64,000 nt of DNA from contig OZ241892.1 in NCBI GenBank assembly GCA_965203485.1, positions 1,728,001-1,792,000 of the forward strand. Reading direction: 5' to 3'. The DNA comes from Longimicrobiales bacterium. GTDB lineage: Bacteria; Gemmatimonadota; Gemmatimonadetes; Longimicrobiales; Gaopeijiaceae. Made by a program: the position numbers and the translations under genes. The notes beneath the pieces were generated by a model, which was given only the letters and a program-made list of their open reading frames with translations, was not told the origin of the DNA and made no database searches. Shown here one piece after another: positions 1-64,000 of the stretch. Position 1 is the first letter of the stretch. Each line of letters opens with the position of its first letter.

Positions 1-39
1 CCGGGGCGGAGGGTCGCCGGAAACGCGCCGGCGCCACGC

Positions 40-68
40 TGGACAGGCGCCCGGCGAGCACTTATGAT
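40..68 (+). promoter_or_regulatory. Putative sigma70-type promoter for glnA
   Basis: TGGACA (40-45), 17-nt spacer, TATGAT (63-68), about 90 bp upstream of the glnA ATG; an AT-rich hexamer in very GC-rich DNA. Confidence 0.5.
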
Positions 69-160
69 TCGCGCGCTCGGCCGGCGTGCCGAGTCCCGAT
101 CGTGCCGCCCCTGCCTGGGTTCGGCGCACCACCGTTCCCCCCGACCCGAAAGACCACCCG

Positions 161-1570
161 ATGGCAGATCGAGAAGCCGTTTTCAAGGCCGTCCGCGACG
201 AGAAGGTCGAGTTCGTCGACCTTCGCTTCACCGACCCGCGCGGGCGGTGGCACCACGTGACCCTGACACCCGAGGTCTTCGACGAAGACGCGTTCGACGA
301 CGGCGTGATGTTCGACGGTTCGTCCATCAACGGATGGAAGAGCATCGACCAGTCCGACATGGCCCTGTTCCCCGATCCCGCCACGTACGGCATCGATCCG
401 TTCATGGGCGCGCGCACGCTGTACATCGTCTGCGACGTGCACGAGCCGACCACCGGCGAACGCTATTCCCGTTGCCCGCGCTGCACGGCGAAGGACGCGG
501 AGGCGTACCTCAAGTACTCGGGCATCGGCGACACGGCCTACTTCGGCCCCGAGCCCGAGTTCTTCCTGTTCGACGACGTCCGCTTCGGCGTGCACGCGAA
601 CAACACGTTCTTCCACCTCGACGACGGCGAAGGGCCCTACAACACGGGCGCGGCGCTCGCCGAAGGCAACAAGGGGCACCGCCCCCGCACCAAGGGCGGC
701 TACTTTCCGTTGCCTCCCGTCGACTCGGCGCAGGACGTGCGGGGCGACATGCTGACCGCGTTGCGCGCCGCCGGCGTCGGCGTCGAGAAGCATCATCACG
801 AAGTGGCGGCCAGCCAGCACGAACTCGGCATTCGCTTCGAGCCGCTCACCGTGATGGGCGACAAGTTGCAGGTCTACCGGTACGTCGTCCTGAACGTGGC
901 CGCCCGCCACGGCAAGACCGCGACGTTCATGCCGAAGCCCGTCGTGGGAGACAACGGCTCGGGCATGCACACCAACCAGTCCCTCTGGAAGGACGGCGAG
1001 GGCATCTTCTCGGGGGCGGGGTACGCCGACCTCTCGGAAACCGCGCTCCACTACATCGGCGGCATCATGAAGCACGCCCGCGCGATCAACGCCTTCGCCA
1101 ACCCGAGCACCAACAGCTACAAGCGGCTGGTGCCCGGCTTCGAGGCGCCGGTCCTGCTGGCCTACTCCGCGCGCAACCGGTCCGCGTCCTGCCGCATCCC
1201 CCACGTCTCGTCGCCCAAGGCGCGCCGGGTGGAAGTGCGCTTCCCCGACGCCACCGCCAACCCCTACTTGGCGTTCTCGGCCATGCTGATGGCCGGACTG
1301 GACGGCATCGAGAACCGAATCGACCCCGGCCCGCCGATGGACAAGGACCTCTACGCGTTGCCGCCCGAGGAACTCAAGGACATTCCCACCGTCGCGACGT
1401 CGTTGCGCGAGGCGCTGGACGCGCTCGGCGCCGACTCCGAGTTCCTCACCCGGGGCGACGTGTTCACCAAGGACCAGATCGACGCGTACGTCGAACTCAA
1501 GATGGAGGACGTGGTCCGCTTCGAGCAGGCGCCGCACCCGGTGGAGTTCGACATGTACTTCTCTCCTTGA
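161..1570 (+). CDS. glnA: Type I glutamine synthetase (adenylylatable GSI-beta)
   Basis: [62 protein letters not shown]; adenylylation motif [11 protein letters not shown] at 161. Confidence 0.97.
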
Positions 1571-1670
1571 CGGGGACACGACGCTGACCCGGAGCGTTCT
1601 CGCCGCGGCCGCCGGCGCGCCGGGGTTCGGCGACCTGAGGGGGCACCGAGCGGACAACGCCGCAGCGGGC

Positions 1671-4598
1671 ATGGAGCGTCTGCGGAGCGCGGCCGCGCGC
1701 GTGAAGCGCGTCGCGCTCGCAGACGCGCTGGAGTCGGCGGAGGGCCGGGTCTTCTTCTCGTTTCTCTGCGGCAACAGCCCGTATCTGAGCCGCCTGCTGC
1801 TGCGCGATCTCGAATTCACCGAGACGCTGGTCCTCGAGGCGCCGGACGCCGTCGTTGCCGGCATCAAGCAAGAGCTGGAGGCCGCGGATCCAGCAATGCC
1901 GCGCGACGCGCTGATGACGTTCTTGCGCCGGCAGCGGAGCCGGGTCGCCGTGGTCGCGGCCGCCTACGACTGCTTCGGGGTCGCCGACGTGATGGCGTGC
2001 GCCAAGCTGCTCTCCGAGATGGCCGACCACGCGGTGCGCTTGGCGACGACTCACCTGCTGCGCGACCGCGTGGCCCGGGGCGAGCTGGCGTGCAACGCAG
2101 CGGAGGGCGAGACCGAGCCGGGGGACGCGGGCCGGCTCGGCTACTTCGTGCTGGCGATGGGCAAGCACGGCTCGGGCGAACTCAACTACTCCTCGGACAT
2201 CGACCTCATCGTCCTCTACGACCCCGAAGCGGTGCGCTACACGGGCCCCAAGTCGCTCAAGGACTGCTTCGTGCGGGTGACCCGCGATCTGGCCCGCATC
2301 CTCCAGGCGCGGACGGGCGACGGCTACGTGTTCCGCACCGACCTGCGCCTGCGCCCCGACGCGTCCTCGACGCCGCCCGCCATCACGGTGGACTTCGCGG
2401 CCGACTACTACGAGCGGCTCGGGCGCACGTGGGAGCGGGCCGCGATGATCAAGGCGCGGCCCGTGGCGGGCGACCTCGCCGCGGGCGCCGCGTTCCTGAA
2501 GCGGCTGTCTCCGTTCGTGTGGGAGGAGGGTCTCGACTTCACGTCCGTGGAGGAGATCCGCTCGATGAGCCAGCAGATCCACGACTTCCACGGGCACGGC
2601 GCCGTGCGGGCTGCGGGCCACGACGTCAAGCTGGGCCGCGGCGGCATCCGCGAGATCGAGTTCTTCGTTCACATGCACCAGCTCGCCTACGGCGGACGCA
2701 ACCGGCGGCTGCGGGACCCCGGCATCCTCTCGATGCTACAAGTCCTGGAGGACGAGAACCACGTCCTGCCGCGCGAAGCCGCGGACCTGGGCGAGGCGTA
2801 CGTCCTGCTCCGCCGCGTCGAGCACCGGTTGCAGATGGTCAACGACGACCAGACCCAAAAGCTGCCCGAAAGCAACGACGGCATGGAGCACGTCGCCGCC
2901 TTCATGGGCTTGGACTCGGCGGAAGCGCTTGCGAATCTCGTCGAGAGCTCCGCCACCGGCGCGCACGCCATCTACCGCACTCGCTTCAACGTGCCGGAGA
3001 CCGAGCAGGACATCACGGCGGCCGTGCTGGAGGGACCCGAAGGCAGCGAAGAGGCCGTGGCCAGGCTTCAGGCGGCGGGCTTCGAGCGCGCGCTCACGGC
3101 GAGCGAGACGTTCCGCGGATGGGCGGCCGGCGTGCACGCCTCCACGCGCTCCGAGCGGGCGCGCGCCATCGTGCGCGAGATCCTGCACGAGATCATCGCG
3201 GCGCTGGGCAGGACCCCGGATCCGGATCGCGCGCTGACCCGAATGAACCGGTTCCTGCAGGCGTTGCCCGAGGACGTCTCCTTCTTCTCGATGCTGCGCG
3301 CCAACACGTGGCTGCTGAACTTGATCGCGGTCGTGATGGGCGGCGCACCGCGCATCGCCGACGCCCTGGGCGCCAACCCGAGGCTGCTCCAGGCCGTGCT
3401 CGACCCCGCCTTCTTCCTGACGATGCCCGACAAGGCCGCGCTGGCCGAGGAACTGGCCGAGCGCCTGGAGGGCGTGGACGACCCGGAGGACCGGCTCGCG
3501 CGCACCTCGAGCTGGGCGAGCGACCGCCGCTTCCAAGCCGGCGTGCAGACCCTCCAGAACTTGGTCACCGTGGACGAGGCGTCCGAAGCCCTGACCGACA
3601 TCGCCGACGTGGCCACGTCCACCATCTTCGCCGACGTGCTCTCGGCGCTGGAGCGCGAGCACGGCACGGTGCCCGGCAAGGGGTGCGCCGTGCTGGGCCT
3701 GGGCAAGCTGGGCGCCCGCGAGATGACCTTCGAGTCCGACCTGGACCTGATCTTCTTCGCCGACGTCCCGGACGAGAGTCTGATGTCGTCCGGCCCGCGC
3801 CCCATCGAAGCCAAACGCTACTACGCGCGCGCCGCCCAGCAGGTAATTGCCGCCCTGCAGAGCCGCTCCGCCGCTTCTGGCAAGCTCTACGAGGTCGACA
3901 TGCGGCTTCGTCCGTCCGGCAAGAGCGGACCGCTGGTGACGACGCTGGACGCGTTTCGGATCTACCACGAGGGCCTCGCCGACACGTGGGAGGAGATGTC
4001 GCTGACGCGCTCGAGGATCGTTTGCGGCACGCCGGGCGCCCGCGACGCCGTGGCCGAGCAGATCGAAGCCGTCTTGACGCGCCCACGGGACGCCGCCGAA
4101 CTCCGCCGGGACGTCGCCCGAATGCGCGAGCGCGTGGCCGCGGAGTACCCCTCGGACGATCCGTTCGAGGTGAAGTACGTGCGCGGCGGCTTGGTGGACT
4201 TGGAGTTCGTCGCGCAGTATCTTCAGCTGTTGCACGCCCACGCGCGTCCCGCGGTCCTCGTCGCCGGAACGGCCAAGTGCTTCGAAGCGCTGGAGGAGGC
4301 GGGCGTGTTGCCGCGGCGCGAAGCGGACGTTGCGGGATCGGACGCCACGCAGAACAACGCCGGGGCCGAGGCCGGATTGCTCGCCGAGGCAGTCCGCTTC
4401 CAGCGCGCGGTCCAGGCGCTGTTGCGACTGGCGTGGAGCGAAAGCGCCCCGGTCGGCGCCGCGCCGGAGACGTTGCAGAGGAAGCTGGCCAATGCGCTCG
4501 AACACGATACCTTCGAAGAGCTGGACGCGCGGTTGCGCGACGTGCAGGCGAAGGCGTTCGACAGGTTTCGCGCCCATCTCGGCGCCGGCGCGGCCTAG
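1671..4598 (+). CDS. glnE: Bifunctional GS adenylyltransferase / adenylyl-removing enzyme
   Basis: Two nucleotidyltransferase domains (MGKHGSGELNYSSDIDL...DLRLRP and LGKLGAREMTFESDLDL...DMRLRPSG), KLGRGGIREIEF, KYVRGGLVDLEF. The frame is open upstream to a CTG at 1584, so the start is uncertain. Confidence 0.95.
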   Translation: MERLRSAAARVKRVALADALESAEGRVFFSFLCGNSPYLSRLLLRDLEFTETLVLEAPDAVVAGIKQELEAADPAMPRDALMTFLRRQRSRVAVVAAAYDCFGVADVMACAKLLSEMADHAVRLATTHLLRDRVARGELACNAAEGETEPGDAGRLGYFVLAMGKHGSGELNYSSDIDLIVLYDPEAVRYTGPKSLKDCFVRVTRDLARILQARTGDGYVFRTDLRLRPDASSTPPAITVDFAADYYERLGRTWERAAMIKARPVAGDLAAGAAFLKRLSPFVWEEGLDFTSVEEIRSMSQQIHDFHGHGAVRAAGHDVKLGRGGIREIEFFVHMHQLAYGGRNRRLRDPGILSMLQVLEDENHVLPREAADLGEAYVLLRRVEHRLQMVNDDQTQKLPESNDGMEHVAAFMGLDSAEALANLVESSATGAHAIYRTRFNVPETEQDITAAVLEGPEGSEEAVARLQAAGFERALTASETFRGWAAGVHASTRSERARAIVREILHEIIAALGRTPDPDRALTRMNRFLQALPEDVSFFSMLRANTWLLNLIAVVMGGAPRIADALGANPRLLQAVLDPAFFLTMPDKAALAEELAERLEGVDDPEDRLARTSSWASDRRFQAGVQTLQNLVTVDEASEALTDIADVATSTIFADVLSALEREHGTVPGKGCAVLGLGKLGAREMTFESDLDLIFFADVPDESLMSSGPRPIEAKRYYARAAQQVIAALQSRSAASGKLYEVDMRLRPSGKSGPLVTTLDAFRIYHEGLADTWEEMSLTRSRIVCGTPGARDAVAEQIEAVLTRPRDAAELRRDVARMRERVAAEYPSDDPFEVKYVRGGLVDLEFVAQYLQLLHAHARPAVLVAGTAKCFEALEEAGVLPRREADVAGSDATQNNAGAEAGLLAEAVRFQRAVQALLRLAWSESAPVGAAPETLQRKLANALEHDTFEELDARLRDVQAKAFDRFRAHLGAGAA

Positions 4599-4636
4599 CT
4601 CCGCCCGCAGCGCGCGTCGAGCGGCCCCGGCCTAGG

Positions 4637-5083
4637 ATGGACGCTTCGCTCGAGGTAAGCGTAAAGGCCAGCTCCTCGGAGCCACGGCGGGTGGCGGAGC
4701 TGTTCGAGCGCTTCGGCGAAGAGCACGATGTTCCTCCGCCGGTCCTGATGCGCATGGAACTCGCGCTCGACGAAGTGCTGACCAACGTCGTCAGCTACGC
4801 GTTCCCCGGGGACGCCGGAGACGCCGCCATCACGGTGGCCATGCAGATCCGCGAGGGTCGCGTTACAATATGCGTCGAAGACAACGGACCGCCCTTCGAC
4901 CCGCTCACGGAGGCGCCCGAGCCGGACGTGGACCTGCCGGCCGAGGAACGCGAGATCGGCGGACTCGGCGTGCACCTTGCCAAGACGTTCGTCCAGACAT
5001 TGCGCTACGAGCGCGTGGACGGGCGCAATCGCCTCACCCTAGAACAGCCCCTGGACGGCCAACCGGAGAACCCTACCTCATGA
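4637..5083 (+). CDS. RsbW-like anti-sigma factor / Ser kinase (HATPase_c_2)
   Basis: ELALDEVLTNVVSYA (N box), EDNGPPFDP, GGLGVHL; its stop overlaps the STAS start (ATGA). Confidence 0.88.
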   Translation: MDASLEVSVKASSSEPRRVAELFERFGEEHDVPPPVLMRMELALDEVLTNVVSYAFPGDAGDAAITVAMQIREGRVTICVEDNGPPFDPLTEAPEPDVDLPAEEREIGGLGVHLAKTFVQTLRYERVDGRNRLTLEQPLDGQPENPTS

Positions 5084-5415
5084 AAGTCACGACGAGCACC
5101 AGTGGAACCGCGACCGTCGCCGCAGTAGAGGGCCGCGTCGATTCCGCCAACGCCAAGGACCTGGACCAGGAACTCGGCGCCATCATCGATTCGGGCGAAA
5201 GCCGCCTGGTCGTGGACTGCAGCGACCTCAGGTACATCAGCAGCGCCGGGCTCCGCGCGCTCCTCGTGGCAATCAAGCGGACCAACAAGGAAGGCGGCGG
5301 CGTCGCCATGTGCCAAGTGCCCGACCACATCCGCGAGGTCCTCGAGGTGAGCGGCTTCACCCGTCTCACGAAGGTCTTCGGCACGATAGAGGAAGCCGCC
5401 GCCAGCTTCGACTGA
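5080..5415 (+). CDS. STAS-domain anti-sigma factor antagonist (RsbV/SpoIIAA-like)
   Basis: GRVDS, DCSDLRYISSAGLR with the phosphoacceptor Ser, EVSGF; 111 aa. Confidence 0.9.
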   Translation: MKVTTSTSGTATVAAVEGRVDSANAKDLDQELGAIIDSGESRLVVDCSDLRYISSAGLRALLVAIKRTNKEGGGVAMCQVPDHIREVLEVSGFTRLTKVFGTIEEAAASFD

Positions 5416-5633
5416 CCCGGGACCCGGGGGCGAGGCGGAATCCCGGAGATCCCCCGTCGCCCCCTCGCCGGTGCAATCCCGGCTTTGACGGCGGGGTCCG
5501 CCACCTGCCCGCGCGTGCCTCCCGGTGCGCAAGCAATGCGACAGCCGACGCTCGCCGCGTGGTCTCGGCCGCCTGCGGTGGTCCGGCCGCCTGCAAGAGT
5601 CGGCCGGCCGCAACGCGCCGGGACGGACTAGAA

Positions 5634-6707
5634 CTAGAAGAACATGAACGCCTGGACCTTGAAGGACCACTCCGTCGTGTCTTCGATGGTGCGGTAAAGG
5701 TCCATGTTGGCCGCAATTCCGTTCCATCCGGCCAAGTAGACCATGAAACCGGGAGTGAAGACCATGCCGCTGGCGTCTTCGCCGTCCCCGTCCTCGGTGC
5801 TGGCCCAGCTCACGCGCAACAGGGGCTCGACCGCGTCCACGCGGCTGCCGGCGAGCGGAAGATGCCAAGCGCCCATGGCCTGGAACGCCGTGAAGGCCGC
5901 GTCCTCGGCGACCCTCCAGTTGCGGCCGCGCAACAGGTTCACGAGCAGATGGGGCCCGGCCTGCCGCCATCCGCCGGACTCGAACTCCAGCCCGGTCGCC
6001 GGCAGCCAGCAGGTCTCCCCGTCCTCGCAGTGGGTCTCGTCCATGGCGGCGTACGCGGAGAACCGGCTTTTTTCGCCCAGGAACACGGAGACGCGGCCCG
6101 ACGCCGACTTCTCGTTGTTGACGTCCTTCTTGCCGATGCCCTCTCCGTTGGTCAGCGTCATCCGGTAGCCCAAGCGTCCGCCGTCGGCGCCGCCGAACCG
6201 GCCGGTGGCCAGCAGGCCGGGCTCGTAGGCGTCGAGGCCCAGCGAGCCGGTCATCTGCCCGAACGAGCACACTCCTCCGACGCCCGGGCACTCGTTCACG
6301 CCGGTGACCCGCCCGTCCCGCTCGATCACGGGCAACTGCGAGTTGGCGGCCAGCCAGAAGTACGACATCGCGCGCTTGAACTGGCCGATCTGCACCTGGA
6401 ACGCGCGCGAAGGCGAGAGCTGCAGCCACGCTTCCAACACGTTGGAGCCCTGCGCGTCGAACTGCACGCGGCCGGACACCAAGTCGTTGAGCCGCCCGTC
6501 CATCGTCACCCAGGCCCGCCGGATGAAGAACGACGACGCCACGTCGTCGCGGCCGGTTTGCTCGTACTGCACCTGGACCCTGCCGCCGAGCGTGACGGTG
6601 GAGCCGTTGCGCGCGGAGATGTCCTGCGCCTCCAGCGAACCGGCGAACCCGGCGGCAACCGCCGCTCCCAGTCCAAAGGCGAGCCTGCCAAGCCGGCTCG
6701 ATGTCAT
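5634..6707 (-). CDS. Outer-membrane porin, OprO/OprP-like
   Basis: Signal peptide, LGGRVQ, FFIRRAW, QIGQFK, alternating beta strands, C-terminal Phe. Confidence 0.7.
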   Translation of the reverse strand: MTSSRLGRLAFGLGAAVAAGFAGSLEAQDISARNGSTVTLGGRVQVQYEQTGRDDVASSFFIRRAWVTMDGRLNDLVSGRVQFDAQGSNVLEAWLQLSPSRAFQVQIGQFKRAMSYFWLAANSQLPVIERDGRVTGVNECPGVGGVCSFGQMTGSLGLDAYEPGLLATGRFGGADGGRLGYRMTLTNGEGIGKKDVNNEKSASGRVSVFLGEKSRFSAYAAMDETHCEDGETCWLPATGLEFESGGWRQAGPHLLVNLLRGRNWRVAEDAAFTAFQAMGAWHLPLAGSRVDAVEPLLRVSWASTEDGDGEDASGMVFTPGFMVYLAGWNGIAANMDLYRTIEDTTEWSFKVQAFMFF

Positions 6708-6886
6708 GTGAGTGCTCCGTTGTTGCGAGAAGCGGTGTCGGCGCGACCCCGCCGGTTCCGGCGCGCTGCGGGGCGCGACGAGACGCCCGTCTTGCGACGG
6801 CCCGAGAGATCACTACCTTGTCTCCCGGCATCCGTCACGTGGCGGCAAGGCTCACCTTCACAGCGGGACGCGGGGAGACCATCGGA

Positions 6887-8287
6887 ATGACAGGCAACCT
6901 AGCGAGCAAGGCGGCGTTCGGCAACGCCGTCCGCGGACGAACCATCCTAGCCCTTCTCTTCGGCGGGGCGGCGCTGCTCTTCCCGGCCGCCCTCGGGGCC
7001 CAGGACGAGACCAGTTTCGTGCTCAACACGTTCTCGTTCCTGGTGTGGGGCGCGCTCGTGATGTGGATGTGCGCCGGCTTCACGATGCTGGAGTCCGGAT
7101 CGGTGCGTTCCAAGAACGCCTCGATGATCTGCATGAAGAACATCGGGCTCTACTCGATCGCGGGCATCGCCTACTACGTGATCGGATACAACCTGATGTA
7201 CGTGGACGTGTCGGGCTTCATCGGCTCGTTCAGCATCTTCTACGGCCCCTCGCCGGCCGAGACGGCCCTGGTGGCCGGCGACGCGGCCGCCACTGCCGAC
7301 GTGACCGGCAACGGCTACGCCGTCATGTCCGATTGGTTCTTCCAGATGGTGTTCGTGGCGACGACCGCGTCGATCGTGTCCGGCGCGTTGGCGGAGCGCG
7401 TGCGCCTTTGGTCGTTCTTCGCCTTCACCGCCCTGCTCACCGCGGCCATCTATCCCGTCGTGGGGGCGTGGACGTGGGGCGGAGGCTGGCTCGCCGAGCG
7501 GGGCTTCAGCGACTTCGCCGGCTCGACGATCGTCCATTCCACGGGCGGATGGGCGGCCCTGGCGGGCATCCTGGTCGTCGGACCGCGCTGGGGGAAGTTT
7601 CGCAAGGACGGGAGCGTCCAGCCCACGCCGCCCTCCAACATTCCGGCGGTCACGCTGGGCGTCTTCATCCTGTGGCTGGGCTGGTTCGCGTTCAACGGCG
7701 GATCGGTCCTCGCGCTGGGCGACGCCGCCTCCGCCGTCAACATGAGCAACGTGATCGTGAACACGAACTTGGCGGCGGCCGCAGGCGTGCTCGCCGCGTT
7801 GCTCGTGTCGCGGCCGATTCTCGGCCGGCTCGATCTGTTCGCCGGCTTGAACGGCGCCATTGCCGGCTTGGTGTCGATCACGGCCGGCCCCGACATCGGC
7901 TCGGGCTGGCGCGCGATGCTGATCGGCGCGGCGGGCGCGATCATCTGCACGTTCGGCCTCAAGTTCCTGGAGAGCAGGAAGCTGGACGACGTGGTCGGGG
8001 CCGTGCCCGCGCACCTCTTCGCGGGCGTTTGGGGCACCATCGCGGTCTGCTTCGGCGGCGACGCCGACTTCGTGGAGCAACTGATCGGCGTCGCGGCCGT
8101 GGGCGCGTTCGTGTTCTTCGTGTCGTGGCTCGTGTGGATTGGACTGGACCGGGTGATCGGCGTGCGCGTCGGCCGCAAGATCGAGGAGATCGGGCAGGAC
8201 GCGGCCGAGCTGGGGATCGACGCGTATCCGGAGTTCGTCCTCATGGTCGACCCGGACGAGGGGAGCGACTACCGCGACGCGGACTGA
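6887..8287 (+). CDS. amtB: Ammonium transporter (Amt family)
   Basis: AGFTMLESG, FFQMVF, GALAER, DFAGSTIVH, LWLGWFAFNGGS, NGAIAGLV, DDVVGAVPAH (twin His). Confidence 0.95.
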   Translation: MTGNLASKAAFGNAVRGRTILALLFGGAALLFPAALGAQDETSFVLNTFSFLVWGALVMWMCAGFTMLESGSVRSKNASMICMKNIGLYSIAGIAYYVIGYNLMYVDVSGFIGSFSIFYGPSPAETALVAGDAAATADVTGNGYAVMSDWFFQMVFVATTASIVSGALAERVRLWSFFAFTALLTAAIYPVVGAWTWGGGWLAERGFSDFAGSTIVHSTGGWAALAGILVVGPRWGKFRKDGSVQPTPPSNIPAVTLGVFILWLGWFAFNGGSVLALGDAASAVNMSNVIVNTNLAAAAGVLAALLVSRPILGRLDLFAGLNGAIAGLVSITAGPDIGSGWRAMLIGAAGAIICTFGLKFLESRKLDDVVGAVPAHLFAGVWGTIAVCFGGDADFVEQLIGVAAVGAFVFFVSWLVWIGLDRVIGVRVGRKIEEIGQDAAELGIDAYPEFVLMVDPDEGSDYRDAD

Positions 8288-8324
8288 GGCACCCGGCGTT
8301 CCCCTCGCCGGAGCCCGGCCGGGC

Positions 8325-9833
8325 ATGGCCGCGCCGACGCCTCCCGTCGCAGGATCGGGGTCGTTCGCGGGCTACGAGCTGGACGCGGCCTTCCACGACG
8401 AGCTCTTCGAGCCCGGCGGGGAGGCGCGTCCGGCCGCGCGTCTGCTCGCCGAGGCCCTGGCGAAGGCGGAGCCGTCCGAACTCCGCATGGTGCAGGACCT
8501 GGTCAACCGGCGCTTCCTGCACGAAGGTATCACCTTCACCGTGCTGGGCGCGGACGAAGTCAGCGAGCAGATCATCCCGATCGACTGCGTGCCGCGCGTG
8601 CTCGCCGCCGACGAATGGGCGTTGGTCGAACGCGGCCTCAAGCAGCGCCTGCGGGCGCTCAACCTGTTCCTGGAGGACATCTACCACCGGGGCCAGTCGA
8701 TTCGCGACAAGGTGGTGCCCGCCGACTTGGCGCTGGGCTGCCCGCAGTACCGGACGGAGATGCGGGGGCTCAAGGTGCCTCACGGCGTGTACGTCGCGGT
8801 GTGCGGGACCGACGTCGTGCGGACGCCGGACGGATTCGCGGTTCTGGAGGACAATCTGCGGGTGCCGTCGGGCGTGTCCTACATGTTGGCTTGCCGCACG
8901 GCCATGAAGGGGGCGTTCCCCGGGCTCTACAGGGAGCACGGGGTGCGCGAGGTGGCCGAGTACCCGGAGCGGCTGCACGCGACGCTGTCGTCGCTGGGGA
9001 TGTCGGGCGAAGAACCGCGGATCGCGCTACTCACGCCCGGGCGCTACAACTCCGCCTACTACGAGCACGCGTTCCTGGCCGGCGAGACCGGAATCGACCT
9101 CGTCGAGGGACGCGACCTGGTGGTGCGCGACGGCGTCCTGTACGCGCGCGCCGTCTCGGGACTGCAGCGGATCGACATCCTCTACCGCCGAATCGACGAC
9201 GACTTCCTGGACCCCGTCGTCTTCCGCCCCGATTCGCTGCTGGGCGTCCCCGGCCTGTTCCACGCCTACCGGGCGGGCAACTTGACGCTGGCCAACGCGC
9301 CCGGCACGGGGGTGGCGGACGACAAGAGCATCTACGCCTGCGTGCCCAGCATCATCCGCTACTTCCTGGACGAGGAGCCCATCCTCCACAACGTGGAGAC
9401 GCACCTGTGCCGCGAGCCCGGCGCGTTGTCCTATGCGCTGAACAACATGGACGAGCTGGTCTTCAAGGAGGTGGGCGGCTCGGGCGGCTACGGGATGCTG
9501 ATCGGGCCGCACGCGTCCAAGCAGGAGAGGTCCGACTACGCCGACCGCGTGCGGGCCGACCCGGCGAACTTCATAGCGCAACCCGTGCTTGCGCTGTCGC
9601 GCGCCGGCTGCTTCGTGGACGGACGCATCGAGCCCAGGCACGTGGATCTTCGGCCGTTCGTGTTGCAGGGACGCCGCGACCTGCACGTCGTGCCCGGCGG
9701 GCTTTGCCGGGTCGCGCTGCGGCGCGGCAGCCTCGTGGTGAACTCCAGCCAGGGCGGCGGATGCAAGGACCTGTGGGTGCTGGCCGGGCGGGATCCAGGC
9801 GGCGCGGCGGCCGAGCGATGCTCGCGACCGTAG
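8325..9833 (+). CDS. Circularly permuted type 2 ATP-grasp ligase
   Basis: VLEDNLRVPSGVSY, LLTPGRYNSAYYEH, YRRIDDDFLDP, NAPGTGVADDK, RHVDLRPF, VVNSSQGGGCKD. Confidence 0.92.
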   Translation: MAAPTPPVAGSGSFAGYELDAAFHDELFEPGGEARPAARLLAEALAKAEPSELRMVQDLVNRRFLHEGITFTVLGADEVSEQIIPIDCVPRVLAADEWALVERGLKQRLRALNLFLEDIYHRGQSIRDKVVPADLALGCPQYRTEMRGLKVPHGVYVAVCGTDVVRTPDGFAVLEDNLRVPSGVSYMLACRTAMKGAFPGLYREHGVREVAEYPERLHATLSSLGMSGEEPRIALLTPGRYNSAYYEHAFLAGETGIDLVEGRDLVVRDGVLYARAVSGLQRIDILYRRIDDDFLDPVVFRPDSLLGVPGLFHAYRAGNLTLANAPGTGVADDKSIYACVPSIIRYFLDEEPILHNVETHLCREPGALSYALNNMDELVFKEVGGSGGYGMLIGPHASKQERSDYADRVRADPANFIAQPVLALSRAGCFVDGRIEPRHVDLRPFVLQGRRDLHVVPGGLCRVALRRGSLVVNSSQGGGCKDLWVLAGRDPGGAAAERCSRP

Positions 9834-10792
9834 CCGCCGACTTCTACTGGCTCGGCCGTTACGCCGAACGCGCCGAGCAGACGGCCCGGTTGCTGCGCCA
9901 CCAGCTCACGCGGCTTCCCGACACGCCGGCCGTCGAGCTGGCGGAGGGCTGGCGGGCCGTCTACCGAAGCCTCGGCCAGGCCGCGCCCGACGCGCCCAGA
10001 GGCGCCGACGAGGCCGAGGCGTTCCTGCAGGCCGACGCCTACACGCTGGCCGGCGGCCTGATGGAGGAGGCGGCCAATCCGGGATCGGTGCTGGCGTGCT
10101 GGGGCGCGGCACGCGAGAACGGCCGACGCGTGCGCCCGCACCTGCCGCTTCGGATGTGGACGAGCCTCAACCAAGGGTTCTTGTGGTTGCAGGACAGCGA
10201 CTTCGCCAAGGCTTGGGCGGGGGCGCCGGCCGCATTGGCCAGCGAGGCGATCGACCGCTTGCGGTTCTTCGCGGGCGTGGTCGAGGCGATGATGCCCCGC
10301 GACCACGCGTGGCGCTTCCTGGAGCTCGGTCGCTTCGTCGAGCGGCTGCAGCGGCAAGTGGCGTTGCTGGACACGTGGAGGGGAGGCGGAGAGCCGCAGG
10401 GCGCGGCTCGGCTGGCGTGGACGGACCTGTTGCGCGTGTGCGGCGCCTACGAATTCTTCTGCCGCACGCACTCGATGACCGCCGACCGGGACGCCGCCCT
10501 CGCCTTTCTCGTGCGCAACCCCGCGCTTCCGCGATCGCTGCGCTTCGCTGTTCAGCGCATCGGAGCCCTGCTGGACGGCATCGATCCCGGCGGCGGGCAG
10601 TACCCGCTGGCCGCGCCGCACCGCGCGACGCTGCGCATCGGAGCCGCATTGGAGGTCGCAACGGGCGGCGGCGACGGACAACCCGAGTGGGAGTCGGTCC
10701 TTCGGTCGCTGGCCGGCCAGAGCCAAGCGCTTCACGACCTCGTGATCGCAACGTACGTGGACTACTCGGCCGCCGGGGGGGCTCCGTCGTGA
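9818..10792 (+). CDS. Alpha-E domain protein (DUF403)
   Basis: FYWLGRYAERAE..ARLL, ARENGRRVR, FLELGRFVER, LPRSLRF; overlaps the ATP-grasp stop. Confidence 0.88.
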   Translation: MLATVAADFYWLGRYAERAEQTARLLRHQLTRLPDTPAVELAEGWRAVYRSLGQAAPDAPRGADEAEAFLQADAYTLAGGLMEEAANPGSVLACWGAARENGRRVRPHLPLRMWTSLNQGFLWLQDSDFAKAWAGAPAALASEAIDRLRFFAGVVEAMMPRDHAWRFLELGRFVERLQRQVALLDTWRGGGEPQGAARLAWTDLLRVCGAYEFFCRTHSMTADRDAALAFLVRNPALPRSLRFAVQRIGALLDGIDPGGGQYPLAAPHRATLRIGAALEVATGGGDGQPEWESVLRSLAGQSQALHDLVIATYVDYSAAGGAPS

Positions 10793-11688
10793 CCGTCCGC
10801 TACTCGATCGAGCACGTGATGGAGTTCCGTTACAGCGCACCCGTTCATCTCTCCGTGATGACGCTCCACCTGCGCCCGGCGCAGAACCGGCGCCAAGTCC
10901 TGCGCGACTTCTCGATCGACACCGACCCCACCGGGCCGCTGTTCGCGTTCGTGGACCCGTTCGGCAACGCCGGCCACTTCTTCGACCGGCCCGCCGAGCA
11001 CGACGCCCTGCTGGTCAAGGCGCGCTCCCGGGTGGACGCGGTCGCCGCCGAGCCGGTGCCGTCCCGGCTGGGGACCGGCTCCTGGCCGGCGCTGAGGCAC
11101 GCCGCTCGCGACCCGGACCTTTGGCCCATGCTCAGTGCGAGCCGCTTCGCGCGGCCGTCGCCGACGCTTCACGGCTTCCTGGAGGCCCGGAAGCTCGCGC
11201 CCGCGGACGATCCGCTGGCGACGGCTCACGAACTCTGCTCCAAGCTGCACTCGGCGTTCGAGTACGCCCCCGGCGCCACCGACGCGCACTCTCCCATCGA
11301 GCGGATCCTGGAGAGCGGCCGGGGCGTGTGCCAGGACTACGCGCACGTCATGGCCGCGGTCGCGCGGCTGTGGGGGATTCCTTGCCGCTACGTGTCCGGC
11401 TACCTGGGTCCGCCTGCGGGAGACGCATGCCGAAGGGAGGGCGTCGCCAGCGGCGAGAGCCACGCCTGGGTGGAATGCTGGTTCCCGGAGCTGGGATGGA
11501 CGGCCTTCGATCCCACCAACGACGCCGTGGGCGACGAGCGGCACCTTCGCGTGGCGGTGGGCCGGGACTACGCCGACGTGCCTCCGGCAAGGGGCACCTA
11601 CCGGGGTACGGCCGAGTCGGCGCTGAAGACGGACGTCTCCGTGTCGCGGCACCTCTGGGACCCGGCCCGAGATCACGGCGCCGACTGA
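10789..11688 (+). CDS. Transglutaminase-family protein (Bact_transglu_N + core)
   Basis: YSIEH..FRY, DPFGN, catalytic triad GVCQDYAH / SHAWVE / FDPTN, VGRDYADVPP; GTGA overlap. Confidence 0.92.
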   Translation: MTVRYSIEHVMEFRYSAPVHLSVMTLHLRPAQNRRQVLRDFSIDTDPTGPLFAFVDPFGNAGHFFDRPAEHDALLVKARSRVDAVAAEPVPSRLGTGSWPALRHAARDPDLWPMLSASRFARPSPTLHGFLEARKLAPADDPLATAHELCSKLHSAFEYAPGATDAHSPIERILESGRGVCQDYAHVMAAVARLWGIPCRYVSGYLGPPAGDACRREGVASGESHAWVECWFPELGWTAFDPTNDAVGDERHLRVAVGRDYADVPPARGTYRGTAESALKTDVSVSRHLWDPARDHGAD

Positions 11689-11809
11689 ACGGAACAACGC
11701 CGCCGGCCTGGCGAGGCTCTTCGCGCCGGCCTGTTGATTCGGCGCCTGCGACGGCACCATATTTGGATGTTCGCGCCAACGCAACCCGACACCTCCCAAG
11801 GAAGCACCA

Positions 11810-12526
11810 GTGACCAGACTCGCCATGCGCACCGTCTTGTTCTCGTCCGTCGCCGCCTCGACGGTCTTCGCCGCCTCGCCTGCCCAAGCCCAGGTCTCGA
11901 TGGGCGCCGACATCGTCAGCCGTTACGTCTGGCGTGGGCTCGACTTCGGCGACTCCTGGTCGATTCAGCCGTCGGTCGCCTTCGCGGGCGGCGGCTTCGA
12001 GGTGGGAGCATGGGCGTCCTACGGCGTGCAGGGCATGAACGAGAACGACCTCTATCTCACCTACACCGCTCAAACGGAGTCGGGGGCCGCCTTCACGCTC
12101 GGACTGAACGACTACTACTTCCCCACGGCCATCGACAGTCCCAAGTTCTTCGACGGCGACTCGCACGCGATCGAGCCCTTCGCGTCGTTCAGCGGGCCCG
12201 AGGGCTTTCCGGTCGAACTGCTCGTGGCGGTGGCGTACAACCCGCCCCCGGCCTCGGACACTCTGGGCAGCCGCGAGAACGTCGGCTACATCGAGTTCGC
12301 AGTTCCGTTTTCGAGGGGAGGCGCGGATCTGTCCGTGCACGTCGGCGGCGTCACGAACGGAAGCCGCTTGTACTCGACAAGCGGCGCCGGAATCACCAAC
12401 CTCGGCTTGTCGGCGACCAAGGCGATCGGAACGGGCGACTGGACTGTTCCGACGACCTTGAGCTACGTCCTCAATCCGGACTCGGAACAGTCGTTTCTCG
12501 TCTTCGGCGTCAGTCTGTCGCCATAG
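11810..12526 (+). CDS. TorF/Gcw_chp-like putative porin
   Basis: Signal peptide (AQA), DIVSRYVWRG, SIQP, VGAWAS, ENDLY, DYYFP; alternative ATG at 11825. Confidence 0.7.
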   Translation: MTRLAMRTVLFSSVAASTVFAASPAQAQVSMGADIVSRYVWRGLDFGDSWSIQPSVAFAGGGFEVGAWASYGVQGMNENDLYLTYTAQTESGAAFTLGLNDYYFPTAIDSPKFFDGDSHAIEPFASFSGPEGFPVELLVAVAYNPPPASDTLGSRENVGYIEFAVPFSRGGADLSVHVGGVTNGSRLYSTSGAGITNLGLSATKAIGTGDWTVPTTLSYVLNPDSEQSFLVFGVSLSP

Positions 12527-12555
12527 GCGGGCCGACGGACCAAGACGAGCGGCTA

Positions 12556-12629
12556 TCGGGGCGCCCGGATTCGAACCGGGGACCTCCTGCTCCCAAAGCA
12601 GGCGCGCTGCCGGACTGCGCCACGCCCCG
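12556..12629 (-). tRNA. tRNA-Pro (anticodon TGG), CCA not encoded
   Basis: Minus strand CGGGGCG...CCTGC-TT-TGG-GA-GCAGG...CCCGG-TTCGAAT-CCGGG-CGCCCCG-A folds into a cloverleaf. Confidence 0.95.
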
Positions 12630-12979
12630 CCCGCAACCGTCGCCGTCTAGTGTCGCGGATCGGACTCCGGCGCGGTAGGCCTCTCGCTCAAGACCGTCCC
12701 GGCGAGGGCGGCCGGACGCGGTGGACGCCGCCGCATGCTCGGCGCCTCCTCGGCGAGGCTGGACGCGGTTCCCCGGCACGAACGGCCCCGGCGCGGCCCG
12801 GCGCGCGCGCTTCCGGGCGACTTGGCGCGGCCTGCCGGGCCGGCGCGACTCCCGGCGGGCTGGGCGCGGCGGGTTGCCCGGCCGGCCAGGACGACGCGCG
12901 AACCGGCGCGGGAGCAACCCGCGACGCCGGACGGCGCACGGCAGGTTGTTCGATCCGTTTGGGCGGCGCCGGGCGGCGC

Positions 12980-15003
12980 ATGGCGGACTGCCTGCTCTTG
13001 GCCGGGGTGGCGATGGTGGGCCTCGGCGGTTGGGCAGGCGACGGGCGCGCGCGCGCTTTCCCGGCCGGCGAGGCGGAGCCGCCGACGCACATGCCCGAGC
13101 GGCTCGACGGCAGGGGGGGGCGGCGAAGGAGGAAGGCCGGGGCCGACAGGCGCCACGTCCGGACGAGCGGGCCGGGGCCCCCATGCAGGCGACCTCGGCG
13201 GCCGAGGACACGTTGGCCGCGCGGCTGGCGCCGGTCTCCTTTCGCCTGCTGACCGCCGAGCCCGGCGACGCGCTGTGGGAACTCTTCGGCCACAACGCGC
13301 TGCTCGTGCGGGATTCGCTCTCGGGGCGGGAAACCGCGTTCAACTTCGGCATCTTCGACTTCTCCGCCCCGGGGTTCGCCGCCCGCTTCGCGCGCGGGCA
13401 GATGACGTACTGGGCTGACACCGTCCCGCTGGCGGCAATGCTGGAGCGCTATCGCGGGCAGAACCGGCGCGTATGGGCGCAGGAGCTCGAGCTGGAACCA
13501 CGGCAGAAGGCCAGGCTCTTGTCGTTGCTCGCCGCGGCCGTCCAGCCGGACAGCCGCTACTATCGCTACGACTACTTCCGCCAGAACTGCTCGACCAAGC
13601 TGAGGGACGCGCTCGACGCGGCCCTCGGCGGACAGATTAGGGAGACCACCGACTCCGCGCCCGGAGGCGGCACGTGGAGAACCCACACCCGCCGGCTCAC
13701 TGCCCGCAACGTGGTCGGCTACCTGGGCATTCAACTGATGGCCGGGCCGCGCAGCGACGAAGCCACGACGGCGTGGCAGGACATGTGGGTTCCGATGAAG
13801 CTGCGCGACACGCTGGCCGGGTTGCGCGTGGCCGGGAGCGACGGGGTCCTGGCGCCGCTGGTGCGGGCCGAGGAACTCTTGGCTGGATCCGACCGGACGC
13901 CCGAGCCCGCGGCGGCCCCGCCGCTGACGACGGTCTTCTTCCTGAGCGGCACGGCCGGCGGACTGCTTCTCGTCGTCTTGGCGCACTGGGCCGCGGGCCG
14001 CAGCCGGCTGGGGGTCGCGGCGTTCGGGGGCGCCGGAGCCCTCTGGGGGCTGTCTTGCGGAGTGGTTTCCCTGACTCTGGCAGCGATGCACTGGACCGAT
14101 CACGAGTTCCTGTACATGAACCGCAACATCCTCGTCTTCAGCCCGGTCGGCTTGGCACTGGCCGTTCTGTTCCCCGTGGTTGCGGTCCGGACGTCCGCCG
14201 GGCCGAAGGCGGCGGTGGTGGCCGCGGTCGCGGCGGCGCCTGCGCTGGCGGCGCTGGTCTTGTGGGCCGCTCCGGGGGTGGGGCAGGACAACTTGGAGTG
14301 GATCGCGTTCGCCGTACCCGTCCACGTCGGCGCGTGGTGGTCGCTGGCCCGCGTTCCCAGAGTCCACGGACTACCGGTTGGCCACCACGCGGGCGTCTCG
14401 CGACGCGACCAGTTGGGGCGAGGCGGCGAAGCCGCGAAAGACCTCCGGCGACCCGGACTGAAGGCGCCTCGCCGTCGCCGGTCGCAAGGGGGCGCGGCCG
14501 ATCCCGCCGCGCGGCGCTGCGCCGATCGGCGGCCGGTTCGACGAGGCGGCAACCGGCGCGCGACGCCCTACGCCGCCGGCCGTTCCGGGCGGGGCCGGTC
14601 GCCGAAGCGCCTCGCCCCCGCCAAGTTCGAAGGGCGGCGCTGTTTCCGGAGGACGCCACAGCCCTGGCGCGCCGACCCGGCGGCGGAGGGTCGACAGGTG
14701 GTTTGCGCGACGGGCGCTACGCGGGGGCGGCGCGGCGGAGGCGCTCCGCCAGGGCGCGAAATGCCTTGCCTCGGTGGCTGCGCTCGTTCTTTGCCGCCGG
14801 CGCGAGTTCTGCGAACGAGAGAGCCGAGCCGACGCCGGCAAATACGGGATCGTAGCCGAATCCGCCGACGCCTCGCGGCGAAGGCAGGATGCGGCCCGGG
14901 GCCTCGCCGCGAAAGCGCCGGAGGACGTCCGTCTCGGGATCGTAGAAAGTTGCCACGCACACGTACCGGGCGCCGCGCCGCGAAAGGGGCACATCCGCCA
15001 TGA
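12980..15003 (+). CDS. DUF4105 (Lnb-like) membrane protein, apparently frameshifted at G8 (13113-13120); alternative in-frame ATG at 13183
   Basis: ELFGHNAL, FNFGIFDF, YRYDYFRQNCST, followed by about 4 TM helices; a signal-like N-terminus (ATG 12980) is in a different frame; long low-complexity C-tail. Confidence 0.7.
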
Positions 15004-15601
15004 TCTCGAGCAAGTGGGCGATGTTCGCGTCGTCTTGCGCCATCCCGGGGTACGCGTCGAGGGGAGCGAAGCGTTTGCTGCGGACCCCGGGGCGTCCGTC
15101 CAGGGAGTCCACCTCCAGCCCGGAGTCGTCGGCTATCGTGGGCAGGCCCGATCGGTGCGCGAAGTACCGGGCCTTGGCGGCCGCGTTCTCCTCGAAGGTG
15201 GCCCAACGCTCGATGGCGTCTTCCTCTTCCGACCACGCCAAGCCGATCCCGTCCAGCGGCGTCGGTTGCGCAGCGCTCGCGGCCGCCGCGAGTATCGCCG
15301 CCACTTCGCTCGCCTTGTGGGCGCTTCTCGTGCCGAGCAGGAGCGTCGCCGCCGGAGCGCTCCGCCCGCCCGCATCGAACTCTGCCTCGCGGGACCGGAT
15401 CGTCGGCGCTGGAGACCCGGACTCGCGCGGGGCCTCTTGGCCCGCTGCGCCGGGACCGTCAGCGAGCACGGCGGCCGGCAAGGCCGCGCCGACCATCGAG
15501 CAGGCTCTCGGCGCGTGCATGTCGGGGCTCGCGCGGAGCCGCCTGGGCGCCGAGGCCAGGGTCGTCAATGGCAGGGTGGCCGGCGGACGCGGCGCCAGCA
15601 C
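14717..15601 (-). CDS. rdgB: RdgB/HAM1 non-canonical purine NTP pyrophosphatase (start uncertain; domain begins near 15345)
   Basis: GTRSAHK, TFEENAAAKA, IADDSGLEVDSLDGRPGVRSKR, GFGYDPVF, KNERSHRG. Confidence 0.88.
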   Translation of the reverse strand: MLAPRPPATLPLTTLASAPRRLRASPDMHAPRACSMVGAALPAAVLADGPGAAGQEAPRESGSPAPTIRSREAEFDAGGRSAPAATLLLGTRSAHKASEVAAILAAAASAAQPTPLDGIGLAWSEEEDAIERWATFEENAAAKARYFAHRSGLPTIADDSGLEVDSLDGRPGVRSKRFAPLDAYPGMAQDDANIAHLLEIMADVPLSRRGARYVCVATFYDPETDVLRRFRGEAPGRILPSPRGVGGFGYDPVFAGVGSALSFAELAPAAKNERSHRGKAFRALAERLRRAAPA

Positions 15602-15631
15602 GTGAACTCGCTCGGCCGGAACGGGAGGCCG

Positions 15632-16144
<513 letters not shown>

Positions 16145-16154
16145 CGCCAGTCCG

Positions 16155-17858
16155 TCAGAACAGCTGGAAGAGAAGGAACGCGGCGAGCATGATCGCGACC
16201 CAGAGCACCATGCTGCCTGCCGGCCAGCTGCGCGCGAGCGGGCCGTGCGGCGCGTGCGCGCGAAACGCCGCCCGATACAACGGCGTCGTCACGGCGGCCG
16301 CGGTGTCGCGCAACGCCAGGCCGGCCCGCGCCGCAACGTCGCCGGCACGACGCGCGGCGCGGGCGCCGGCCCGCCGGTACAGCCAGTCCGCGTCCAGGTT
16401 GGTCGCCGGGATTTCGGCGGGATAGATCTTCCAGATCTGGAAGACGGCCACTGCGCATATGGCGAACGCGAGCAGTTGCAGCTGCGTCAGGACATGGCTC
16501 GCGTCGTAGGGGCTGTAGTCCACGTCGTGGGGCAGCAAGCCGTACAGGAGTTCGGGCCAGACTCCAATCGTCACGCAACCGGCGGCGCCGATCGACATCG
16601 CAGCGATCATGTTCCACGGCGGCTCGCGGGTGCGGATTCCCGAGTCGTGCGCGAAGAAGGCGAAGAAAGGAATCTTGATGCCCGCGTGCTCCACGACCCC
16701 GGCGGAGGCGAAGAGCATTACCGGCCAGATCCACGCGTGGCCCTCGTAGACGAGCGCCGACATGATCATCGACTTCGAGACGAAGCCGTTGAAGAGCGGC
16801 ACCGCCGAGATCGACAGAGCCCCGACGATGCAGAGCGCGGCAGTCACGGGCATGGTCTTGTAGAGCCCGCCGAGTTCGGACGCCTTGGTCTTGCCGGTCA
16901 TGTGCATGACCGCGCCCATCGCCATGAACAGCAGTCCCTTGAAGAGGACGTCGTTGAAGGCGTGCGCGACGGCGCCGTTGACGGCAAGAGCGGTGCCGAC
17001 GCCGATGCCGCACACCATGAATCCGATCTGGTTGATCATCGAATACGCAAGCGTTCGCCGCAGATCGTTCTCGATGACCGCGTAGAAGATCGGAAAGCAC
17101 GCCATCGCGGCCCCCACGTAGACCAGCGGCTCCGTGCCGGCAAACCCGCGTGCGAGCGCGTACACCGCGACCTTGGTCGTGAAAGCGCTCAGGAAGACCG
17201 TGCCCGTCGGCGTGCCTTCGGGGTAGGCGTCGATCAGCCAGCCGTGCAGAAGAGGAAACGCGGCCTTGACGCCGATCGCAAGGAAGATCAGCCAGCCCGC
17301 CAGGCCATCCAGTCCGATGCGTCCGAACGACAGGTCGCCCGTCTCGGCGACGCGCGCGAGCGCCCCGGCCAGCAGGGCCACGCCCGACACGACCTGCACG
17401 ATCAAGTAGCGCATCCCCGCCCGCGCCGGGCGGGCCCCCGGTCTGGACCACACGAGAAAGACCGAGCTGACCGCCAGCAGCTCCCAGAACACGAAGAGCG
17501 AAATGAAGTCGCCCGCGAAGACGGCGCCGAGCGCGCTCCCTGCGTACACGAGCGCGGACACGTGCTGCAACGTGGCGTTGTCGCCCTTGCCGAGGTGCAG
17601 CGAGTAGACGACCGCGATGAAGGCGGCCAAGTGAAAGAGATAGCCGAACAGCAGGCTCAGTTCGTCGGCGCGAACCGGCTGAAGGACATAGCCCATCAAC
17701 TCCAGTTGCCACTGGTAGCCCGTCTCCAGGCCCGCGACGTTGACCGCGCCGGCCACCGGCACCAAGACGAGCAGAACCTTGCGCGCCGCCCCGCGCGTCG
17801 CCGCCGCCAGCGCCGCCCCGACGAAGAAGATCAGGAAGGGAGGCACGCTACTCGTCAT
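16155..17858 (-). CDS. Na+/H+ antiporter subunit D-like (MrpD/MrpA-N family)
   Basis: FVFWELL, PLLHGWLIDAYPE, FTTK, LAYSMINQIG, HAFNDVLFKGLL, NGFVSK. Confidence 0.88.
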   Translation of the reverse strand: MTSSVPPFLIFFVGAALAAATRGAARKVLLVLVPVAGAVNVAGLETGYQWQLELMGYVLQPVRADELSLLFGYLFHLAAFIAVVYSLHLGKGDNATLQHVSALVYAGSALGAVFAGDFISLFVFWELLAVSSVFLVWSRPGARPARAGMRYLIVQVVSGVALLAGALARVAETGDLSFGRIGLDGLAGWLIFLAIGVKAAFPLLHGWLIDAYPEGTPTGTVFLSAFTTKVAVYALARGFAGTEPLVYVGAAMACFPIFYAVIENDLRRTLAYSMINQIGFMVCGIGVGTALAVNGAVAHAFNDVLFKGLLFMAMGAVMHMTGKTKASELGGLYKTMPVTAALCIVGALSISAVPLFNGFVSKSMIMSALVYEGHAWIWPVMLFASAGVVEHAGIKIPFFAFFAHDSGIRTREPPWNMIAAMSIGAAGCVTIGVWPELLYGLLPHDVDYSPYDASHVLTQLQLLAFAICAVAVFQIWKIYPAEIPATNLDADWLYRRAGARAARRAGDVAARAGLALRDTAAAVTTPLYRAAFRAHAPHGPLARSWPAGSMVLWVAIMLAAFLLFQLF

Positions 17859-18102
17859 CGTAGTAGTCCTCGCGCCGCATCACCAAGCGCCGCAGACCCT
17901 TGGACGCCATGATCAGGCCGACGATGCCCACGAAGCCGTAGAGAGGATGGAAGAGCCAGTACTCTTCCAGCGGATGGTGCTTTCCGTGGGGGCTCACGAA
18001 GTAGCCGCCCACGGCCAAGGCCGCGCACAGCCCGAAGAACACGCGCAGGATCGCCTTGGCCCATCGCGGAGGGACGCTGTTCGGGCGGTGGCCGTCGTTC
18101 AC
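17848..18102 (-). CDS. Small 2-TM Mrp-operon accessory protein
   Basis: 84 aa, two hydrophobic segments, ends LVMRREDYYD; overlaps the next start. Confidence 0.7.
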   Translation of the reverse strand: MNDGHRPNSVPPRWAKAILRVFFGLCAALAVGGYFVSPHGKHHPLEEYWLFHPLYGFVGIVGLIMASKGLRRLVMRREDYYDDE

Positions 18103-18109
18103 GCGTCCC

Positions 18110-19573
18110 TCACCTTGCCACGACCGCCGTCATGAGCCGGTACACGGGTTCCGGATAGGCGAAGAGCGCCACGCACGCCGCGGCCGTCACTCCGATCGCC
18201 ACCAGGGACATGATCGGGGCTTCGCGAATCCCGGCGGCGTCGCCCGTTGCGTTCTTGCCGCCGAAGAACGCCTTCACCGGCACCTCCAGCAGGTAGGCGA
18301 GCGACATCAGCGAACTCAGCATGAGCACGGCCAACAGGCCCGTCTGCCCCGCTTCCAGCGTCCCAAGGCCCAGGAACCACTTGCTCCACGATCCGCCGGT
18401 CGGAGGCAGTCCGGCGATGCACAAGGCGCCCACGAAGAACGCGCAGAAGGTGACGGGCATGACGCGCCCCAGTCCGCCGAGCTGGCTGACTCGGGTCTTG
18501 TGCGCGGCAACCATGATCGCCCCGGCGCAGAAGAACAAGGTGATCTTGCCGAATGCGTGCATCACGATGTGCATCCCGCCGCCCACGATCCCCCAGGTGT
18601 TGGCGAGCATGGCGCCCAAGACGATGTAGGCTAGCTGTCCTACCGTCGAGTACGCGAGCCGCGCCTTGAGATTGTCCTTGCGGAAGGCCACTAGCGAACC
18701 CAGCAGGATCGTGCCCGCGGCAACCCACATCAGCCACGCCGACGCGCCGGTCGCGGACACGAAGTCGATGCCGAACACGTACACGGTGACCTTGAGGATC
18801 GCAAACACGCCCGCCTTTACGACCGCCACCGCGTGCAACAGCGCGCTCACCGGGGTCGGCGCCACCATGGCGGCCGGAAGCCAGCGGTGAAACGGCATGA
18901 CCGCCGCCTTGCCGATGCCGAAGACGAAGAGCGCCAGAAGGACCGGGACGGTCGCCGCGTCGGCCCAGCGGCCTTCGAGAATCCCGCCGGGCTGGAAGTC
19001 GAGCGTGCCGGCGACGGAGTAGGTCCAGACGATGCCGAGGAGCTGGAAGACGATCGACGTCGAGAAGAGCACGCCCAGATAGACGCGTCCGGCCTTCTTC
19101 GCCGCTTCCGTCCCCGCGTGCGTGACAAGCGGGAAGGTGGTCAGCGACAGCACCTCGTAGAAGGCGAAGAGCGTGAAGAGGTTGCCGGCGAAGGCGACCC
19201 CCATGGCCGATGCGATGGCGTAGGCGAAGAAGACGTAGAAGCGGGTCTGGTTCTTCTCGCCGTGGCCCCGCATGTAGCCGATGGCGTAGAGCGTGGTGAC
19301 GATCCAGAGAAACGAGGCCACGAGCGCGAACACGATGCCCATGGGCTCCGCCGCCAGCGACAGGGAGATTCCCGGCAACGGCTCGACAAGCAGCAGCTCG
19401 GGGGCCTCTCCGGCGGAGACGGCGCCGTACACGCGCCACACCACCAAGAACAGCGCCACGGCGGACGTCAGGCTTGCCGCCTCGCGCGCGTTGGGCCGCG
19501 ACCGCAGGGCCAGGATGAAGGCGGTGCCCGCGACCGGAACCAGCACGGCGACGAGCAACAGCGCGGCGTTCAC
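18110..19573 (-). CDS. Monovalent cation/H+ antiporter subunit D family
   Basis: PNAREA, FYEVL, PFHRWLPAAMVAPTPVSALLHAVAVVKAG, LAYSTVGQL; GTGA overlap. Confidence 0.9.
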   Translation of the reverse strand: MNAALLLVAVLVPVAGTAFILALRSRPNAREAASLTSAVALFLVVWRVYGAVSAGEAPELLLVEPLPGISLSLAAEPMGIVFALVASFLWIVTTLYAIGYMRGHGEKNQTRFYVFFAYAIASAMGVAFAGNLFTLFAFYEVLSLTTFPLVTHAGTEAAKKAGRVYLGVLFSTSIVFQLLGIVWTYSVAGTLDFQPGGILEGRWADAATVPVLLALFVFGIGKAAVMPFHRWLPAAMVAPTPVSALLHAVAVVKAGVFAILKVTVYVFGIDFVSATGASAWLMWVAAGTILLGSLVAFRKDNLKARLAYSTVGQLAYIVLGAMLANTWGIVGGGMHIVMHAFGKITLFFCAGAIMVAAHKTRVSQLGGLGRVMPVTFCAFFVGALCIAGLPPTGGSWSKWFLGLGTLEAGQTGLLAVLMLSSLMSLAYLLEVPVKAFFGGKNATGDAAGIREAPIMSLVAIGVTAAACVALFAYPEPVYRLMTAVVAR

Positions 19574-21045
19574 GGGACGGCTCCCATGAGGATCCCGGCC
19601 GCCTTCTCCGCCGCCGCCACGGTCGCCTCGGCGTCCACGCCGAAGTAGATGTTCAGCGCGACCAGCGCCCAGGTGGGCGCCAGCAGCGCCACGGGCGCCT
19701 CGCCGATCTCGCGGTCGCCGCGGAACTCGCGGAAGTAGGCGGCTTCGACCACGCGCCACACGTAGGCGAGCGCCACGGCCGACGTGACGAGCACCACCAC
19801 TGCAAGCGGCCACCACCCCCGCTCCAGAGCGGCCAGGATCAGGTACCACTTGCTGACGAAGCCGACGGTGAGGGGCACGCCCACCAGGCTGAGTCCGCCC
19901 ACCACGAACGCCGCCATCGTGGCCGGCATGCGCCTGCCCAGTCCAGCGAGCGCGTCGATGTGCACCGAGCCGACGCGATACGCCACGCAACCCAGCGCCA
20001 TGAACAAGGCGCCCTTCATCAGGGCGTGGTTGAACAGGTGGAGAACCGTCGCGGTGAGCCCCGTGACCGACGCCAGCGAAATGCCCAGCGCCATGTAGCC
20101 GATCTGCGCCACCGACGAGTACGCGAGCAGGCGCTTCACGTCGGTCTGCAGAACGGCGACGAGCGACATGCTGAATATCGCCACCACGGCCAGCGGCATG
20201 AGCGCCAAGTCGAGCTGCATCACGTCGAATGAGAACGCTGGGCCGAATACCGCCAGCAGGAACCGCAGCAACATGTAGACGGCCACCTTGGTGGCTGTCG
20301 CGGCCAAGAACGCGGTGACGGCCGACGGCGCGTAGGCGTAGGCGTTCGGAAGCCAGAGATGCAACGGAAAGAGAGCCAGCTTCAGAAAGCAACCGACGGC
20401 CAAGAAACCGTACGCCACCCTTATCGCGCGGGTGTCCCACACACCGGGAAGACGGTCGGCGAGGTCCGCCATGTTGAGCGTGCCCGTCATGGCGTACAGC
20501 AACCCGATGCCGATGACGATGAACGTCGCGCCGATCGAACCCATCACGAGATAGCGGAAGGCGGCCGTCAGCGCGCGGCGGTCCCGGCCCAGGGCGATCA
20601 GCGCGTACGCCGAGAGCGACGAAATCTCCAGGAAGACGAAGACGTTGAAGACGTCCGCCGTCGCGACTATGCCGAGGAGGCCGGAGAGACACAGCAGGTA
20701 CGCCGCGTAGAACAGCGCGATCCGCCCCTCCTCGACTTCTCTTCGCACGCTCGAGCGCGCGAAGAGGACGACCGCGCAGCCCACGAGCGACACGAGAACG
20801 AGCATCCAGGCGCCGAGCGCGTCGATCCTGTACTCGATGCCCAACGGCGGCGCCCAGTCGCCCAGCTCGTAAGAGACGGGCTCGCCGCCGTGGACGCTGA
20901 TCGAGAGTAGAAGAGCAACGACCAGCGCGCACAGGCTGCCGAGCGCCGCCGCCGCCCAGGCCGCGCGGGGGCTGCGGACCAGCACGCACACCGGCGCCAG
21001 GACCAGGGGGACGACGACCTGCAGGATGGGCAGGTGCCGGGTCAC
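19570..21045 (-). CDS. mrpD: Monovalent cation/H+ antiporter subunit D
   Basis: GDWAPPLGIE, FNVFVFLEI, GTLNMAD, PLHLWLPNAY, KRLLAYSSVAQIGY, NHALMK. Confidence 0.92.
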   Translation of the reverse strand: MTRHLPILQVVVPLVLAPVCVLVRSPRAAWAAAALGSLCALVVALLLSISVHGGEPVSYELGDWAPPLGIEYRIDALGAWMLVLVSLVGCAVVLFARSSVRREVEEGRIALFYAAYLLCLSGLLGIVATADVFNVFVFLEISSLSAYALIALGRDRRALTAAFRYLVMGSIGATFIVIGIGLLYAMTGTLNMADLADRLPGVWDTRAIRVAYGFLAVGCFLKLALFPLHLWLPNAYAYAPSAVTAFLAATATKVAVYMLLRFLLAVFGPAFSFDVMQLDLALMPLAVVAIFSMSLVAVLQTDVKRLLAYSSVAQIGYMALGISLASVTGLTATVLHLFNHALMKGALFMALGCVAYRVGSVHIDALAGLGRRMPATMAAFVVGGLSLVGVPLTVGFVSKWYLILAALERGWWPLAVVVLVTSAVALAYVWRVVEAAYFREFRGDREIGEAPVALLAPTWALVALNIYFGVDAEATVAAAEKAAGILMGAVP

Positions 21046-21449
21046 GGCGCGGCCTCCGCGTCCAGCGCGTTGATTTCGTCCTCTTCGACAGTGCCGTACG
21101 CTTCCTTGATCCGCACCGCCAGCGCCAAGCCCACCGACGTGGTGGCGATGCCCACTACGATGGCAGTGAGGATGAGCACGTGCGGAAGCGGATTGGAATA
21201 GACGGCCCCTTGAACCGGTTCGCCGTGCTCTCCGAGGATCGGCGCGGTGCCTCCGGCGATCTTCCCCATCGTGATGTACATCAGGAAGACCGACGTCTGG
21301 AACACGTTCAGCCCGACCAGCTTCTTGATCAGGTTGCCCCGCGAAATGAGGATGTAGAAGCCCGTCATCATAAGAACGATGACGATCCAGTAGTTGTAGT
21401 TCGCCACGACGTGGGCGGCGAAGCCGGAGAGCGGCTGGGGCGCGCTCAC
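21042..21449 (-). CDS. mrpC: Cation/H+ antiporter subunit C
   Basis: NLIKKLVGL, NPLPHVLILTAIVVG. Confidence 0.92.
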   Translation of the reverse strand: MSAPQPLSGFAAHVVANYNYWIVIVLMMTGFYILISRGNLIKKLVGLNVFQTSVFLMYITMGKIAGGTAPILGEHGEPVQGAVYSNPLPHVLILTAIVVGIATTSVGLALAVRIKEAYGTVEEDEINALDAEAAP

Positions 21450-21510
21450 GACGCCCGGCTTCCTCCGCCGGAGCCAGCCGAGCTGCGAGACTCGCGGGGC
21501 CGCCGCTTGC

Positions 21511-21936
21511 TCACGGCTCGCCGTCCCGTCTGCCGACGAAGGCGTAGAAGGCGCTCGTCATCACTCCGAACACCGTGATCACCACGCCGGCCTCCACCAG
21601 GATGATTCCGAGGTGCTGGCCCTTCTCGGGATCTGCGGCCAACGCCCCGTACCCCAGAAAGCTGCCGCCGAGCATCATGGTCGCGAAGCCCACGCCTGCG
21701 TAGATCACCACGCCCAACGCGGCGCACGACCGGGCGAACCCGGGCGGCAACGCGCGTTGCACGGCGTCCGTCCCGAAGACGAGGCACAGGAGCACGAAGG
21801 CCGCCGTCAGAATCACGCCGGCCTGGAATCCGCCGCCGGGGCCGTAGTCGCCGTGGAAGTGGACGTACAGGCCGAAGACGAGGATGAACGGCGCCATCAT
21901 CTTGGCCGCGACGCGCAGAACGATCTCCTCCCTCAC
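21511..21936 (-). CDS. mrpB: Cation/H+ antiporter subunit B (MnhB domain)
   Basis: FHGDYGPGGGFQAG, EAGV; GTG at 21936 overlaps the upstream TGA. Confidence 0.88.
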   Translation of the reverse strand: MREEIVLRVAAKMMAPFILVFGLYVHFHGDYGPGGGFQAGVILTAAFVLLCLVFGTDAVQRALPPGFARSCAALGVVIYAGVGFATMMLGGSFLGYGALAADPEKGQHLGIILVEAGVVITVFGVMTSAFYAFVGRRDGEP

Positions 21937-22559
21937 TCGGGGCTCTCCGGCTCTGGCTCGCGGCGTCCCGCCCGTCCCCGCTGGGCGGCCGGACCGGCCC
22001 GGCGACCCTCGGCCGCCGAGTCCGAGCCGCCGCCGCGCGTCCTGCGCCGCCCCAGCAATGCCAGCACGCCCACGGCGGCGGTGAAGACCACCGTCGCCTC
22101 GCCCATCGTGTCGTAGCCCCGGTACGACGCCAGCACGGCCGTCACGACGTTCGGGATGCCTATCTCGTGGCCGCTCTCCTTCAAGTAGCGGTCGGCCACG
22201 TGATGGTGCACCGGATTGGAGGAGTCGCCGTAAGGAGGCAGGTCGATCGTCCCCCACGCCAGCGTAAGGCCCGTGACGGTCACGACGGCGAGAGGCAGGA
22301 ACGTTGGGCGGGCAGGCTTCCTCTCGCGGTGGCCGACGAGGGCGAGCGCGGCGAGGAAGAGCACCGTGGAGATGCCGGCGCCCACCGCGGCCTCCGTGAA
22401 CGCCACGTCGACGGCGTCCATCACCGTGAACAGACCGGCCGAGAGCAGCGAGTAGATGCCCGCCAGCATCACGACGGTGAACAGGTTGCGGAGCTTAGCC
22501 AGGGCAACGCCGGCGGCGGCGAGCAAGGCGAGGAGGACGATGTCGGCTACGGTCTCGAT
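21933..22559 (-). CDS. DUF4040/MnhB-related antiporter subunit; probable ATC start
   Basis: DAVDVAFTEAAVGAG, PNVVTAVLASYRGYDTMGE; GGAGGT lies 5 nt before an in-frame ATC. Confidence 0.82.
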   Translation of the reverse strand: METVADIVLLALLAAAGVALAKLRNLFTVVMLAGIYSLLSAGLFTVMDAVDVAFTEAAVGAGISTVLFLAALALVGHRERKPARPTFLPLAVVTVTGLTLAWGTIDLPPYGDSSNPVHHHVADRYLKESGHEIGIPNVVTAVLASYRGYDTMGEATVVFTAAVGVLALLGRRRTRGGGSDSAAEGRRAGPAAQRGRAGRREPEPESPE

Positions 22560-22987
22560 GGCGCACCTCCCCCGTCGGCGTCCAGCGCGGGCGCAGGCGC
22601 CGCGCCGCCGCGCCTGCCGACGCCGCCGTCCGGGCGGCGTCCCTCCAAGCGGCCGCCCTCCGCCGCCGGGGTTGCGCCGTCGCCCGCCGGGCTCTCGCGG
22701 ACCCGGTCGTGCAGGATCGCGCGAGCCAGCGCATGCGTCGCCACGGGGCTCGTGAACCAGAGAAACAGGATCACCAGGAGAAGCCGCAGGGTCGCCGGGC
22801 CGACCTCGACCTGGAAGCACAGGCCGGCCAGCACGAGGCCCGCGCCCATCGTGTCGGTCATGCCCGCGGCGTGCATCCGAGCAAAGACGTCCGGCAACCG
22901 CAGGATGCCGACGGCTCCCGTTACCAGGAAGAACGTGCCGGCCAGGATCAGCGTCCAGCTGGCGGCCGCGGCGCCCACGTCCATCAT
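22547..22987 (-). CDS. mrpG: Cation/H+ antiporter subunit G
   Basis: GILRLPDVFARMHAAG, TSPVATHALARA. Confidence 0.9.
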   Translation of the reverse strand: MMDVGAAAASWTLILAGTFFLVTGAVGILRLPDVFARMHAAGMTDTMGAGLVLAGLCFQVEVGPATLRLLLVILFLWFTSPVATHALARAILHDRVRESPAGDGATPAAEGGRLEGRRPDGGVGRRGGAAPAPALDADGGGAPSRP

Positions 22988-23358
22988 GCGCCGGTCTCCG
23001 CGCCGGAGGATCGGGCGTCCGGCCGACCGCCTTCGCCGACCCCGGGGTTGGAAGGATCGGAAGCCGGGCCCGTCTCGCGTGCGTCGGCGGGCGCTCGCGG
23101 ACCCGCGCCCAGGCGTCCGTGCTCGAAGTACTTCAGCACCGCGATCGTGCCAATGAAGTTGATGAGCGCGTAGACCAGCGAGAGGTCCAGGAATTCGGGG
23201 CGGCCCGCCAAGAAGCCGAGCAACGCGATAAGCAGAACCGTCTTCGTGCCGAAGTTGTTCAGCGCCAGCACGCGGTCGTACGCCGTCGGGCCCATCAGCG
23301 CGCGGCACATCACGAGGGCCATGGCGACCAGCAAGGCGGCGGTGGCGAAGACGAACAC
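22984..23358 (-). CDS. mrpF: Cation/H+ antiporter subunit F
   Basis: GPTAYDRVLA, LDLSLVYALINF. Confidence 0.9.
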   Translation of the reverse strand: MFVFATAALLVAMALVMCRALMGPTAYDRVLALNNFGTKTVLLIALLGFLAGRPEFLDLSLVYALINFIGTIAVLKYFEHGRLGAGPRAPADARETGPASDPSNPGVGEGGRPDARSSGAETGA

Positions 23359-23359
23359 G

Positions 23360-23839
23360 CTACTTCGCCGGCCCTTCGAGCGCGGCGACGCGCCGGTTCA
23401 TCTCGTTCTCCTCCGAGCTGTCCACGCGCGCGTGGTCGAGCGCGTGCACCTCGAAGTCGTCGCCCACGATGCCGGTCGTGATCGTTCCCGGCGTGAGCGT
23501 GATCGAGTTGGCGTAGACGAAGCGCCCCAGATCGGACCGCTGCGACGCGCGGAAGTGCACGATCTCGGGGGCAATCTTCAGGCGCCGCCCCAGAATGATG
23601 CACGCCACGCGCCAGTTGGACTTGAGGATCTCCCAAGCCAACCACGGCAAGTACGCCGCGAGGCGGCCGGCCAGATGCAGCGGAAGGGACTCGGCGTCCA
23701 AGATGCGCATGCGAACCGCCACGTAGACGGCGGCGGAGCAGGCGCCGGCCCCGAACGAAAGGAAGAGGGGAGTCGGATGCCCCGAGAGAAGCAGCCACAA
23801 GCCGTACAAGACGATCCAGAGCCCGGCAATTCGGATCAA
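23360..23839 (-). CDS. mrpE: Cation/H+ antiporter subunit E
   Basis: WLLLSG, ANSITLTPGT, VHAL. Confidence 0.92.
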   Translation of the reverse strand: MIRIAGLWIVLYGLWLLLSGHPTPLFLSFGAGACSAAVYVAVRMRILDAESLPLHLAGRLAAYLPWLAWEILKSNWRVACIILGRRLKIAPEIVHFRASQRSDLGRFVYANSITLTPGTITTGIVGDDFEVHALDHARVDSSEENEMNRRVAALEGPAK

Positions 23840-23947
23840 GAGCTGCGACCTCCGCGCTTCGATTTCGCTCGTCCCGCGCCGCCGCGAAGGCCCGGGGAAC
23901 GCGCCGCGCGGGCGACGCCGAGCAGGCGGCTCGCGGCGACGGTCAAT

Positions 23948-24469
23948 CTACCAGTTGGACTGCGCGCCGTCCACGATCTCCTGCACCAGCAGCTCGATCG
24001 CCTCGGTGCGCCCCGTCTCTTCGGTTTCGCTGGCCTCCAGGAACTGGCCTCGCACGCGCAACTGTCCCGCCTCCCACAGGATGGCGTACTCCTGGCGGTC
24101 CAGCACCTCGACTTCGACGACCAGCACGACCTCGCGCTGCAACACCTGGACCCCCCCCTGCCCCCCTCCTTCCGCTCCGGGCGTCTGCCGGTACAAGGGC
24201 GCGGTGAGTTCGTAGCGGAGTATGCGGCCCGAGAGCACGGCGTCGGCCTCGTTCTCGCCGGCCGGGTTGAGGCCCAGAGCGCGGGGCACTTGGCGCAGAA
24301 GGGCCTCGTGCACCTCCTGCGTCAGCTCGAACCGGTTGGTCTCGTTCTCGAAGGGCAGCACGGCAATCGTGCGGACGTGCTCGGGGAAGCCGGCCCCCGA
24401 CCTGAACGAGTAGTTGCAGGCGGCCGCCGCCGCGACGAGAGCCAGCGCCGAGAGCGTGCTACGGATCAT
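23948..24469 (-). CDS. lptE: LptE-family LPS assembly lipoprotein
   Basis: Lipobox AAAC-NYSF, HVRTIAVLPFENET, ADAVLSGRI, terminal SNW. Confidence 0.75.
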   Translation of the reverse strand: MIRSTLSALALVAAAAACNYSFRSGAGFPEHVRTIAVLPFENETNRFELTQEVHEALLRQVPRALGLNPAGENEADAVLSGRILRYELTAPLYRQTPGAEGGGQGGVQVLQREVVLVVEVEVLDRQEYAILWEAGQLRVRGQFLEASETEETGRTEAIELLVQEIVDGAQSNW

Positions 24470-25127
24470 GGAAGTCCCAGATGTCCGGGGGAAACGGGTC
24501 CACCCACTCCAGCGACTCCAGCTCGAGCCGCAATTCGCGAAAGCCGGGAAAGTGGCGATAGACCGCCCGGGCCGGAAAAAAGGACGACGCTTCGAAGTCG
24601 TCGGCGGGCACGACTTCGACTTGTTCGACGGTCCGTCCGCCGTCCAGCCGGGCGACCGCCGCGATCAGACCGTCGCGGAGCCGGTAGCGGACCTGCCCGC
24701 CGGGCGGGAGCCGGTATTCGAGCGTGACGGCGCCCTGGGAACGGGCGCCGCGGAGGTAGGAAGCGCCGACGCCGGGGCGAAACACGCCTAGGGCGGCCCA
24801 GAACAGCGCGGGGGGCGGCACGAGCTCGGCGGGAAGGTCGGCCGGTGCGCGGAGCTCGTCGCCGACCACCGCCGCGACCAAGGCGGCCTCGCCGTTGTCG
24901 AGGAAGAGGTCCAGGCGCGCGCGGTAGGGCGGTTCGACGCGGGCCACGCCGCTTCCCCTGCCCCTGAAGTCTGGCTCGCGCGCCGACCAGCGGAAGAGCA
25001 ACCGGGCCGGGCGTCCGGGCCGGCTGCTGTGCTCGGCGACCAGCGCGTCCCGCCGCGTCACCGGCCCCGGCCCGCCCTCGCCGGAGCGGCCTGCGCACGC
25101 CGCCGCCGCGCACGCCGCCGCTCCCAT
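24459..25127 (-). CDS. Hypothetical lipoprotein (start uncertain)
   Basis: AAAC lipobox-like segment, GVARVEPPYRARLDLF; stop overlaps the lptE start. Confidence 0.6.
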   Translation of the reverse strand: MGAAACAAAACAGRSGEGGPGPVTRRDALVAEHSSRPGRPARLLFRWSAREPDFRGRGSGVARVEPPYRARLDLFLDNGEAALVAAVVGDELRAPADLPAELVPPPALFWAALGVFRPGVGASYLRGARSQGAVTLEYRLPPGGQVRYRLRDGLIAAVARLDGGRTVEQVEVVPADDFEASSFFPARAVYRHFPGFRELRLELESLEWVDPFPPDIWDFHDP

Positions 25128-25230
25128 GGCGAGCCGCAACGCGCGACCGGGCGCAGAGGCGGACCGCGCGCGACCGGACGGGGCCGCGCGCCCTGCCCCG
25201 CCCGTCCTCCCGGGCCTAGATTGGGCGGCC

Positions 25231-25962
25231 ATGTCCAAGCCTCTGTTCCTCGTGTCCGATGTCCATTTGGGGGCGGTGCCGCCGGAGACCGAAGCCGCCT
25301 TTCGCCGCTGGCTGCGCTACGCCAAGGAGCGCGCGAGCCGGCTCGTGATCAACGGCGATCTCTTCGACTTCTGGTTCGAGTACCGGCGGGTGGTGCCCGG
25401 CGAGCACGTTCGCGTGCTCGCCCTCTTGGCGGAGATAGCCGAGACGGGCGTGCCCGTCGTGCTGATGGGCGGCAACCACGACTGGTGGGGCGGCGACTTC
25501 ATGCAACGCCTCGGCGTCGACTTTCGCCGCCAGGGTGCGCGATTGTCCCACGGCGGAAAGTCGATCCTGGTGGCGCACGGCGACGGCTTGGGACGGGGCG
25601 ATCTGGGATACCGAATGCTCAAGCTCGTGCTGCGGGGCCGCGCAAGCCAGTGGGCGTTTCGCTGGCTGCACCCCGATGTCGGCGCTTGGCTGGCCGACCG
25701 GGTTTCCAGCACGGAGACCGACACGGAGCCTCCGTCCGAGCAAAGCCGGCGAAGGGCGGCGCACCTGACGCGGTGGGCGCGCGAGCGGTTGGCCGTGGAC
25801 TCCACCTTGGACATCGTTGCGCTCGGCCATGTTCACCAGCCTTCCGTCCTGGAGGTCGAGCCGGGCCGCTACTACGTCAACTCGGGCGACTGGGTCCGCC
25901 ACCGTTCCTACGTCACCGTCGGCGAGTCCGGGACGCCCGCGCTGCACGAGTGGCACGGCTGA
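25231..25962 (+). CDS. lpxH: UDP-2,3-diacylglucosamine diphosphatase (LpxH-like)
   Basis: SDVHLG, GDLFDFWFE, GNHD, AHGD, GHVH, NSGDW. Confidence 0.85.
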   Translation: MSKPLFLVSDVHLGAVPPETEAAFRRWLRYAKERASRLVINGDLFDFWFEYRRVVPGEHVRVLALLAEIAETGVPVVLMGGNHDWWGGDFMQRLGVDFRRQGARLSHGGKSILVAHGDGLGRGDLGYRMLKLVLRGRASQWAFRWLHPDVGAWLADRVSSTETDTEPPSEQSRRRAAHLTRWARERLAVDSTLDIVALGHVHQPSVLEVEPGRYYVNSGDWVRHRSYVTVGESGTPALHEWHG

Positions 25963-25965
25963 TCG

Positions 25966-26625
25966 TCATCCGAAGGGAACGCGCAGGCCCACGGCGAGCC
26001 CGCCGCCGGGCGCCGGTTCCACGAGCGGTTCGGGATAGTCCCGAAGGTGGGCCGAAACGAACGCGTCCACTCCGGAGACGAGCAATGTGAAGACGGCCAC
26101 GGCCAGCCAGTCCTCGCGCTGCTCCTCTCTCGCCGCGACGAGGCCGCGCGTGCGCGCGATGTCCTCGTTGGCCTCCAGGGCGGCCGCGACTTCGCCGGGA
26201 TCGGAGACCCCCGACGCTTCGAGGCGCGCCGTCGCCGCGCGCTCGGACACCGCCAAGGCGCGCCGCGCCGACCCCAGTCGGCGGATCGTTTTGAAGAGCA
26301 TCCACCCGGACAACGACTCGACGGCGAAATAGAAGGCGCCGCGCGCGTGCGCACCCGATACCGTGTGCCCCCAGCCGGGGACGAGCGTCCCGCGCAGGAA
26401 GGCCCCGGCCGGGCTCGGGCGTCCCGCCGTCGAATCGGGCGCCGTTTCCCCGGGGAGGGGCGGTTCCGTCGCGTCCTGGGCCCCGGCCGGGCTCGCAAGT
26501 CCGGCCGCCGCAAGCGCCGCCACGAGCACGTACAGCCCGCCACGGCCGCAAGCCGCGGCGGAGGCGCCCACCGCCACGGCAGACCAGTCGAGCCAGCGCC
26601 ACCGCCCTTCGCGCGACGGGGTCAA
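25966..26625 (-). CDS. Hypothetical membrane protein (DUF5683-like)
   Basis: AFLRGTLVPGWGH, DAFVSAHL..Y. Confidence 0.6.
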   Translation of the reverse strand: MTPSREGRWRWLDWSAVAVGASAAACGRGGLYVLVAALAAAGLASPAGAQDATEPPLPGETAPDSTAGRPSPAGAFLRGTLVPGWGHTVSGAHARGAFYFAVESLSGWMLFKTIRRLGSARRALAVSERAATARLEASGVSDPGEVAAALEANEDIARTRGLVAAREEQREDWLAVAVFTLLVSGVDAFVSAHLRDYPEPLVEPAPGGGLAVGLRVPFG

Positions 26626-27554
26626 GCTCCTTCCCTTCCGGGCATCAGCACGCCGAGTGCCCTCGGAACGACTTCAACGCGAAGCTCCGGCAAGGGCTCG
26701 GGCAAGAGTTCTCCGTCAACTTCGAACCAGATCGCCTCCTCGCCGGCGGCCTTGACCGTGGCCCGCTCCAAGCGGCGCATCGTCACGTGCTTGGACCGGC
26801 CATGCGTCCCCCTCACCGCCTTCAGGGCCAGCGGCGCCACCTGGAGGAGCCCGAGGGCCGGAACGTGACAGAGATCGAGCCGTCCGTCCGCCGGCTCCGC
26901 CGCTGGACTAATCATAAAACCGCCGCCGATCGTCCGGCCGCACGTGAACGCCGCGATGGTGACGGCTCCCGAGATCGCCTCGCCGCCCAACTCGATCTTC
27001 GCGCTCGGCGGACGGTAGCGGACTACCGCGGTCGCGAACGCGGCCATGTACTGCGCCAAGCCGCTGATGCGCGAGAACCGGGCCCGGCGCCGCAGCACCT
27101 CCACGTCCACGCCGAACCCCAGCAGATTGACGAAGAAGCGCTGGCCGCCCGCCCACGTCGCCCGGCCCGCGTCCAGCCGAACGACCGCCCCGCGCGCCGC
27201 CCGCCGGGCCGACTCCGCGGCGTCGCGAGACGACCGGGCGGTGCGCGCGAAGTCGTTGCCGGTTCCGACGGGATGAACCGCGAGCGCGGGCGTCCCCGCG
27301 CCCACAGCCTGCCGCAGAAGGCCGTTCGCGACCTCGTGCACGGTGCCGTCGCCGCCCACGACGAGGATCCGGGCCGCGCCCTGGCGCGCCAGCCGGGCCG
27401 CGATGGCCGACGCGTCGCCCGGACCTTGCGTCCGAAACACTTCCCGCTGCGCGCCGATCTCGCCGAGGGCCCGCGAGACCTCGTCCGCCGCCCGCCCGCC
27501 CCGCCCGCGGCCCGCAACCGGGTTGACGACTACGTGGACCGTGGGACGGCTCAC
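26622..27554 (-). CDS. Diacylglycerol/lipid kinase family protein (YegS/DgkB-like)
   Basis: VVNPVAG, GGDGTVHEVANG, PVGTGNDF, EVDGE; GTG at 27554, 6 nt after the tRNA-Sec CCA. Confidence 0.88.
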   Translation of the reverse strand: MSRPTVHVVVNPVAGRGRGGRAADEVSRALGEIGAQREVFRTQGPGDASAIAARLARQGAARILVVGGDGTVHEVANGLLRQAVGAGTPALAVHPVGTGNDFARTARSSRDAAESARRAARGAVVRLDAGRATWAGGQRFFVNLLGFGVDVEVLRRRARFSRISGLAQYMAAFATAVVRYRPPSAKIELGGEAISGAVTIAAFTCGRTIGGGFMISPAAEPADGRLDLCHVPALGLLQVAPLALKAVRGTHGRSKHVTMRRLERATVKAAGEEAIWFEVDGELLPEPLPELRVEVVPRALGVLMPGREGA

Positions 27555-27560
27555 GTCGGC

Positions 27561-27657
27561 TGGCGGGGGCGTGTGGGAATCGAACCCACCCACCCGGGTC
27601 TTAGCCAGGCGCACTGGTTTTGAAGACCAGACGGAACACCAGTCCCGATCCGCCCCC
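27561..27657 (-). tRNA. selC: tRNA-Sec (anticodon TCA)
   Basis: 97 nt: 8-position acceptor stem GGGGGCGG/ACGCCCCC, 6-bp D stem with TGGT loop, CTGGT-CT-TCA-AA-ACCAG, long variable arm, GTGGG-TTCGATT-CCCAC, G-CCA. Confidence 0.93.
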
Positions 27658-27732
27658 GCATCGCCGACATGCCGCTTCGGCGCACAAGAGAACCCGGCCG
27701 GCCGCCGGTCCGCCACCCGGCCGCGGCGCCGC

Positions 27733-29181
27733 TCATTCGCCGGCCGCCTCGCCCGATCCGGCACCGGCCGCTTCCGACGACTGGCGCCGCCGCCACCGTT
27801 CCTCCATCCGCCTGAAGGCGACCGCGAGTTCGGACCGCAAGCGCGCGAAGCGACGCCGCACCTCGGGCCGTCCCTGAAGACGGAGGAACAGCGCGACGTC
27901 CTCCCGCACCTCTTCGGCCAGCTCGATCCACCGCAACGCGGCGTAGCCGCAGGCGGGCGCCAGCGCCGCCATCGCGGCAGCCGCCCACCAGCCGGACCAC
28001 GCGTACGCGCCGACCGTCCACGCCACCCAAGCGAAGATCGCACCAAGGAAAAGGGTGATCAGCTTGATCGTGGCCCGCACCTCGAATTCCGGCCCGAGGA
28101 GCCTCAGTGCCAGCGGCGGCAAACCCGCCACCGCCCCCCACAGCGCCGTTCCGGCCAGCGCCGCCGGCAACCCCGCCAGCAACAGCGAACCGCGCACGAG
28201 AATGTAGCGGGCGACCGGCTTCACGCCGTACTTCGCAGGCACGTCGCCCGCGCCCGCCCTCACGAAAGAATGGAGCGCGGCGTAACCCTCGACCTTCGCG
28301 ACGAGCGCCTGATGCTCCTCCGGAGCGTGGCGCCTTGTCCACTCCAACCCCGCCGCAAACCGCTGCAGACGGGGAAAGCGCGCGCCCAGCCGCTCCCGGG
28401 TGCGCCAGGGCACCCACCGCGACTCGCGCACAAACATTTGTTCCGCCATCTCGACCAAGGCCCGGTCGCCGGGATGCACGAAGTTCAGCGTCTGCTCGCG
28501 AATGCCGGCCTCGATCCTCCGCGTCAGCATTCGCACCGCCATCACCGGGTCGTGCTCGTGCGCCTGCCGGAGGTCCGCGCAAGAGAACGGCGCACCGAAC
28601 CGCACCGCGACGCTCGTGCGCGCCCTCTCCTTCTTGGAGTACGTGATGCCGACCGGCACGATCGACAGCCCAAGCCGCCACCCCGCCGCCGCCTCGGCCT
28701 GAAACGCAATGCGGGCGGCGCCGGTGCGCAGTTCGGCGACCTGCGACTCGGAGTGGCTGCGCCCCTCGGGATAGATCTGGATCGCCCCGCCGGCGACGAG
28801 CACGCGGACGGCCTCGCGAAACGTTTCCTCGTTGCGGTGCATGGCGTCGGGGTCGTCTTGGCGCCGGTGCACGGGAATCCCGCCCAGGGCTCTGAGCAGG
28901 GGACCAAGCAGAAGCTGGTCGAAGAGGGGGGCGCGGCCCAGCGGCCGGGTCATGCGCTCGCTGCAGCGGAACACCAGCAGCGGGTCGAGCAAGCTGTTGG
29001 GGTGATTGACGGCGAGCATGACGGGACCGGCCGGCACCGGGGGACCGTGGCGGTCCACCCTGTAGTAGACGGCCGCCGCACCGCCGACGACGCGGCTCAG
29101 CAGGCGCGGGATACGGTTGCGGGTTCCAGGCAGTTCGCGGGCATCCTGTAAAGTGAGGGGCGACGGGTTATCTTCGCCCAC
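27733..29181 (-). CDS. Glycerol-phosphate/lysophospholipid acyltransferase family protein
   Basis: NHPNSLLDP (HxxxxD), YPEGRSH, IVPVGITY, C-terminal TM helices. Confidence 0.85.
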   Translation of the reverse strand: MGEDNPSPLTLQDARELPGTRNRIPRLLSRVVGGAAAVYYRVDRHGPPVPAGPVMLAVNHPNSLLDPLLVFRCSERMTRPLGRAPLFDQLLLGPLLRALGGIPVHRRQDDPDAMHRNEETFREAVRVLVAGGAIQIYPEGRSHSESQVAELRTGAARIAFQAEAAAGWRLGLSIVPVGITYSKKERARTSVAVRFGAPFSCADLRQAHEHDPVMAVRMLTRRIEAGIREQTLNFVHPGDRALVEMAEQMFVRESRWVPWRTRERLGARFPRLQRFAAGLEWTRRHAPEEHQALVAKVEGYAALHSFVRAGAGDVPAKYGVKPVARYILVRGSLLLAGLPAALAGTALWGAVAGLPPLALRLLGPEFEVRATIKLITLFLGAIFAWVAWTVGAYAWSGWWAAAAMAALAPACGYAALRWIELAEEVREDVALFLRLQGRPEVRRRFARLRSELAVAFRRMEERWRRRQSSEAAGAGSGEAAGE

Positions 29182-29217
29182 GAGCGAGCAACTCCGCCAC
29201 CTGAAGGGACGGCCAAC

Positions 29218-30267
29218 TTGCGCGCCACCCGCCCATCACCGACAGCCGGCGCCGCACCGGAGGTCGTCGCAACGGCAGGACTGCCCGCCGACGGCCGCGA
29301 CCGCAGTGCGGCCGCCCCCGAAGCGCGCAACCCCGGCATCCCGCTGGATTGCGACTGGGTGCGCCGGGTCCGCGTCAACCGCAGCGCCGCCGAACGCCGC
29401 GCCGCTTCGCTCGTGCGCCGCCGGTCGGTCAAGGCCGAGCAGCAAGCGGGGTGGCTGCTCCGGGCGGTCACCATGATCGACCTCACTACGCTGGCCGGCG
29501 ACGACACCCCGGGACGCGTGCGCCGACTGTGCGGCAAGGCCCGCCGCCCGGTGCGCGCCGACGTGCTGGAGGCGCTCGGCGTTCCGCCCGACGAGGTGGC
29601 CGCCGCGGCCGCGTGCGTCCATCCGACGATGACGCCCACGGCCCGCGAAGCTCTCGGCGGCAGTCCCGTTCGCGTCGCCGCCGTCGCCGCCGGCTTCCCT
29701 TCCGGCCTGTCGCCGTTCGGCGTACGCGTCGAGGAGGTGCGGGCCGTGGTGGACGCCGGCGCGCAGGAAGTGGACATCGTGATTGCGCGCGGCGCGGCCC
29801 TGGCGGGCGACTGGGACCGGCTGTGGCGCGAGATCGCGGCGTTTCGCGACGCCTGCGGGCCGGCGCACTTGAAGGTGATCCTGGCCACCGGCGAACTCGG
29901 CACCCTGGCCAAGGCCGGGCAGGCCGCCCTCGTGGCGATGATGGCCGGCGCCGACTTCGTGAAGACGTCCACCGGGAAGGAGGCCGTCAACGCCACGTTG
30001 CCCGTGGGGCTGGTGATGGCGCGGGCCGTGCGCGAGTACTTCCGCGCCACGGGCCACCGCGTGGGCCTCAAGGCGGCGGGCGGCCTGCGCGCGGCTCGCG
30101 ACGCGCTCGCTTGGCTGGTTCTGGTCAAGGAGGAGCTCGGAGACGCCTGGATGGTCCCCCGCCTCTTCCGGCTCGGCGCCAGCACGCTCCTGGCCGACGT
30201 CGAGCGCCAGCTCGAGCATCACGCGACCGGACGCTACTCCGCCTTCCACAGGCACGCCGTCGGATAG
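29218..30267 (+). CDS. deoC: Deoxyribose-phosphate aldolase (long type)
   Basis: IDLTTLAGDDT, EVDIVI, LKVILATGEL, DFVKTSTGK, GLKAAGG, FRLGAS. Confidence 0.93.
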   Translation: MRATRPSPTAGAAPEVVATAGLPADGRDRSAAAPEARNPGIPLDCDWVRRVRVNRSAAERRAASLVRRRSVKAEQQAGWLLRAVTMIDLTTLAGDDTPGRVRRLCGKARRPVRADVLEALGVPPDEVAAAAACVHPTMTPTAREALGGSPVRVAAVAAGFPSGLSPFGVRVEEVRAVVDAGAQEVDIVIARGAALAGDWDRLWREIAAFRDACGPAHLKVILATGELGTLAKAGQAALVAMMAGADFVKTSTGKEAVNATLPVGLVMARAVREYFRATGHRVGLKAAGGLRAARDALAWLVLVKEELGDAWMVPRLFRLGASTLLADVERQLEHHATGRYSAFHRHAVG

Positions 30268-30278
30268 GGGACGACTCG

Positions 30279-32780
30279 ATGCCTGCTCCCAAGGCGCCGA
30301 CAACGCCGGTGCGCCGCGCCTTCGACGAAGCCGCCTACGGCCCCGCGCCCGAGAACAGCGACTTCGCCCTCGGGTGGCTGGACAAGCACGGGCGCGTCTT
30401 CGCCCACTTCGTGGGTGGCGAATGGTCGCCGGGCGACGGCCCGCTCCTGGAGACCCGCTGCCCGGCGGACGGGGCTTCGCTCGCCCAGTTCCGCAACGGC
30501 ACGCCCCAGGACGTGGACGCCGCGGTGGCCGCAGCCTCCCAAGCGCTCCCGGCCTGGCGCGGCGCGGGCCCTTCCGCGCGCGCCCGCCACTTGTACCGGC
30601 TGGCCCGCCAGTTGCAGAAGCGGCAACGCCATTTCGCGGTGCTCGAGGCGCTCGACAACGGGAAGCCGATCCGCGAGTCGCGCGACATCGACGTGCCGCT
30701 GGCCGCCCGGCACTTCTACCATCACGCGGGCTGGGCACAGCTGCTCGAAGACGAATTCCCCGGCTACCGGGGCGTGGGCGTGGCCGGCCAGATCATCCCG
30801 TGGAACTTTCCGCTCCTCATGCTGGCCTGGAAGGTGGCGCCCGCGCTGGCCGCCGGTTGCACGGTGGTACTCAAGCCGGCCGAGCACACGCCGCTGACGG
30901 CGCTGCTCTTCGCCGAGCTCGCGGCCGACTCGGGGTTGCCGCCCGGGGTCTTCAACGTCGTCACGGGAGACGGAGCCACGGGCGCCTCGCTGGTGCGGCA
31001 TTCCGGCGTGGACAAGATCGCGTTCACCGGCTCGACCGAGGTGGGGCGCGAGATCCGCGTGGCCACCGCCGGCACCGGCAAGAAGCTCTCGCTGGAGCTG
31101 GGCGGCAAGTCGCCGTTCGTCGTCTTCGAGAACGCCGACCTGGACGCGGCCGCCGAAGGCGTCGTGGACTCCGTCTGGTTCAACCAAGGCGAAGTCTGCT
31201 GCGCGGGCACGCGGTTGCTCGTGCAGGAGAGCGTCGAGGAGGAACTGGTGGAGCGCCTCGTCGCCAGGATGGAGACGATTCGGGTCGGACATCCGCTGGA
31301 CAAGTCCGTAGACATGGGCGCCATCGTGGACGGCTCGCAGGTCGAGCGCATCGAGCGCTACCTGGAGATCGGCCGCCGCGACGGTGCGAAGATACGGCAA
31401 CCTTCGACTCCGCTGCCCGACGGCGGATTCTTCGTGCCTCCGACGCTGTGCACCGGTGCGCCGCCGTCGAGCCCCATCGTCACGGACGAGATCTTCGGCC
31501 CCGTGGTGACTAGTCTGTCCTTCCGCACCCCCGCCGAGGCCGTGGAGCTGGCGAACGACACCCGCTACGGCTTGGCAGCCAGCGTATGGACGGAGGACGT
31601 GAACGTGGCGCTCGACGTCGCGCCGGCGATCAAGGCCGGCACCGTTTGGATCAACTGCACCAACGTGTTCGACGCGGCGTCGGGGTTCGGCGGCTACCGC
31701 GAGTCCGGCTTCGGACGCGAGGGCGGGCGAGAGGGGATGTGGGAGTACTTGGCGCGGGTCGCGGACTTGGATTCGGCGGAGCGCGCGCGGTCCGGCGGCG
31801 GCGGCGAGGGGGGCGACGCGGAAGCGGACGGCGGCCCCGGAGCCGGCGTGGACTCCAGGGGCCCAGGGCCGAGCGTGCCGGCGCTGCACGAGGCCACCGC
31901 GAACGGGGCGGCCTCGGCGGCGGCGGGGCGCGAAGAGATCGACCGCACAAGGAAGCTCTACGTCGGCGGCAAGCAGGCGCGTCCGGACGGCGGATACTCG
32001 CTGGTCGCGCTGGACAGCTCCGGCGCGCCGTGGGCCGAGGTGCCGCGCGGCAACCGCAAGGACGTGCGCAATGCGGTGGAGGCGGCCCGGCGGGCACGCG
32101 ACGCATGGCGCGCCGCCAGCGGCCACGAGCGGGCTCAGGTCCTCTACTTTCTCGGCGAGAACTTGGCGGCCCGCGCCGGCGAGTTCGCCGTCGGCTTGCA
32201 ACGGGCGACGGGCGTGGACGCCGAGAGCGCCGCCGCCGAAGTCGAGGCCGCGGTGCAGGCGGCGTTCACCTTCGCCGCGTGGGCCGACAAGCACGACGGC
32301 CGGGTCCACTCCACCCCCATGCGCAACGTCACGCTGGCGATGAACGAGCCCGTCGGCGCCGTGGGCGTGCGTTGCGGCGACCGGGCGCCGCTGGCGGGCT
32401 TCGTCGCTCCGCTGTGCGCCGCGATGTCGCAGGGCAGCGTGGTCGTCGCCATCGCTTCCGCTCGCTGCCCGGTCCCCGCGCTCGACCTGGTTCAGGTGCT
32501 CGAGACCTCCGACGTGCCCCCGGGCGTCGCCAACGTCCTCTCGGGCCTGCACGACGAGGTCCTCCCCACGCTCGCAGCGCACGACGACGTGGACCAGCTC
32601 TGGGACCTGGTGGGCGACAACCTGTCCGCCGAAGCCGAACGCCTGTCCGCGGGCAACCTCAAGCGCGTCTGGGCGGACCGGGCGGGCCTGGACTGGACGG
32701 CCCTCTCGGCCAGCGACTGCGAGTCCCTGCTCCGGCGGGCCACCCGCGTCAAGAACATCTGGGTGCCCTACGGCGCATGA
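30279..32780 (+). CDS. Double-domain aldehyde dehydrogenase (ALDH16-like)
   Basis: IPWNFP, FTGSTEVG, LELGGKSP, GEVCCAG, EIFGP, GGYRESG; second degenerate ALDH domain ends KNIWVPYG. Confidence 0.92.
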   Translation: MPAPKAPTTPVRRAFDEAAYGPAPENSDFALGWLDKHGRVFAHFVGGEWSPGDGPLLETRCPADGASLAQFRNGTPQDVDAAVAAASQALPAWRGAGPSARARHLYRLARQLQKRQRHFAVLEALDNGKPIRESRDIDVPLAARHFYHHAGWAQLLEDEFPGYRGVGVAGQIIPWNFPLLMLAWKVAPALAAGCTVVLKPAEHTPLTALLFAELAADSGLPPGVFNVVTGDGATGASLVRHSGVDKIAFTGSTEVGREIRVATAGTGKKLSLELGGKSPFVVFENADLDAAAEGVVDSVWFNQGEVCCAGTRLLVQESVEEELVERLVARMETIRVGHPLDKSVDMGAIVDGSQVERIERYLEIGRRDGAKIRQPSTPLPDGGFFVPPTLCTGAPPSSPIVTDEIFGPVVTSLSFRTPAEAVELANDTRYGLAASVWTEDVNVALDVAPAIKAGTVWINCTNVFDAASGFGGYRESGFGREGGREGMWEYLARVADLDSAERARSGGGGEGGDAEADGGPGAGVDSRGPGPSVPALHEATANGAASAAAGREEIDRTRKLYVGGKQARPDGGYSLVALDSSGAPWAEVPRGNRKDVRNAVEAARRARDAWRAASGHERAQVLYFLGENLAARAGEFAVGLQRATGVDAESAAAEVEAAVQAAFTFAAWADKHDGRVHSTPMRNVTLAMNEPVGAVGVRCGDRAPLAGFVAPLCAAMSQGSVVVAIASARCPVPALDLVQVLETSDVPPGVANVLSGLHDEVLPTLAAHDDVDQLWDLVGDNLSAEAERLSAGNLKRVWADRAGLDWTALSASDCESLLRRATRVKNIWVPYGA

Positions 32781-32827
32781 CGCCCGTGCGCGGCAGAGCC
32801 GAGTTTGGAGCACGCCGCCGATGCTGA

Positions 32828-33700
32828 CGAACCTACGGCCTGCTCACGTGCGAGGCGGCCGAGACCGGAAGTCAGATCGTCGCCGCGACCCACTCCGAGG
32901 TGATCCTGAACGAGGCCGCCGAGCGCGACCTGGTGATCGCGTTCGTAGGACGCCCCCACCGCATTGGAGGTCGCGGCAGCCAAGTGGCGAAGGCGCTCAA
33001 GGACATCGGCTGGGAAGACTACTACCAGGCGGAGCAGTCCGGTTGGGTCTTTTACTTGGAAGGCCCAACCGACCTTGCGATCCTCCAGGCGTTCGCGCGG
33101 AGATTGGCCCACGACGGCGCCGAACGAGCCTTGGCCGCGCCCTTCGTTCACTACGTCGGCAACCAGCCGGCGGCCGCGGCCAAGCATTTCCAGGGGATCA
33201 AGGAAGCCGTGCCCGATCTAAGTGGCGCGGCTCTATTCGACAGGCTCGCCACTCCGCCCAATATTCCGCCGGTGGCATGTCTTTCATGGCGGCGCCGGGA
33301 GATCGAGAACTACCTGTGCTCTCGCGCCACGCTCGAGGCGTTCGCCAAGTCCGAAGCCCGGGACGAGGCCGGCGGCCCCTTGTTGTTGCCCGCGGGACGC
33401 GACAGGCGCGTCCGAGCGATGACCGAAGCAATCGCCGAGCTGGAAACCGCACTCGCGACGCTGGACAAGGGCTCGCCCTGGGACGCCGACGCCAAGGTCA
33501 GCGACGACTTTCTCGTCCCGCTCTTCCGCACCTACTACAAGAAGCTGGAGCTACCCAACCTCATGGCCAAAAGGAGTTTTCACTTGCTGGCCGAGCACGT
33601 GCCCCCGGCGGAGATCGATCCGGAAGTGACCGAGAAGCTGGACGCCATCGCCCGGACAGGTGCGCAGGCCGACGAGATGTCGGCCGCGCCGCCGTTCTGA
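32828..33700 (+). pseudogene. 5'-truncated ABC-type AAA ATPase/TOPRIM (OLD-like) gene
   Basis: Frame begins after a TGA with the H-loop SQIVAATHSEVIL, then TOPRIM-like YLEGPTD and RREIENY; no Walker A or B. Confidence 0.65.
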
Positions 33701-34126
33701 TCAGGCGGCCTGTTGCAGGACGAGCTTGAGGTCGTCGATGCGCTCGGAAGTCACAGCCCGGAGATCCTGAATGCGCTCGGCCGTGGACGCCTTGAGGTCG
33801 TCGATTCTCGTGCCCATGTCGTCGATCCGGCCGCCCAGCATCCTCACCACGCGCTCCTCCGACTCGCGGATGCTCGCGCGGATCCCGTCGTGCATGCGCT
33901 CCTGCTCGGCGCGCAACGCTCCGACTTCATCACGGACGTCCGCCCGCAACGCCTCGATCTCGCCGCGCAACTCCGCCCGCAACGCCCCAATCTCGCCGCG
34001 CAACTCCGTCACCCTGCGGTCAAGCCGGACATCGATGTCCTTGAGACGATTGCCGAGATACGTCGCCATCATCGCAAATCCGGTGGCCAACGCCGCCAAC
34101 TGCACCAACGGTTCAATCCAGTCCAT
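33701..34126 (-). CDS. Membrane-anchored coiled-coil protein with 11-residue repeats
   Basis: GGAGG RBS before the ATG, N-terminal hydrophobic helix, LRGEIGALRAE and RIDDLK repeats. Confidence 0.7.
   Translation of the reverse strand: MDWIEPLVQLAALATGFAMMATYLGNRLKDIDVRLDRRVTELRGEIGALRAELRGEIEALRADVRDEVGALRAEQERMHDGIRASIRESEERVVRMLGGRIDDMGTRIDDLKASTAERIQDLRAVTSERIDDLKLVLQQAA
33939..34004. repeat. Two tandem 33-bp copies (2 mismatches) inside the coiled-coil gene
   Basis: TCCGCCCGCAACGCC(TCG/CCA)ATCTCGCCGCGCAAC at 33939-33971 and 33972-34004; degenerate copy at 33906-33938. Confidence 0.85.
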
Positions 34127-34260
34127 GTCCTCCCTCTCCGTGCATTGCCTCCGTCCGCCGGGCAAGGCGCCCACGCGGATCCGGCCACGAAGGTACGGAA
34201 GCCGACCCGCAACGGAAGCCACCTGGGACACTTGAATGCTCATATGCGCGCGGGCGCTCG

Positions 34261-34998
34261 TCAAGGGCTGGCGACGCTGGCGGGATTGAACTTCCGCCGG
34301 TACCGACGCGTCCAGACGACGATGGCCGGCGCACCAACGACGGTCGGAAGAATCCACGGCACGACCGCCGCCGCTCCATCAAGGCCGTAGTCCCAGAACC
34401 GTTGCACGCCGAAAACGAGGAACGCCGTGTGGAACGCGATGCCACCGCCGAGCATCGCCGCGAGGTGGCTGTAGAACCAACCCATGCGCTCGGCGCCCGG
34501 ACGGCGCATCATGCGCAGCATCCGCCATCCGGTGAAGACGCCGATCGGGCTCATGCCCAGCAACACGGGCGACACGCTGGACCAAGCCGCGAGCGCCGTC
34601 GCGACCGCGGCTCCGCTGCTCCCGACCGCCGCCCACGCGAGAGCGGCATGGAACGGGCTCCGCAACGTCTCCGGCGCTCGCCGGGTCGCCACTACCCGCA
34701 TTGCCTGGCGCACGTTGGCGAACGTCGCCACGCCCAGGTACCCCAGCAGGCACGCAAAGCCGTAGAGTTCCGGCTGCTCGGCAACGCCGATCCCGTCAAG
34801 TTGGTACCCGAGGACCCGGCCGACCGACACGGTCACGGCCGACACCGTCACGACGTAGGCGCAATACGCGTAGACCCGCCCCGCCCGCTTGTGCAAGCGG
34901 CCGCCCTTGCGGGCGAACACCGGCGCCCAGAAAGCCCCGAGGCCGACGAAGCCCGCGGCCACATGGCCGACAATGACAACGTCGAGCAACACGTTCAA
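34261..34998 (-). CDS. DUF2306-like integral membrane protein
   Basis: HVAAG, RKGGRLHKRAGRVY, WFYSHL..M, HTAF; TTG overlaps the mcrC TGA. Confidence 0.65.
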   Translation of the reverse strand: MNVLLDVVIVGHVAAGFVGLGAFWAPVFARKGGRLHKRAGRVYAYCAYVVTVSAVTVSVGRVLGYQLDGIGVAEQPELYGFACLLGYLGVATFANVRQAMRVVATRRAPETLRSPFHAALAWAAVGSSGAAVATALAAWSSVSPVLLGMSPIGVFTGWRMLRMMRRPGAERMGWFYSHLAAMLGGGIAFHTAFLVFGVQRFWDYGLDGAAAVVPWILPTVVGAPAIVVWTRRYRRKFNPASVASP

Positions 34999-36119
34999 AG
35001 CTCGCGCTCCACTCCGACGATCTCCAGCATCTCGTCGTGGATCTGCCGCCAGTCCGCATTCAAGTCCACGGTGCACGCCTGCACGCGAAAGCCGTCGAGC
35101 CGAACGTCCACGCGCAATCGCTTGTCCACTTGCGGATAGAGCAAGATGCCCTCGTGTCGCCTCGATTCGTCCGGGTCGCTCGCCTCCCGATTCCGCAGAT
35201 ACGCCAGCAACTGGTACAAGTTGCCCGAGTGCAGTTTTCCGCCTCCCCGCCCTCCAAGTGCGTCGCCGTAGAACTTCGTGTCGAGCACGATGCGCCGGTC
35301 GCTGGACTCGAGGATCAAGTCCGCTTCCATCTTCGGGACCTTGGCCAAGTCCGTCTCGCGGCCCTCCGGTTCCGGTTGCCAGCTGATTCCCCGCCCTTCC
35401 GCATTCACCCCGAAGCGATTTTGCTCCTTGCGGTAGAAGCCTGTTGCAAAACGCTCGAACAAGGCCCACATCGTCGCTTCGTCGCGGCGAAAGTCGTTGA
35501 AGCGGCGGACGAGCCGACCACCACGTGCTTCGTCGACGAGCCGACAGTCGTGGACCAAGCGGCATACGTCCAACAAGAACCGATAAAGCCGCCGATTTCG
35601 GTCGATCTGCACCAAGGAGAAGGTTCGGTGCGTGAGCGGCTGCACGGACACGCCTTCCATCTGGTGATACGCCGACGCAACTTCCTTGTGCACCTCCCGA
35701 TCCAGTCCCGTTTCGGACGAATCAGCGCGCGACGCGGCGTTTCGCCGATTCCCCCTCGCCACGCCCAGCCTGCGAAGCGAAGCGAGCGACGACCGCAGGA
35801 TTCGGTTGGGCAGAATGTCCGGCGAGAGTTCTTCGAACTCGCACGCAATCCGGCTCCTCGCCCGAAGCGACCGCTTCACCGTGTCGCCCAACAGCAGCTT
35901 GCCGCGAACGCCGACCAGGTCTTCCTGCTCCTCCATGTACCCACGGTCGATCCCCCTCCGAAGCAGTCGGCTGACGCCGCTGGCCAAGACCTTGCCCAGC
36001 AAGTCCTGAACGGACCGAAGCTCGCCGGCCTCGGTCACTGCCCTTGCGTCCTTCTCCTGCACCTGATCCCACGCGTAGCACAGCAGAAAATAGACGTTGA
36101 GCATGGGAACGTCCTTCAA
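34995..36119 (-). CDS. mcrC: McrC-family restriction nuclease subunit
   Basis: PMLNVYFLLCYAW, LFERF, ADLIL...LDTKFY, LYQLLAY, GILLYP; TTGA overlap with mcrB. Confidence 0.88.
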   Translation of the reverse strand: MKDVPMLNVYFLLCYAWDQVQEKDARAVTEAGELRSVQDLLGKVLASGVSRLLRRGIDRGYMEEQEDLVGVRGKLLLGDTVKRSLRARSRIACEFEELSPDILPNRILRSSLASLRRLGVARGNRRNAASRADSSETGLDREVHKEVASAYHQMEGVSVQPLTHRTFSLVQIDRNRRLYRFLLDVCRLVHDCRLVDEARGGRLVRRFNDFRRDEATMWALFERFATGFYRKEQNRFGVNAEGRGISWQPEPEGRETDLAKVPKMEADLILESSDRRIVLDTKFYGDALGGRGGGKLHSGNLYQLLAYLRNREASDPDESRRHEGILLYPQVDKRLRVDVRLDGFRVQACTVDLNADWRQIHDEMLEIVGVEREL

Positions 36120-37870
36120 GGAGCGAGCAACTCCTCGACCGCCTTGTTCGCCTTCTCTGCCGACTCGAACCAGTATTCCTCGAGCAACGGCCTGATCTGA
36201 GTCTTCACGACCGCATCGTACCAGTCCCGCGAAGCGGACTCGGCCTCGTCCGGCACGAAGTAGCTGTGGCCGACGCAGAAGCCCGGACCGAGTTCCGAGT
36301 CCTCGGCAATGTCCTCGTTCAACTGCTGGAGCTTCCGGTCGATCGTCCTCGCCAGCTCGTCCGTCGCTCCCCGTTCGCGCACGAGAAACTCCCTGAACGC
36401 GCTCCCCTTGCCGAACGCCGGTTCCAGCGTCTCGAAGGCAAACCTGCGCCGCAACGCGTAGTCCACGACCGCCAGCGACCGGTCTGCCGTGTTCATCAAG
36501 CCGAGGACATGCAAATTCGGCGGAACGTAGAAGCGATTCCCGGGACTCCCGTAGGTCAACGAGACGGCGTATTCCTCGCTTCTCTTGTCCGCCTCCACCA
36601 GCATCAGCAATTCGCCGAATATGCGCGACAGATTGCCCCTGTTGATTTCGTCGATGACCAGAACATGCGGAATTTCCGCGTCCTCGCGAGCCCGATCGCA
36701 GAACTCGAAGAAGACCCCGTTCCTGAGGTCGAATCCTCCGTCTTTGTTCGGACGATATCCCTGCACGAAGTCCTCGTACGCGTATGCTTGATGGAACTGA
36801 ACCATCTCGATCGCTTCTGAATTCTTCTCGCCCATCAAGCACCAGGCCAGCCTCCGCGCCATAAACGTCTTTCCGGTGCCCGGCGGTCCCTGCAAGACGA
36901 GGTTCTTGCGGGATTCAAGCGCATCGAGCATGCGCGTGAATTGTTCACGGGGCACAAACAGGTCCTCCATCGCGTCGTCGACGTAATACGACGGCCGAGA
37001 CAGCGTGGGAACGCCCGGCGGCAGAGAGGGGGGCACGTCGGGAGCTTGACCAGCATTCGGCATTTCTGGAAGCAAGCGACGCATGCTGGCGAGCTCGGGT
37101 CTCCTCGTGTAATCCACGAGCGTGTTGTTGGGCAACCGCGACGGCGCCTTTCGAGGTGGATCGAGCAAATGCCATGTCACTTTTCTCGTGTGCGGATAAT
37201 CTCGAAGCGACGATTCGTCGTAACGGTATTCGCCCTCAATTCGCCCGAGACCGACGATCTGGCTGCGCCCGCGTCTAGCTATGATCTCGTCTCCTGGCTT
37301 CATCACGCCCTGGGGACCGAACTTCCACAACATCGAGGCCGTATGCGTGCCCCCTTCGGCTGCCTGGCGGACGGCCTCGTCGAGATCACGCCGACGGCGG
37401 CAGTCGCGCAAATCGCCGACGCGCCATGGCAGTGCGGCCATGCCATGTTCCCGAAAAGCAGGCCAAGCTTGACCATCTCGGCCTGTCGCAATTATCCAGG
37501 TGCGCGTGGCATCCGTCGATGATCGCGGGTGGGCGGCCTTCATTTTCTCGGCAAGCGCGTCGGCGTCGCACACGCCTCTGCCGTCTTCAGTAATCGCCCA
37601 CACCGCCTTCTCGGGATTGACAAGCAATCCGCGTTGGCGGAGTCTCATGCGCGCAAACTCCAAATTGGTCTGGAACACAGACTTCCCTGTAGGCTGGTGA
37701 CGGATTCCCAAAGCCGCTTCAGGCAACTCGATGGCAGACGCGACTTCTTTCAGGATCTGGTCGTTGGTCGCAGATCCGCCGAGCGATTGAACAGCCTCGA
37801 GCACGGGCCAATGAAGGGCGCCTTCAGAAGGAATCCCGTGGCCCTTCTCCGTCCCTTCCATCTTCTCCAT
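36116..37870 (-). CDS. mcrB: McrB-family AAA+ GTPase with Mrr_N-like and PUA/EVE-like N-terminal domains
   Basis: GPPGTGKT, QFHQAYAYEDFVQGYRP, IDEINRGN, MNTADRS, ALRRRF, GHSYF. Confidence 0.9.
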   Translation of the reverse strand: MEKMEGTEKGHGIPSEGALHWPVLEAVQSLGGSATNDQILKEVASAIELPEAALGIRHQPTGKSVFQTNLEFARMRLRQRGLLVNPEKAVWAITEDGRGVCDADALAEKMKAAHPRSSTDATRTWIIATGRDGQAWPAFREHGMAALPWRVGDLRDCRRRRDLDEAVRQAAEGGTHTASMLWKFGPQGVMKPGDEIIARRGRSQIVGLGRIEGEYRYDESSLRDYPHTRKVTWHLLDPPRKAPSRLPNNTLVDYTRRPELASMRRLLPEMPNAGQAPDVPPSLPPGVPTLSRPSYYVDDAMEDLFVPREQFTRMLDALESRKNLVLQGPPGTGKTFMARRLAWCLMGEKNSEAIEMVQFHQAYAYEDFVQGYRPNKDGGFDLRNGVFFEFCDRAREDAEIPHVLVIDEINRGNLSRIFGELLMLVEADKRSEEYAVSLTYGSPGNRFYVPPNLHVLGLMNTADRSLAVVDYALRRRFAFETLEPAFGKGSAFREFLVRERGATDELARTIDRKLQQLNEDIAEDSELGPGFCVGHSYFVPDEAESASRDWYDAVVKTQIRPLLEEYWFESAEKANKAVEELLAP

Positions 37871-37890
37871 CCCCGCCTCAGCCGCCGCCG

Positions 37891-40800
37891 TCAGCTCACC
37901 AGCCGCCGCCCCTGGATCGGCTCCAGGCGTTCCCGGATCAACAACTCGTTGAGTCGGCCCACGTCGCGCTGGACCACGATCTCCAGTTCCGACAGCTGCT
38001 CGGCCAACAGAGCCGAAAGGCGCTCGAACACATCGTAGGACTGGTCGGTGGGGCGGTTCTCCGAGCCTTCGACGACGCCCAGCAGCGCCGCCAGCTTATT
38101 GTTGAGCTTGATGGGGTAGTTGAGGGGGTCTTGGTTGCTCTGGTTCTTGACCTGGTAGATCTCGGCTTCGACCACGTTCAAGTTCTCGGTCGTCGTTTCG
38201 GCCTGCTGCTCGACTTCGGTGTTGTCGGTCTGCTCCAGGCGGTCCGCGATCTGGCCTTCGATGTCGCGGATGCGGACCACGGCGTCGTTCGCCTCGGACA
38301 CGCGGTCGCGGATCTGGATGGCCAAGTCGAAGCGCTCTTGGAGGTCGGCCACGGTGACGCCGGCCAAGTTGGGATTGGCACGAACCTCGAAGTCGCGCTC
38401 CATGGGCTCGCCGCCGTTCACGGTCAAGCGGACGGAGTAGGCTCCCGGCACCGCCATCGGACCCATGGGCCGGGCGGCCCACATGATGCGGCCTTCGAAG
38501 TCGGTCCACGCGGGGTAGCGCAGGTCCCAGCGGAACCGGCGGGCGCCCGCCTTCGCCGACGGCCTCGCGCCGCGCCCGCCGCCGAACCCGAAGCGCGCCG
38601 CCGGACCGCGCGCCGCCTCTTCCTCGTCGGCCTCGGCCTCCTCTTCGTCCGCAACCACGCGCTCGAACGAACGCACCGTCTCGCCCGCCCCGTTCAGCAC
38701 GTCGATCTTCACGCTCTCGGCGTCATCGGCCAAATAGTAGTCGAAGACCGCGCCGCCCAGCCCCCGCATCGGGTCCGCCGGCTGGAAGAGCCACGCATCG
38801 GCGGCCGCCACCTCCGCGCTCATCTGGCGCAACGGCCCGATCCCCTCAAGCACCCAGAACGAACGGCCGTGCGTGGCGATCACCAAGTCCTCGTCCTCGA
38901 CGACCAAGTCCGACACCTGCACGACCGGCAGGTTGAGCGAGAGCGGCTGCCAGAGCGCCCCGTCGTCGAAGGAGACGTACACGGTCCGTTCGGACGCGGC
39001 GTAGAGCAACCCCGGGCGCACCGGGTCCTCGCGCGTGGCCCGAATGAAGTCGTCGCCGGGCAGGCCGTCCACGACCTTGGTCCAGGTCGCGCCGTAGTCC
39101 TCGGTCTTCCAGATGTAGGGCGCGCGGTCGTCGTCCACCAAGTAGCGGATGCCCGACACGTATGCCTTGCCCCCCGCGTTGGGCGACGCCTCGATGGTGT
39201 TGATTCGCACCAAGGCGGGCGCGTCGGCGGGCGTGACGTCCGTCCAGGTGGCGCCGCCGTCGCGGGTGACGTGCACCAGCCCGTCGTCGGAGCCGGCCCA
39301 TATCACTTGCGGATCGTGGTAGGACGGCGCAATGGCGAAGACGGTCGCGAAGGTCTCCACACCCGTCTGGTCCTTGGTGATCGGGCCCCCCGACGGCCCC
39401 ATGGTCTCGGCGTCGGCGCGGGTCAGGTCGGGGCTGATCTGCTCCCACGACTGGCCCTCGGTGGTCGTCTTCCAAACCTTCTGCGTGCCCGTGTAGAGCA
39501 CGTTCGGGTCGTGGTGGGAGAAGACGATCGGGAAGGTCCACTGCACCCGTTCGACGAGGTCCTCGGACGACTGGCCCATGGGATTCTCGGGCCACACGTT
39601 CACGGCGCGGCTCGTGCCCGTCGCCCTGTCGTGGCGCGACAGGCTGCCGCCGTAGCACCCGGCGTAGAAGACGTCGAGGTTCACGGGGCTCGGCGCGACG
39701 TAGCCGCTCTCGCAACCGCCTACCGCGTAGTACCAGGCCCGGTTGCCGGGGCCGCGCGCCGCCATGTGGTTCCAGCCCCGCACGGGGACGCACGCGGTCG
39801 AGTTGTCCTGCTGGCCGCCGCAGATGTGGTACGGCGTGTGCTCCGTCGTGATCACGCGGTAGAACTGGGCTGTCGAGTAGTCCTGGTCGGTCCAGCTGCG
39901 GCCGCCGTTGAAGGAGACGTTGGCACCGCCGTCGTTGCCGTTGACCATGCGGTCGGAATCGCTGGGCGCGATCCAGAGGTCGTGGTTGTCGCCGTGGGGC
40001 ACCGCGATGCCTTGCGGGAAGGTCTCGCCGCCGTCGCGCGAACGGTAGAAGCCCGTGTTGAGCGCGTAGACGACGTCCTCGTCGTTCGGATCGGCGTAGA
40101 CGCGCGTGTAGTAGAAGGCGCGCTGCCGCAGCTTGCGCTCGTCGTTGACGCGCTCCCACGTGGCCCCGGCGTCGTCCGAGCGCCACACGCCGCCGTCCGG
40201 CTCGTGCTCGATCAGCGCCCAGACGCGATCGGGGTTCGCCGGCGACACCGCGACGCCGATCTTGCCCACCGGGCCCTCGGAGAGCCCGATGGCGCCGGTG
40301 ATCTCGGTCCACGTCTCGCCCCCGTCGGTGGACTTGAAGAGGCCGCTGTCCTCGCCTCCCGACGACATCGCCCACGAACGCCGCCACGCTTCCCAGATCG
40401 ACGCGTACAGGACGTCCGGGTCGGTCGCGTCCACGCTGACGTCCACCGCGCCGGCCTTGTCGCTCCGGTAGAGCACCTTGCGCCAAGTCTCGCCGCCGTC
40501 GGTCGTCTTGAAGACGCCGCGTTCGGTGTTCGACGCGGAGTGCTTGCCGAACGCCGCGGCCCAGGCCATGTCGCAGTTCTCGGGATGGACGCGGATGCGC
40601 GCGATGTTCTGCGTCTCGCGCAAGCCCACGTGCTCCCACGTCGTGCCCCCGTCGGTGGACTTGTAGGCCCCGTCGCCCTGCTGGATGTTCCCCCGCAACT
40701 GCGTCTCGCCCGTGCCCATGTAGACGACGTCGGGGTCCGCTTGGCAGACCTCGACGGCGCCGATCGACGCGCTGCCGATCTTGCCGTCCGTGACCGCGCG

Positions 40801-41076
40801 CCAGTTCTGGCCGCCGTCGGTGGTCCTCCACAGGCCGCCGCCCGTGGTGCCCATGTAGTACTCGAACGGGCGGGAGTCGGAGCCGGCCACTGCGATGGAG
40901 CGGCCTCCGCGCGGCGGGCCGACGTTGCGCCAGCGCAAGGACTTCCAGAAGGCGTCGGAGTAGGTTCCTTGCATGTCCTCGGCCTCTTGAGCAGTGGAGC
41001 CGACGGGAGTCGCAAGGGCGGAGAGGGCGACGGCGGCCAGCGCCGCGGACGTGGCGAGGGGGTTCGTTTTGCGCAT
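37891..41076 (-). CDS. Secreted VPS10/sortilin-like BNR-repeat beta-propeller (glycosyl hydrolase-like)
   Basis: Signal peptide, WRNVGPPRGGR, many S/T-x-DGG-x-TW Asp-boxes, QQDN, ATHGRSFW. Confidence 0.85.
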   Translation of the reverse strand: MRKTNPLATSAALAAVALSALATPVGSTAQEAEDMQGTYSDAFWKSLRWRNVGPPRGGRSIAVAGSDSRPFEYYMGTTGGGLWRTTDGGQNWRAVTDGKIGSASIGAVEVCQADPDVVYMGTGETQLRGNIQQGDGAYKSTDGGTTWEHVGLRETQNIARIRVHPENCDMAWAAAFGKHSASNTERGVFKTTDGGETWRKVLYRSDKAGAVDVSVDATDPDVLYASIWEAWRRSWAMSSGGEDSGLFKSTDGGETWTEITGAIGLSEGPVGKIGVAVSPANPDRVWALIEHEPDGGVWRSDDAGATWERVNDERKLRQRAFYYTRVYADPNDEDVVYALNTGFYRSRDGGETFPQGIAVPHGDNHDLWIAPSDSDRMVNGNDGGANVSFNGGRSWTDQDYSTAQFYRVITTEHTPYHICGGQQDNSTACVPVRGWNHMAARGPGNRAWYYAVGGCESGYVAPSPVNLDVFYAGCYGGSLSRHDRATGTSRAVNVWPENPMGQSSEDLVERVQWTFPIVFSHHDPNVLYTGTQKVWKTTTEGQSWEQISPDLTRADAETMGPSGGPITKDQTGVETFATVFAIAPSYHDPQVIWAGSDDGLVHVTRDGGATWTDVTPADAPALVRINTIEASPNAGGKAYVSGIRYLVDDDRAPYIWKTEDYGATWTKVVDGLPGDDFIRATREDPVRPGLLYAASERTVYVSFDDGALWQPLSLNLPVVQVSDLVVEDEDLVIATHGRSFWVLEGIGPLRQMSAEVAAADAWLFQPADPMRGLGGAVFDYYLADDAESVKIDVLNGAGETVRSFERVVADEEEAEADEEEAARGPAARFGFGGGRGARPSAKAGARRFRWDLRYPAWTDFEGRIMWAARPMGPMAVPGAYSVRLTVNGGEPMERDFEVRANPNLAGVTVADLQERFDLAIQIRDRVSEANDAVVRIRDIEGQIADRLEQTDNTEVEQQAETTTENLNVVEAEIYQVKNQSNQDPLNYPIKLNNKLAALLGVVEGSENRPTDQSYDVFERLSALLAEQLSELEIVVQRDVGRLNELLIRERLEPIQGRRLVS

Positions 41077-41320
41077 GTGGCGAGTCCTGTGCTGCTTTGG
41101 GGGGCGCCGCGCCGCGCGGGACGCGGGCCACAGTTCTCGGGGAACGACGATCTCGTGGCCTGACCCGACGCATTCCAAGAGCGCCGGCCACGGACGAAGA
41201 CGTCGCGAGCTGGCGGACAGAATACCCTTCGGCGCACCGGACGGCAACACCGCGAACAGTTCGGCGAGCCAAGTCCCCCGCCACTGGCGCACCCTTCCCC
41301 GCCGTGCCACCATGGAGCCC

Positions 41321-42625
41321 ATGCCTTCTCTTTCCAGCCTGATCGAACGCGTGGTCAAGCCGCCGTACATCTGCGCGCGCTTGGCCGAGGAGCGGATCCG
41401 CGGCGGGATCGCGTGGTGGCCGCTGGGACGCCGATACCTCGCCGATCCGTATCCTTTTCTGCACCGCTTGCGCGAGAAGAACCCCTGCCACCGCAGTCCG
41501 CTGACCAAGATGTTCCTCGTGTCGCGCTACGAGGACGTCGACCGCATTCTCCGCGACCACAAGCGCTTCAGCAACGATCTACGACGCGGGACGCGGGCCC
41601 GCCGCTCGGCCCCGCGCTCCAAGCTGGTTCCCAGCATGCTCTCGCTGGACCCGCCCGACCACACGCGCCTGCGCGGACTTGTCAACCGGGCCTTCACGCC
41701 CCGCCAAGTCGCCAAGATGGAGGACTACGTCCGAAGCGCCGCGCACCGGCTTTTGGACGAGGCGACCGGGGCGGGCCGCGCGAACTCCAGCGCCGAATTC
41801 GACCTCATGGCATCGTTCGCCGCACCGTTGCCCACTCTGGTGATCGCGCGCATGATCGGCGTGCCGGACGACGACATCGGCCGCTTCAAGGACTGGTCCG
41901 ACCGCTTCGCCCGTGCGCTGGAGCCCATCCTTACCGAGCGCGAGGCCCAGGACATGTTCCGGGCAAGCGCTCAGTTCGCCGACTACTTCGCGGACGTGAT
42001 CGAAGAGCGCCGCAAGAGCCCCAGAGACGATCTGGTGTCCCGGCTCGTGGAGGCCGAGTACGAGGAGAACCGCCTGACCTCGGAGGAGACGCAGGTGATG
42101 CTGCGCCTCCTGCTGGTGGCCGGCAACGAGACTACCACCAACCTCGTCGGCAACGGCATGCTGGCCCTGCTTCGCCGCCCTGAGCAGATGCAGGCGTTGC
42201 GCGACCAGCCCGGCCTGCTCAAGGACGCGGTCGAGGAGCTCGTCCGCTTCGACTCGCCGGTTCAGGTGGATGGCCGCTTTGCCACCGAGGACGTGGAGGT
42301 CGGCGGCCGAGCCGTGCCGGCGGGATCGCAGGTGGCTTTGCTGCTCGGCGCGGCCAACCGCGATCCGGCCCGCTTCGAACGCCCCGACGAACTGGACCCC
42401 ATGCGCCCCGACAAGGGCAACATTTCGTTCGGGCGCGGCATCCACCATTGCCTGGGCGCGCCCTTGGCCAGGCTCGAAGGCCGAGTCGCGCTGGAAGTCC
42501 TGCTGGAACGCTTCGCCGACATTCAGCTGGGCGGCCGACCGCCCGTCTTCTCGCGCACAATCGTGTTGCGCGGCCTCGAACACCTGGACGTGCGGGCGAC
42601 CCTGCGCCGGACCGCAACCACCTGA
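41321..42625 (+). CDS. Cytochrome P450
   Basis: DPPDHTRLR, AGNETT, EELVR (ExxR), FGRGIHHCLG heme ligand; start at 41312 or 41321. Confidence 0.95.
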   Translation: MPSLSSLIERVVKPPYICARLAEERIRGGIAWWPLGRRYLADPYPFLHRLREKNPCHRSPLTKMFLVSRYEDVDRILRDHKRFSNDLRRGTRARRSAPRSKLVPSMLSLDPPDHTRLRGLVNRAFTPRQVAKMEDYVRSAAHRLLDEATGAGRANSSAEFDLMASFAAPLPTLVIARMIGVPDDDIGRFKDWSDRFARALEPILTEREAQDMFRASAQFADYFADVIEERRKSPRDDLVSRLVEAEYEENRLTSEETQVMLRLLLVAGNETTTNLVGNGMLALLRRPEQMQALRDQPGLLKDAVEELVRFDSPVQVDGRFATEDVEVGGRAVPAGSQVALLLGAANRDPARFERPDELDPMRPDKGNISFGRGIHHCLGAPLARLEGRVALEVLLERFADIQLGGRPPVFSRTIVLRGLEHLDVRATLRRTATT

Positions 42626-42694
42626 CTCGCGACGCGGCAGGGGCCCTCGCACACTCCCGTGGACGCGCGGGCTACGCGTCGGCCGACCTTCGGC

Positions 42695-43195
42695 TCAGCG
42701 TCCCGCCAACCGCCTCGCCAGGTCCGCTAGTCCAGCAAACGACACCCTGAAGCTCCGGTCGCCGTCCCCGCTTCCGTCGTCGCCCGCGTCCCCGCCCTGG
42801 ATGCCCAGGGCCGCCAGCGCGAGCAACGCCGCGCCCCCCGCGATCACGGCGCCCAGCACCGTGCTCTTGGCCCTCGAGAACTCGCGCACCTCGATGCGCG
42901 TCGTCCCCTCGACCGGAATGCGCAACGTGTCGTCGCGCACGACTTCTCGATACGCGCCGATGTCGCGCCGTATCTTCGTCGCCAGCACGATGGAGTCCCC
43001 GTACTCGACCACGATCCCTTCGACCGACGCCGTCTCCGGCGCCTCGTTGGGATCGTCCGCCGCCGACAACACCGGCACGTGCACGCGGGCGACGGCCCCC
43101 GGCGCCGGCGCGTCGACCCGGTACGTGTAGCATCCCGCCAACGCGCCCAAGAACGCGACGGCGGCTACGGATCGGTACCGCCGAAACCCCGTCAC
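42695..43195 (-). CDS. Hypothetical lipoprotein
   Basis: LAGC lipobox, C-terminal hydrophobic helix. Confidence 0.65.
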   Translation of the reverse strand: MTGFRRYRSVAAVAFLGALAGCYTYRVDAPAPGAVARVHVPVLSAADDPNEAPETASVEGIVVEYGDSIVLATKIRRDIGAYREVVRDDTLRIPVEGTTRIEVREFSRAKSTVLGAVIAGGAALLALAALGIQGGDAGDDGSGDGDRSFRVSFAGLADLARRLAGR

Positions 43196-43702
43196 CTACA
43201 GCTCCACGTCGAGCGAGCGCGACAGCCGGTGGTTGAAAGAGTACGCGAACCGCCAGGGCACGTCGGGAAACACTCCGCCCATCTCGTCCAACAGGCTGCG
43301 GTCGTCCACGTTCACGAGCACCCGCACTACAAGGGTGTCGCCGCCGATCGTTTCCGCTTGGCCGAACCACCGCCGTTCGACCGAGATGTCGATCACCGTG
43401 TCGAAGGGCAGCGTGTGCACGACCGTGTCGGACCGGACAACCTGCACCCGCGTGACACCGGTCTCGGTGATGCCCACAACGAACTGCTTGGAGTAGATGA
43501 GCCGCACCTGCTTGCCGGCGTCGCCCCGCATCGCCAGCGAAATGTTGCGGGGCGTGGGGTCCTTGAACGCACTGCAGGCCCAAGAGGCCACGGCAAGGGC
43601 CGTCGTCGCCAATGCCCACGACGACGCCGACAAGCGCGACCGCCTCGCGGCGCCGCGACGAGAGCGGGCGCACCCGCCAACCTGCACGGATGCGCCCGCC
43701 AT
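43196..43702 (-). CDS. Hypothetical lipoprotein
   Basis: Signal ending SWAC, beta-rich body; abuts the next gene. Confidence 0.6.
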   Translation of the reverse strand: MAGASVQVGGCARSRRGAARRSRLSASSWALATTALAVASWACSAFKDPTPRNISLAMRGDAGKQVRLIYSKQFVVGITETGVTRVQVVRSDTVVHTLPFDTVIDISVERRWFGQAETIGGDTLVVRVLVNVDDRSLLDEMGGVFPDVPWRFAYSFNHRLSRSLDVEL

Positions 43703-43707
43703 CTTCG

Positions 43708-45063
43708 TCAGCCTCCGCAACCGAGCCCGTTGAGGTGGCAATTCGCCCGAATCTCGATGATCGAGATCGGGAGCATCTCGCCCGGCCTCGCGATCGTCGG
43801 ATTCGTCGCCAGCCACTTCGGGTCCCTGATGCCGAACCGGTACATGTCGGCAAGGCGCAGGCCCTGCAGCAACACGTTCACGCGGCGCGTGTGCTTCAAC
43901 ATCTCCATGTCCTCGATCTGCCCGCTGAATGGGGTCAGCTTGTCCATCGCCCGGATGTGGTTGACGTGCGTCCGGAACGCTTCGCTGTTGCCGCCCGCCA
44001 AAGCGTTCTCGGCCAGGATCAGGTGCATCATCCGCGTCGACGCCACGGTCAGCGGTGGGTAGACGCCGCCCTTGGCCAAGTAGCTTCCGCCCTTCCACTG
44101 GTTCAACCACTTGATCACGGCCGGATCGTCCACGTTGTCGATCGGATCTTGCAACGCGATTCCGTTGATGTCGCCCCCGGCCGTGACCGTAACGATCGAC
44201 TGGTCGATCTGGTTCTCCTTGCGGTCGTTCACCCAGGATGCCATCGAGTTGGCGCGGCTGGTGGCCGAGTACTCCAGGTTGAACATCCAGTCGGCGGAGT
44301 TGCCGCCGGCGGCGGCGATCACCGCCATCGCGTCGGCACCGGCGTCGGCCGAATTGACCAGCCCGTTGCCCGAAGGCGACGGGTTGATGGCGTTCCAAAT
44401 GGCGCGCGACTGATGCGCTCGGGCTCGCACCGCCATCGCCTGCGTGGCCATGGCGCTCTCGTTCACCGAGTTGAAGCCGTTGATCGCCGCCGTCAAGCGC
44501 GTGATCGCGCCGTCGAGCACCTGGTGCATGTTGGCGGGACCCACCGGCGCGCCGCTCTCCTTCTTGTTGGAGAACGCGAAGTCCTCCTGGATCTCCCCGA
44601 TCACCATGTACATGATGCCCGAGTAGAAGTTCGCCCGGGCCAAGTCCGTCGTAATCGCCTTGGACGGGTTGTTGCCGTGATGCTCGGTCAGGATCTCGAT
44701 CGCCTGGTCGCTCATCCAGCGGCCCTGCCCCATCGCCGGGAACGGCCCGTCGATGAACTCGTTCAGCGGGTCGCCCACGGCGCCCTGGTCCAGCGCGAAC
44801 CAGGCGTCGCGCGATCCGATCCAGTACATCTCGTCGGACGCCACGAGGTAGGGTTGCCAGGACTGCGAGACCGACGAGGCCACCAGCGTCTGCGCGCCGT
44901 TGACCACCGCGTTGGCGGCGGCCTCCTGCCTGACGTCGTCCTCGACCAAATCGTTGGGGTTGTTCACGTCCAGCAGGTCGCAACCCGCGAGGACGGACGC
45001 CACGCCGATCGCTACGGACGAAGCGGTCCACTTCTTGAGAATCTGCTTCTTCATGGTTCGCAT
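43708..45063 (-). CDS. RagB/SusD-like nutrient-binding lipoprotein
   Basis: LAGC-DLLDVNNPN, LILAE, QGLRLADMYR, LPISIIE; follows the SusC-like gene. Confidence 0.8.
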   Translation of the reverse strand: MRTMKKQILKKWTASSVAIGVASVLAGCDLLDVNNPNDLVEDDVRQEAAANAVVNGAQTLVASSVSQSWQPYLVASDEMYWIGSRDAWFALDQGAVGDPLNEFIDGPFPAMGQGRWMSDQAIEILTEHHGNNPSKAITTDLARANFYSGIMYMVIGEIQEDFAFSNKKESGAPVGPANMHQVLDGAITRLTAAINGFNSVNESAMATQAMAVRARAHQSRAIWNAINPSPSGNGLVNSADAGADAMAVIAAAGGNSADWMFNLEYSATSRANSMASWVNDRKENQIDQSIVTVTAGGDINGIALQDPIDNVDDPAVIKWLNQWKGGSYLAKGGVYPPLTVASTRMMHLILAENALAGGNSEAFRTHVNHIRAMDKLTPFSGQIEDMEMLKHTRRVNVLLQGLRLADMYRFGIRDPKWLATNPTIARPGEMLPISIIEIRANCHLNGLGCGG

Positions 45064-45073
45064 TCCCTCCCAG

Positions 45074-48000
45074 TCAGAACGCGACGCGCGCGGAAAAGGT
45101 GAGCCGTCGCGGAATCGGGGGCGACCAGCCTTCCGTGGAATCCAGGAAGTTGCAGCTGAGGCCGCTGTTGCAACGACCCAGCACGTTGGTCTCCGGGTCC
45201 ATTCCGGGATAGTCGCCCAACATGAACAGCCAGAGGTTGCGGACGCCGAGGTTCAACGTGGCGCTGGACAGCCCGAGGTCGGCCACCGAGGCCGTCGGCA
45301 CGCGGTAGGTCAGTCCCAGCTCGCGCCAGTTGATCCAGCTGGCGTCGTAGATGCCGTTCATTCCGCTCATCGGCGCCAGTCCCTCGATCTCCTTGGCCCA
45401 CGCAACGGCGGCGTCCAAGCGCTGCTCGGCCGACGACGCCGGATTGAGCATGATCGAGTAGAGCTCGGCGCTGCGCGGCGTGTTGCGGCCGATGAAGTTG
45501 TTGGCCCGCCGAAACATGCCCGACAGGTCCTGCACCTGGTGGCCGATCTTGTACTCCATGAGCGAGCTGAGCTCGAAGTTGCCGCCGAAAGCCATGTTGA
45601 ACCCGAAGGATCCCGCGAAGTCGGGCGTCGGCTTGCCCAGGTAGCTCAGGAGCAGGCCCTCGCCGCAGTTGTTCGACGCCAACCCGCCGTTGGGAACGCC
45701 GAAGGCGCCTGTCGCGTCGTTGCCGATGGCCAAGGGCTTGAAGCTGTTGGGGTTGCGGGGCTGGCTGAAGTATTCCAGCGCCTGCTGGCGCGTGGGCACC
45801 ATGCAAGTCCCTAGAGAATCCGGCGCCAAGATGTTCAGCGGAATCTCCACGTCGGCGATCTTCGCACCGAAGAACGCGCCAGGGGTGTAGCCCTCGGTCA
45901 AGTAGTTCCGGTAGCGCGGATAGCTGCCGCCGGTCTTCAGCGGCGGCGCGCCGCCCATGTCGCTGATCTCCTCGTTCAGGTAGGCCGTGTTGGCGAACAC
46001 GTTGAGCGAGAAGCCCTCGCGCTGGACCAAGGAGCCGTTGACGCCGACCTCGACGCCCCACGCCTTCATCTCGCCGATGTTGTCGAGCTGCGTCCTGGTG
46101 AAGCCGCCCGTGACCGGAAACTGGCGCGCAACCATCGCGTCGCTGACCGTTCGGTTCCAGTAGTCTAGCTGCACCGACCAAGTGTCCTCGAAGAGGCCGA
46201 GCTCGACGCCCGCTTCGATCTCGGTGGAGATCTCGGGCTTGAGGCCGGCGTTGCCCAGGTTGGCAGGCGCGACGCCGGGTCCGCTCTCGGACCCCTGCGA
46301 CGTGAAGGTCGTGAACTTGTCGAACGCGCCCGGCTGGAGGCCGGAGCGCCCGAATGCGGTCCGGAAGCGGACGGTCGAGAACATGTCGTTCGACCAGCCC
46401 AGGCCCTGGCTGGGGACGATGGAGAGCGTGGCCTTCGGGTAGAACGCCGTGCTGAACTCCGAGCCGAACGCCGAGTTCGCGTCCCACCGCCCGCCGAGCG
46501 TCAGGAACATCCAGTCGTCGAAGCCGATCTGATCCTGCAAGTAGCCGCCGATCTGCGTTACGCGCAACCAGAACTCGTTCGAACTCTCCGATCCGAGCGC
46601 GGAGAGCGTCTCCAAGCCGGGACCGGGGAAGTCGCGGCCGCCACCGCCGGCCGTCTGGCGCTGGCGGAGGAAGCCCTGGCCTCCGAAGAGGAACGTGTTC
46701 TCGATCCTGTCGGTCGCCCAGATGTAAGAGCCCTTGAGGTCGGCCGTGATCTCGCGGCTGCGGGCCTCTTCCACGGTCCGGCTGCCGATCGGCGTTGAGC
46801 CGGAGTAGTTGTCGACGTTCCACCGATACGGCCGGAAGCTCACCGCGTCGTCGGACGTGAAGTCCACGCCGAAAATCGCCTCCAAGCGCAGGTCCTCGGT
46901 CGGCGTGTACTGGACGTTCGTCGTGCCCGTGAAGTGCTGCGAGTTCGTGAAGTTGAGCTGGTACATGTTCTCGCGCAACGTGGCGAACGCCGGCTGGCCG
47001 TACTTGTTGACCTCGCCGTCTGCGTTCGGCTCTTCGTGTGCCTTGCGCAACTGCATCATGAGCGCCGACGAGAACACGCCGTAGATGTTGTTCGAGTTGT
47101 CGGGCGTGTGGTGCTCCATGTCGGCGTACATCATGCTCATGCCGATCCTCACCTTGTCGTTCGGAATGACGGTGAAGTTCGTGTTCGCCGAGACGCGGCG
47201 GTTCGTGTCCGTCTCGGGCTCGTATCCCTCGACGGGCTCGAAGTTCTGGGCCGCGTCATACGAGCCGTCTTCGGTGACCAGCCGACTCGATACGAAGTAC
47301 TGGAACCGGTCGGAACCGCCCGAAATGGAACCCTGGTAGGACTGGCCGAATCCCGTGGTCAGCATGTCCGGAATCAGGTCCCGGACCACCGGATCCCACG
47401 GAGTGACCGACTGCCCCCACCGCTCCGACATGCGGGCGATGGTCGCCGCCAGGGTCGCCGCGTCGGCGGCGCCAGTGCACCCGGGCGTGCCGCACTCCCG
47501 TCCCGCGAAGTCGGCAAGCGGAAGGATGCGGTTGGTCGGCGTCGAAATCGCCGTCCAGTCGCCCTGCAACGTGAAGCGCGGCGCGCCTGCCCGGCCCCGC
47601 TTCGTGAAGACCTGAATGACGCCGTTGGAGGCTTCGGTGCCGTAGAGCGTGGCGGCCGACGCGCCCTTCAGGATTTCGATGCGCTCGATGGCGCTGGGCG
47701 GAATATCGTCGAGCCTCGACGGATTCCCCTGCCCGTTGAAGTTCTGGACCGCCGAGCGGTCGATGCGTACGCCGTCCAAGTAGACGATCGGCTCGTTGAG
47801 CTGCGACAGCGACGCCGAGCCGCGGATTCGGATGCGCGCGCCCTCGCCGGTGTAGCCGGACGACGGAAGCGCCACCACGCCGGCTTCGCGGCCCGCCAGC
47901 AATTGGCTGAAGTCCGAGATCGGCGCGTTCTCCACCTCCGTCACGTCCAGCGTGGCGATGCTGTGGCCGAGCTTGCGCTTCTCGGTGGCGAGGCCCGCGC

Positions 48001-48373
48001 CCGTGACCACGATCTCGTTGAGCTCGATCGCCGTCGCCTGCAACGAAATGTCGGCTTGAGTCGTCTGGCCCGCCGCCACGGTGATCGTCCGCCGGGCTTC
48101 GCTGTAGCCCACGGACCGCGCGAGGAGCGTGTACTCTCCGGGCGGCACCTGGAGCAGGAGGAACCGCCCGGCCGCCGTAGTGAGCGTGCCGAACGAAGTC
48201 CCCTCGAGCGCGACGTACACGGCGTCGAGGGAACGCGACGTGGCCTCGTCTTGGACAAGGCCCTGCACGGTCCCGGCGGCCTGCTGGGCCGCGACCCGGG
48301 ACGGCGCCCCGCTTCCAAGCGCGACCACTGCGGCCGCGACGAGGGCGAGGCTGGCTGACATGCGAGACTTCAT
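45074..48373 (-). CDS. SusC/RagA-like TonB-dependent receptor
   Basis: N-terminal carboxypeptidase-regulatory-like domain, EIVVTG, IRIRG, IEILKGASAATLYGTEASNGVI, NAGLKPE, terminal Phe. Confidence 0.92.
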   Translation of the reverse strand: MKSRMSASLALVAAAVVALGSGAPSRVAAQQAAGTVQGLVQDEATSRSLDAVYVALEGTSFGTLTTAAGRFLLLQVPPGEYTLLARSVGYSEARRTITVAAGQTTQADISLQATAIELNEIVVTGAGLATEKRKLGHSIATLDVTEVENAPISDFSQLLAGREAGVVALPSSGYTGEGARIRIRGSASLSQLNEPIVYLDGVRIDRSAVQNFNGQGNPSRLDDIPPSAIERIEILKGASAATLYGTEASNGVIQVFTKRGRAGAPRFTLQGDWTAISTPTNRILPLADFAGRECGTPGCTGAADAATLAATIARMSERWGQSVTPWDPVVRDLIPDMLTTGFGQSYQGSISGGSDRFQYFVSSRLVTEDGSYDAAQNFEPVEGYEPETDTNRRVSANTNFTVIPNDKVRIGMSMMYADMEHHTPDNSNNIYGVFSSALMMQLRKAHEEPNADGEVNKYGQPAFATLRENMYQLNFTNSQHFTGTTNVQYTPTEDLRLEAIFGVDFTSDDAVSFRPYRWNVDNYSGSTPIGSRTVEEARSREITADLKGSYIWATDRIENTFLFGGQGFLRQRQTAGGGGRDFPGPGLETLSALGSESSNEFWLRVTQIGGYLQDQIGFDDWMFLTLGGRWDANSAFGSEFSTAFYPKATLSIVPSQGLGWSNDMFSTVRFRTAFGRSGLQPGAFDKFTTFTSQGSESGPGVAPANLGNAGLKPEISTEIEAGVELGLFEDTWSVQLDYWNRTVSDAMVARQFPVTGGFTRTQLDNIGEMKAWGVEVGVNGSLVQREGFSLNVFANTAYLNEEISDMGGAPPLKTGGSYPRYRNYLTEGYTPGAFFGAKIADVEIPLNILAPDSLGTCMVPTRQQALEYFSQPRNPNSFKPLAIGNDATGAFGVPNGGLASNNCGEGLLLSYLGKPTPDFAGSFGFNMAFGGNFELSSLMEYKIGHQVQDLSGMFRRANNFIGRNTPRSAELYSIMLNPASSAEQRLDAAVAWAKEIEGLAPMSGMNGIYDASWINWRELGLTYRVPTASVADLGLSSATLNLGVRNLWLFMLGDYPGMDPETNVLGRCNSGLSCNFLDSTEGWSPPIPRRLTFSARVAF

Positions 48374-48503
48374 GTGGTCTCTCCTTAAGTGGGAGGTGGT
48401 GGGTACAGATCACCCTGGGTGTCGAAAATCTATCGGCGAGCCGCAACGCTTCGGGTTCCGGCGAGCAGGGTGCCGCGTCGGGCGGTGTCGCCGCCGCCCA
48501 TTA

Positions 48504-48532
48504 ATGTTGAATGCGCCGCGCGGGCGCGTCAA
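48504..48532 (-). promoter_or_regulatory. Possible sigma70 promoter of the susCD operon
   Basis: Minus strand TTGACG-N17-CAACAT, about 130 bp upstream of the susC ATG. Confidence 0.3.
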
Positions 48533-48543
48533 GCGAGGCAGGT

Positions 48544-48930
48544 TCATCGGAGCCTGGCCACGGCGTCGATCTCCACGTCCACGCCCTTGGGCAGTCCCTT
48601 GACCGCGACCGTCGAGCGAGCGGGCTTGTGGTCGCCGAAGCCGCGTTCGTAGGCGGCGTTCATCGCGCCGAAGAGGGCCATGTCGGAAAGAAACACTGTC
48701 GTCTTGACCACGGTGTCCAAACCGCCGCCCGCCGCGTCCAGCACGGCGGCCAGGTTGGCGAGAACGCGGTTGGTCTGGGTGGCCACGTCGCCCTGGACGA
48801 GCGCGCCCGTGTCCGGGTCGAGCGGGATCTGGCCCGACGCGAAGACCCAGCCGTCCGAGACGACGGCCTGCGAGTAGGGACCGAGCGCCCCCGGAGCGCG
48901 GGGGGTGTCGACCGGAGTCGCATCTGGCAT
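48544..48930 (-). CDS. ridA: RidA-family enamine/imine deaminase
   Basis: GPYSQA, SGQIP, VVKTTVFL, KPARSTVAVKGLPKG..VEI. Confidence 0.92.
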   Translation of the reverse strand: MPDATPVDTPRAPGALGPYSQAVVSDGWVFASGQIPLDPDTGALVQGDVATQTNRVLANLAAVLDAAGGGLDTVVKTTVFLSDMALFGAMNAAYERGFGDHKPARSTVAVKGLPKGVDVEIDAVARLR

Positions 48931-49038
48931 TGGAAGGCGGCCTCGCATGGGCGGGCGGAAGGTTTGCGCAATGGGCGGCACGTCGCCCGGTTGCGCAACA
49001 ACATGGGCCCATGGCGCCGCCGCCGTCCAGTCCGGCCT

Positions 49039-50106
49039 TCACCCGCTTGCGGCCTCCAGCGACTCGCGGATCGCCGAGGCCGTGACCGCTGTCGCGCCCA
49101 CGGTCGCCAAGCCCGCGGCGGCTCCATGGGCCGACCAGCGCACCGCGTCGCCCATCGACGCGCCCGCGGCCAGCGACACGGCCACCACCGCCGAGACCGT
49201 GTCGCCGGCGCCGGAGACGTCGTACACCGTGCGCGGGACCACGCGCACACGGTCCACGCCGCCTTCCGCGGACGCCAGCGCCATCCCGTCGGCGCCCAGC
49301 GTGAGCAGCAGATGGCGGCAACCGGCGCGCGCGCGGGCCCGCTCCATCCACTGCGGGTCGTCGGGCCGGGCGGGTTCGCCGAGCGCGTGCTCCAGCTCGT
49401 GGCGGTTCGGCTTGAGGACGGTCGCTCCGGCGTAGGCGAAGAAGCGCCGCCGCTTGGGGTCGGCCACGACGGGAATGCTCCGCGCCGCCGCCAAGTCCAG
49501 CGCCGGGCGGACGACGCCGGCCGTCAGGGAGCCCTTGTCGTAGTCCGCGAGGATCAGCGCGTCGGCGCCGGACAGGCGCCGCTTCAGCCGGAACGCCAGC
49601 GCATCCGCGACCTGCTCCCCGTGGTCGTCGTCGCGCTCGCGGTCCACTCGCACCACCTGCTGGCCCTGCGAAAGCACCCTGGTCTTGACCGGGGTGGGCC
49701 GCCCGGGCGAAGCGACGAACTCGTGTCCGACGCCGGACTTCGCCAGCTCCCGGGCGAGCGCGCGGCCGGCGTCGTCGTCGCCCGCAACGCCCACCAAGTC
49801 GCACTGGGCTCCCAATCCGCGGACGTTGGCCGCCACGTTGGCCGCGCCGCCCGGCACGTCCCATTCCCTCTCCACGAGGACGACCGGCACCGGCGCCTCC
49901 GGAGAGACCCGGTCGGTCGCGCCTTCCACGTACCGGTCCAGCATGACGTCGCCGAGCACCACCACGCGGCGCTGCGAGAAGCCCGCCGCGGCCTCGGCGA
50001 AGCGGGCAACGTCGCCCGCCGGGCCCGCGGGACTTGCCGTTCGGGCGCTCTTGGGTTCCGCTGAGCTCGCGGCGCCAAGTCCCCTTCGCGCCCGGACGGC
50101 GGTCAC
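49039..50106 (-). CDS. D-glycero-beta-D-manno-heptose 7-phosphate kinase (RfaE domain I, HldA-like)
   Basis: GDVMLD, RVSPEAPVPV, GGAANVA, DYDKG, KPNRHE, DVSGAGDT; GTGA overlap. Confidence 0.9.
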   Translation of the reverse strand: MTAVRARRGLGAASSAEPKSARTASPAGPAGDVARFAEAAAGFSQRRVVVLGDVMLDRYVEGATDRVSPEAPVPVVLVEREWDVPGGAANVAANVRGLGAQCDLVGVAGDDDAGRALARELAKSGVGHEFVASPGRPTPVKTRVLSQGQQVVRVDRERDDDHGEQVADALAFRLKRRLSGADALILADYDKGSLTAGVVRPALDLAAARSIPVVADPKRRRFFAYAGATVLKPNRHELEHALGEPARPDDPQWMERARARAGCRHLLLTLGADGMALASAEGGVDRVRVVPRTVYDVSGAGDTVSAVVAVSLAAGASMGDAVRWSAHGAAAGLATVGATAVTASAIRESLEAASG

Positions 50107-51404
50107 CGCGGCGTCTGCCAGCCGGCCAGCGAGAACACCGCCGTCCGCACCCGTCCTGCCCCCTCCGTGTCGGTCCAGGCGGCCAACAACCGGTCCGTTC
50201 CCAGCCGCGCGATGCGCGGGAAGCCGGACGCCCGTTCGGCGGACACGCCAGCCAACCGGCGCGCCGCCCCCGCAGCGCCGTCCGCGGCTACGCGCCTCGC
50301 CAGCACGGACGGCGCGCCGCCGCCCTCCATCCACGAAACAAGAGCCGAGCCGTCGTCCAGCAGCAGCACGTCCGTCCGGCCGAGCGGCGACCCGGCGTCC
50401 ACCGGCGCGGGCGGGCCGAACGTCGCTCCGCCGTCTTGCGAGAAGGCCACGTTCACCCGAGCCCGCCCGTCCGGCGCCGTGAACCACGCCACCGCCACGG
50501 TCGCCCCGAGCGCCGCGACCGCTGGTCCGTTGACCGGACACCCCGGAAACACCCATCCGTCCCGGTGCACCGGCACGCTCTCGGTCCAGCCCGCCGCCAG
50601 CCGCCTCGACACGTGCACGTCGCGAACCTCGTCGTCCGAGCGGTTCCGAAAGACCAGCAACGGCACGCCGTCCGCGATCACGCCGCCGGTTTGGCAGCAT
50701 TCGCAGGTCCTCGCGTCCACGACCTCCTCGGCACCGGCCGGTCCGCGCACGGGAACACGGCGCGCCCGCAGAGCCATGGCGCCGCCCTCCTGGACCATCG
50801 CCCGTCCGTCCAGCCACGCCGCCCACGTCCCGGAGCCGTCGCCGAAGACCGACACGAAGCCGTGCTCCGTGGGCGTGTCGTCGCCGTGCGGCGTCCATGG
50901 AGGCGACCACGCGCGGCCGGCGTCGGGCGACCACGCCAGTCGCACGCCATAATCGTAGACGCCGCCGCCCTGCCGGTGCAGCCAGTGCGCCACGAGGAAG
51001 TCGCCGACCGGCTGAACGGACGGAAAGTCGGCCCAGTTGACGAAGAACGAATCGGCCTCGGCCACGGTGGCGGGCGGACCCCACGCTTCGCCGTCGAAGA
51101 AGGCGGCCGCCACGCGATGCCCGGCGCCCCGCGGCTCGATCCAGCTCATCCAGGCGCCGTCGCCGGCCGCCGCGAGGAAGGGTTGCCCGCTGCCGTCCGC
51201 GACGGGCGGGTCGCCGCCCGGGCCTGCCAAGGCCGCTTCGAGCACGCCGGGCGCAGCCGAGTCCGTTCCGCCTTCCCCGGCGGCGCGGTCACCCGGGCTG
51301 GAGTCGCACGCGGCGAGGATCCCAGCGGCCGCCGCGGCGGCGAGCGGGCGGACGACCAGCCGAGGGACGACTTCGCGGGGCGAGGGAATGCCGGGTAGGG
51401 CCAC
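50103..51404 (-). CDS. Sialidase/BNR-like lipoprotein with Cys motifs
   Basis: LAAC lipobox, FVNWADFP, TEHGF, TCECCQT, GCPVNGP, SQDGGATF; start uncertain. Confidence 0.7.
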   Translation of the reverse strand: MALPGIPSPREVVPRLVVRPLAAAAAAGILAACDSSPGDRAAGEGGTDSAAPGVLEAALAGPGGDPPVADGSGQPFLAAAGDGAWMSWIEPRGAGHRVAAAFFDGEAWGPPATVAEADSFFVNWADFPSVQPVGDFLVAHWLHRQGGGVYDYGVRLAWSPDAGRAWSPPWTPHGDDTPTEHGFVSVFGDGSGTWAAWLDGRAMVQEGGAMALRARRVPVRGPAGAEEVVDARTCECCQTGGVIADGVPLLVFRNRSDDEVRDVHVSRRLAAGWTESVPVHRDGWVFPGCPVNGPAVAALGATVAVAWFTAPDGRARVNVAFSQDGGATFGPPAPVDAGSPLGRTDVLLLDDGSALVSWMEGGGAPSVLARRVAADGAAGAARRLAGVSAERASGFPRIARLGTDRLLAAWTDTEGAGRVRTAVFSLAGWQTPR

Positions 51405-51776
51405 GGATCGTTCGAATCGAGTTCGAGGGGCGGTTTCGGGCGGGACGGGCGGGCGGCACGCGAGGAGGTCCCGACCCGGTGTTATCGTAACGAGATCGCG
51501 GTCGATCGCACGAGTTCGCGGTTGCGGCGCGGGCGTGCCGGGAACTTTCGCGCGCCTCCGGGCGTAAGGACAAGCAGTGGGGCGGCGGACCACTGCCGGA
51601 CGCGGGCGCTCCAAATGTTCGGGGCCCATCGGCCAGCTTGGCAAGCCGGGCGGGACGGCCTGCGCCGGACGGTTCCGCTTTCGCGCCGCCCGCGTCGTCC
51701 GTAGCTTGGGCGGCAACCCGCGAGGCGGCGGACCGTCCCTATCCATATCTCACACAAGAGAGACAGAGGTCCCCCA

Positions 51777-54700
51777 ATGGACTTGTCGAGACACCTGTTC
51801 GTCCGTTGCGTTGCCGTTGCGCGGATCGCAGCGGCCGCGACCGCCCTGGTCGTGGCGGCGCCTGCGGCGTCGTCCGCCCAGTACTTCGGCCGGAACAAGG
51901 TCCAGTACGAGGAATTCGACTTCAAGGTTCTGACGACCAAGAACTGGGAAGTCCACTACTACCCGGCGGCCGAGGCGGCGGCGGAGGACATGGCCCGCAT
52001 GGCCGAGCGGTGGTACGAGCGGTTCGCCCGCGCCTTCCAGCACGAGTTCAACAGCAAGAAGCCGCTCATCATCTACGCGGACCACCCCGACTTTCAGCAG
52101 ACCAACACGTTGTCGGGCACGATCGGCCAGGGGACCGGGGGCGTCACGGAATCGCTCAAGAACCGCGTGATCATGCCGCTCACGGCGTCTCACCGGGAGA
52201 CGGACCGCATCCTCGGCCACGAGCTGGTTCACGCCTTCCAGTACAACATCGCCCAAGGCCGCATGGGCGGCGGCATCATGAACTTGGCCAGGATGCCCCT
52301 GTGGCTCGTGGAGGGGATGGCCGAGTACATGTCGCTGGGCCGCAACCATCCGCACACGGCGATGTGGCTCCGCGACCACATCCTGCGCGACGAGAAGCCG
52401 TCGCTGACCGAGATCACGCGCAATCCGAAGTACTTCGCGTACCGGTTCGGGCAGGGCCTGATGTCGTACTTGGGCGGCACCTACGGCGACGACGCCGTGC
52501 AGGACCTGTACCGGGTCGCTCTTCAGGCCGGCTGGGAACCCGCCATCGAGGAGGTCTTCGGGATGCCGGAGGACAGCCTGGCCGCCCAGTGGTGGGAGGC
52601 GGTCGAGGCCGAGTTTCGTCCGCTCATGGCGGGCCGGACCGACCCCTACGAGACGGGCGACCTGCTGCTGTGCGTGGAGTGCGGTGCCGGGCGGGTCAAC
52701 GTGGCGCCTTCGATCAGCCCGGACGGGCGCTACATCGTCTTCCAGTCCGAGAAGGACCTGTTCTCGATGGACCTGTTCCTGGCCGACGTGGAGACCGGTC
52801 GCATCCTGCGCCCGCTCCAGCGCAACCAGACGCCGTACATCGACGGAGTGCGCTACATCGACACGAGCGGCTCCTGGTCGCCGGACAGCCGCAAGCTGGC
52901 CTTCGTCGTGCAGGCCGGCGGCAACAACCAGCTGGCGATCCTCGACGTGCAGAGCGGCGACATCGAGCAACGGCTGCATGTGGGAGGACTGGGCGCCATT
53001 CAGAACCCCGCTTGGTCCCCAGACGGCCGGACCGTGGCCTTCACCGGCGCCAAGGGCGGCTTCACCGACCTTTATCTGTGGGACAGCGAGACCGACGACG
53101 TGAAGCAGCTCACGAACGACAAGTACGCCGACCTTCAGCCCGCGTGGTCGCCCGACGGCCGGACGCTGGTCTTCGTCTCCGACCGCGGGCCGGACACCGA
53201 CTTCTCGCTCCTTGCGTTCGGCAACTACTCGCTCGCGTTCCTGAACCTGGAGACGCTGGACGTGCATTCGCGCACCGTGTTCCGCGGCGCCAAGCACACC
53301 AACCCGGTGTTCGACCGGACCGGCGACGGCGTGTACTTCGTCTCGGACGCGGACGGCTTCCCCGACATCTACCACATGGCCCTGGCCGACGGCGAGATGC
53401 TTCGCGTCACCCGCACCGCGACCGGCATCAGCGGCATCACCATGCTGTCGCCCGCGTTCTCGTATTCGCCCGAGAAGGACCTGCTGGCCTTCTCGATATT
53501 CCACGAGCGCGGCTACATCGTCAACACGGGGACAGCGAGCGAGATGGCGACCTCCGTCAACACGGTGGCCGAGGCCGACGGCGCCGGCCGGATGCTGCCG
53601 CCCCGCCATCCCACGTTCCGCAGCCGCATCGCCGAGTACCTGACGGACCACGACACCGGCTTGGTGGGGGACGGCGTCTACGCCGCCAGCCAGGCGAAGG
53701 ACTACGACCCGTCGCTCCAGCTCGACTACGTGGGCCAGCCCTCGCTGGGCGTCGGAGCGGACACGTACGGCACCTACGTGGGCGGCGGCACGTCGGCCTT
53801 CTTCACCGACATGCTCGGCGACCGCTTCCTGGGCGTGGCCTTGAACGCCAACGGCACCATCAAGGACATCGGCGGGCAGGTGTACTACATGAACCAGAAG
53901 CGACGCTGGAACTGGGGCGTCGGCATCCAGCACACGCCGTACCTGTTCCAGCAATGGGGCTACAACCCGCAAGCGAACACCTTCAACATCCAGCGCTACC
54001 GCATTTTCGTGGACGCCGTCTCCGGGCTCGTCGCTTATCCGTTGTCGTCCACGCGGCGGATCGAGGCCGGACTCGGCTTCACCCGATACAGCTACGACCT
54101 CGAGCAGGACATCTTCCACCTCGACGCGTTCGGACGCGCCATCGCCCGCGAGCAACGCGACCTGCCGGCTCGCGACCCGCTCAACTTGGCCACGGCTTCG
54201 ATCGCCTTCGTCGGCGACAACTCCTTCCACGCCTTCATCGGCCCCGTGCGCGGACACCGCTTCCGGGTCGGCGTCGAAACGGCCTACGGCACCGTGGACT
54301 TCCAGACCCTCAACGTGGACTACCGCCGCTACTTCAACAGGGGCGGCCCGCTGACCCTCGCCGCCCGAGCCTGGCACCTGGGCCGCTACGGCGACATCCG
54401 CTCGCTCTACGACAAGCAACTCAATCCGTTCTTCCTCGGCTACGAGACCCTCGTGCGGGGCTACGCCGCCGACACCTTCAGCCGCCGCGAGTGCTCGATC
54501 ACCGTCAGCGGCTCCAACTGCCCCGAGGTCAATCGCCTCTACGGCCACCGAATCGCCGTCGCCAACCTCGAACTCCGCTTCCCCTTCACCGGCGTCGAAG
54601 AGTTCGGCTTCATCAACTTTCCCTACATCCCCATCGAGCTGACCGCCTTCACCGACGTCGGCGTGGCCTGGGACAGCGAGCAACCGGCGAACTTGACTTG

Positions 54701-54860
54701 GGCCCGAGAGTCGCCCGACCGCATCCCCGTCGCCAGCTCCGGCTTCTCCGCCCGCTTCAACGTGCTCGGCGTCGCGATCCTGGAAGCGTACTATGCCTAC
54801 CCCTGGCAACGGCCCACCAAAAGCTGGCACTGGGGATTCCACTTGGCGCAGGCTTGGTAG
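51777..54860 (+). CDS. Peptidase-MA-like + TolB/PD40 propeller + Omp85-type barrel fusion
   Basis: QYFGRNKVQY, HELVH..WLVEGMAEY, repeated PAWSPDG, VRGY, C-terminal barrel strands. Confidence 0.8.
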   Translation: MDLSRHLFVRCVAVARIAAAATALVVAAPAASSAQYFGRNKVQYEEFDFKVLTTKNWEVHYYPAAEAAAEDMARMAERWYERFARAFQHEFNSKKPLIIYADHPDFQQTNTLSGTIGQGTGGVTESLKNRVIMPLTASHRETDRILGHELVHAFQYNIAQGRMGGGIMNLARMPLWLVEGMAEYMSLGRNHPHTAMWLRDHILRDEKPSLTEITRNPKYFAYRFGQGLMSYLGGTYGDDAVQDLYRVALQAGWEPAIEEVFGMPEDSLAAQWWEAVEAEFRPLMAGRTDPYETGDLLLCVECGAGRVNVAPSISPDGRYIVFQSEKDLFSMDLFLADVETGRILRPLQRNQTPYIDGVRYIDTSGSWSPDSRKLAFVVQAGGNNQLAILDVQSGDIEQRLHVGGLGAIQNPAWSPDGRTVAFTGAKGGFTDLYLWDSETDDVKQLTNDKYADLQPAWSPDGRTLVFVSDRGPDTDFSLLAFGNYSLAFLNLETLDVHSRTVFRGAKHTNPVFDRTGDGVYFVSDADGFPDIYHMALADGEMLRVTRTATGISGITMLSPAFSYSPEKDLLAFSIFHERGYIVNTGTASEMATSVNTVAEADGAGRMLPPRHPTFRSRIAEYLTDHDTGLVGDGVYAASQAKDYDPSLQLDYVGQPSLGVGADTYGTYVGGGTSAFFTDMLGDRFLGVALNANGTIKDIGGQVYYMNQKRRWNWGVGIQHTPYLFQQWGYNPQANTFNIQRYRIFVDAVSGLVAYPLSSTRRIEAGLGFTRYSYDLEQDIFHLDAFGRAIAREQRDLPARDPLNLATASIAFVGDNSFHAFIGPVRGHRFRVGVETAYGTVDFQTLNVDYRRYFNRGGPLTLAARAWHLGRYGDIRSLYDKQLNPFFLGYETLVRGYAADTFSRRECSITVSGSNCPEVNRLYGHRIAVANLELRFPFTGVEEFGFINFPYIPIELTAFTDVGVAWDSEQPANLTWARESPDRIPVASSGFSARFNVLGVAILEAYYAYPWQRPTKSWHWGFHLAQAW

Positions 54861-54951
54861 GAGGGAGCTCGCGCCACGGGAGAACCCCCGATCGCCCCTT
54901 CGCACGGTTGCTTCCCGAGCATAGTCCTGTCGCACGGGGAACACCAAAGAT

Positions 54952-55932
54952 CTATCGCTTGGTGAGCTTCGGTCCCACGTAGACGACGTAGACCGGTTCG
55001 TCCGCTCGGATTGGCCACGAGAAGTGAAATCGGATCACGTCTCGCCGCATCTTGCCGTGCCAGCCACAAAGCAACGACTCGCCGGCTATCCTCGGATGCC
55101 GAAAGGTCAGCTGATCGCGAAATGCCTGTTTCTCCGTCCTGGATGAATCTGAGAAGACGGCGCTGCCCGAAAAGTACTGCTCCATGATTTGATGGCCCTC
55201 AGGAGTCCTCACTCCCTTCTCGTCGAAGCAATCCACCAAGCGGTCCAGAATGCCGAACAGTTTCATGAGATGATCAGCCACCGTCCTCTTGAACGGCACG
55301 CCTTCAAGATGGCCAAAGCAATCATCGGTGAATTCGAGCCCTTCGAACTTCCGCACTGAAGTCTCCCGAAGCCCCCGCCACGACACCATCGGCGAAGCCG
55401 CCGCCGCCAGCGCCGTGCCCAAGGCCGTCGCATTCCGCCAGTTCTCCAACTGCACGGTCCGCGCGCTTTCGTTTCCTTCTTGCGCTACTCGGCGCCATGT
55501 CACCGAAACGGGAGAGAAGTCCCAGTCCGAAGGAACGACGCTGACCAAGTCCGTATCGACACCCATCAAGCTACGATACGCCGCCTCACCCACGGCCGAG
55601 TCCGTCACGATCTCGCCATTGATGTCCACCTCCAGCCAATCGTCTTCACCATGCTCCTGCGCGTCGTCCCAGAACGGGCCTCCCCGATTCAACCAGGCCA
55701 TCACCGATCGTCGTTGCGCCTCTTCCAGTCCTTGCACAGCCCTCGCCATCGGCGTCTCCCGCATCGGTTTCGCGTTCGCCATGTTCCGAGTACAGAAAAT
55801 GTCTCGCTTCCATCGACGGGCGACCTTGCGCATCTCCATCAGCTTGTCGAGTGACTTCCCAAACTCTTCGACATCGTAAAATTGTTGGTGAACCGATCGT
55901 TCATTGACCAAGAGATCCATCTTCAGGACCAT
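54952..55932 (-). CDS. Hypothetical defence effector with RelE-like C-terminus (NsnC-like position)
   Basis: Third coupled gene of a lower-GC cassette; ends WHGK..IRFHFSW..VYVVYVGPKL; alternative ATG at 55920. Confidence 0.6.
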   Translation of the reverse strand: MVLKMDLLVNERSVHQQFYDVEEFGKSLDKLMEMRKVARRWKRDIFCTRNMANAKPMRETPMARAVQGLEEAQRRSVMAWLNRGGPFWDDAQEHGEDDWLEVDINGEIVTDSAVGEAAYRSLMGVDTDLVSVVPSDWDFSPVSVTWRRVAQEGNESARTVQLENWRNATALGTALAAAASPMVSWRGLRETSVRKFEGLEFTDDCFGHLEGVPFKRTVADHLMKLFGILDRLVDCFDEKGVRTPEGHQIMEQYFSGSAVFSDSSRTEKQAFRDQLTFRHPRIAGESLLCGWHGKMRRDVIRFHFSWPIRADEPVYVVYVGPKLTKR

Positions 55933-57089
55933 CCAGCCAAGTAGCTCATGTCCTTGTCAAATTGGTCGAAGAACCCTTCGGGCCATTCGTCAATGTTGCC
56001 TTCCTCGTCGATTTCCGGGCTTATCACTTGCGACGTTCCGGCTTCCGCCGCATCACTACGCGACCGAAAGAAGTGCAGAGCCACGCCGCTAGCCTGCAAC
56101 ATCCCGTCCTTCACCGCCCGTCGTACCCCATTGAGCACATGATCGCTATGCGTCTCCACAACGACTTGGACTCCGGCCGCGGCAACCTGCCCCAAAAACC
56201 TGCCCATCTTCGCTTGGCCCGCGGGATGAAGATGCGCTTCTGGATTCTCGACAAGCAAGAGGCCTTCAACATCGCACGAAAGCGCGGCCACGACAACGGG
56301 CAGCACCTGCATCAAGCCAAATCCCGTGTGACCCGGACGATGAAAACCAGTATCCCTCGACGTGCGAACGCCCAACCTCACAGTACTCGTGCCCGCCAAG
56401 GGTTCGACCGCTAGCTGAAAGCCCGGAAAAAACGTCCCCATCCTCGCCTCCACCTGTCTCATCCACGCCCGTGGATGATCGGCTAACGCCAACGATTCAA
56501 GCACTTCCCGACGTTCCGCCGCGTGTAGAAAGCTCGCTGTGTGCTCGCCGCCGGGCCCAACAGCAACAATCACATGTGGATCCACCAACGGATAGTGATC
56601 CCTAGGGCCCAGTCTCTCTGCCGTCAGATAACACAAGTCTCGAAGTCTTGCAGCTAGGCGTCGACTGGAGCGCCGATGCTGTACCCTGTTCTGCTCTTCC
56701 AACGGAAACAACCACCGCATTTCATCAGAAGCATCCACTTCGGACTCGCCTATGCGCATCCGTTGTGCCTCCATGGACATCTCCGCGCGTTCTCCCGAGA
56801 ACCACCAACGATGCTCCTCGTCGTCGTCCCAAAGCGCAATCTCAAGAGAACGACGGCCCTCGACTTGATCAACTACGTCCGCAACGGTGCCCAGCCGTAC
56901 GGCCGCCCCGTTTAGCATCAACTTTCTGGACCATTCGTGGTCGCGAATCGTTTGGTGGAGCACCACCAACGCCTGGAGAACCGACGATTTGCCTGATGCG
57001 TTCGTGCCAGAGAGCACCGTGAGCGAGCGAAACGGCAACTTCAACAACGAAAAACACTTGAAGTGACGAAGATCGACTCTCGTGATCAT
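55923..57089 (-). CDS. ABC-type AAA ATPase with DUF3696 tail
   Basis: HFKCF, GTNASGKS, GFGLMQVLP, VENPEAHLHP, ETHSDH, WPEGFFDQ. Confidence 0.88.
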   Translation of the reverse strand: MITRVDLRHFKCFSLLKLPFRSLTVLSGTNASGKSSVLQALVVLHQTIRDHEWSRKLMLNGAAVRLGTVADVVDQVEGRRSLEIALWDDDEEHRWWFSGERAEMSMEAQRMRIGESEVDASDEMRWLFPLEEQNRVQHRRSSRRLAARLRDLCYLTAERLGPRDHYPLVDPHVIVAVGPGGEHTASFLHAAERREVLESLALADHPRAWMRQVEARMGTFFPGFQLAVEPLAGTSTVRLGVRTSRDTGFHRPGHTGFGLMQVLPVVVAALSCDVEGLLLVENPEAHLHPAGQAKMGRFLGQVAAAGVQVVVETHSDHVLNGVRRAVKDGMLQASGVALHFFRSRSDAAEAGTSQVISPEIDEEGNIDEWPEGFFDQFDKDMSYLAGWS

Positions 57090-58201
57090 CCTAGCGTATC
57101 TTTCAGCACAGCACGCGTGCGCGCGAAACGATGCATGACGCGTTTTCTATCGTTGGTCGCATAAGTAATTGAAGTGACAAAATCATCGTCGTACAAGAGT
57201 TCTTGCATAGCACTTCGCAATTGGCTTTTCTTCGTGACTATAGTATGTTCGGCATAGCGAGCTAGGCCGGTGGACATAACATCCCACAACGATGCGTTCA
57301 AGACACTGCGACGTTCCTGTCCTGGTGCATACTTGCGAAAAGCGTGTCGTTCAAAAACCGTGAGATTGTTGTCAAGTCCCCTGTCAAGGCTCGCCGCCAA
57401 TGCCCTGAGTTGGCCATCGCTCATGTTGTTCATTTTCCGCAATGCATTTGCGAGAAAGTCGTCCATGCTGCCCCCATAGTCATCAGGCCCAAACAAGCTA
57501 AATGCGCAAAAGCGATTGACGAATTCTCGATCACGCATCGTTTTCGCGTCCAGGCTCTTTCCCGTTGCCTCCTGGAACAAAGCGGTTTTCACCGCATTTT
57601 TCAAAAATCGCGTGCCCTTGCCCATGAACAAGCAGTTGCGCATTTGCTGGCGAGAAAGTGGTTCTCCAGAATTTACTCTGTCGAAAATATCCAATTTGGC
57701 TTGATCTGGCACCTTCGAATCTATCGTGTAAATGATAAGATTGCAGTCTTCAATTCGATTCTGCAACTTAGACGTCAAGTCCGAGAACCGTTTGCCGTTG
57801 AGCTCACGTCGATCAAGCTTGCGCAACGCCAGGTCGCCACGCAGGAAACGTACGAATGTAGACAAGCGCTGGAGGCCGTCAACGACGATCATTCGGCCTT
57901 CGGAGTCCTCCGCCAGATATAGCACCGGCAAAGGGATCCGAAGGATGACGGACTCGATAAGCTTGCTCTGCTGGTCGTCCGACCAGATGAAGTCACGCTG
58001 AAAATCCGGATCGAGCACATACTGGCCGTTCTTGATTCGGCGGACCACATCGTAGACGGTCCTGCTCTCGTGCCGAATTAGGAGATCGTCCAGCGGATAG
58101 TCGCTCCACAGCGCATCTCGCTCGGCCAAGCCCTCGGGCTCTTGGGCCGTTACCGAGGAGTCCACGCCATGGAAGGGGGCGGTCTGGTCAGCGTCAGGCA
58201 T
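57086..58201 (-). CDS. DUF262 (ParB-like, GmrS-type) domain protein
   Basis: PDFQRDFIW, SKLIES, VDGLQR, IFDRVNSG..LS.QQMRN; no HNH domain seen. Confidence 0.88.
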   Translation of the reverse strand: MPDADQTAPFHGVDSSVTAQEPEGLAERDALWSDYPLDDLLIRHESRTVYDVVRRIKNGQYVLDPDFQRDFIWSDDQQSKLIESVILRIPLPVLYLAEDSEGRMIVVDGLQRLSTFVRFLRGDLALRKLDRRELNGKRFSDLTSKLQNRIEDCNLIIYTIDSKVPDQAKLDIFDRVNSGEPLSRQQMRNCLFMGKGTRFLKNAVKTALFQEATGKSLDAKTMRDREFVNRFCAFSLFGPDDYGGSMDDFLANALRKMNNMSDGQLRALAASLDRGLDNNLTVFERHAFRKYAPGQERRSVLNASLWDVMSTGLARYAEHTIVTKKSQLRSAMQELLYDDDFVTSITYATNDRKRVMHRFARTRAVLKDTLG

Positions 58202-58313
58202 CGTCGGTTCGGTCGCCTTGTCGGGTTCGAAAGGTCGGTCGCTGGTGAACAGAAGCGCCCGTGGACTCTCGTCGGTCCCGTGTCGGGAGGCGGCGGATCT
58301 CCACGGTCCAAAT

Positions 58314-59261
58314 CTAAAACACCTTGATGTTGATGTAGCGGCCGGGGTTGGCCTTTACGTCGTCGAGGAGGTCCTTGAGGCTGGAGGCCGCGGCGTTCAG
58401 GGAGTGGTAGAGGGAGTCGTTCGCGAAGAGTTGGCCGATCGTGCCTTCGCCGCGTTCCATGCGGGCCAGGACGACATCGAGCCGCGACGCGGCGGTCTCG
58501 GCCGTGGTGGCGGTGCGGTCGAGCGTGGAGATCGCGGATTCGGCGGAGGCGATTGCGCGCTGCCACTCTTCGGCCTCGGTGATGCCTTCCACGTTCTCGG
58601 CGGAGCGGGCCAGGCTTGCGGTGATCGAACGGACTTCCGCCGCTTGGTCGTCGACGACGCCGGTCAGGCCCTGCAGGAGGTCGCGCAGAGCCACGACGGC
58701 CGCCTCGGTTCCGGCGACCGTGGAATCGGACAGCAGCGCCTGGATCCGGGCGAGCACGTCCTGGGCGCCGCCCGCAAGGTCGCCGGCCCGCTCGAAGACG
58801 CCGCCGACGGCCGTGCCCGGCAGCTCGTCCCATGCGGCCATTGCGCCGCCCCCGCCGCCCGGCACCACTGATACCACCATTCCGCCGAGCACGCCCGAAC
58901 TCTCCAGCTCGGCTCGCGAACCGACGGGAACGTCCCAGTCGCCGTCGATTTCAATGGTGACCGTCACGCCGCCCCGGTCCAGCGCGAAGTCGTGGACCCG
59001 CCCGATGTTGATGCCGCGCATCCGCACCGGATCGCCGCGGCGGATGCCCTGGGCGTCCTCGACGTGGGTGGTCATCATGTAGCGGCCGCGAAACATCGCC
59101 GGGCTGGTCATCGAGAAGAGGATCGTGAAGAAGGCCGCGATGCCCAGGATCACGAAGATGCCCACGCGGAACTCGCGGGCGCGCGCCGTGGGCGGCACCG
59201 CGGCGAGGACTTCCCGGTCGTCCAGCCGACGGACTTGCGCCGTCTCGGAGTTCTTGGTCAT
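58314..59261 (-). CDS. mlaD: MlaD/MCE substrate-binding protein
   Basis: EFRVGIF TM segment, GIRRGDPVRMRGINIGRV, GEGTIGQL, ANPGRYI. Confidence 0.88.
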   Translation of the reverse strand: MTKNSETAQVRRLDDREVLAAVPPTARAREFRVGIFVILGIAAFFTILFSMTSPAMFRGRYMMTTHVEDAQGIRRGDPVRMRGINIGRVHDFALDRGGVTVTIEIDGDWDVPVGSRAELESSGVLGGMVVSVVPGGGGGAMAAWDELPGTAVGGVFERAGDLAGGAQDVLARIQALLSDSTVAGTEAAVVALRDLLQGLTGVVDDQAAEVRSITASLARSAENVEGITEAEEWQRAIASAESAISTLDRTATTAETAASRLDVVLARMERGEGTIGQLFANDSLYHSLNAAASSLKDLLDDVKANPGRYINIKVF

Positions 59262-60049
59262 GACATCTCCACCACGTCGAGGGCGGCCTCGGCGGCCGCG
59301 CGGTCCACGAATGCGCGCACGACCGGATCGTCGGCATTGCGAAAGTCGCCCGGGCCGCCGCAGAAGCGAATCCGTCCGCCTTCGAGCATCGCCACGCGGT
59401 CGCACATCCACAATGCGCCCTCCACGTCGTGCGAGACGATCATCGAAGTCACGCTGAGCTCGCCGGAGAGCCTCTGGATGAGCCGCTCCACGGCAGCGGT
59501 GTTGACGGGGTCCAGCCCCGTCGTCGGCTCGTCCCAGAGCAGGATGCGGGGACGGCCGACGATGGCCCGCGCGATTCCCACGCGCTTCTTCATCCCGCCG
59601 GACAGCTCCGCGGGCAGCAAGCGCAACACGGCGGCGGGGTCCAGGTTCACGAGATCGAGGGCCTCCCACACGGCTCGGGCGGCTTCGCTGCGGCTCATCC
59701 GGCGGAGGCGGTCCGCGGGAAGTCCCATCTCGACGTTGCGGTAGACGTCCATCGAGTCGAAAAGCGCAGCGTTCTGGAACACGTAGCCGACGAGCTGGCG
59801 CACGCGGGCCAGCGAGCGGCCTCCTCCGAAGTAAACCGAGCGGCCGGCCACCTCCACGTCGCCGCGGTCGGGCACGACCAAGCCGATCGTCGTCTTCAGG
59901 AGCACGCTCTTGCCCGTGCCCGACGGCCCGAAGAGAGCGAACATCTCGCCGTCGCGCACGTCCAGGTCGATGCCGGACAGGACGGGATGGCCGAATGCCT
60001 TGTGCGTGTTGCGGAAGCGGATGACGGCTTCCCCGGGCGCGGCGCTCAC
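59258..60049 (-). CDS. mlaF: MlaF-type ABC ATPase
   Basis: GPSGTGKS, LSGGMKKRVGIARA, WDEPTTGLDP, VSHD. Confidence 0.9.
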   Translation of the reverse strand: MSAAPGEAVIRFRNTHKAFGHPVLSGIDLDVRDGEMFALFGPSGTGKSVLLKTTIGLVVPDRGDVEVAGRSVYFGGGRSLARVRQLVGYVFQNAALFDSMDVYRNVEMGLPADRLRRMSRSEAARAVWEALDLVNLDPAAVLRLLPAELSGGMKKRVGIARAIVGRPRILLWDEPTTGLDPVNTAAVERLIQRLSGELSVTSMIVSHDVEGALWMCDRVAMLEGGRIRFCGGPGDFRNADDPVVRAFVDRAAAEAALDVVEMS

Positions 60050-60837
60050 TGCAGGAACAGCGGCGGAAAGAGGGCGTCCAGAATAAGCACGGTCAGGGTC
60101 TGGAACATGACCGAAGCGGTCGTCGTGCTCCCGACGCCCGCGGCGCCCCCCGCCGTGCGGAAGCCCATGTGGATCGAGATGACCGGGATCGCGAAGCCGA
60201 ACGCGAGGGCCTTCATGAGGGAGTAGACGAGGTCCCAGGAGTGCCAGAACAGGCGCGCGCCGTAGAAGAACGTCTCCGTGCTGAGGTCCGCGGAGATGTT
60301 GAGCGCCACGAGGCCCGAAGCGATGCCCGTAGCGTTCGCGAGGCCCACGAGGATGGGCATGACGAGGAGGCCGGCCACGATTCGGGGCGCGCCTAGGGCG
60401 ACGATCGGGTCGCGTCCCAGCGAGTGGTAGGCGTCGATCTGCTCCGAGACGACCATCGTGCCCAGCTCGGCGGTGATCCGAGCCCCGACCCGCCCGACCA
60501 TCACCACGGCGGTGAGGACGGGGCCGAGCTCGAGCACGATGCTCGTGACCGTCACGCTGCCGAGCACGTACAGGGGAATCGTCGCCGTGATCTGGTAGCT
60601 CCCCTGCTGCGACGTGACCACTCCGGAGAGCAACGCGGTGACGAGAACGATCGGGATGCTCTGGACGCCCATCACGTAGATCTGGCGCACGACCTCTCGC
60701 CACGACACGCGGAACCGCACCACGGCCACGACCGTGGACGCCACCAAGTGCGCGATCTGGCCCGCGTGCTCGGCCCAGTCCCGCCACCAACAGCCGACCG
60801 CTCGAACGGGGCGCCGAAGCACCCGCTCGACGATCAC
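60046..60837 (-). CDS. mlaE: MlaE-type ABC permease
   Basis: GVQSIP, ELGPVLTA, AELGTMVVSEQIDA, GGAAGVG. Confidence 0.9.
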   Translation of the reverse strand: MIVERVLRRPVRAVGCWWRDWAEHAGQIAHLVASTVVAVVRFRVSWREVVRQIYVMGVQSIPIVLVTALLSGVVTSQQGSYQITATIPLYVLGSVTVTSIVLELGPVLTAVVMVGRVGARITAELGTMVVSEQIDAYHSLGRDPIVALGAPRIVAGLLVMPILVGLANATGIASGLVALNISADLSTETFFYGARLFWHSWDLVYSLMKALAFGFAIPVISIHMGFRTAGGAAGVGSTTTASVMFQTLTVLILDALFPPLFLQ

Positions 60838-61430
60838 CTCCCGGGAGCGCGCGGAGCCGTGCGTGCGCGGGAAGGACCGACGAGGAATCCCAGCGACACC
60901 GTTTGCTGGTTCTGGTCCCGCGAGGCCAGCTCCTGGCGGACCTCCACGAACGGAACGAACACTTCGAGGCGGTCGAACCGAAGGCCGGCGACGAGGAGGG
61001 CGGTCCAGCTTCCGGTCTCCGCGGCCTCGTCCATCCCCCCGAGCCGCTGGTACGTGGCGCCCAGACCAGCATGGAAGGGACCCTGGACGAAGCCCACGAG
61101 GCCCGACGCGTCCCACTGCGAACAGCCGTCGCAGTCGGGGAAGAACCGGTCGAACGTCCCGATGGCCGCCAAGCCGCCGACGACGAACCCCAGATCGACC
61201 TCGGCACGCCCGCCTGCGCCGAACTGCCCTTCCAGAAGGCCGGTCTGGTAGACGCCGTGGCCGCCGACCCGGATCTGGGCCGCGGCGGCATCCGGGGACT
61301 GAATGGCCGCCCAGCCGGCCAAGGCGCAGGCCATGCCCAGGACGCCCGTGGCGCTTTGGACGCGGGTCCAGGCCGTCGTCGGGCGGCCCGCCGCGGCGCG
61401 GCGGCGGAACCTCGGGGTCGTCTTGGGCAT
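60834..61430 (-). CDS. Small outer-membrane beta-barrel protein (putative)
   Basis: Signal peptide, alternating strands, CDGC loop; coupled to mlaE. Confidence 0.55.
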   Translation of the reverse strand: MPKTTPRFRRRAAAGRPTTAWTRVQSATGVLGMACALAGWAAIQSPDAAAAQIRVGGHGVYQTGLLEGQFGAGGRAEVDLGFVVGGLAAIGTFDRFFPDCDGCSQWDASGLVGFVQGPFHAGLGATYQRLGGMDEAAETGSWTALLVAGLRFDRLEVFVPFVEVRQELASRDQNQQTVSLGFLVGPSRARTAPRAPGR

Positions 61431-61597
61431 GGCGGCTCCTTGGGAACCCGCTGCGGAGTGTCGAGGGGTCCGCAGAAAGTCGGCGGAACCCGGTGGCGTT
61501 CGTCCTGCGCGTGGAATCTAGCGAGAAGCCGCCGGGCGAGAGGCGGGCGGGCGGGCGGGCGAGCCGCTGGGACGGCCCGGGTTGTGGTGGTTATTCT

Positions 61598-61606
61598 TGT
61601 GGATAA
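61598..61606 (-). promoter_or_regulatory. Perfect DnaA box (TTATCCACA on minus strand)
   Basis: TGTGGATAA on the plus strand in a divergent intergenic region; single copy. Confidence 0.4.
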
Positions 61607-61693
61607 GACGCCGCCCGTGGCGACAGGACGATCGCCGGGCGCAAGGGCGGACCAGGACTATCGCGCTCCGACGCCGAGGAGGCGAAGACGGCT

Positions 61694-62329
61694 TTGAACG
61701 GTGGACCACGGGCCTCTGCGCCGCTCGCCGGGCTTGCCGCGCTCTTGTGCGGCGCCGGTGCCCTAGCGACGCTGGGCGCAGGGTCGGCCGACGACGGAGA
61801 CCCGGACTCGGGCATGGCGCGGGTTGCGGACTCGAGCGCGCCGGAAAGCCAGGCGGCGGCGCTCGCGGCGACGGCAAGCCATCCGTTCCGCTTGTCCGTG
61901 GCCGACGCCGAAGTGGTCGGCGACACGTTGCGCGCGCGCATTCGCTTCTTTTGGGACGATCTGCAACTGGCCGTGATGGAGCACACGTCCGACATGGCGT
62001 TTCGGCTCGCGGAGACCCCGCGCGCCGACAGCATCGTCACGCGCTACATCGACCAGATGCTGGCCATCGAGGCCGGCGGACAGCGGCTGGCCGGAACCCT
62101 CGTGGGCCGCGGAGTCGACGAAGCCGCGCTGATCGACGAGGTGATGTGGTGGTACCGGCTCGAGTACGGCCTGCCGGCCGGCACGGATCGCATCGCCATC
62201 CGCAACCGGCTGCTGTTCAACTTGTTCGAGGATCAGCGCAACGTCGTGCACCTCAAGACGCGCACGGGACGCGAACGGGCGTATTCCTTCGGCTGGAGCA
62301 AGGACAGCGCCGCGGCGGCGCTGAATTAG
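61694..62329 (+). CDS. DUF6702-like exported protein
   Basis: SHPFRLSV, RFFWDDL, NRLLFNLFEDQRNVV. Confidence 0.65.
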   Translation: MNGGPRASAPLAGLAALLCGAGALATLGAGSADDGDPDSGMARVADSSAPESQAAALAATASHPFRLSVADAEVVGDTLRARIRFFWDDLQLAVMEHTSDMAFRLAETPRADSIVTRYIDQMLAIEAGGQRLAGTLVGRGVDEAALIDEVMWWYRLEYGLPAGTDRIAIRNRLLFNLFEDQRNVVHLKTRTGRERAYSFGWSKDSAAAALN

Positions 62330-62579
62330 CGCTCGATCCTATAGCGCAAGACCGCAGGTTGTTCATGCAATTCGGCCGAATCAACCGCTATGCCCGAAAG
62401 CCCAAAGAAGACGCTGTCCGCCGTTCCCGCCAGCACAAGGTATTCGACAAGATGCCAGCCGCTGTCGTACAGCGAATCGGCGGGCAAGCCGTCGTCGCAG
62501 CTGCTGTTGCACACGCAAAGCAAACAACGGGGAACAACGCATTGCTAGGCGTGTTCTCGCTTGACATACGCGTGCGTCG

Positions 62580-63821
62580 TCATCCTGAGCTCCGATCATT
62601 GGGCTGGCGCAGGTTGCCGGCGCCGACTTCCATCTTCCAGAACGCGATTCCCCCCGCCTGCTGGCCCACTTCCACGTCCGCGACTCGCGCGAAGGTCGCC
62701 AAGTCGTAGACGTCCACCTTGCCGGGCTCGGCCCCGACTCCCTCCACCGAGACGAAGGCGTAGCGGCCGTCGGGGCTGACCACCACGCCGTGCGTCACCG
62801 TCGTCGAGGAACCCGCCGTTGCCAGCGCCCTGCCCTCGTCGAGGTCGAAGAACTGCACGCCGGCGCCTTGCTTGAGCGTCGCCACCAGCAGGCGGCCTCC
62901 CGGCGCCAATGCCAAGTTGTACGGTCCCCGGCCGGACTCGATCGCCTGCCGCAACGTCCACGAATCGCGGTCGATCTCCAGGATGCGGTCGCCGGCGTTG
63001 CACGCGACGACCACCGTGCCGACGCCCGGGCGCGGCGTCACCCAGGTCGGCGAGCAGGTGGGCGCTGCACGCCGAACCCCATCCGGTCGGCCGGGCAGGC
63101 CCGCAGTTCCCGTGCCGCGGCCCGGCTCGCCGCCATGAGCGCCGTGGCCCGTCCGACGGCCCCGTCCGATCGGCCCTTCCGCGCCGGCGGCCACCGAGAA
63201 CCGCCGGGCCACCTTGAACGCGCGCGTGTCGATCTCCACCACTTGGTCGTCCATCATGCACGCCGAGTAGAGGAAGTCGCCCGTCGAGTCCAGCCGGGCG
63301 CCGTGCGGCATGACGCAGGTCTCGATCTGCTCCACCTCCACCATCGAGGGCGTGAAGACCACGGACACCGTGGACGGCGCCATCTCGCCGTGGAGGTTGA
63401 AGTTGGCCACGAAGGCGTAGAGGCCGCCGGGCGTGATGTCGAGCGTGGCGGGGAAGTAGCCGAGCAGGACGGGGTCCGCCACCAGCGTGTCGGGGCCGGC
63501 GTGGAACTTCCAGAGCTTCCCGTCGGGCACGCCGTGGCCGGTCGTCATGAAGAGGAACTGGCCGTCCGCCGACACGTTGAGGCCGTGCGGGCCTTCCGTT
63601 TCGGTGGGCATCTCGCCGACCGGCGTCGTCTTGTCCAGCGTGGCGCCGCCCGGTCCGAAACGGACGCGGTGAAGGAGGTCCGCGGACTCGGCGCCGACGT
63701 ACACGTAGTAGGTGGCGGAGGACCGCGGCTGGGCGGTGGCGGAGCCGGCCCCCGGAGCGGGCGCCCACAGGAGCGCAAGTCCTGCAAGCAACGCAAGGGC
63801 GGCGGGACGGGGCAGGATCAT
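62580..63821 (-). CDS. YncE-like beta-propeller secreted protein
   Basis: Signal peptide, EGPHG, TCVMPHG, CSPTW, THGVVVSPDGRYAFVS, AGGIAF. Confidence 0.75.
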   Translation of the reverse strand: MILPRPAALALLAGLALLWAPAPGAGSATAQPRSSATYYVYVGAESADLLHRVRFGPGGATLDKTTPVGEMPTETEGPHGLNVSADGQFLFMTTGHGVPDGKLWKFHAGPDTLVADPVLLGYFPATLDITPGGLYAFVANFNLHGEMAPSTVSVVFTPSMVEVEQIETCVMPHGARLDSTGDFLYSACMMDDQVVEIDTRAFKVARRFSVAAGAEGPIGRGRRTGHGAHGGEPGRGTGTAGLPGRPDGVRRAAPTCSPTWVTPRPGVGTVVVACNAGDRILEIDRDSWTLRQAIESGRGPYNLALAPGGRLLVATLKQGAGVQFFDLDEGRALATAGSSTTVTHGVVVSPDGRYAFVSVEGVGAEPGKVDVYDLATFARVADVEVGQQAGGIAFWKMEVGAGNLRQPNDRSSG

Positions 63822-63944
63822 TTTGCGGGACCTCCTCGACGGCGCACGGAACCGTTGCTCGCTCGCAACGGTAGGACCATCTTGTCCGGTCCGGCAAGCA
63901 TGTCCGCCGCGCTTCCCTGCCCCGTTGCTCCGGAGAACACGAAG

Positions 63945-64000
63945 ATGACCGCTCGACTCCTCCGCACCGCCGCCTTCGCCGCGCTCGCGTGCCCGCCGCT
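63945..64000 (+). CDS. 5' end of an exported protein, cut by the window edge
   Basis: GGAG then ATG, MTARLLRTAAFAALACPP signal-like. Confidence 0.45.
   Translation, partial: MTARLLRTAAFAALACPP

Follow-up and report, generated by a model that had tools for sequence, protein, structure and literature searches.

How is glutamine synthetase (GS) adenylylation controlled in a bacterium that carries the adenylylating enzyme GlnE beside its GS gene and has no PII protein to steer it? Where PII does not control GlnE, the steering mechanism is not conserved across Bacteria, according to the available text of a preprint on the subject (bioRxiv 10.64898/2026.09.02.748916). The question is raised by a locus of a Longimicrobiales bacterium, located at the left end of a 64,000-nucleotide stretch of DNA (the window, G000:C1:1728001-1792000) of a 3.56-Mb single-contig genome that is 95% complete. 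In this locus, glnA and glnE are followed by genes for an RsbW-like serine kinase and a STAS protein and then, past a divergent porin gene, by genes for an ammonium channel (Amt) and a putative amino acid ligation system. We find that the locus is a genuine nitrogen module, both conserved and shared horizontally, made of known parts in an arrangement that we have not found described, and that its output likely concerns nitrogen.

A conserved ten-gene block with a partner switch

The original prediction, made from the letters of the window, had described a self-contained nitrogen locus of ten genes at positions 161-12526. Their order, strands, and families are all borne out by the ORF calls and family scans (Table 1), with the qualification that the last gene, originally taken to encode a TorF-like porin, scores below the cut-off of that family. 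Eight other Longimicrobiales genomes have the block in full or for the most part, so the gene order is not due to chance, and the arrangement is not unique to this genome. The block is complete in four of the eight and truncated by the end of a contig in a fifth; one lacks the CP-ATP-grasp/alpha-E/transglutaminase triad, one is rearranged, and in one the segment from amt to torF has been pushed away by a gene for a 3047-residue cadherin-repeat protein. The Porin O/P-like gene travels with the signaling core across related loci.

By family and by the presence of the adenylylation-loop tyrosine (residue 398), the window GlnA is predicted to be a type I GS that can be adenylylated. The Amt protein has twin-His and Phe-gate motifs, and no glnK lies alongside its gene.

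Table 1. Features of the locus; positions are those of the window, except for the three left-flank genes, which are given in contig coordinates
Feature	Position	Strand	Remarks
TorS-like HAMP histidine kinase with TorS-like periplasmic region	G000:C1:1723182-1725482 (start approximate)	-	
Peripla_BP_6 binding protein	G000:C1:1725482-1726690 (start approximate)	-	no ABC permease beside the gene
Receiver-SpoIIE/PP2C phosphatase	G000:C1:1726678-1727832	-	divergent from glnA, just outside the window
Intergenic region, right part, between the divergent gene sets	1..160	.	
Sigma-70-like promoter of glnA	40..68	+	10/12 consensus bases, 17-bp spacer
glnA, type I glutamine synthetase	161-1570	+	TIGR00653, above cut-off
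glnE, two-domain GS adenylyl-removase/adenylyltransferase	1671-4598	+	NF010706, 889 bits versus cut-off 724
RsbW/SpoIIAB-like serine kinase, HATPase_c_2	4637-5083	+	stop overlaps STAS start
STAS, anti-anti-sigma-like	5080-5415	+	TIGR00377, above cut-off; Ser55
Porin O/P-like outer-membrane protein	5634-6707	-	above the PF07396 cut-off (E 7e-6)
Possible housekeeping-type promoter of amt	6792..6819	+	looser pattern
Amt, marine subtype	6887-8287	+	TIGR03644, 519.6 versus 514 bits
Circularly permuted ATP-grasp ligase (CP-ATP-grasp)	8325-9833	+	family scan
Alpha-E protein	9818-10792	+	family scan
Transglutaminase-like protein	10789-11688	+	Cys, His, and Asp motifs present
TorF-like putative porin	11810-12526	+	TIGR02001, 37.5 bits versus cut-off 47.15; TorF-like only
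tRNA-Pro(TGG), right edge of block	12556-12629	-	also in two related loci

The block reaches ~4.8 kb further to the left, over three signaling genes that are conserved in the syntenic loci and that encode a binding protein, a histidine kinase, and a receiver-fused phosphatase. With these genes, the parts of a partner switch are encoded together, that is, a PP2C phosphatase, a GHKL serine kinase, and a STAS protein with a conserved serine; as judged from the sequences, the left-flank genes, the RsbW-like kinase, and the STAS protein make up a complete partner switch with sensory input, with glnA-glnE in its middle. The nearest solved relatives of the binding protein are putative Leu/Ile/Val-type binders (the Atlas offers generic names only), and relatives at 52-55% identity adjoin chemoreceptors in all three annotated regions examined, a neighborhood that fits a sensing role. 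Phosphatase orthologues of at least 52% identity are present in 28 of 33 genomes searched (33 of the 43 genomes with a locus of this type; see below).

Absence of PII from the genome

The original prediction had pointed out that genes for PII and GlnD are missing from the locus. Profile searches extend this to the whole of the single-contig, 95% complete genome, in which there is no match to PII (by a model that is positive in 13 of 14 control genomes) or to GlnD, and none to GOGAT (model positive in 14/14 control genomes). PII is also absent from both same-genus genomes, and two of the three strong sigma-54 activator matches were scanned, neither of which reaches the NtrC cut-off. Among the other carriers of the locus or of its GlnE clade, PII is absent from all eight Longimicrobiales and present in all 35 remaining genomes; the eight are kin, and the contrast therefore amounts to about one event. 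A second GS, of type III, and a large NAD-GDH are encoded elsewhere in the genome, and thus the locus is not the sole route to glutamine. Taken as a whole, the proposed non-PII control is supported by the absence of PII here and in its eight relatives; the arrangement is not unique, contrary to what would have refuted the original prediction, and the complete partner switch recurs beside nitrogen genes in several orders. Nothing in the analysis supports the other part of that prediction, a link to reversible protein (poly)glutamylation or nitrogen storage, although the ligase triad does travel with amt. The self-contained character of the locus falls in view of the type III GS and the missing GOGAT.

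A second GlnE subfamily

A GTDB scan with the window GlnE yielded 43 loci, 8 in Longimicrobiales, 15 in Spirochaetia, 5 in a Latescibacterota group (including two genomes labeled Gemmatimonadaceae and placed there by the GlnE tree), and 15 in gammaproteobacteria. We take these taxa, judging from their names, to be typical of marine animal microbiomes. Together, 46 window-like GlnEs form a clade common to four phyla (FastTree support 100), and the native GlnE copies extracted from 12 genomes fall outside it. Both a native and a window-like glnE are found in all 30 other genomes searched (30 of the 35 non-Longimicrobiales carriers, with five Spirochaetia left out of the GlnE family search). Judged by coordinates, each of the 15 Spirochaetia and Latescibacterota-group genomes among them has a PII gene no more than ~1 kb from its native glnE; the window-like glnE adjoins a PII gene in 0/30 genomes. 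In the plasmid collection, the best of the matches listed are alphaproteobacterial, with GS at 64-66% and GlnE at about 40% identity.

The predicted structure of the window GlnE (mean pLDDT 84.6, pTM 0.60) has strong fold matches only to domains of E. coli GlnE (N-terminal domain, 1v4a; C-terminal domain, 3k7d). The catalytic state of the clade was scored over 15 key residues per domain in 46 aligned rows, with locus L036 left out and the database protein P0102 added. The window GlnE retains 15/15 residues in both domains, leaving both active sites intact, and so does every one of the 16 GlnEs with a glnA of its own in the locus (the window protein included). All 28 GlnEs without glnA in the locus likewise keep 15/15 in the N-terminal domain. 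Their C-terminal domain is another matter in gammaproteobacteria (15 rows), where 4-8 of the 15 residues remain and the first catalytic aspartate is lost in every case; in Spirochaetia (13 rows) 9-14 remain. As the adenylylating domain of GlnE is the C-terminal one (according to the available text of PMC9249168 and a PDB title), the degenerate C-terminal domain of the gammaproteobacterial proteins suggests that they are AMP-removing-only enzymes.

A different decay is seen in two genomes (G309 and G337) that have no type I GS match, where a full-length GlnE with both sites degenerate (10-11 and 7-8 of the 15 key residues) precedes rsbW-STAS. The decay of the catalytic residues upon loss of GS points to GS as the substrate of this GlnE. 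Under neutral drift, a rough estimate gives ~14 and 9 expected stops in these two genes, and none is seen; a dead glnE might also retain its open frame simply because a stop would have polar effects on rsbW-STAS.

The STAS protein and its nitrogen neighbors

If the partner switch acts on nitrogen metabolism, the neighbors of its STAS gene are of particular interest. The STAS proteins of the gammaproteobacteria, the Longimicrobiales, and the Latescibacterota group form one clade (34 rows, support 99, among 131 STAS proteins in a tree over 110 columns; 11 of the 34 rows had been placed in the group on the basis of identity prior to tree building), and Ser55 is invariant in 23/23 aligned members. 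In 9 of the 15 gammaproteobacterial loci only 7-97 bp separate glnE from the start of the STAS gene, and rsbW is not beside it; one of the remaining loci has a 2.3-kb insert between glnE and the STAS gene, one has the STAS gene elsewhere, and four are without it. The copies that adjoin a phosphatase gene in gammaproteobacterial genomes fall outside the clade. In the Latescibacterota group, all five genomes have the order rsbW-STAS-amt-ligase-alphaE-transglutaminase, with the phosphatase gene 22-25 kb from the STAS gene in the three long assemblies, and in one further genome (G067) the STAS gene follows glnA. The STAS gene thus adjoins the genes of PII's two classic partners, after glnE in gammaproteobacteria and before amt in the Latescibacterota group.

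The clade is absent from all 15 Spirochaetia and from 4 of the 15 gammaproteobacterial carriers of the GlnE clade, where the best matches are at 33-42% identity. In an 81-genome sample of the gammaproteobacterial family it is found at high score in two genomes only, both already in our set. A metagenome scan with the STAS alignment placed 3/80 loci in the clade among the matches listed, and among these listed matches no glnA or glnE lies between the phosphatase and rsbW genes.

A possible stand-in for PII

These observations suggest a reading, which we favor while giving it somewhat less than an even chance, in which the STAS protein of a partner-switching cascade takes the place of PII, binding GlnE (and possibly Amt) to set GS activity. 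The Peripla_BP_6 protein would bind a ligand in the periplasm, most probably an amino acid or a related compound; the TorS-like kinase would then alter the phosphorylation of the receiver-PP2C phosphatase; and the phosphatase and the RsbW-like kinase would together set the state of Ser55 of the STAS protein. Up to this point the steps are modeled on known partner switches by analogy. In the last step, which we infer from gene order and which is weakly modeled, one form of the STAS protein would bind GlnE and shift the balance between AMP addition to and AMP removal from GS, with Amt as a possible second target, mirroring the two classic partners of PII. In genomes where the second GlnE keeps only its AMP-removing site, beside a native PII-linked GlnE, the predicted output is a signal-driven reactivation of GS.

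To complement the gene order, the structure of a complex between GlnE (residues 22-909) and the STAS protein was predicted. The score was 0.44 (runs 0.59, 0.44, and 0.41), versus 0.00 for the best of three controls, with contact agreement between runs of at least 92% and a partner pLDDT of at least 85. The mark for calling a complex is reached by 116/157 solved complexes and 2/215 mismatched pairs, and, at scores of 0.60 or lower, by 18/157 solved complexes and both of the mismatches; as a modeling result, the score is thus a weak pass and gives a small push to a guess made beforehand from gene order. PDB searches returned no GlnE-STAS complex among the entries listed.

A sample of 201 genomes of the host family bears on the same reading. 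The STAS clade is present in 35 of them, from 7 of 66 genera. A two-domain GlnE is found in 11/201 (leaving aside a fragmentary contig-edge match in G266 and the remaining weak matches), and window-type glnA is found in 9. All 11 GlnE genomes belong to the 35 with the STAS clade, and the 96 with PII include none of them, which, together with the gammaproteobacterial glnE-STAS units and the open frames of the dead glnE genes in G309 and G337, speaks for the STAS protein as a PII stand-in. Weak GlnE matches in genera g6 and g60 were considered as hidden window-type GlnEs, and this was ruled out for the two that were scanned, which are desaturase fusions.

Several observations speak against a dedicated role toward GlnE. 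The chief one is that no full GlnE is present in 24/35 of the STAS genomes, and GlnE can therefore not be the sole target of the STAS protein; Amt and the close ligase orthologue are kept in 34 and 30 of the 35. Conversely, the STAS clade is missing from the Spirochaetia and from the four gammaproteobacterial carriers of the GlnE clade named above, and ten of the 35 STAS genomes do have PII. Only 3 of 11 regions around the phosphatase gene in other phyla have amt or the ligase gene within 20 kb. At a single site in the 12 genomes of genus g60, a dead full-length glnE is present in two, a 71-residue remnant in one, and nothing in nine, that is, the dead gene has been lost in 10/12. The linkage may reflect a single transferred island. 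Moreover, GlnE can work without PII in any case, being PII-independent in Streptomyces and sensing glutamine directly in Herbaspirillum (according to the available text of bioRxiv 10.64898/2026.09.02.748916), and this counts against the need for a stand-in.

Other readings of the locus

Part of the same evidence can be read in another way, namely that the STAS protein regulates Amt or the ATP-grasp ligase in the place of GlnK and that GlnE is a passenger under direct control by glutamine or 2-oxoglutarate. We regard this as unlikely on balance, although several observations favor it: among the 35 STAS genomes, Amt is present in 34 and a close ligase orthologue (at least 69% identity) in 30, versus 0 of the 166 other genomes for the latter (14 of the 166 have ligase homologues of 48-65% identity); the rsbW-STAS-amt-triad order holds throughout the Latescibacterota group; PII, which is present in 10/35 STAS genomes, is encoded in genus g6 beside a different amtB, as seen from the coordinates; and GlnE's direct glutamine sensing is described in the preprint cited above. 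It leaves unexplained, however, why glnE and the STAS gene form a two-gene unit in 9/15 gammaproteobacterial loci. A STAS protein with two targets, as PII has, would make regulation of Amt or the ligase compatible with its role as a PII stand-in.

According to a further reading, which we consider likewise unlikely, the locus is a horizontally transferred island whose genes are neighbors by history, and the switch controls something unrelated to nitrogen. Consistent with this, the signaling core and the porin gene are the most constant part, with glnA, glnE, amt, and the triad gained, lost, or moved; the carriers are non-independent samples; and, among 11 regions around the phosphatase gene in other phyla, 3 have amt or the ligase gene within 20 kb and 8 have no nitrogen gene within that distance. 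Against it, the switch genes still adjoin a nitrogen gene after rearrangement, and they do so in several orders (glnE-STAS; rsbW-STAS-amt; glnA-STAS with glnE-rsbW-amt; ligase-alphaE-rsbW-STAS; kinase-amt). A recent arrival of the block was considered separately and rejected on composition: its GC content of 0.68-0.71 is like that of the surroundings, with third-position GC of 0.81-0.93.

The level at which the locus might be regulated was also approached through its promoters. The glnA promoter is the only sigma-70-like site of its kind in positions 1-13000, and a matching site is found in 7/15 glnA upstream regions versus 1.9% of shuffled sequences. The pattern of the possible amt promoter, which was chosen after inspection of the sequences, is found in 11/25 amt upstream regions versus 0.9% of shuffles. 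Neither a sigma-54 pattern nor a motif shared between the classes of genes was found, disposing of a sigma-54 or a shared alternative promoter, and an Rfam search of five loci and of window positions 1-13500 gave only tRNA and tmRNA, disposing of a riboswitch. Housekeeping-like promoters, with no alternative motif and no riboswitch, favor post-translational control as more probable than a sigma factor encoded elsewhere. The remaining alternative is a canonical RsbU/V/W-type switch, in which an alternative sigma factor encoded elsewhere would be bound by the RsbW-like protein and would transcribe the nitrogen genes in place of NtrBC; it is in our view quite improbable. In its favor, the parts correspond by family to RsbU, RsbV, and RsbW, sigma-70 region-2 matches number 17 in the genome, with no NtrC above cut-off in the two activators scanned, and such a switch is reported to be tied to nitrogen-dependent differentiation in cyanobacteria (in the available text of PMC13712970). 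Against it, the ORF lists of the loci examined show no gene for a sigma factor, the three RpoD-sized sigma factors scanned out of the 17 matches are far below the SigB/F/G cut-off (TIGR02980), the conserved glnA promoter looks housekeeping-like, and no shared alternative promoter motif was found.

Implications

Returning to the STAS protein as a stand-in for PII, its fullest version would be that phospho-STAS functionally replaces PII, with a two-component system and then a partner switch passing a signal from outside the cell on to Amt and to a GlnE subfamily dedicated to this role; that this module has spread across four phyla; that it is the sole GS control in the PII-less Longimicrobiales; and that it provides an AMP-removing-only override where the canonical cascade is kept. 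So much taken together is doubtful. If true, it would constitute an outside-in route for controlling GS and a new output for partner switches, and the AMP-removing-only enzymes would form nature's equivalent of the GlnE alleles that adenylylate in one direction only and have been engineered for ammonia excretion (as described in the available text of PMC9249168). A second GlnE subfamily with only the AMP-removing site beside the native enzyme was not found in the literature searched. Whatever the fate of the fullest version, the locus offers a concrete candidate regulator of GlnE, for which five soluble proteins suffice as a test system.

Comparison with known systems

With the PII/GlnD/GlnE cascade known from E. 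coli and other Proteobacteria, the locus shares a type I GS with the adenylylation tyrosine and a two-domain GlnE. It does not belong to that cascade, however, as there is no PII or GlnD in the genome, and the window-type GlnE, which belongs to a clade of its own, is often encoded next to a STAS protein and, in 30/30 genomes, not beside PII.

The CP-ATP-grasp/alpha-E/transglutaminase triad corresponds in three genes and their identical order to the ATP-grasp/alpha-E/transglutaminase/Anbu operon. Here, in contrast, there is no Anbu as a fourth gene and the triad is flanked by amt and the TorF-like porin gene; the sole PF00227 match in the genome lies ~100 kb away and is presumably HslV-like, judging from its N-terminal pattern. 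Anbu of that operon is highly expressed under nitrogen starvation, and the functions proposed for the triad, glutamylation included, are described as unconfirmed hypotheses (in the available text of PMC6376114).

The SAR11 clade, with its PII-independent nitrogen response, likewise has GS and Amt and lacks GlnB, GlnD, GlnK, and NtrBC (PMC3870248). In SAR11, however, riboswitches have been proposed and the term GlnE occurs nowhere in the available text of that paper, whereas here GlnE is kept and Rfam reports no riboswitch.

A literature search over titles and the beginnings of abstracts, in which subscription journals were largely missing, found no STAS protein linked to GlnE or Amt and no AMP-removing-only GlnE paralogue. 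The closest relatives of the switch itself are RsbU/RsbV/RsbW and SpoIIE/SpoIIAA/SpoIIAB, which likewise consist of a PP2C phosphatase, a GHKL serine kinase, and a STAS protein carrying the conserved serine; the present locus differs in that no sigma factor is seen in it, that nitrogen enzymes and a channel are the neighbors, and that its phosphatase is fused to a receiver and would take its input from a TorS-like kinase with a binding protein. Partner switches that act on an enzyme are described for SiaABC(D) of Pseudomonas aeruginosa (PMC7647112) and HenR/All4160 of Anabaena (PMC8457831; bioRxiv 10.64898/2026.04.08.717354), to the extent of the text available for these sources. By analogy, the switch described here may similarly act on an enzyme and not on a sigma factor, but with GlnE or Amt as its predicted output.

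A Second GlnE in Gammaproteobacteria and Degenerate GlnE Forms

The gammaproteobacterial glnE loci (L037-L046, L048, L050, L051, and L034, all regions from compared genomes) encode a second GlnE, present alongside the native GlnE of the same genome, in which the N-terminal site is intact and the C-terminal site is degenerate. Judging from its sequence, this second GlnE is predicted to be an AMP-removing-only enzyme, and as such it merits separate study in its own right. Degenerate GlnE and GlnE-like sequences are listed in the table below, together with intervening genes in related loci; the desaturase/GlnE-like fusions adjoin genes with nitrile-hydratase-like leader segments. Comparable weak GlnE matches occur in other genomes of genera g6 and g60.

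Features of related loci and of the window
Feature	Location	Context
GlnE, full length, catalytically degenerate	L206:6628-9672; L208:6273-9347	Two genomes without type I GS
GlnE remnant	L211:10958-11170	Third genome
Fusion of fatty-acid-desaturase-like and degenerate GlnE-like domains	L252:3917-6397; L251:3376-5481	G299, G334
Cadherin-repeat protein, 3047 residues	L219:3-9143	G189; inserted between porin and amt
Two tandem type ISP restriction-modification genes	L059:2280-9162	G072; between ligase-alphaE pair and signalling genes
tRNA-SeC gene	window 27561-27657	
Run of membrane-protein genes	window 16155-21045	Minus strand

Glutamate Supply and the Rest of the Window

Across the whole source genome (G000) there is no match to GOGAT, and a large NAD-dependent GDH is encoded; the likely sources of glutamate are therefore GDH or amino acids taken up from outside the cell. 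Two lower-GC stretches of the window (36001-38000 and 54001-58000; GC 0.55-0.62 versus about 0.70) are possibly acquired DNA. The minus-strand membrane-protein genes include paralogues, and the run resembles an Mrp/NuoL-type antiporter cluster.
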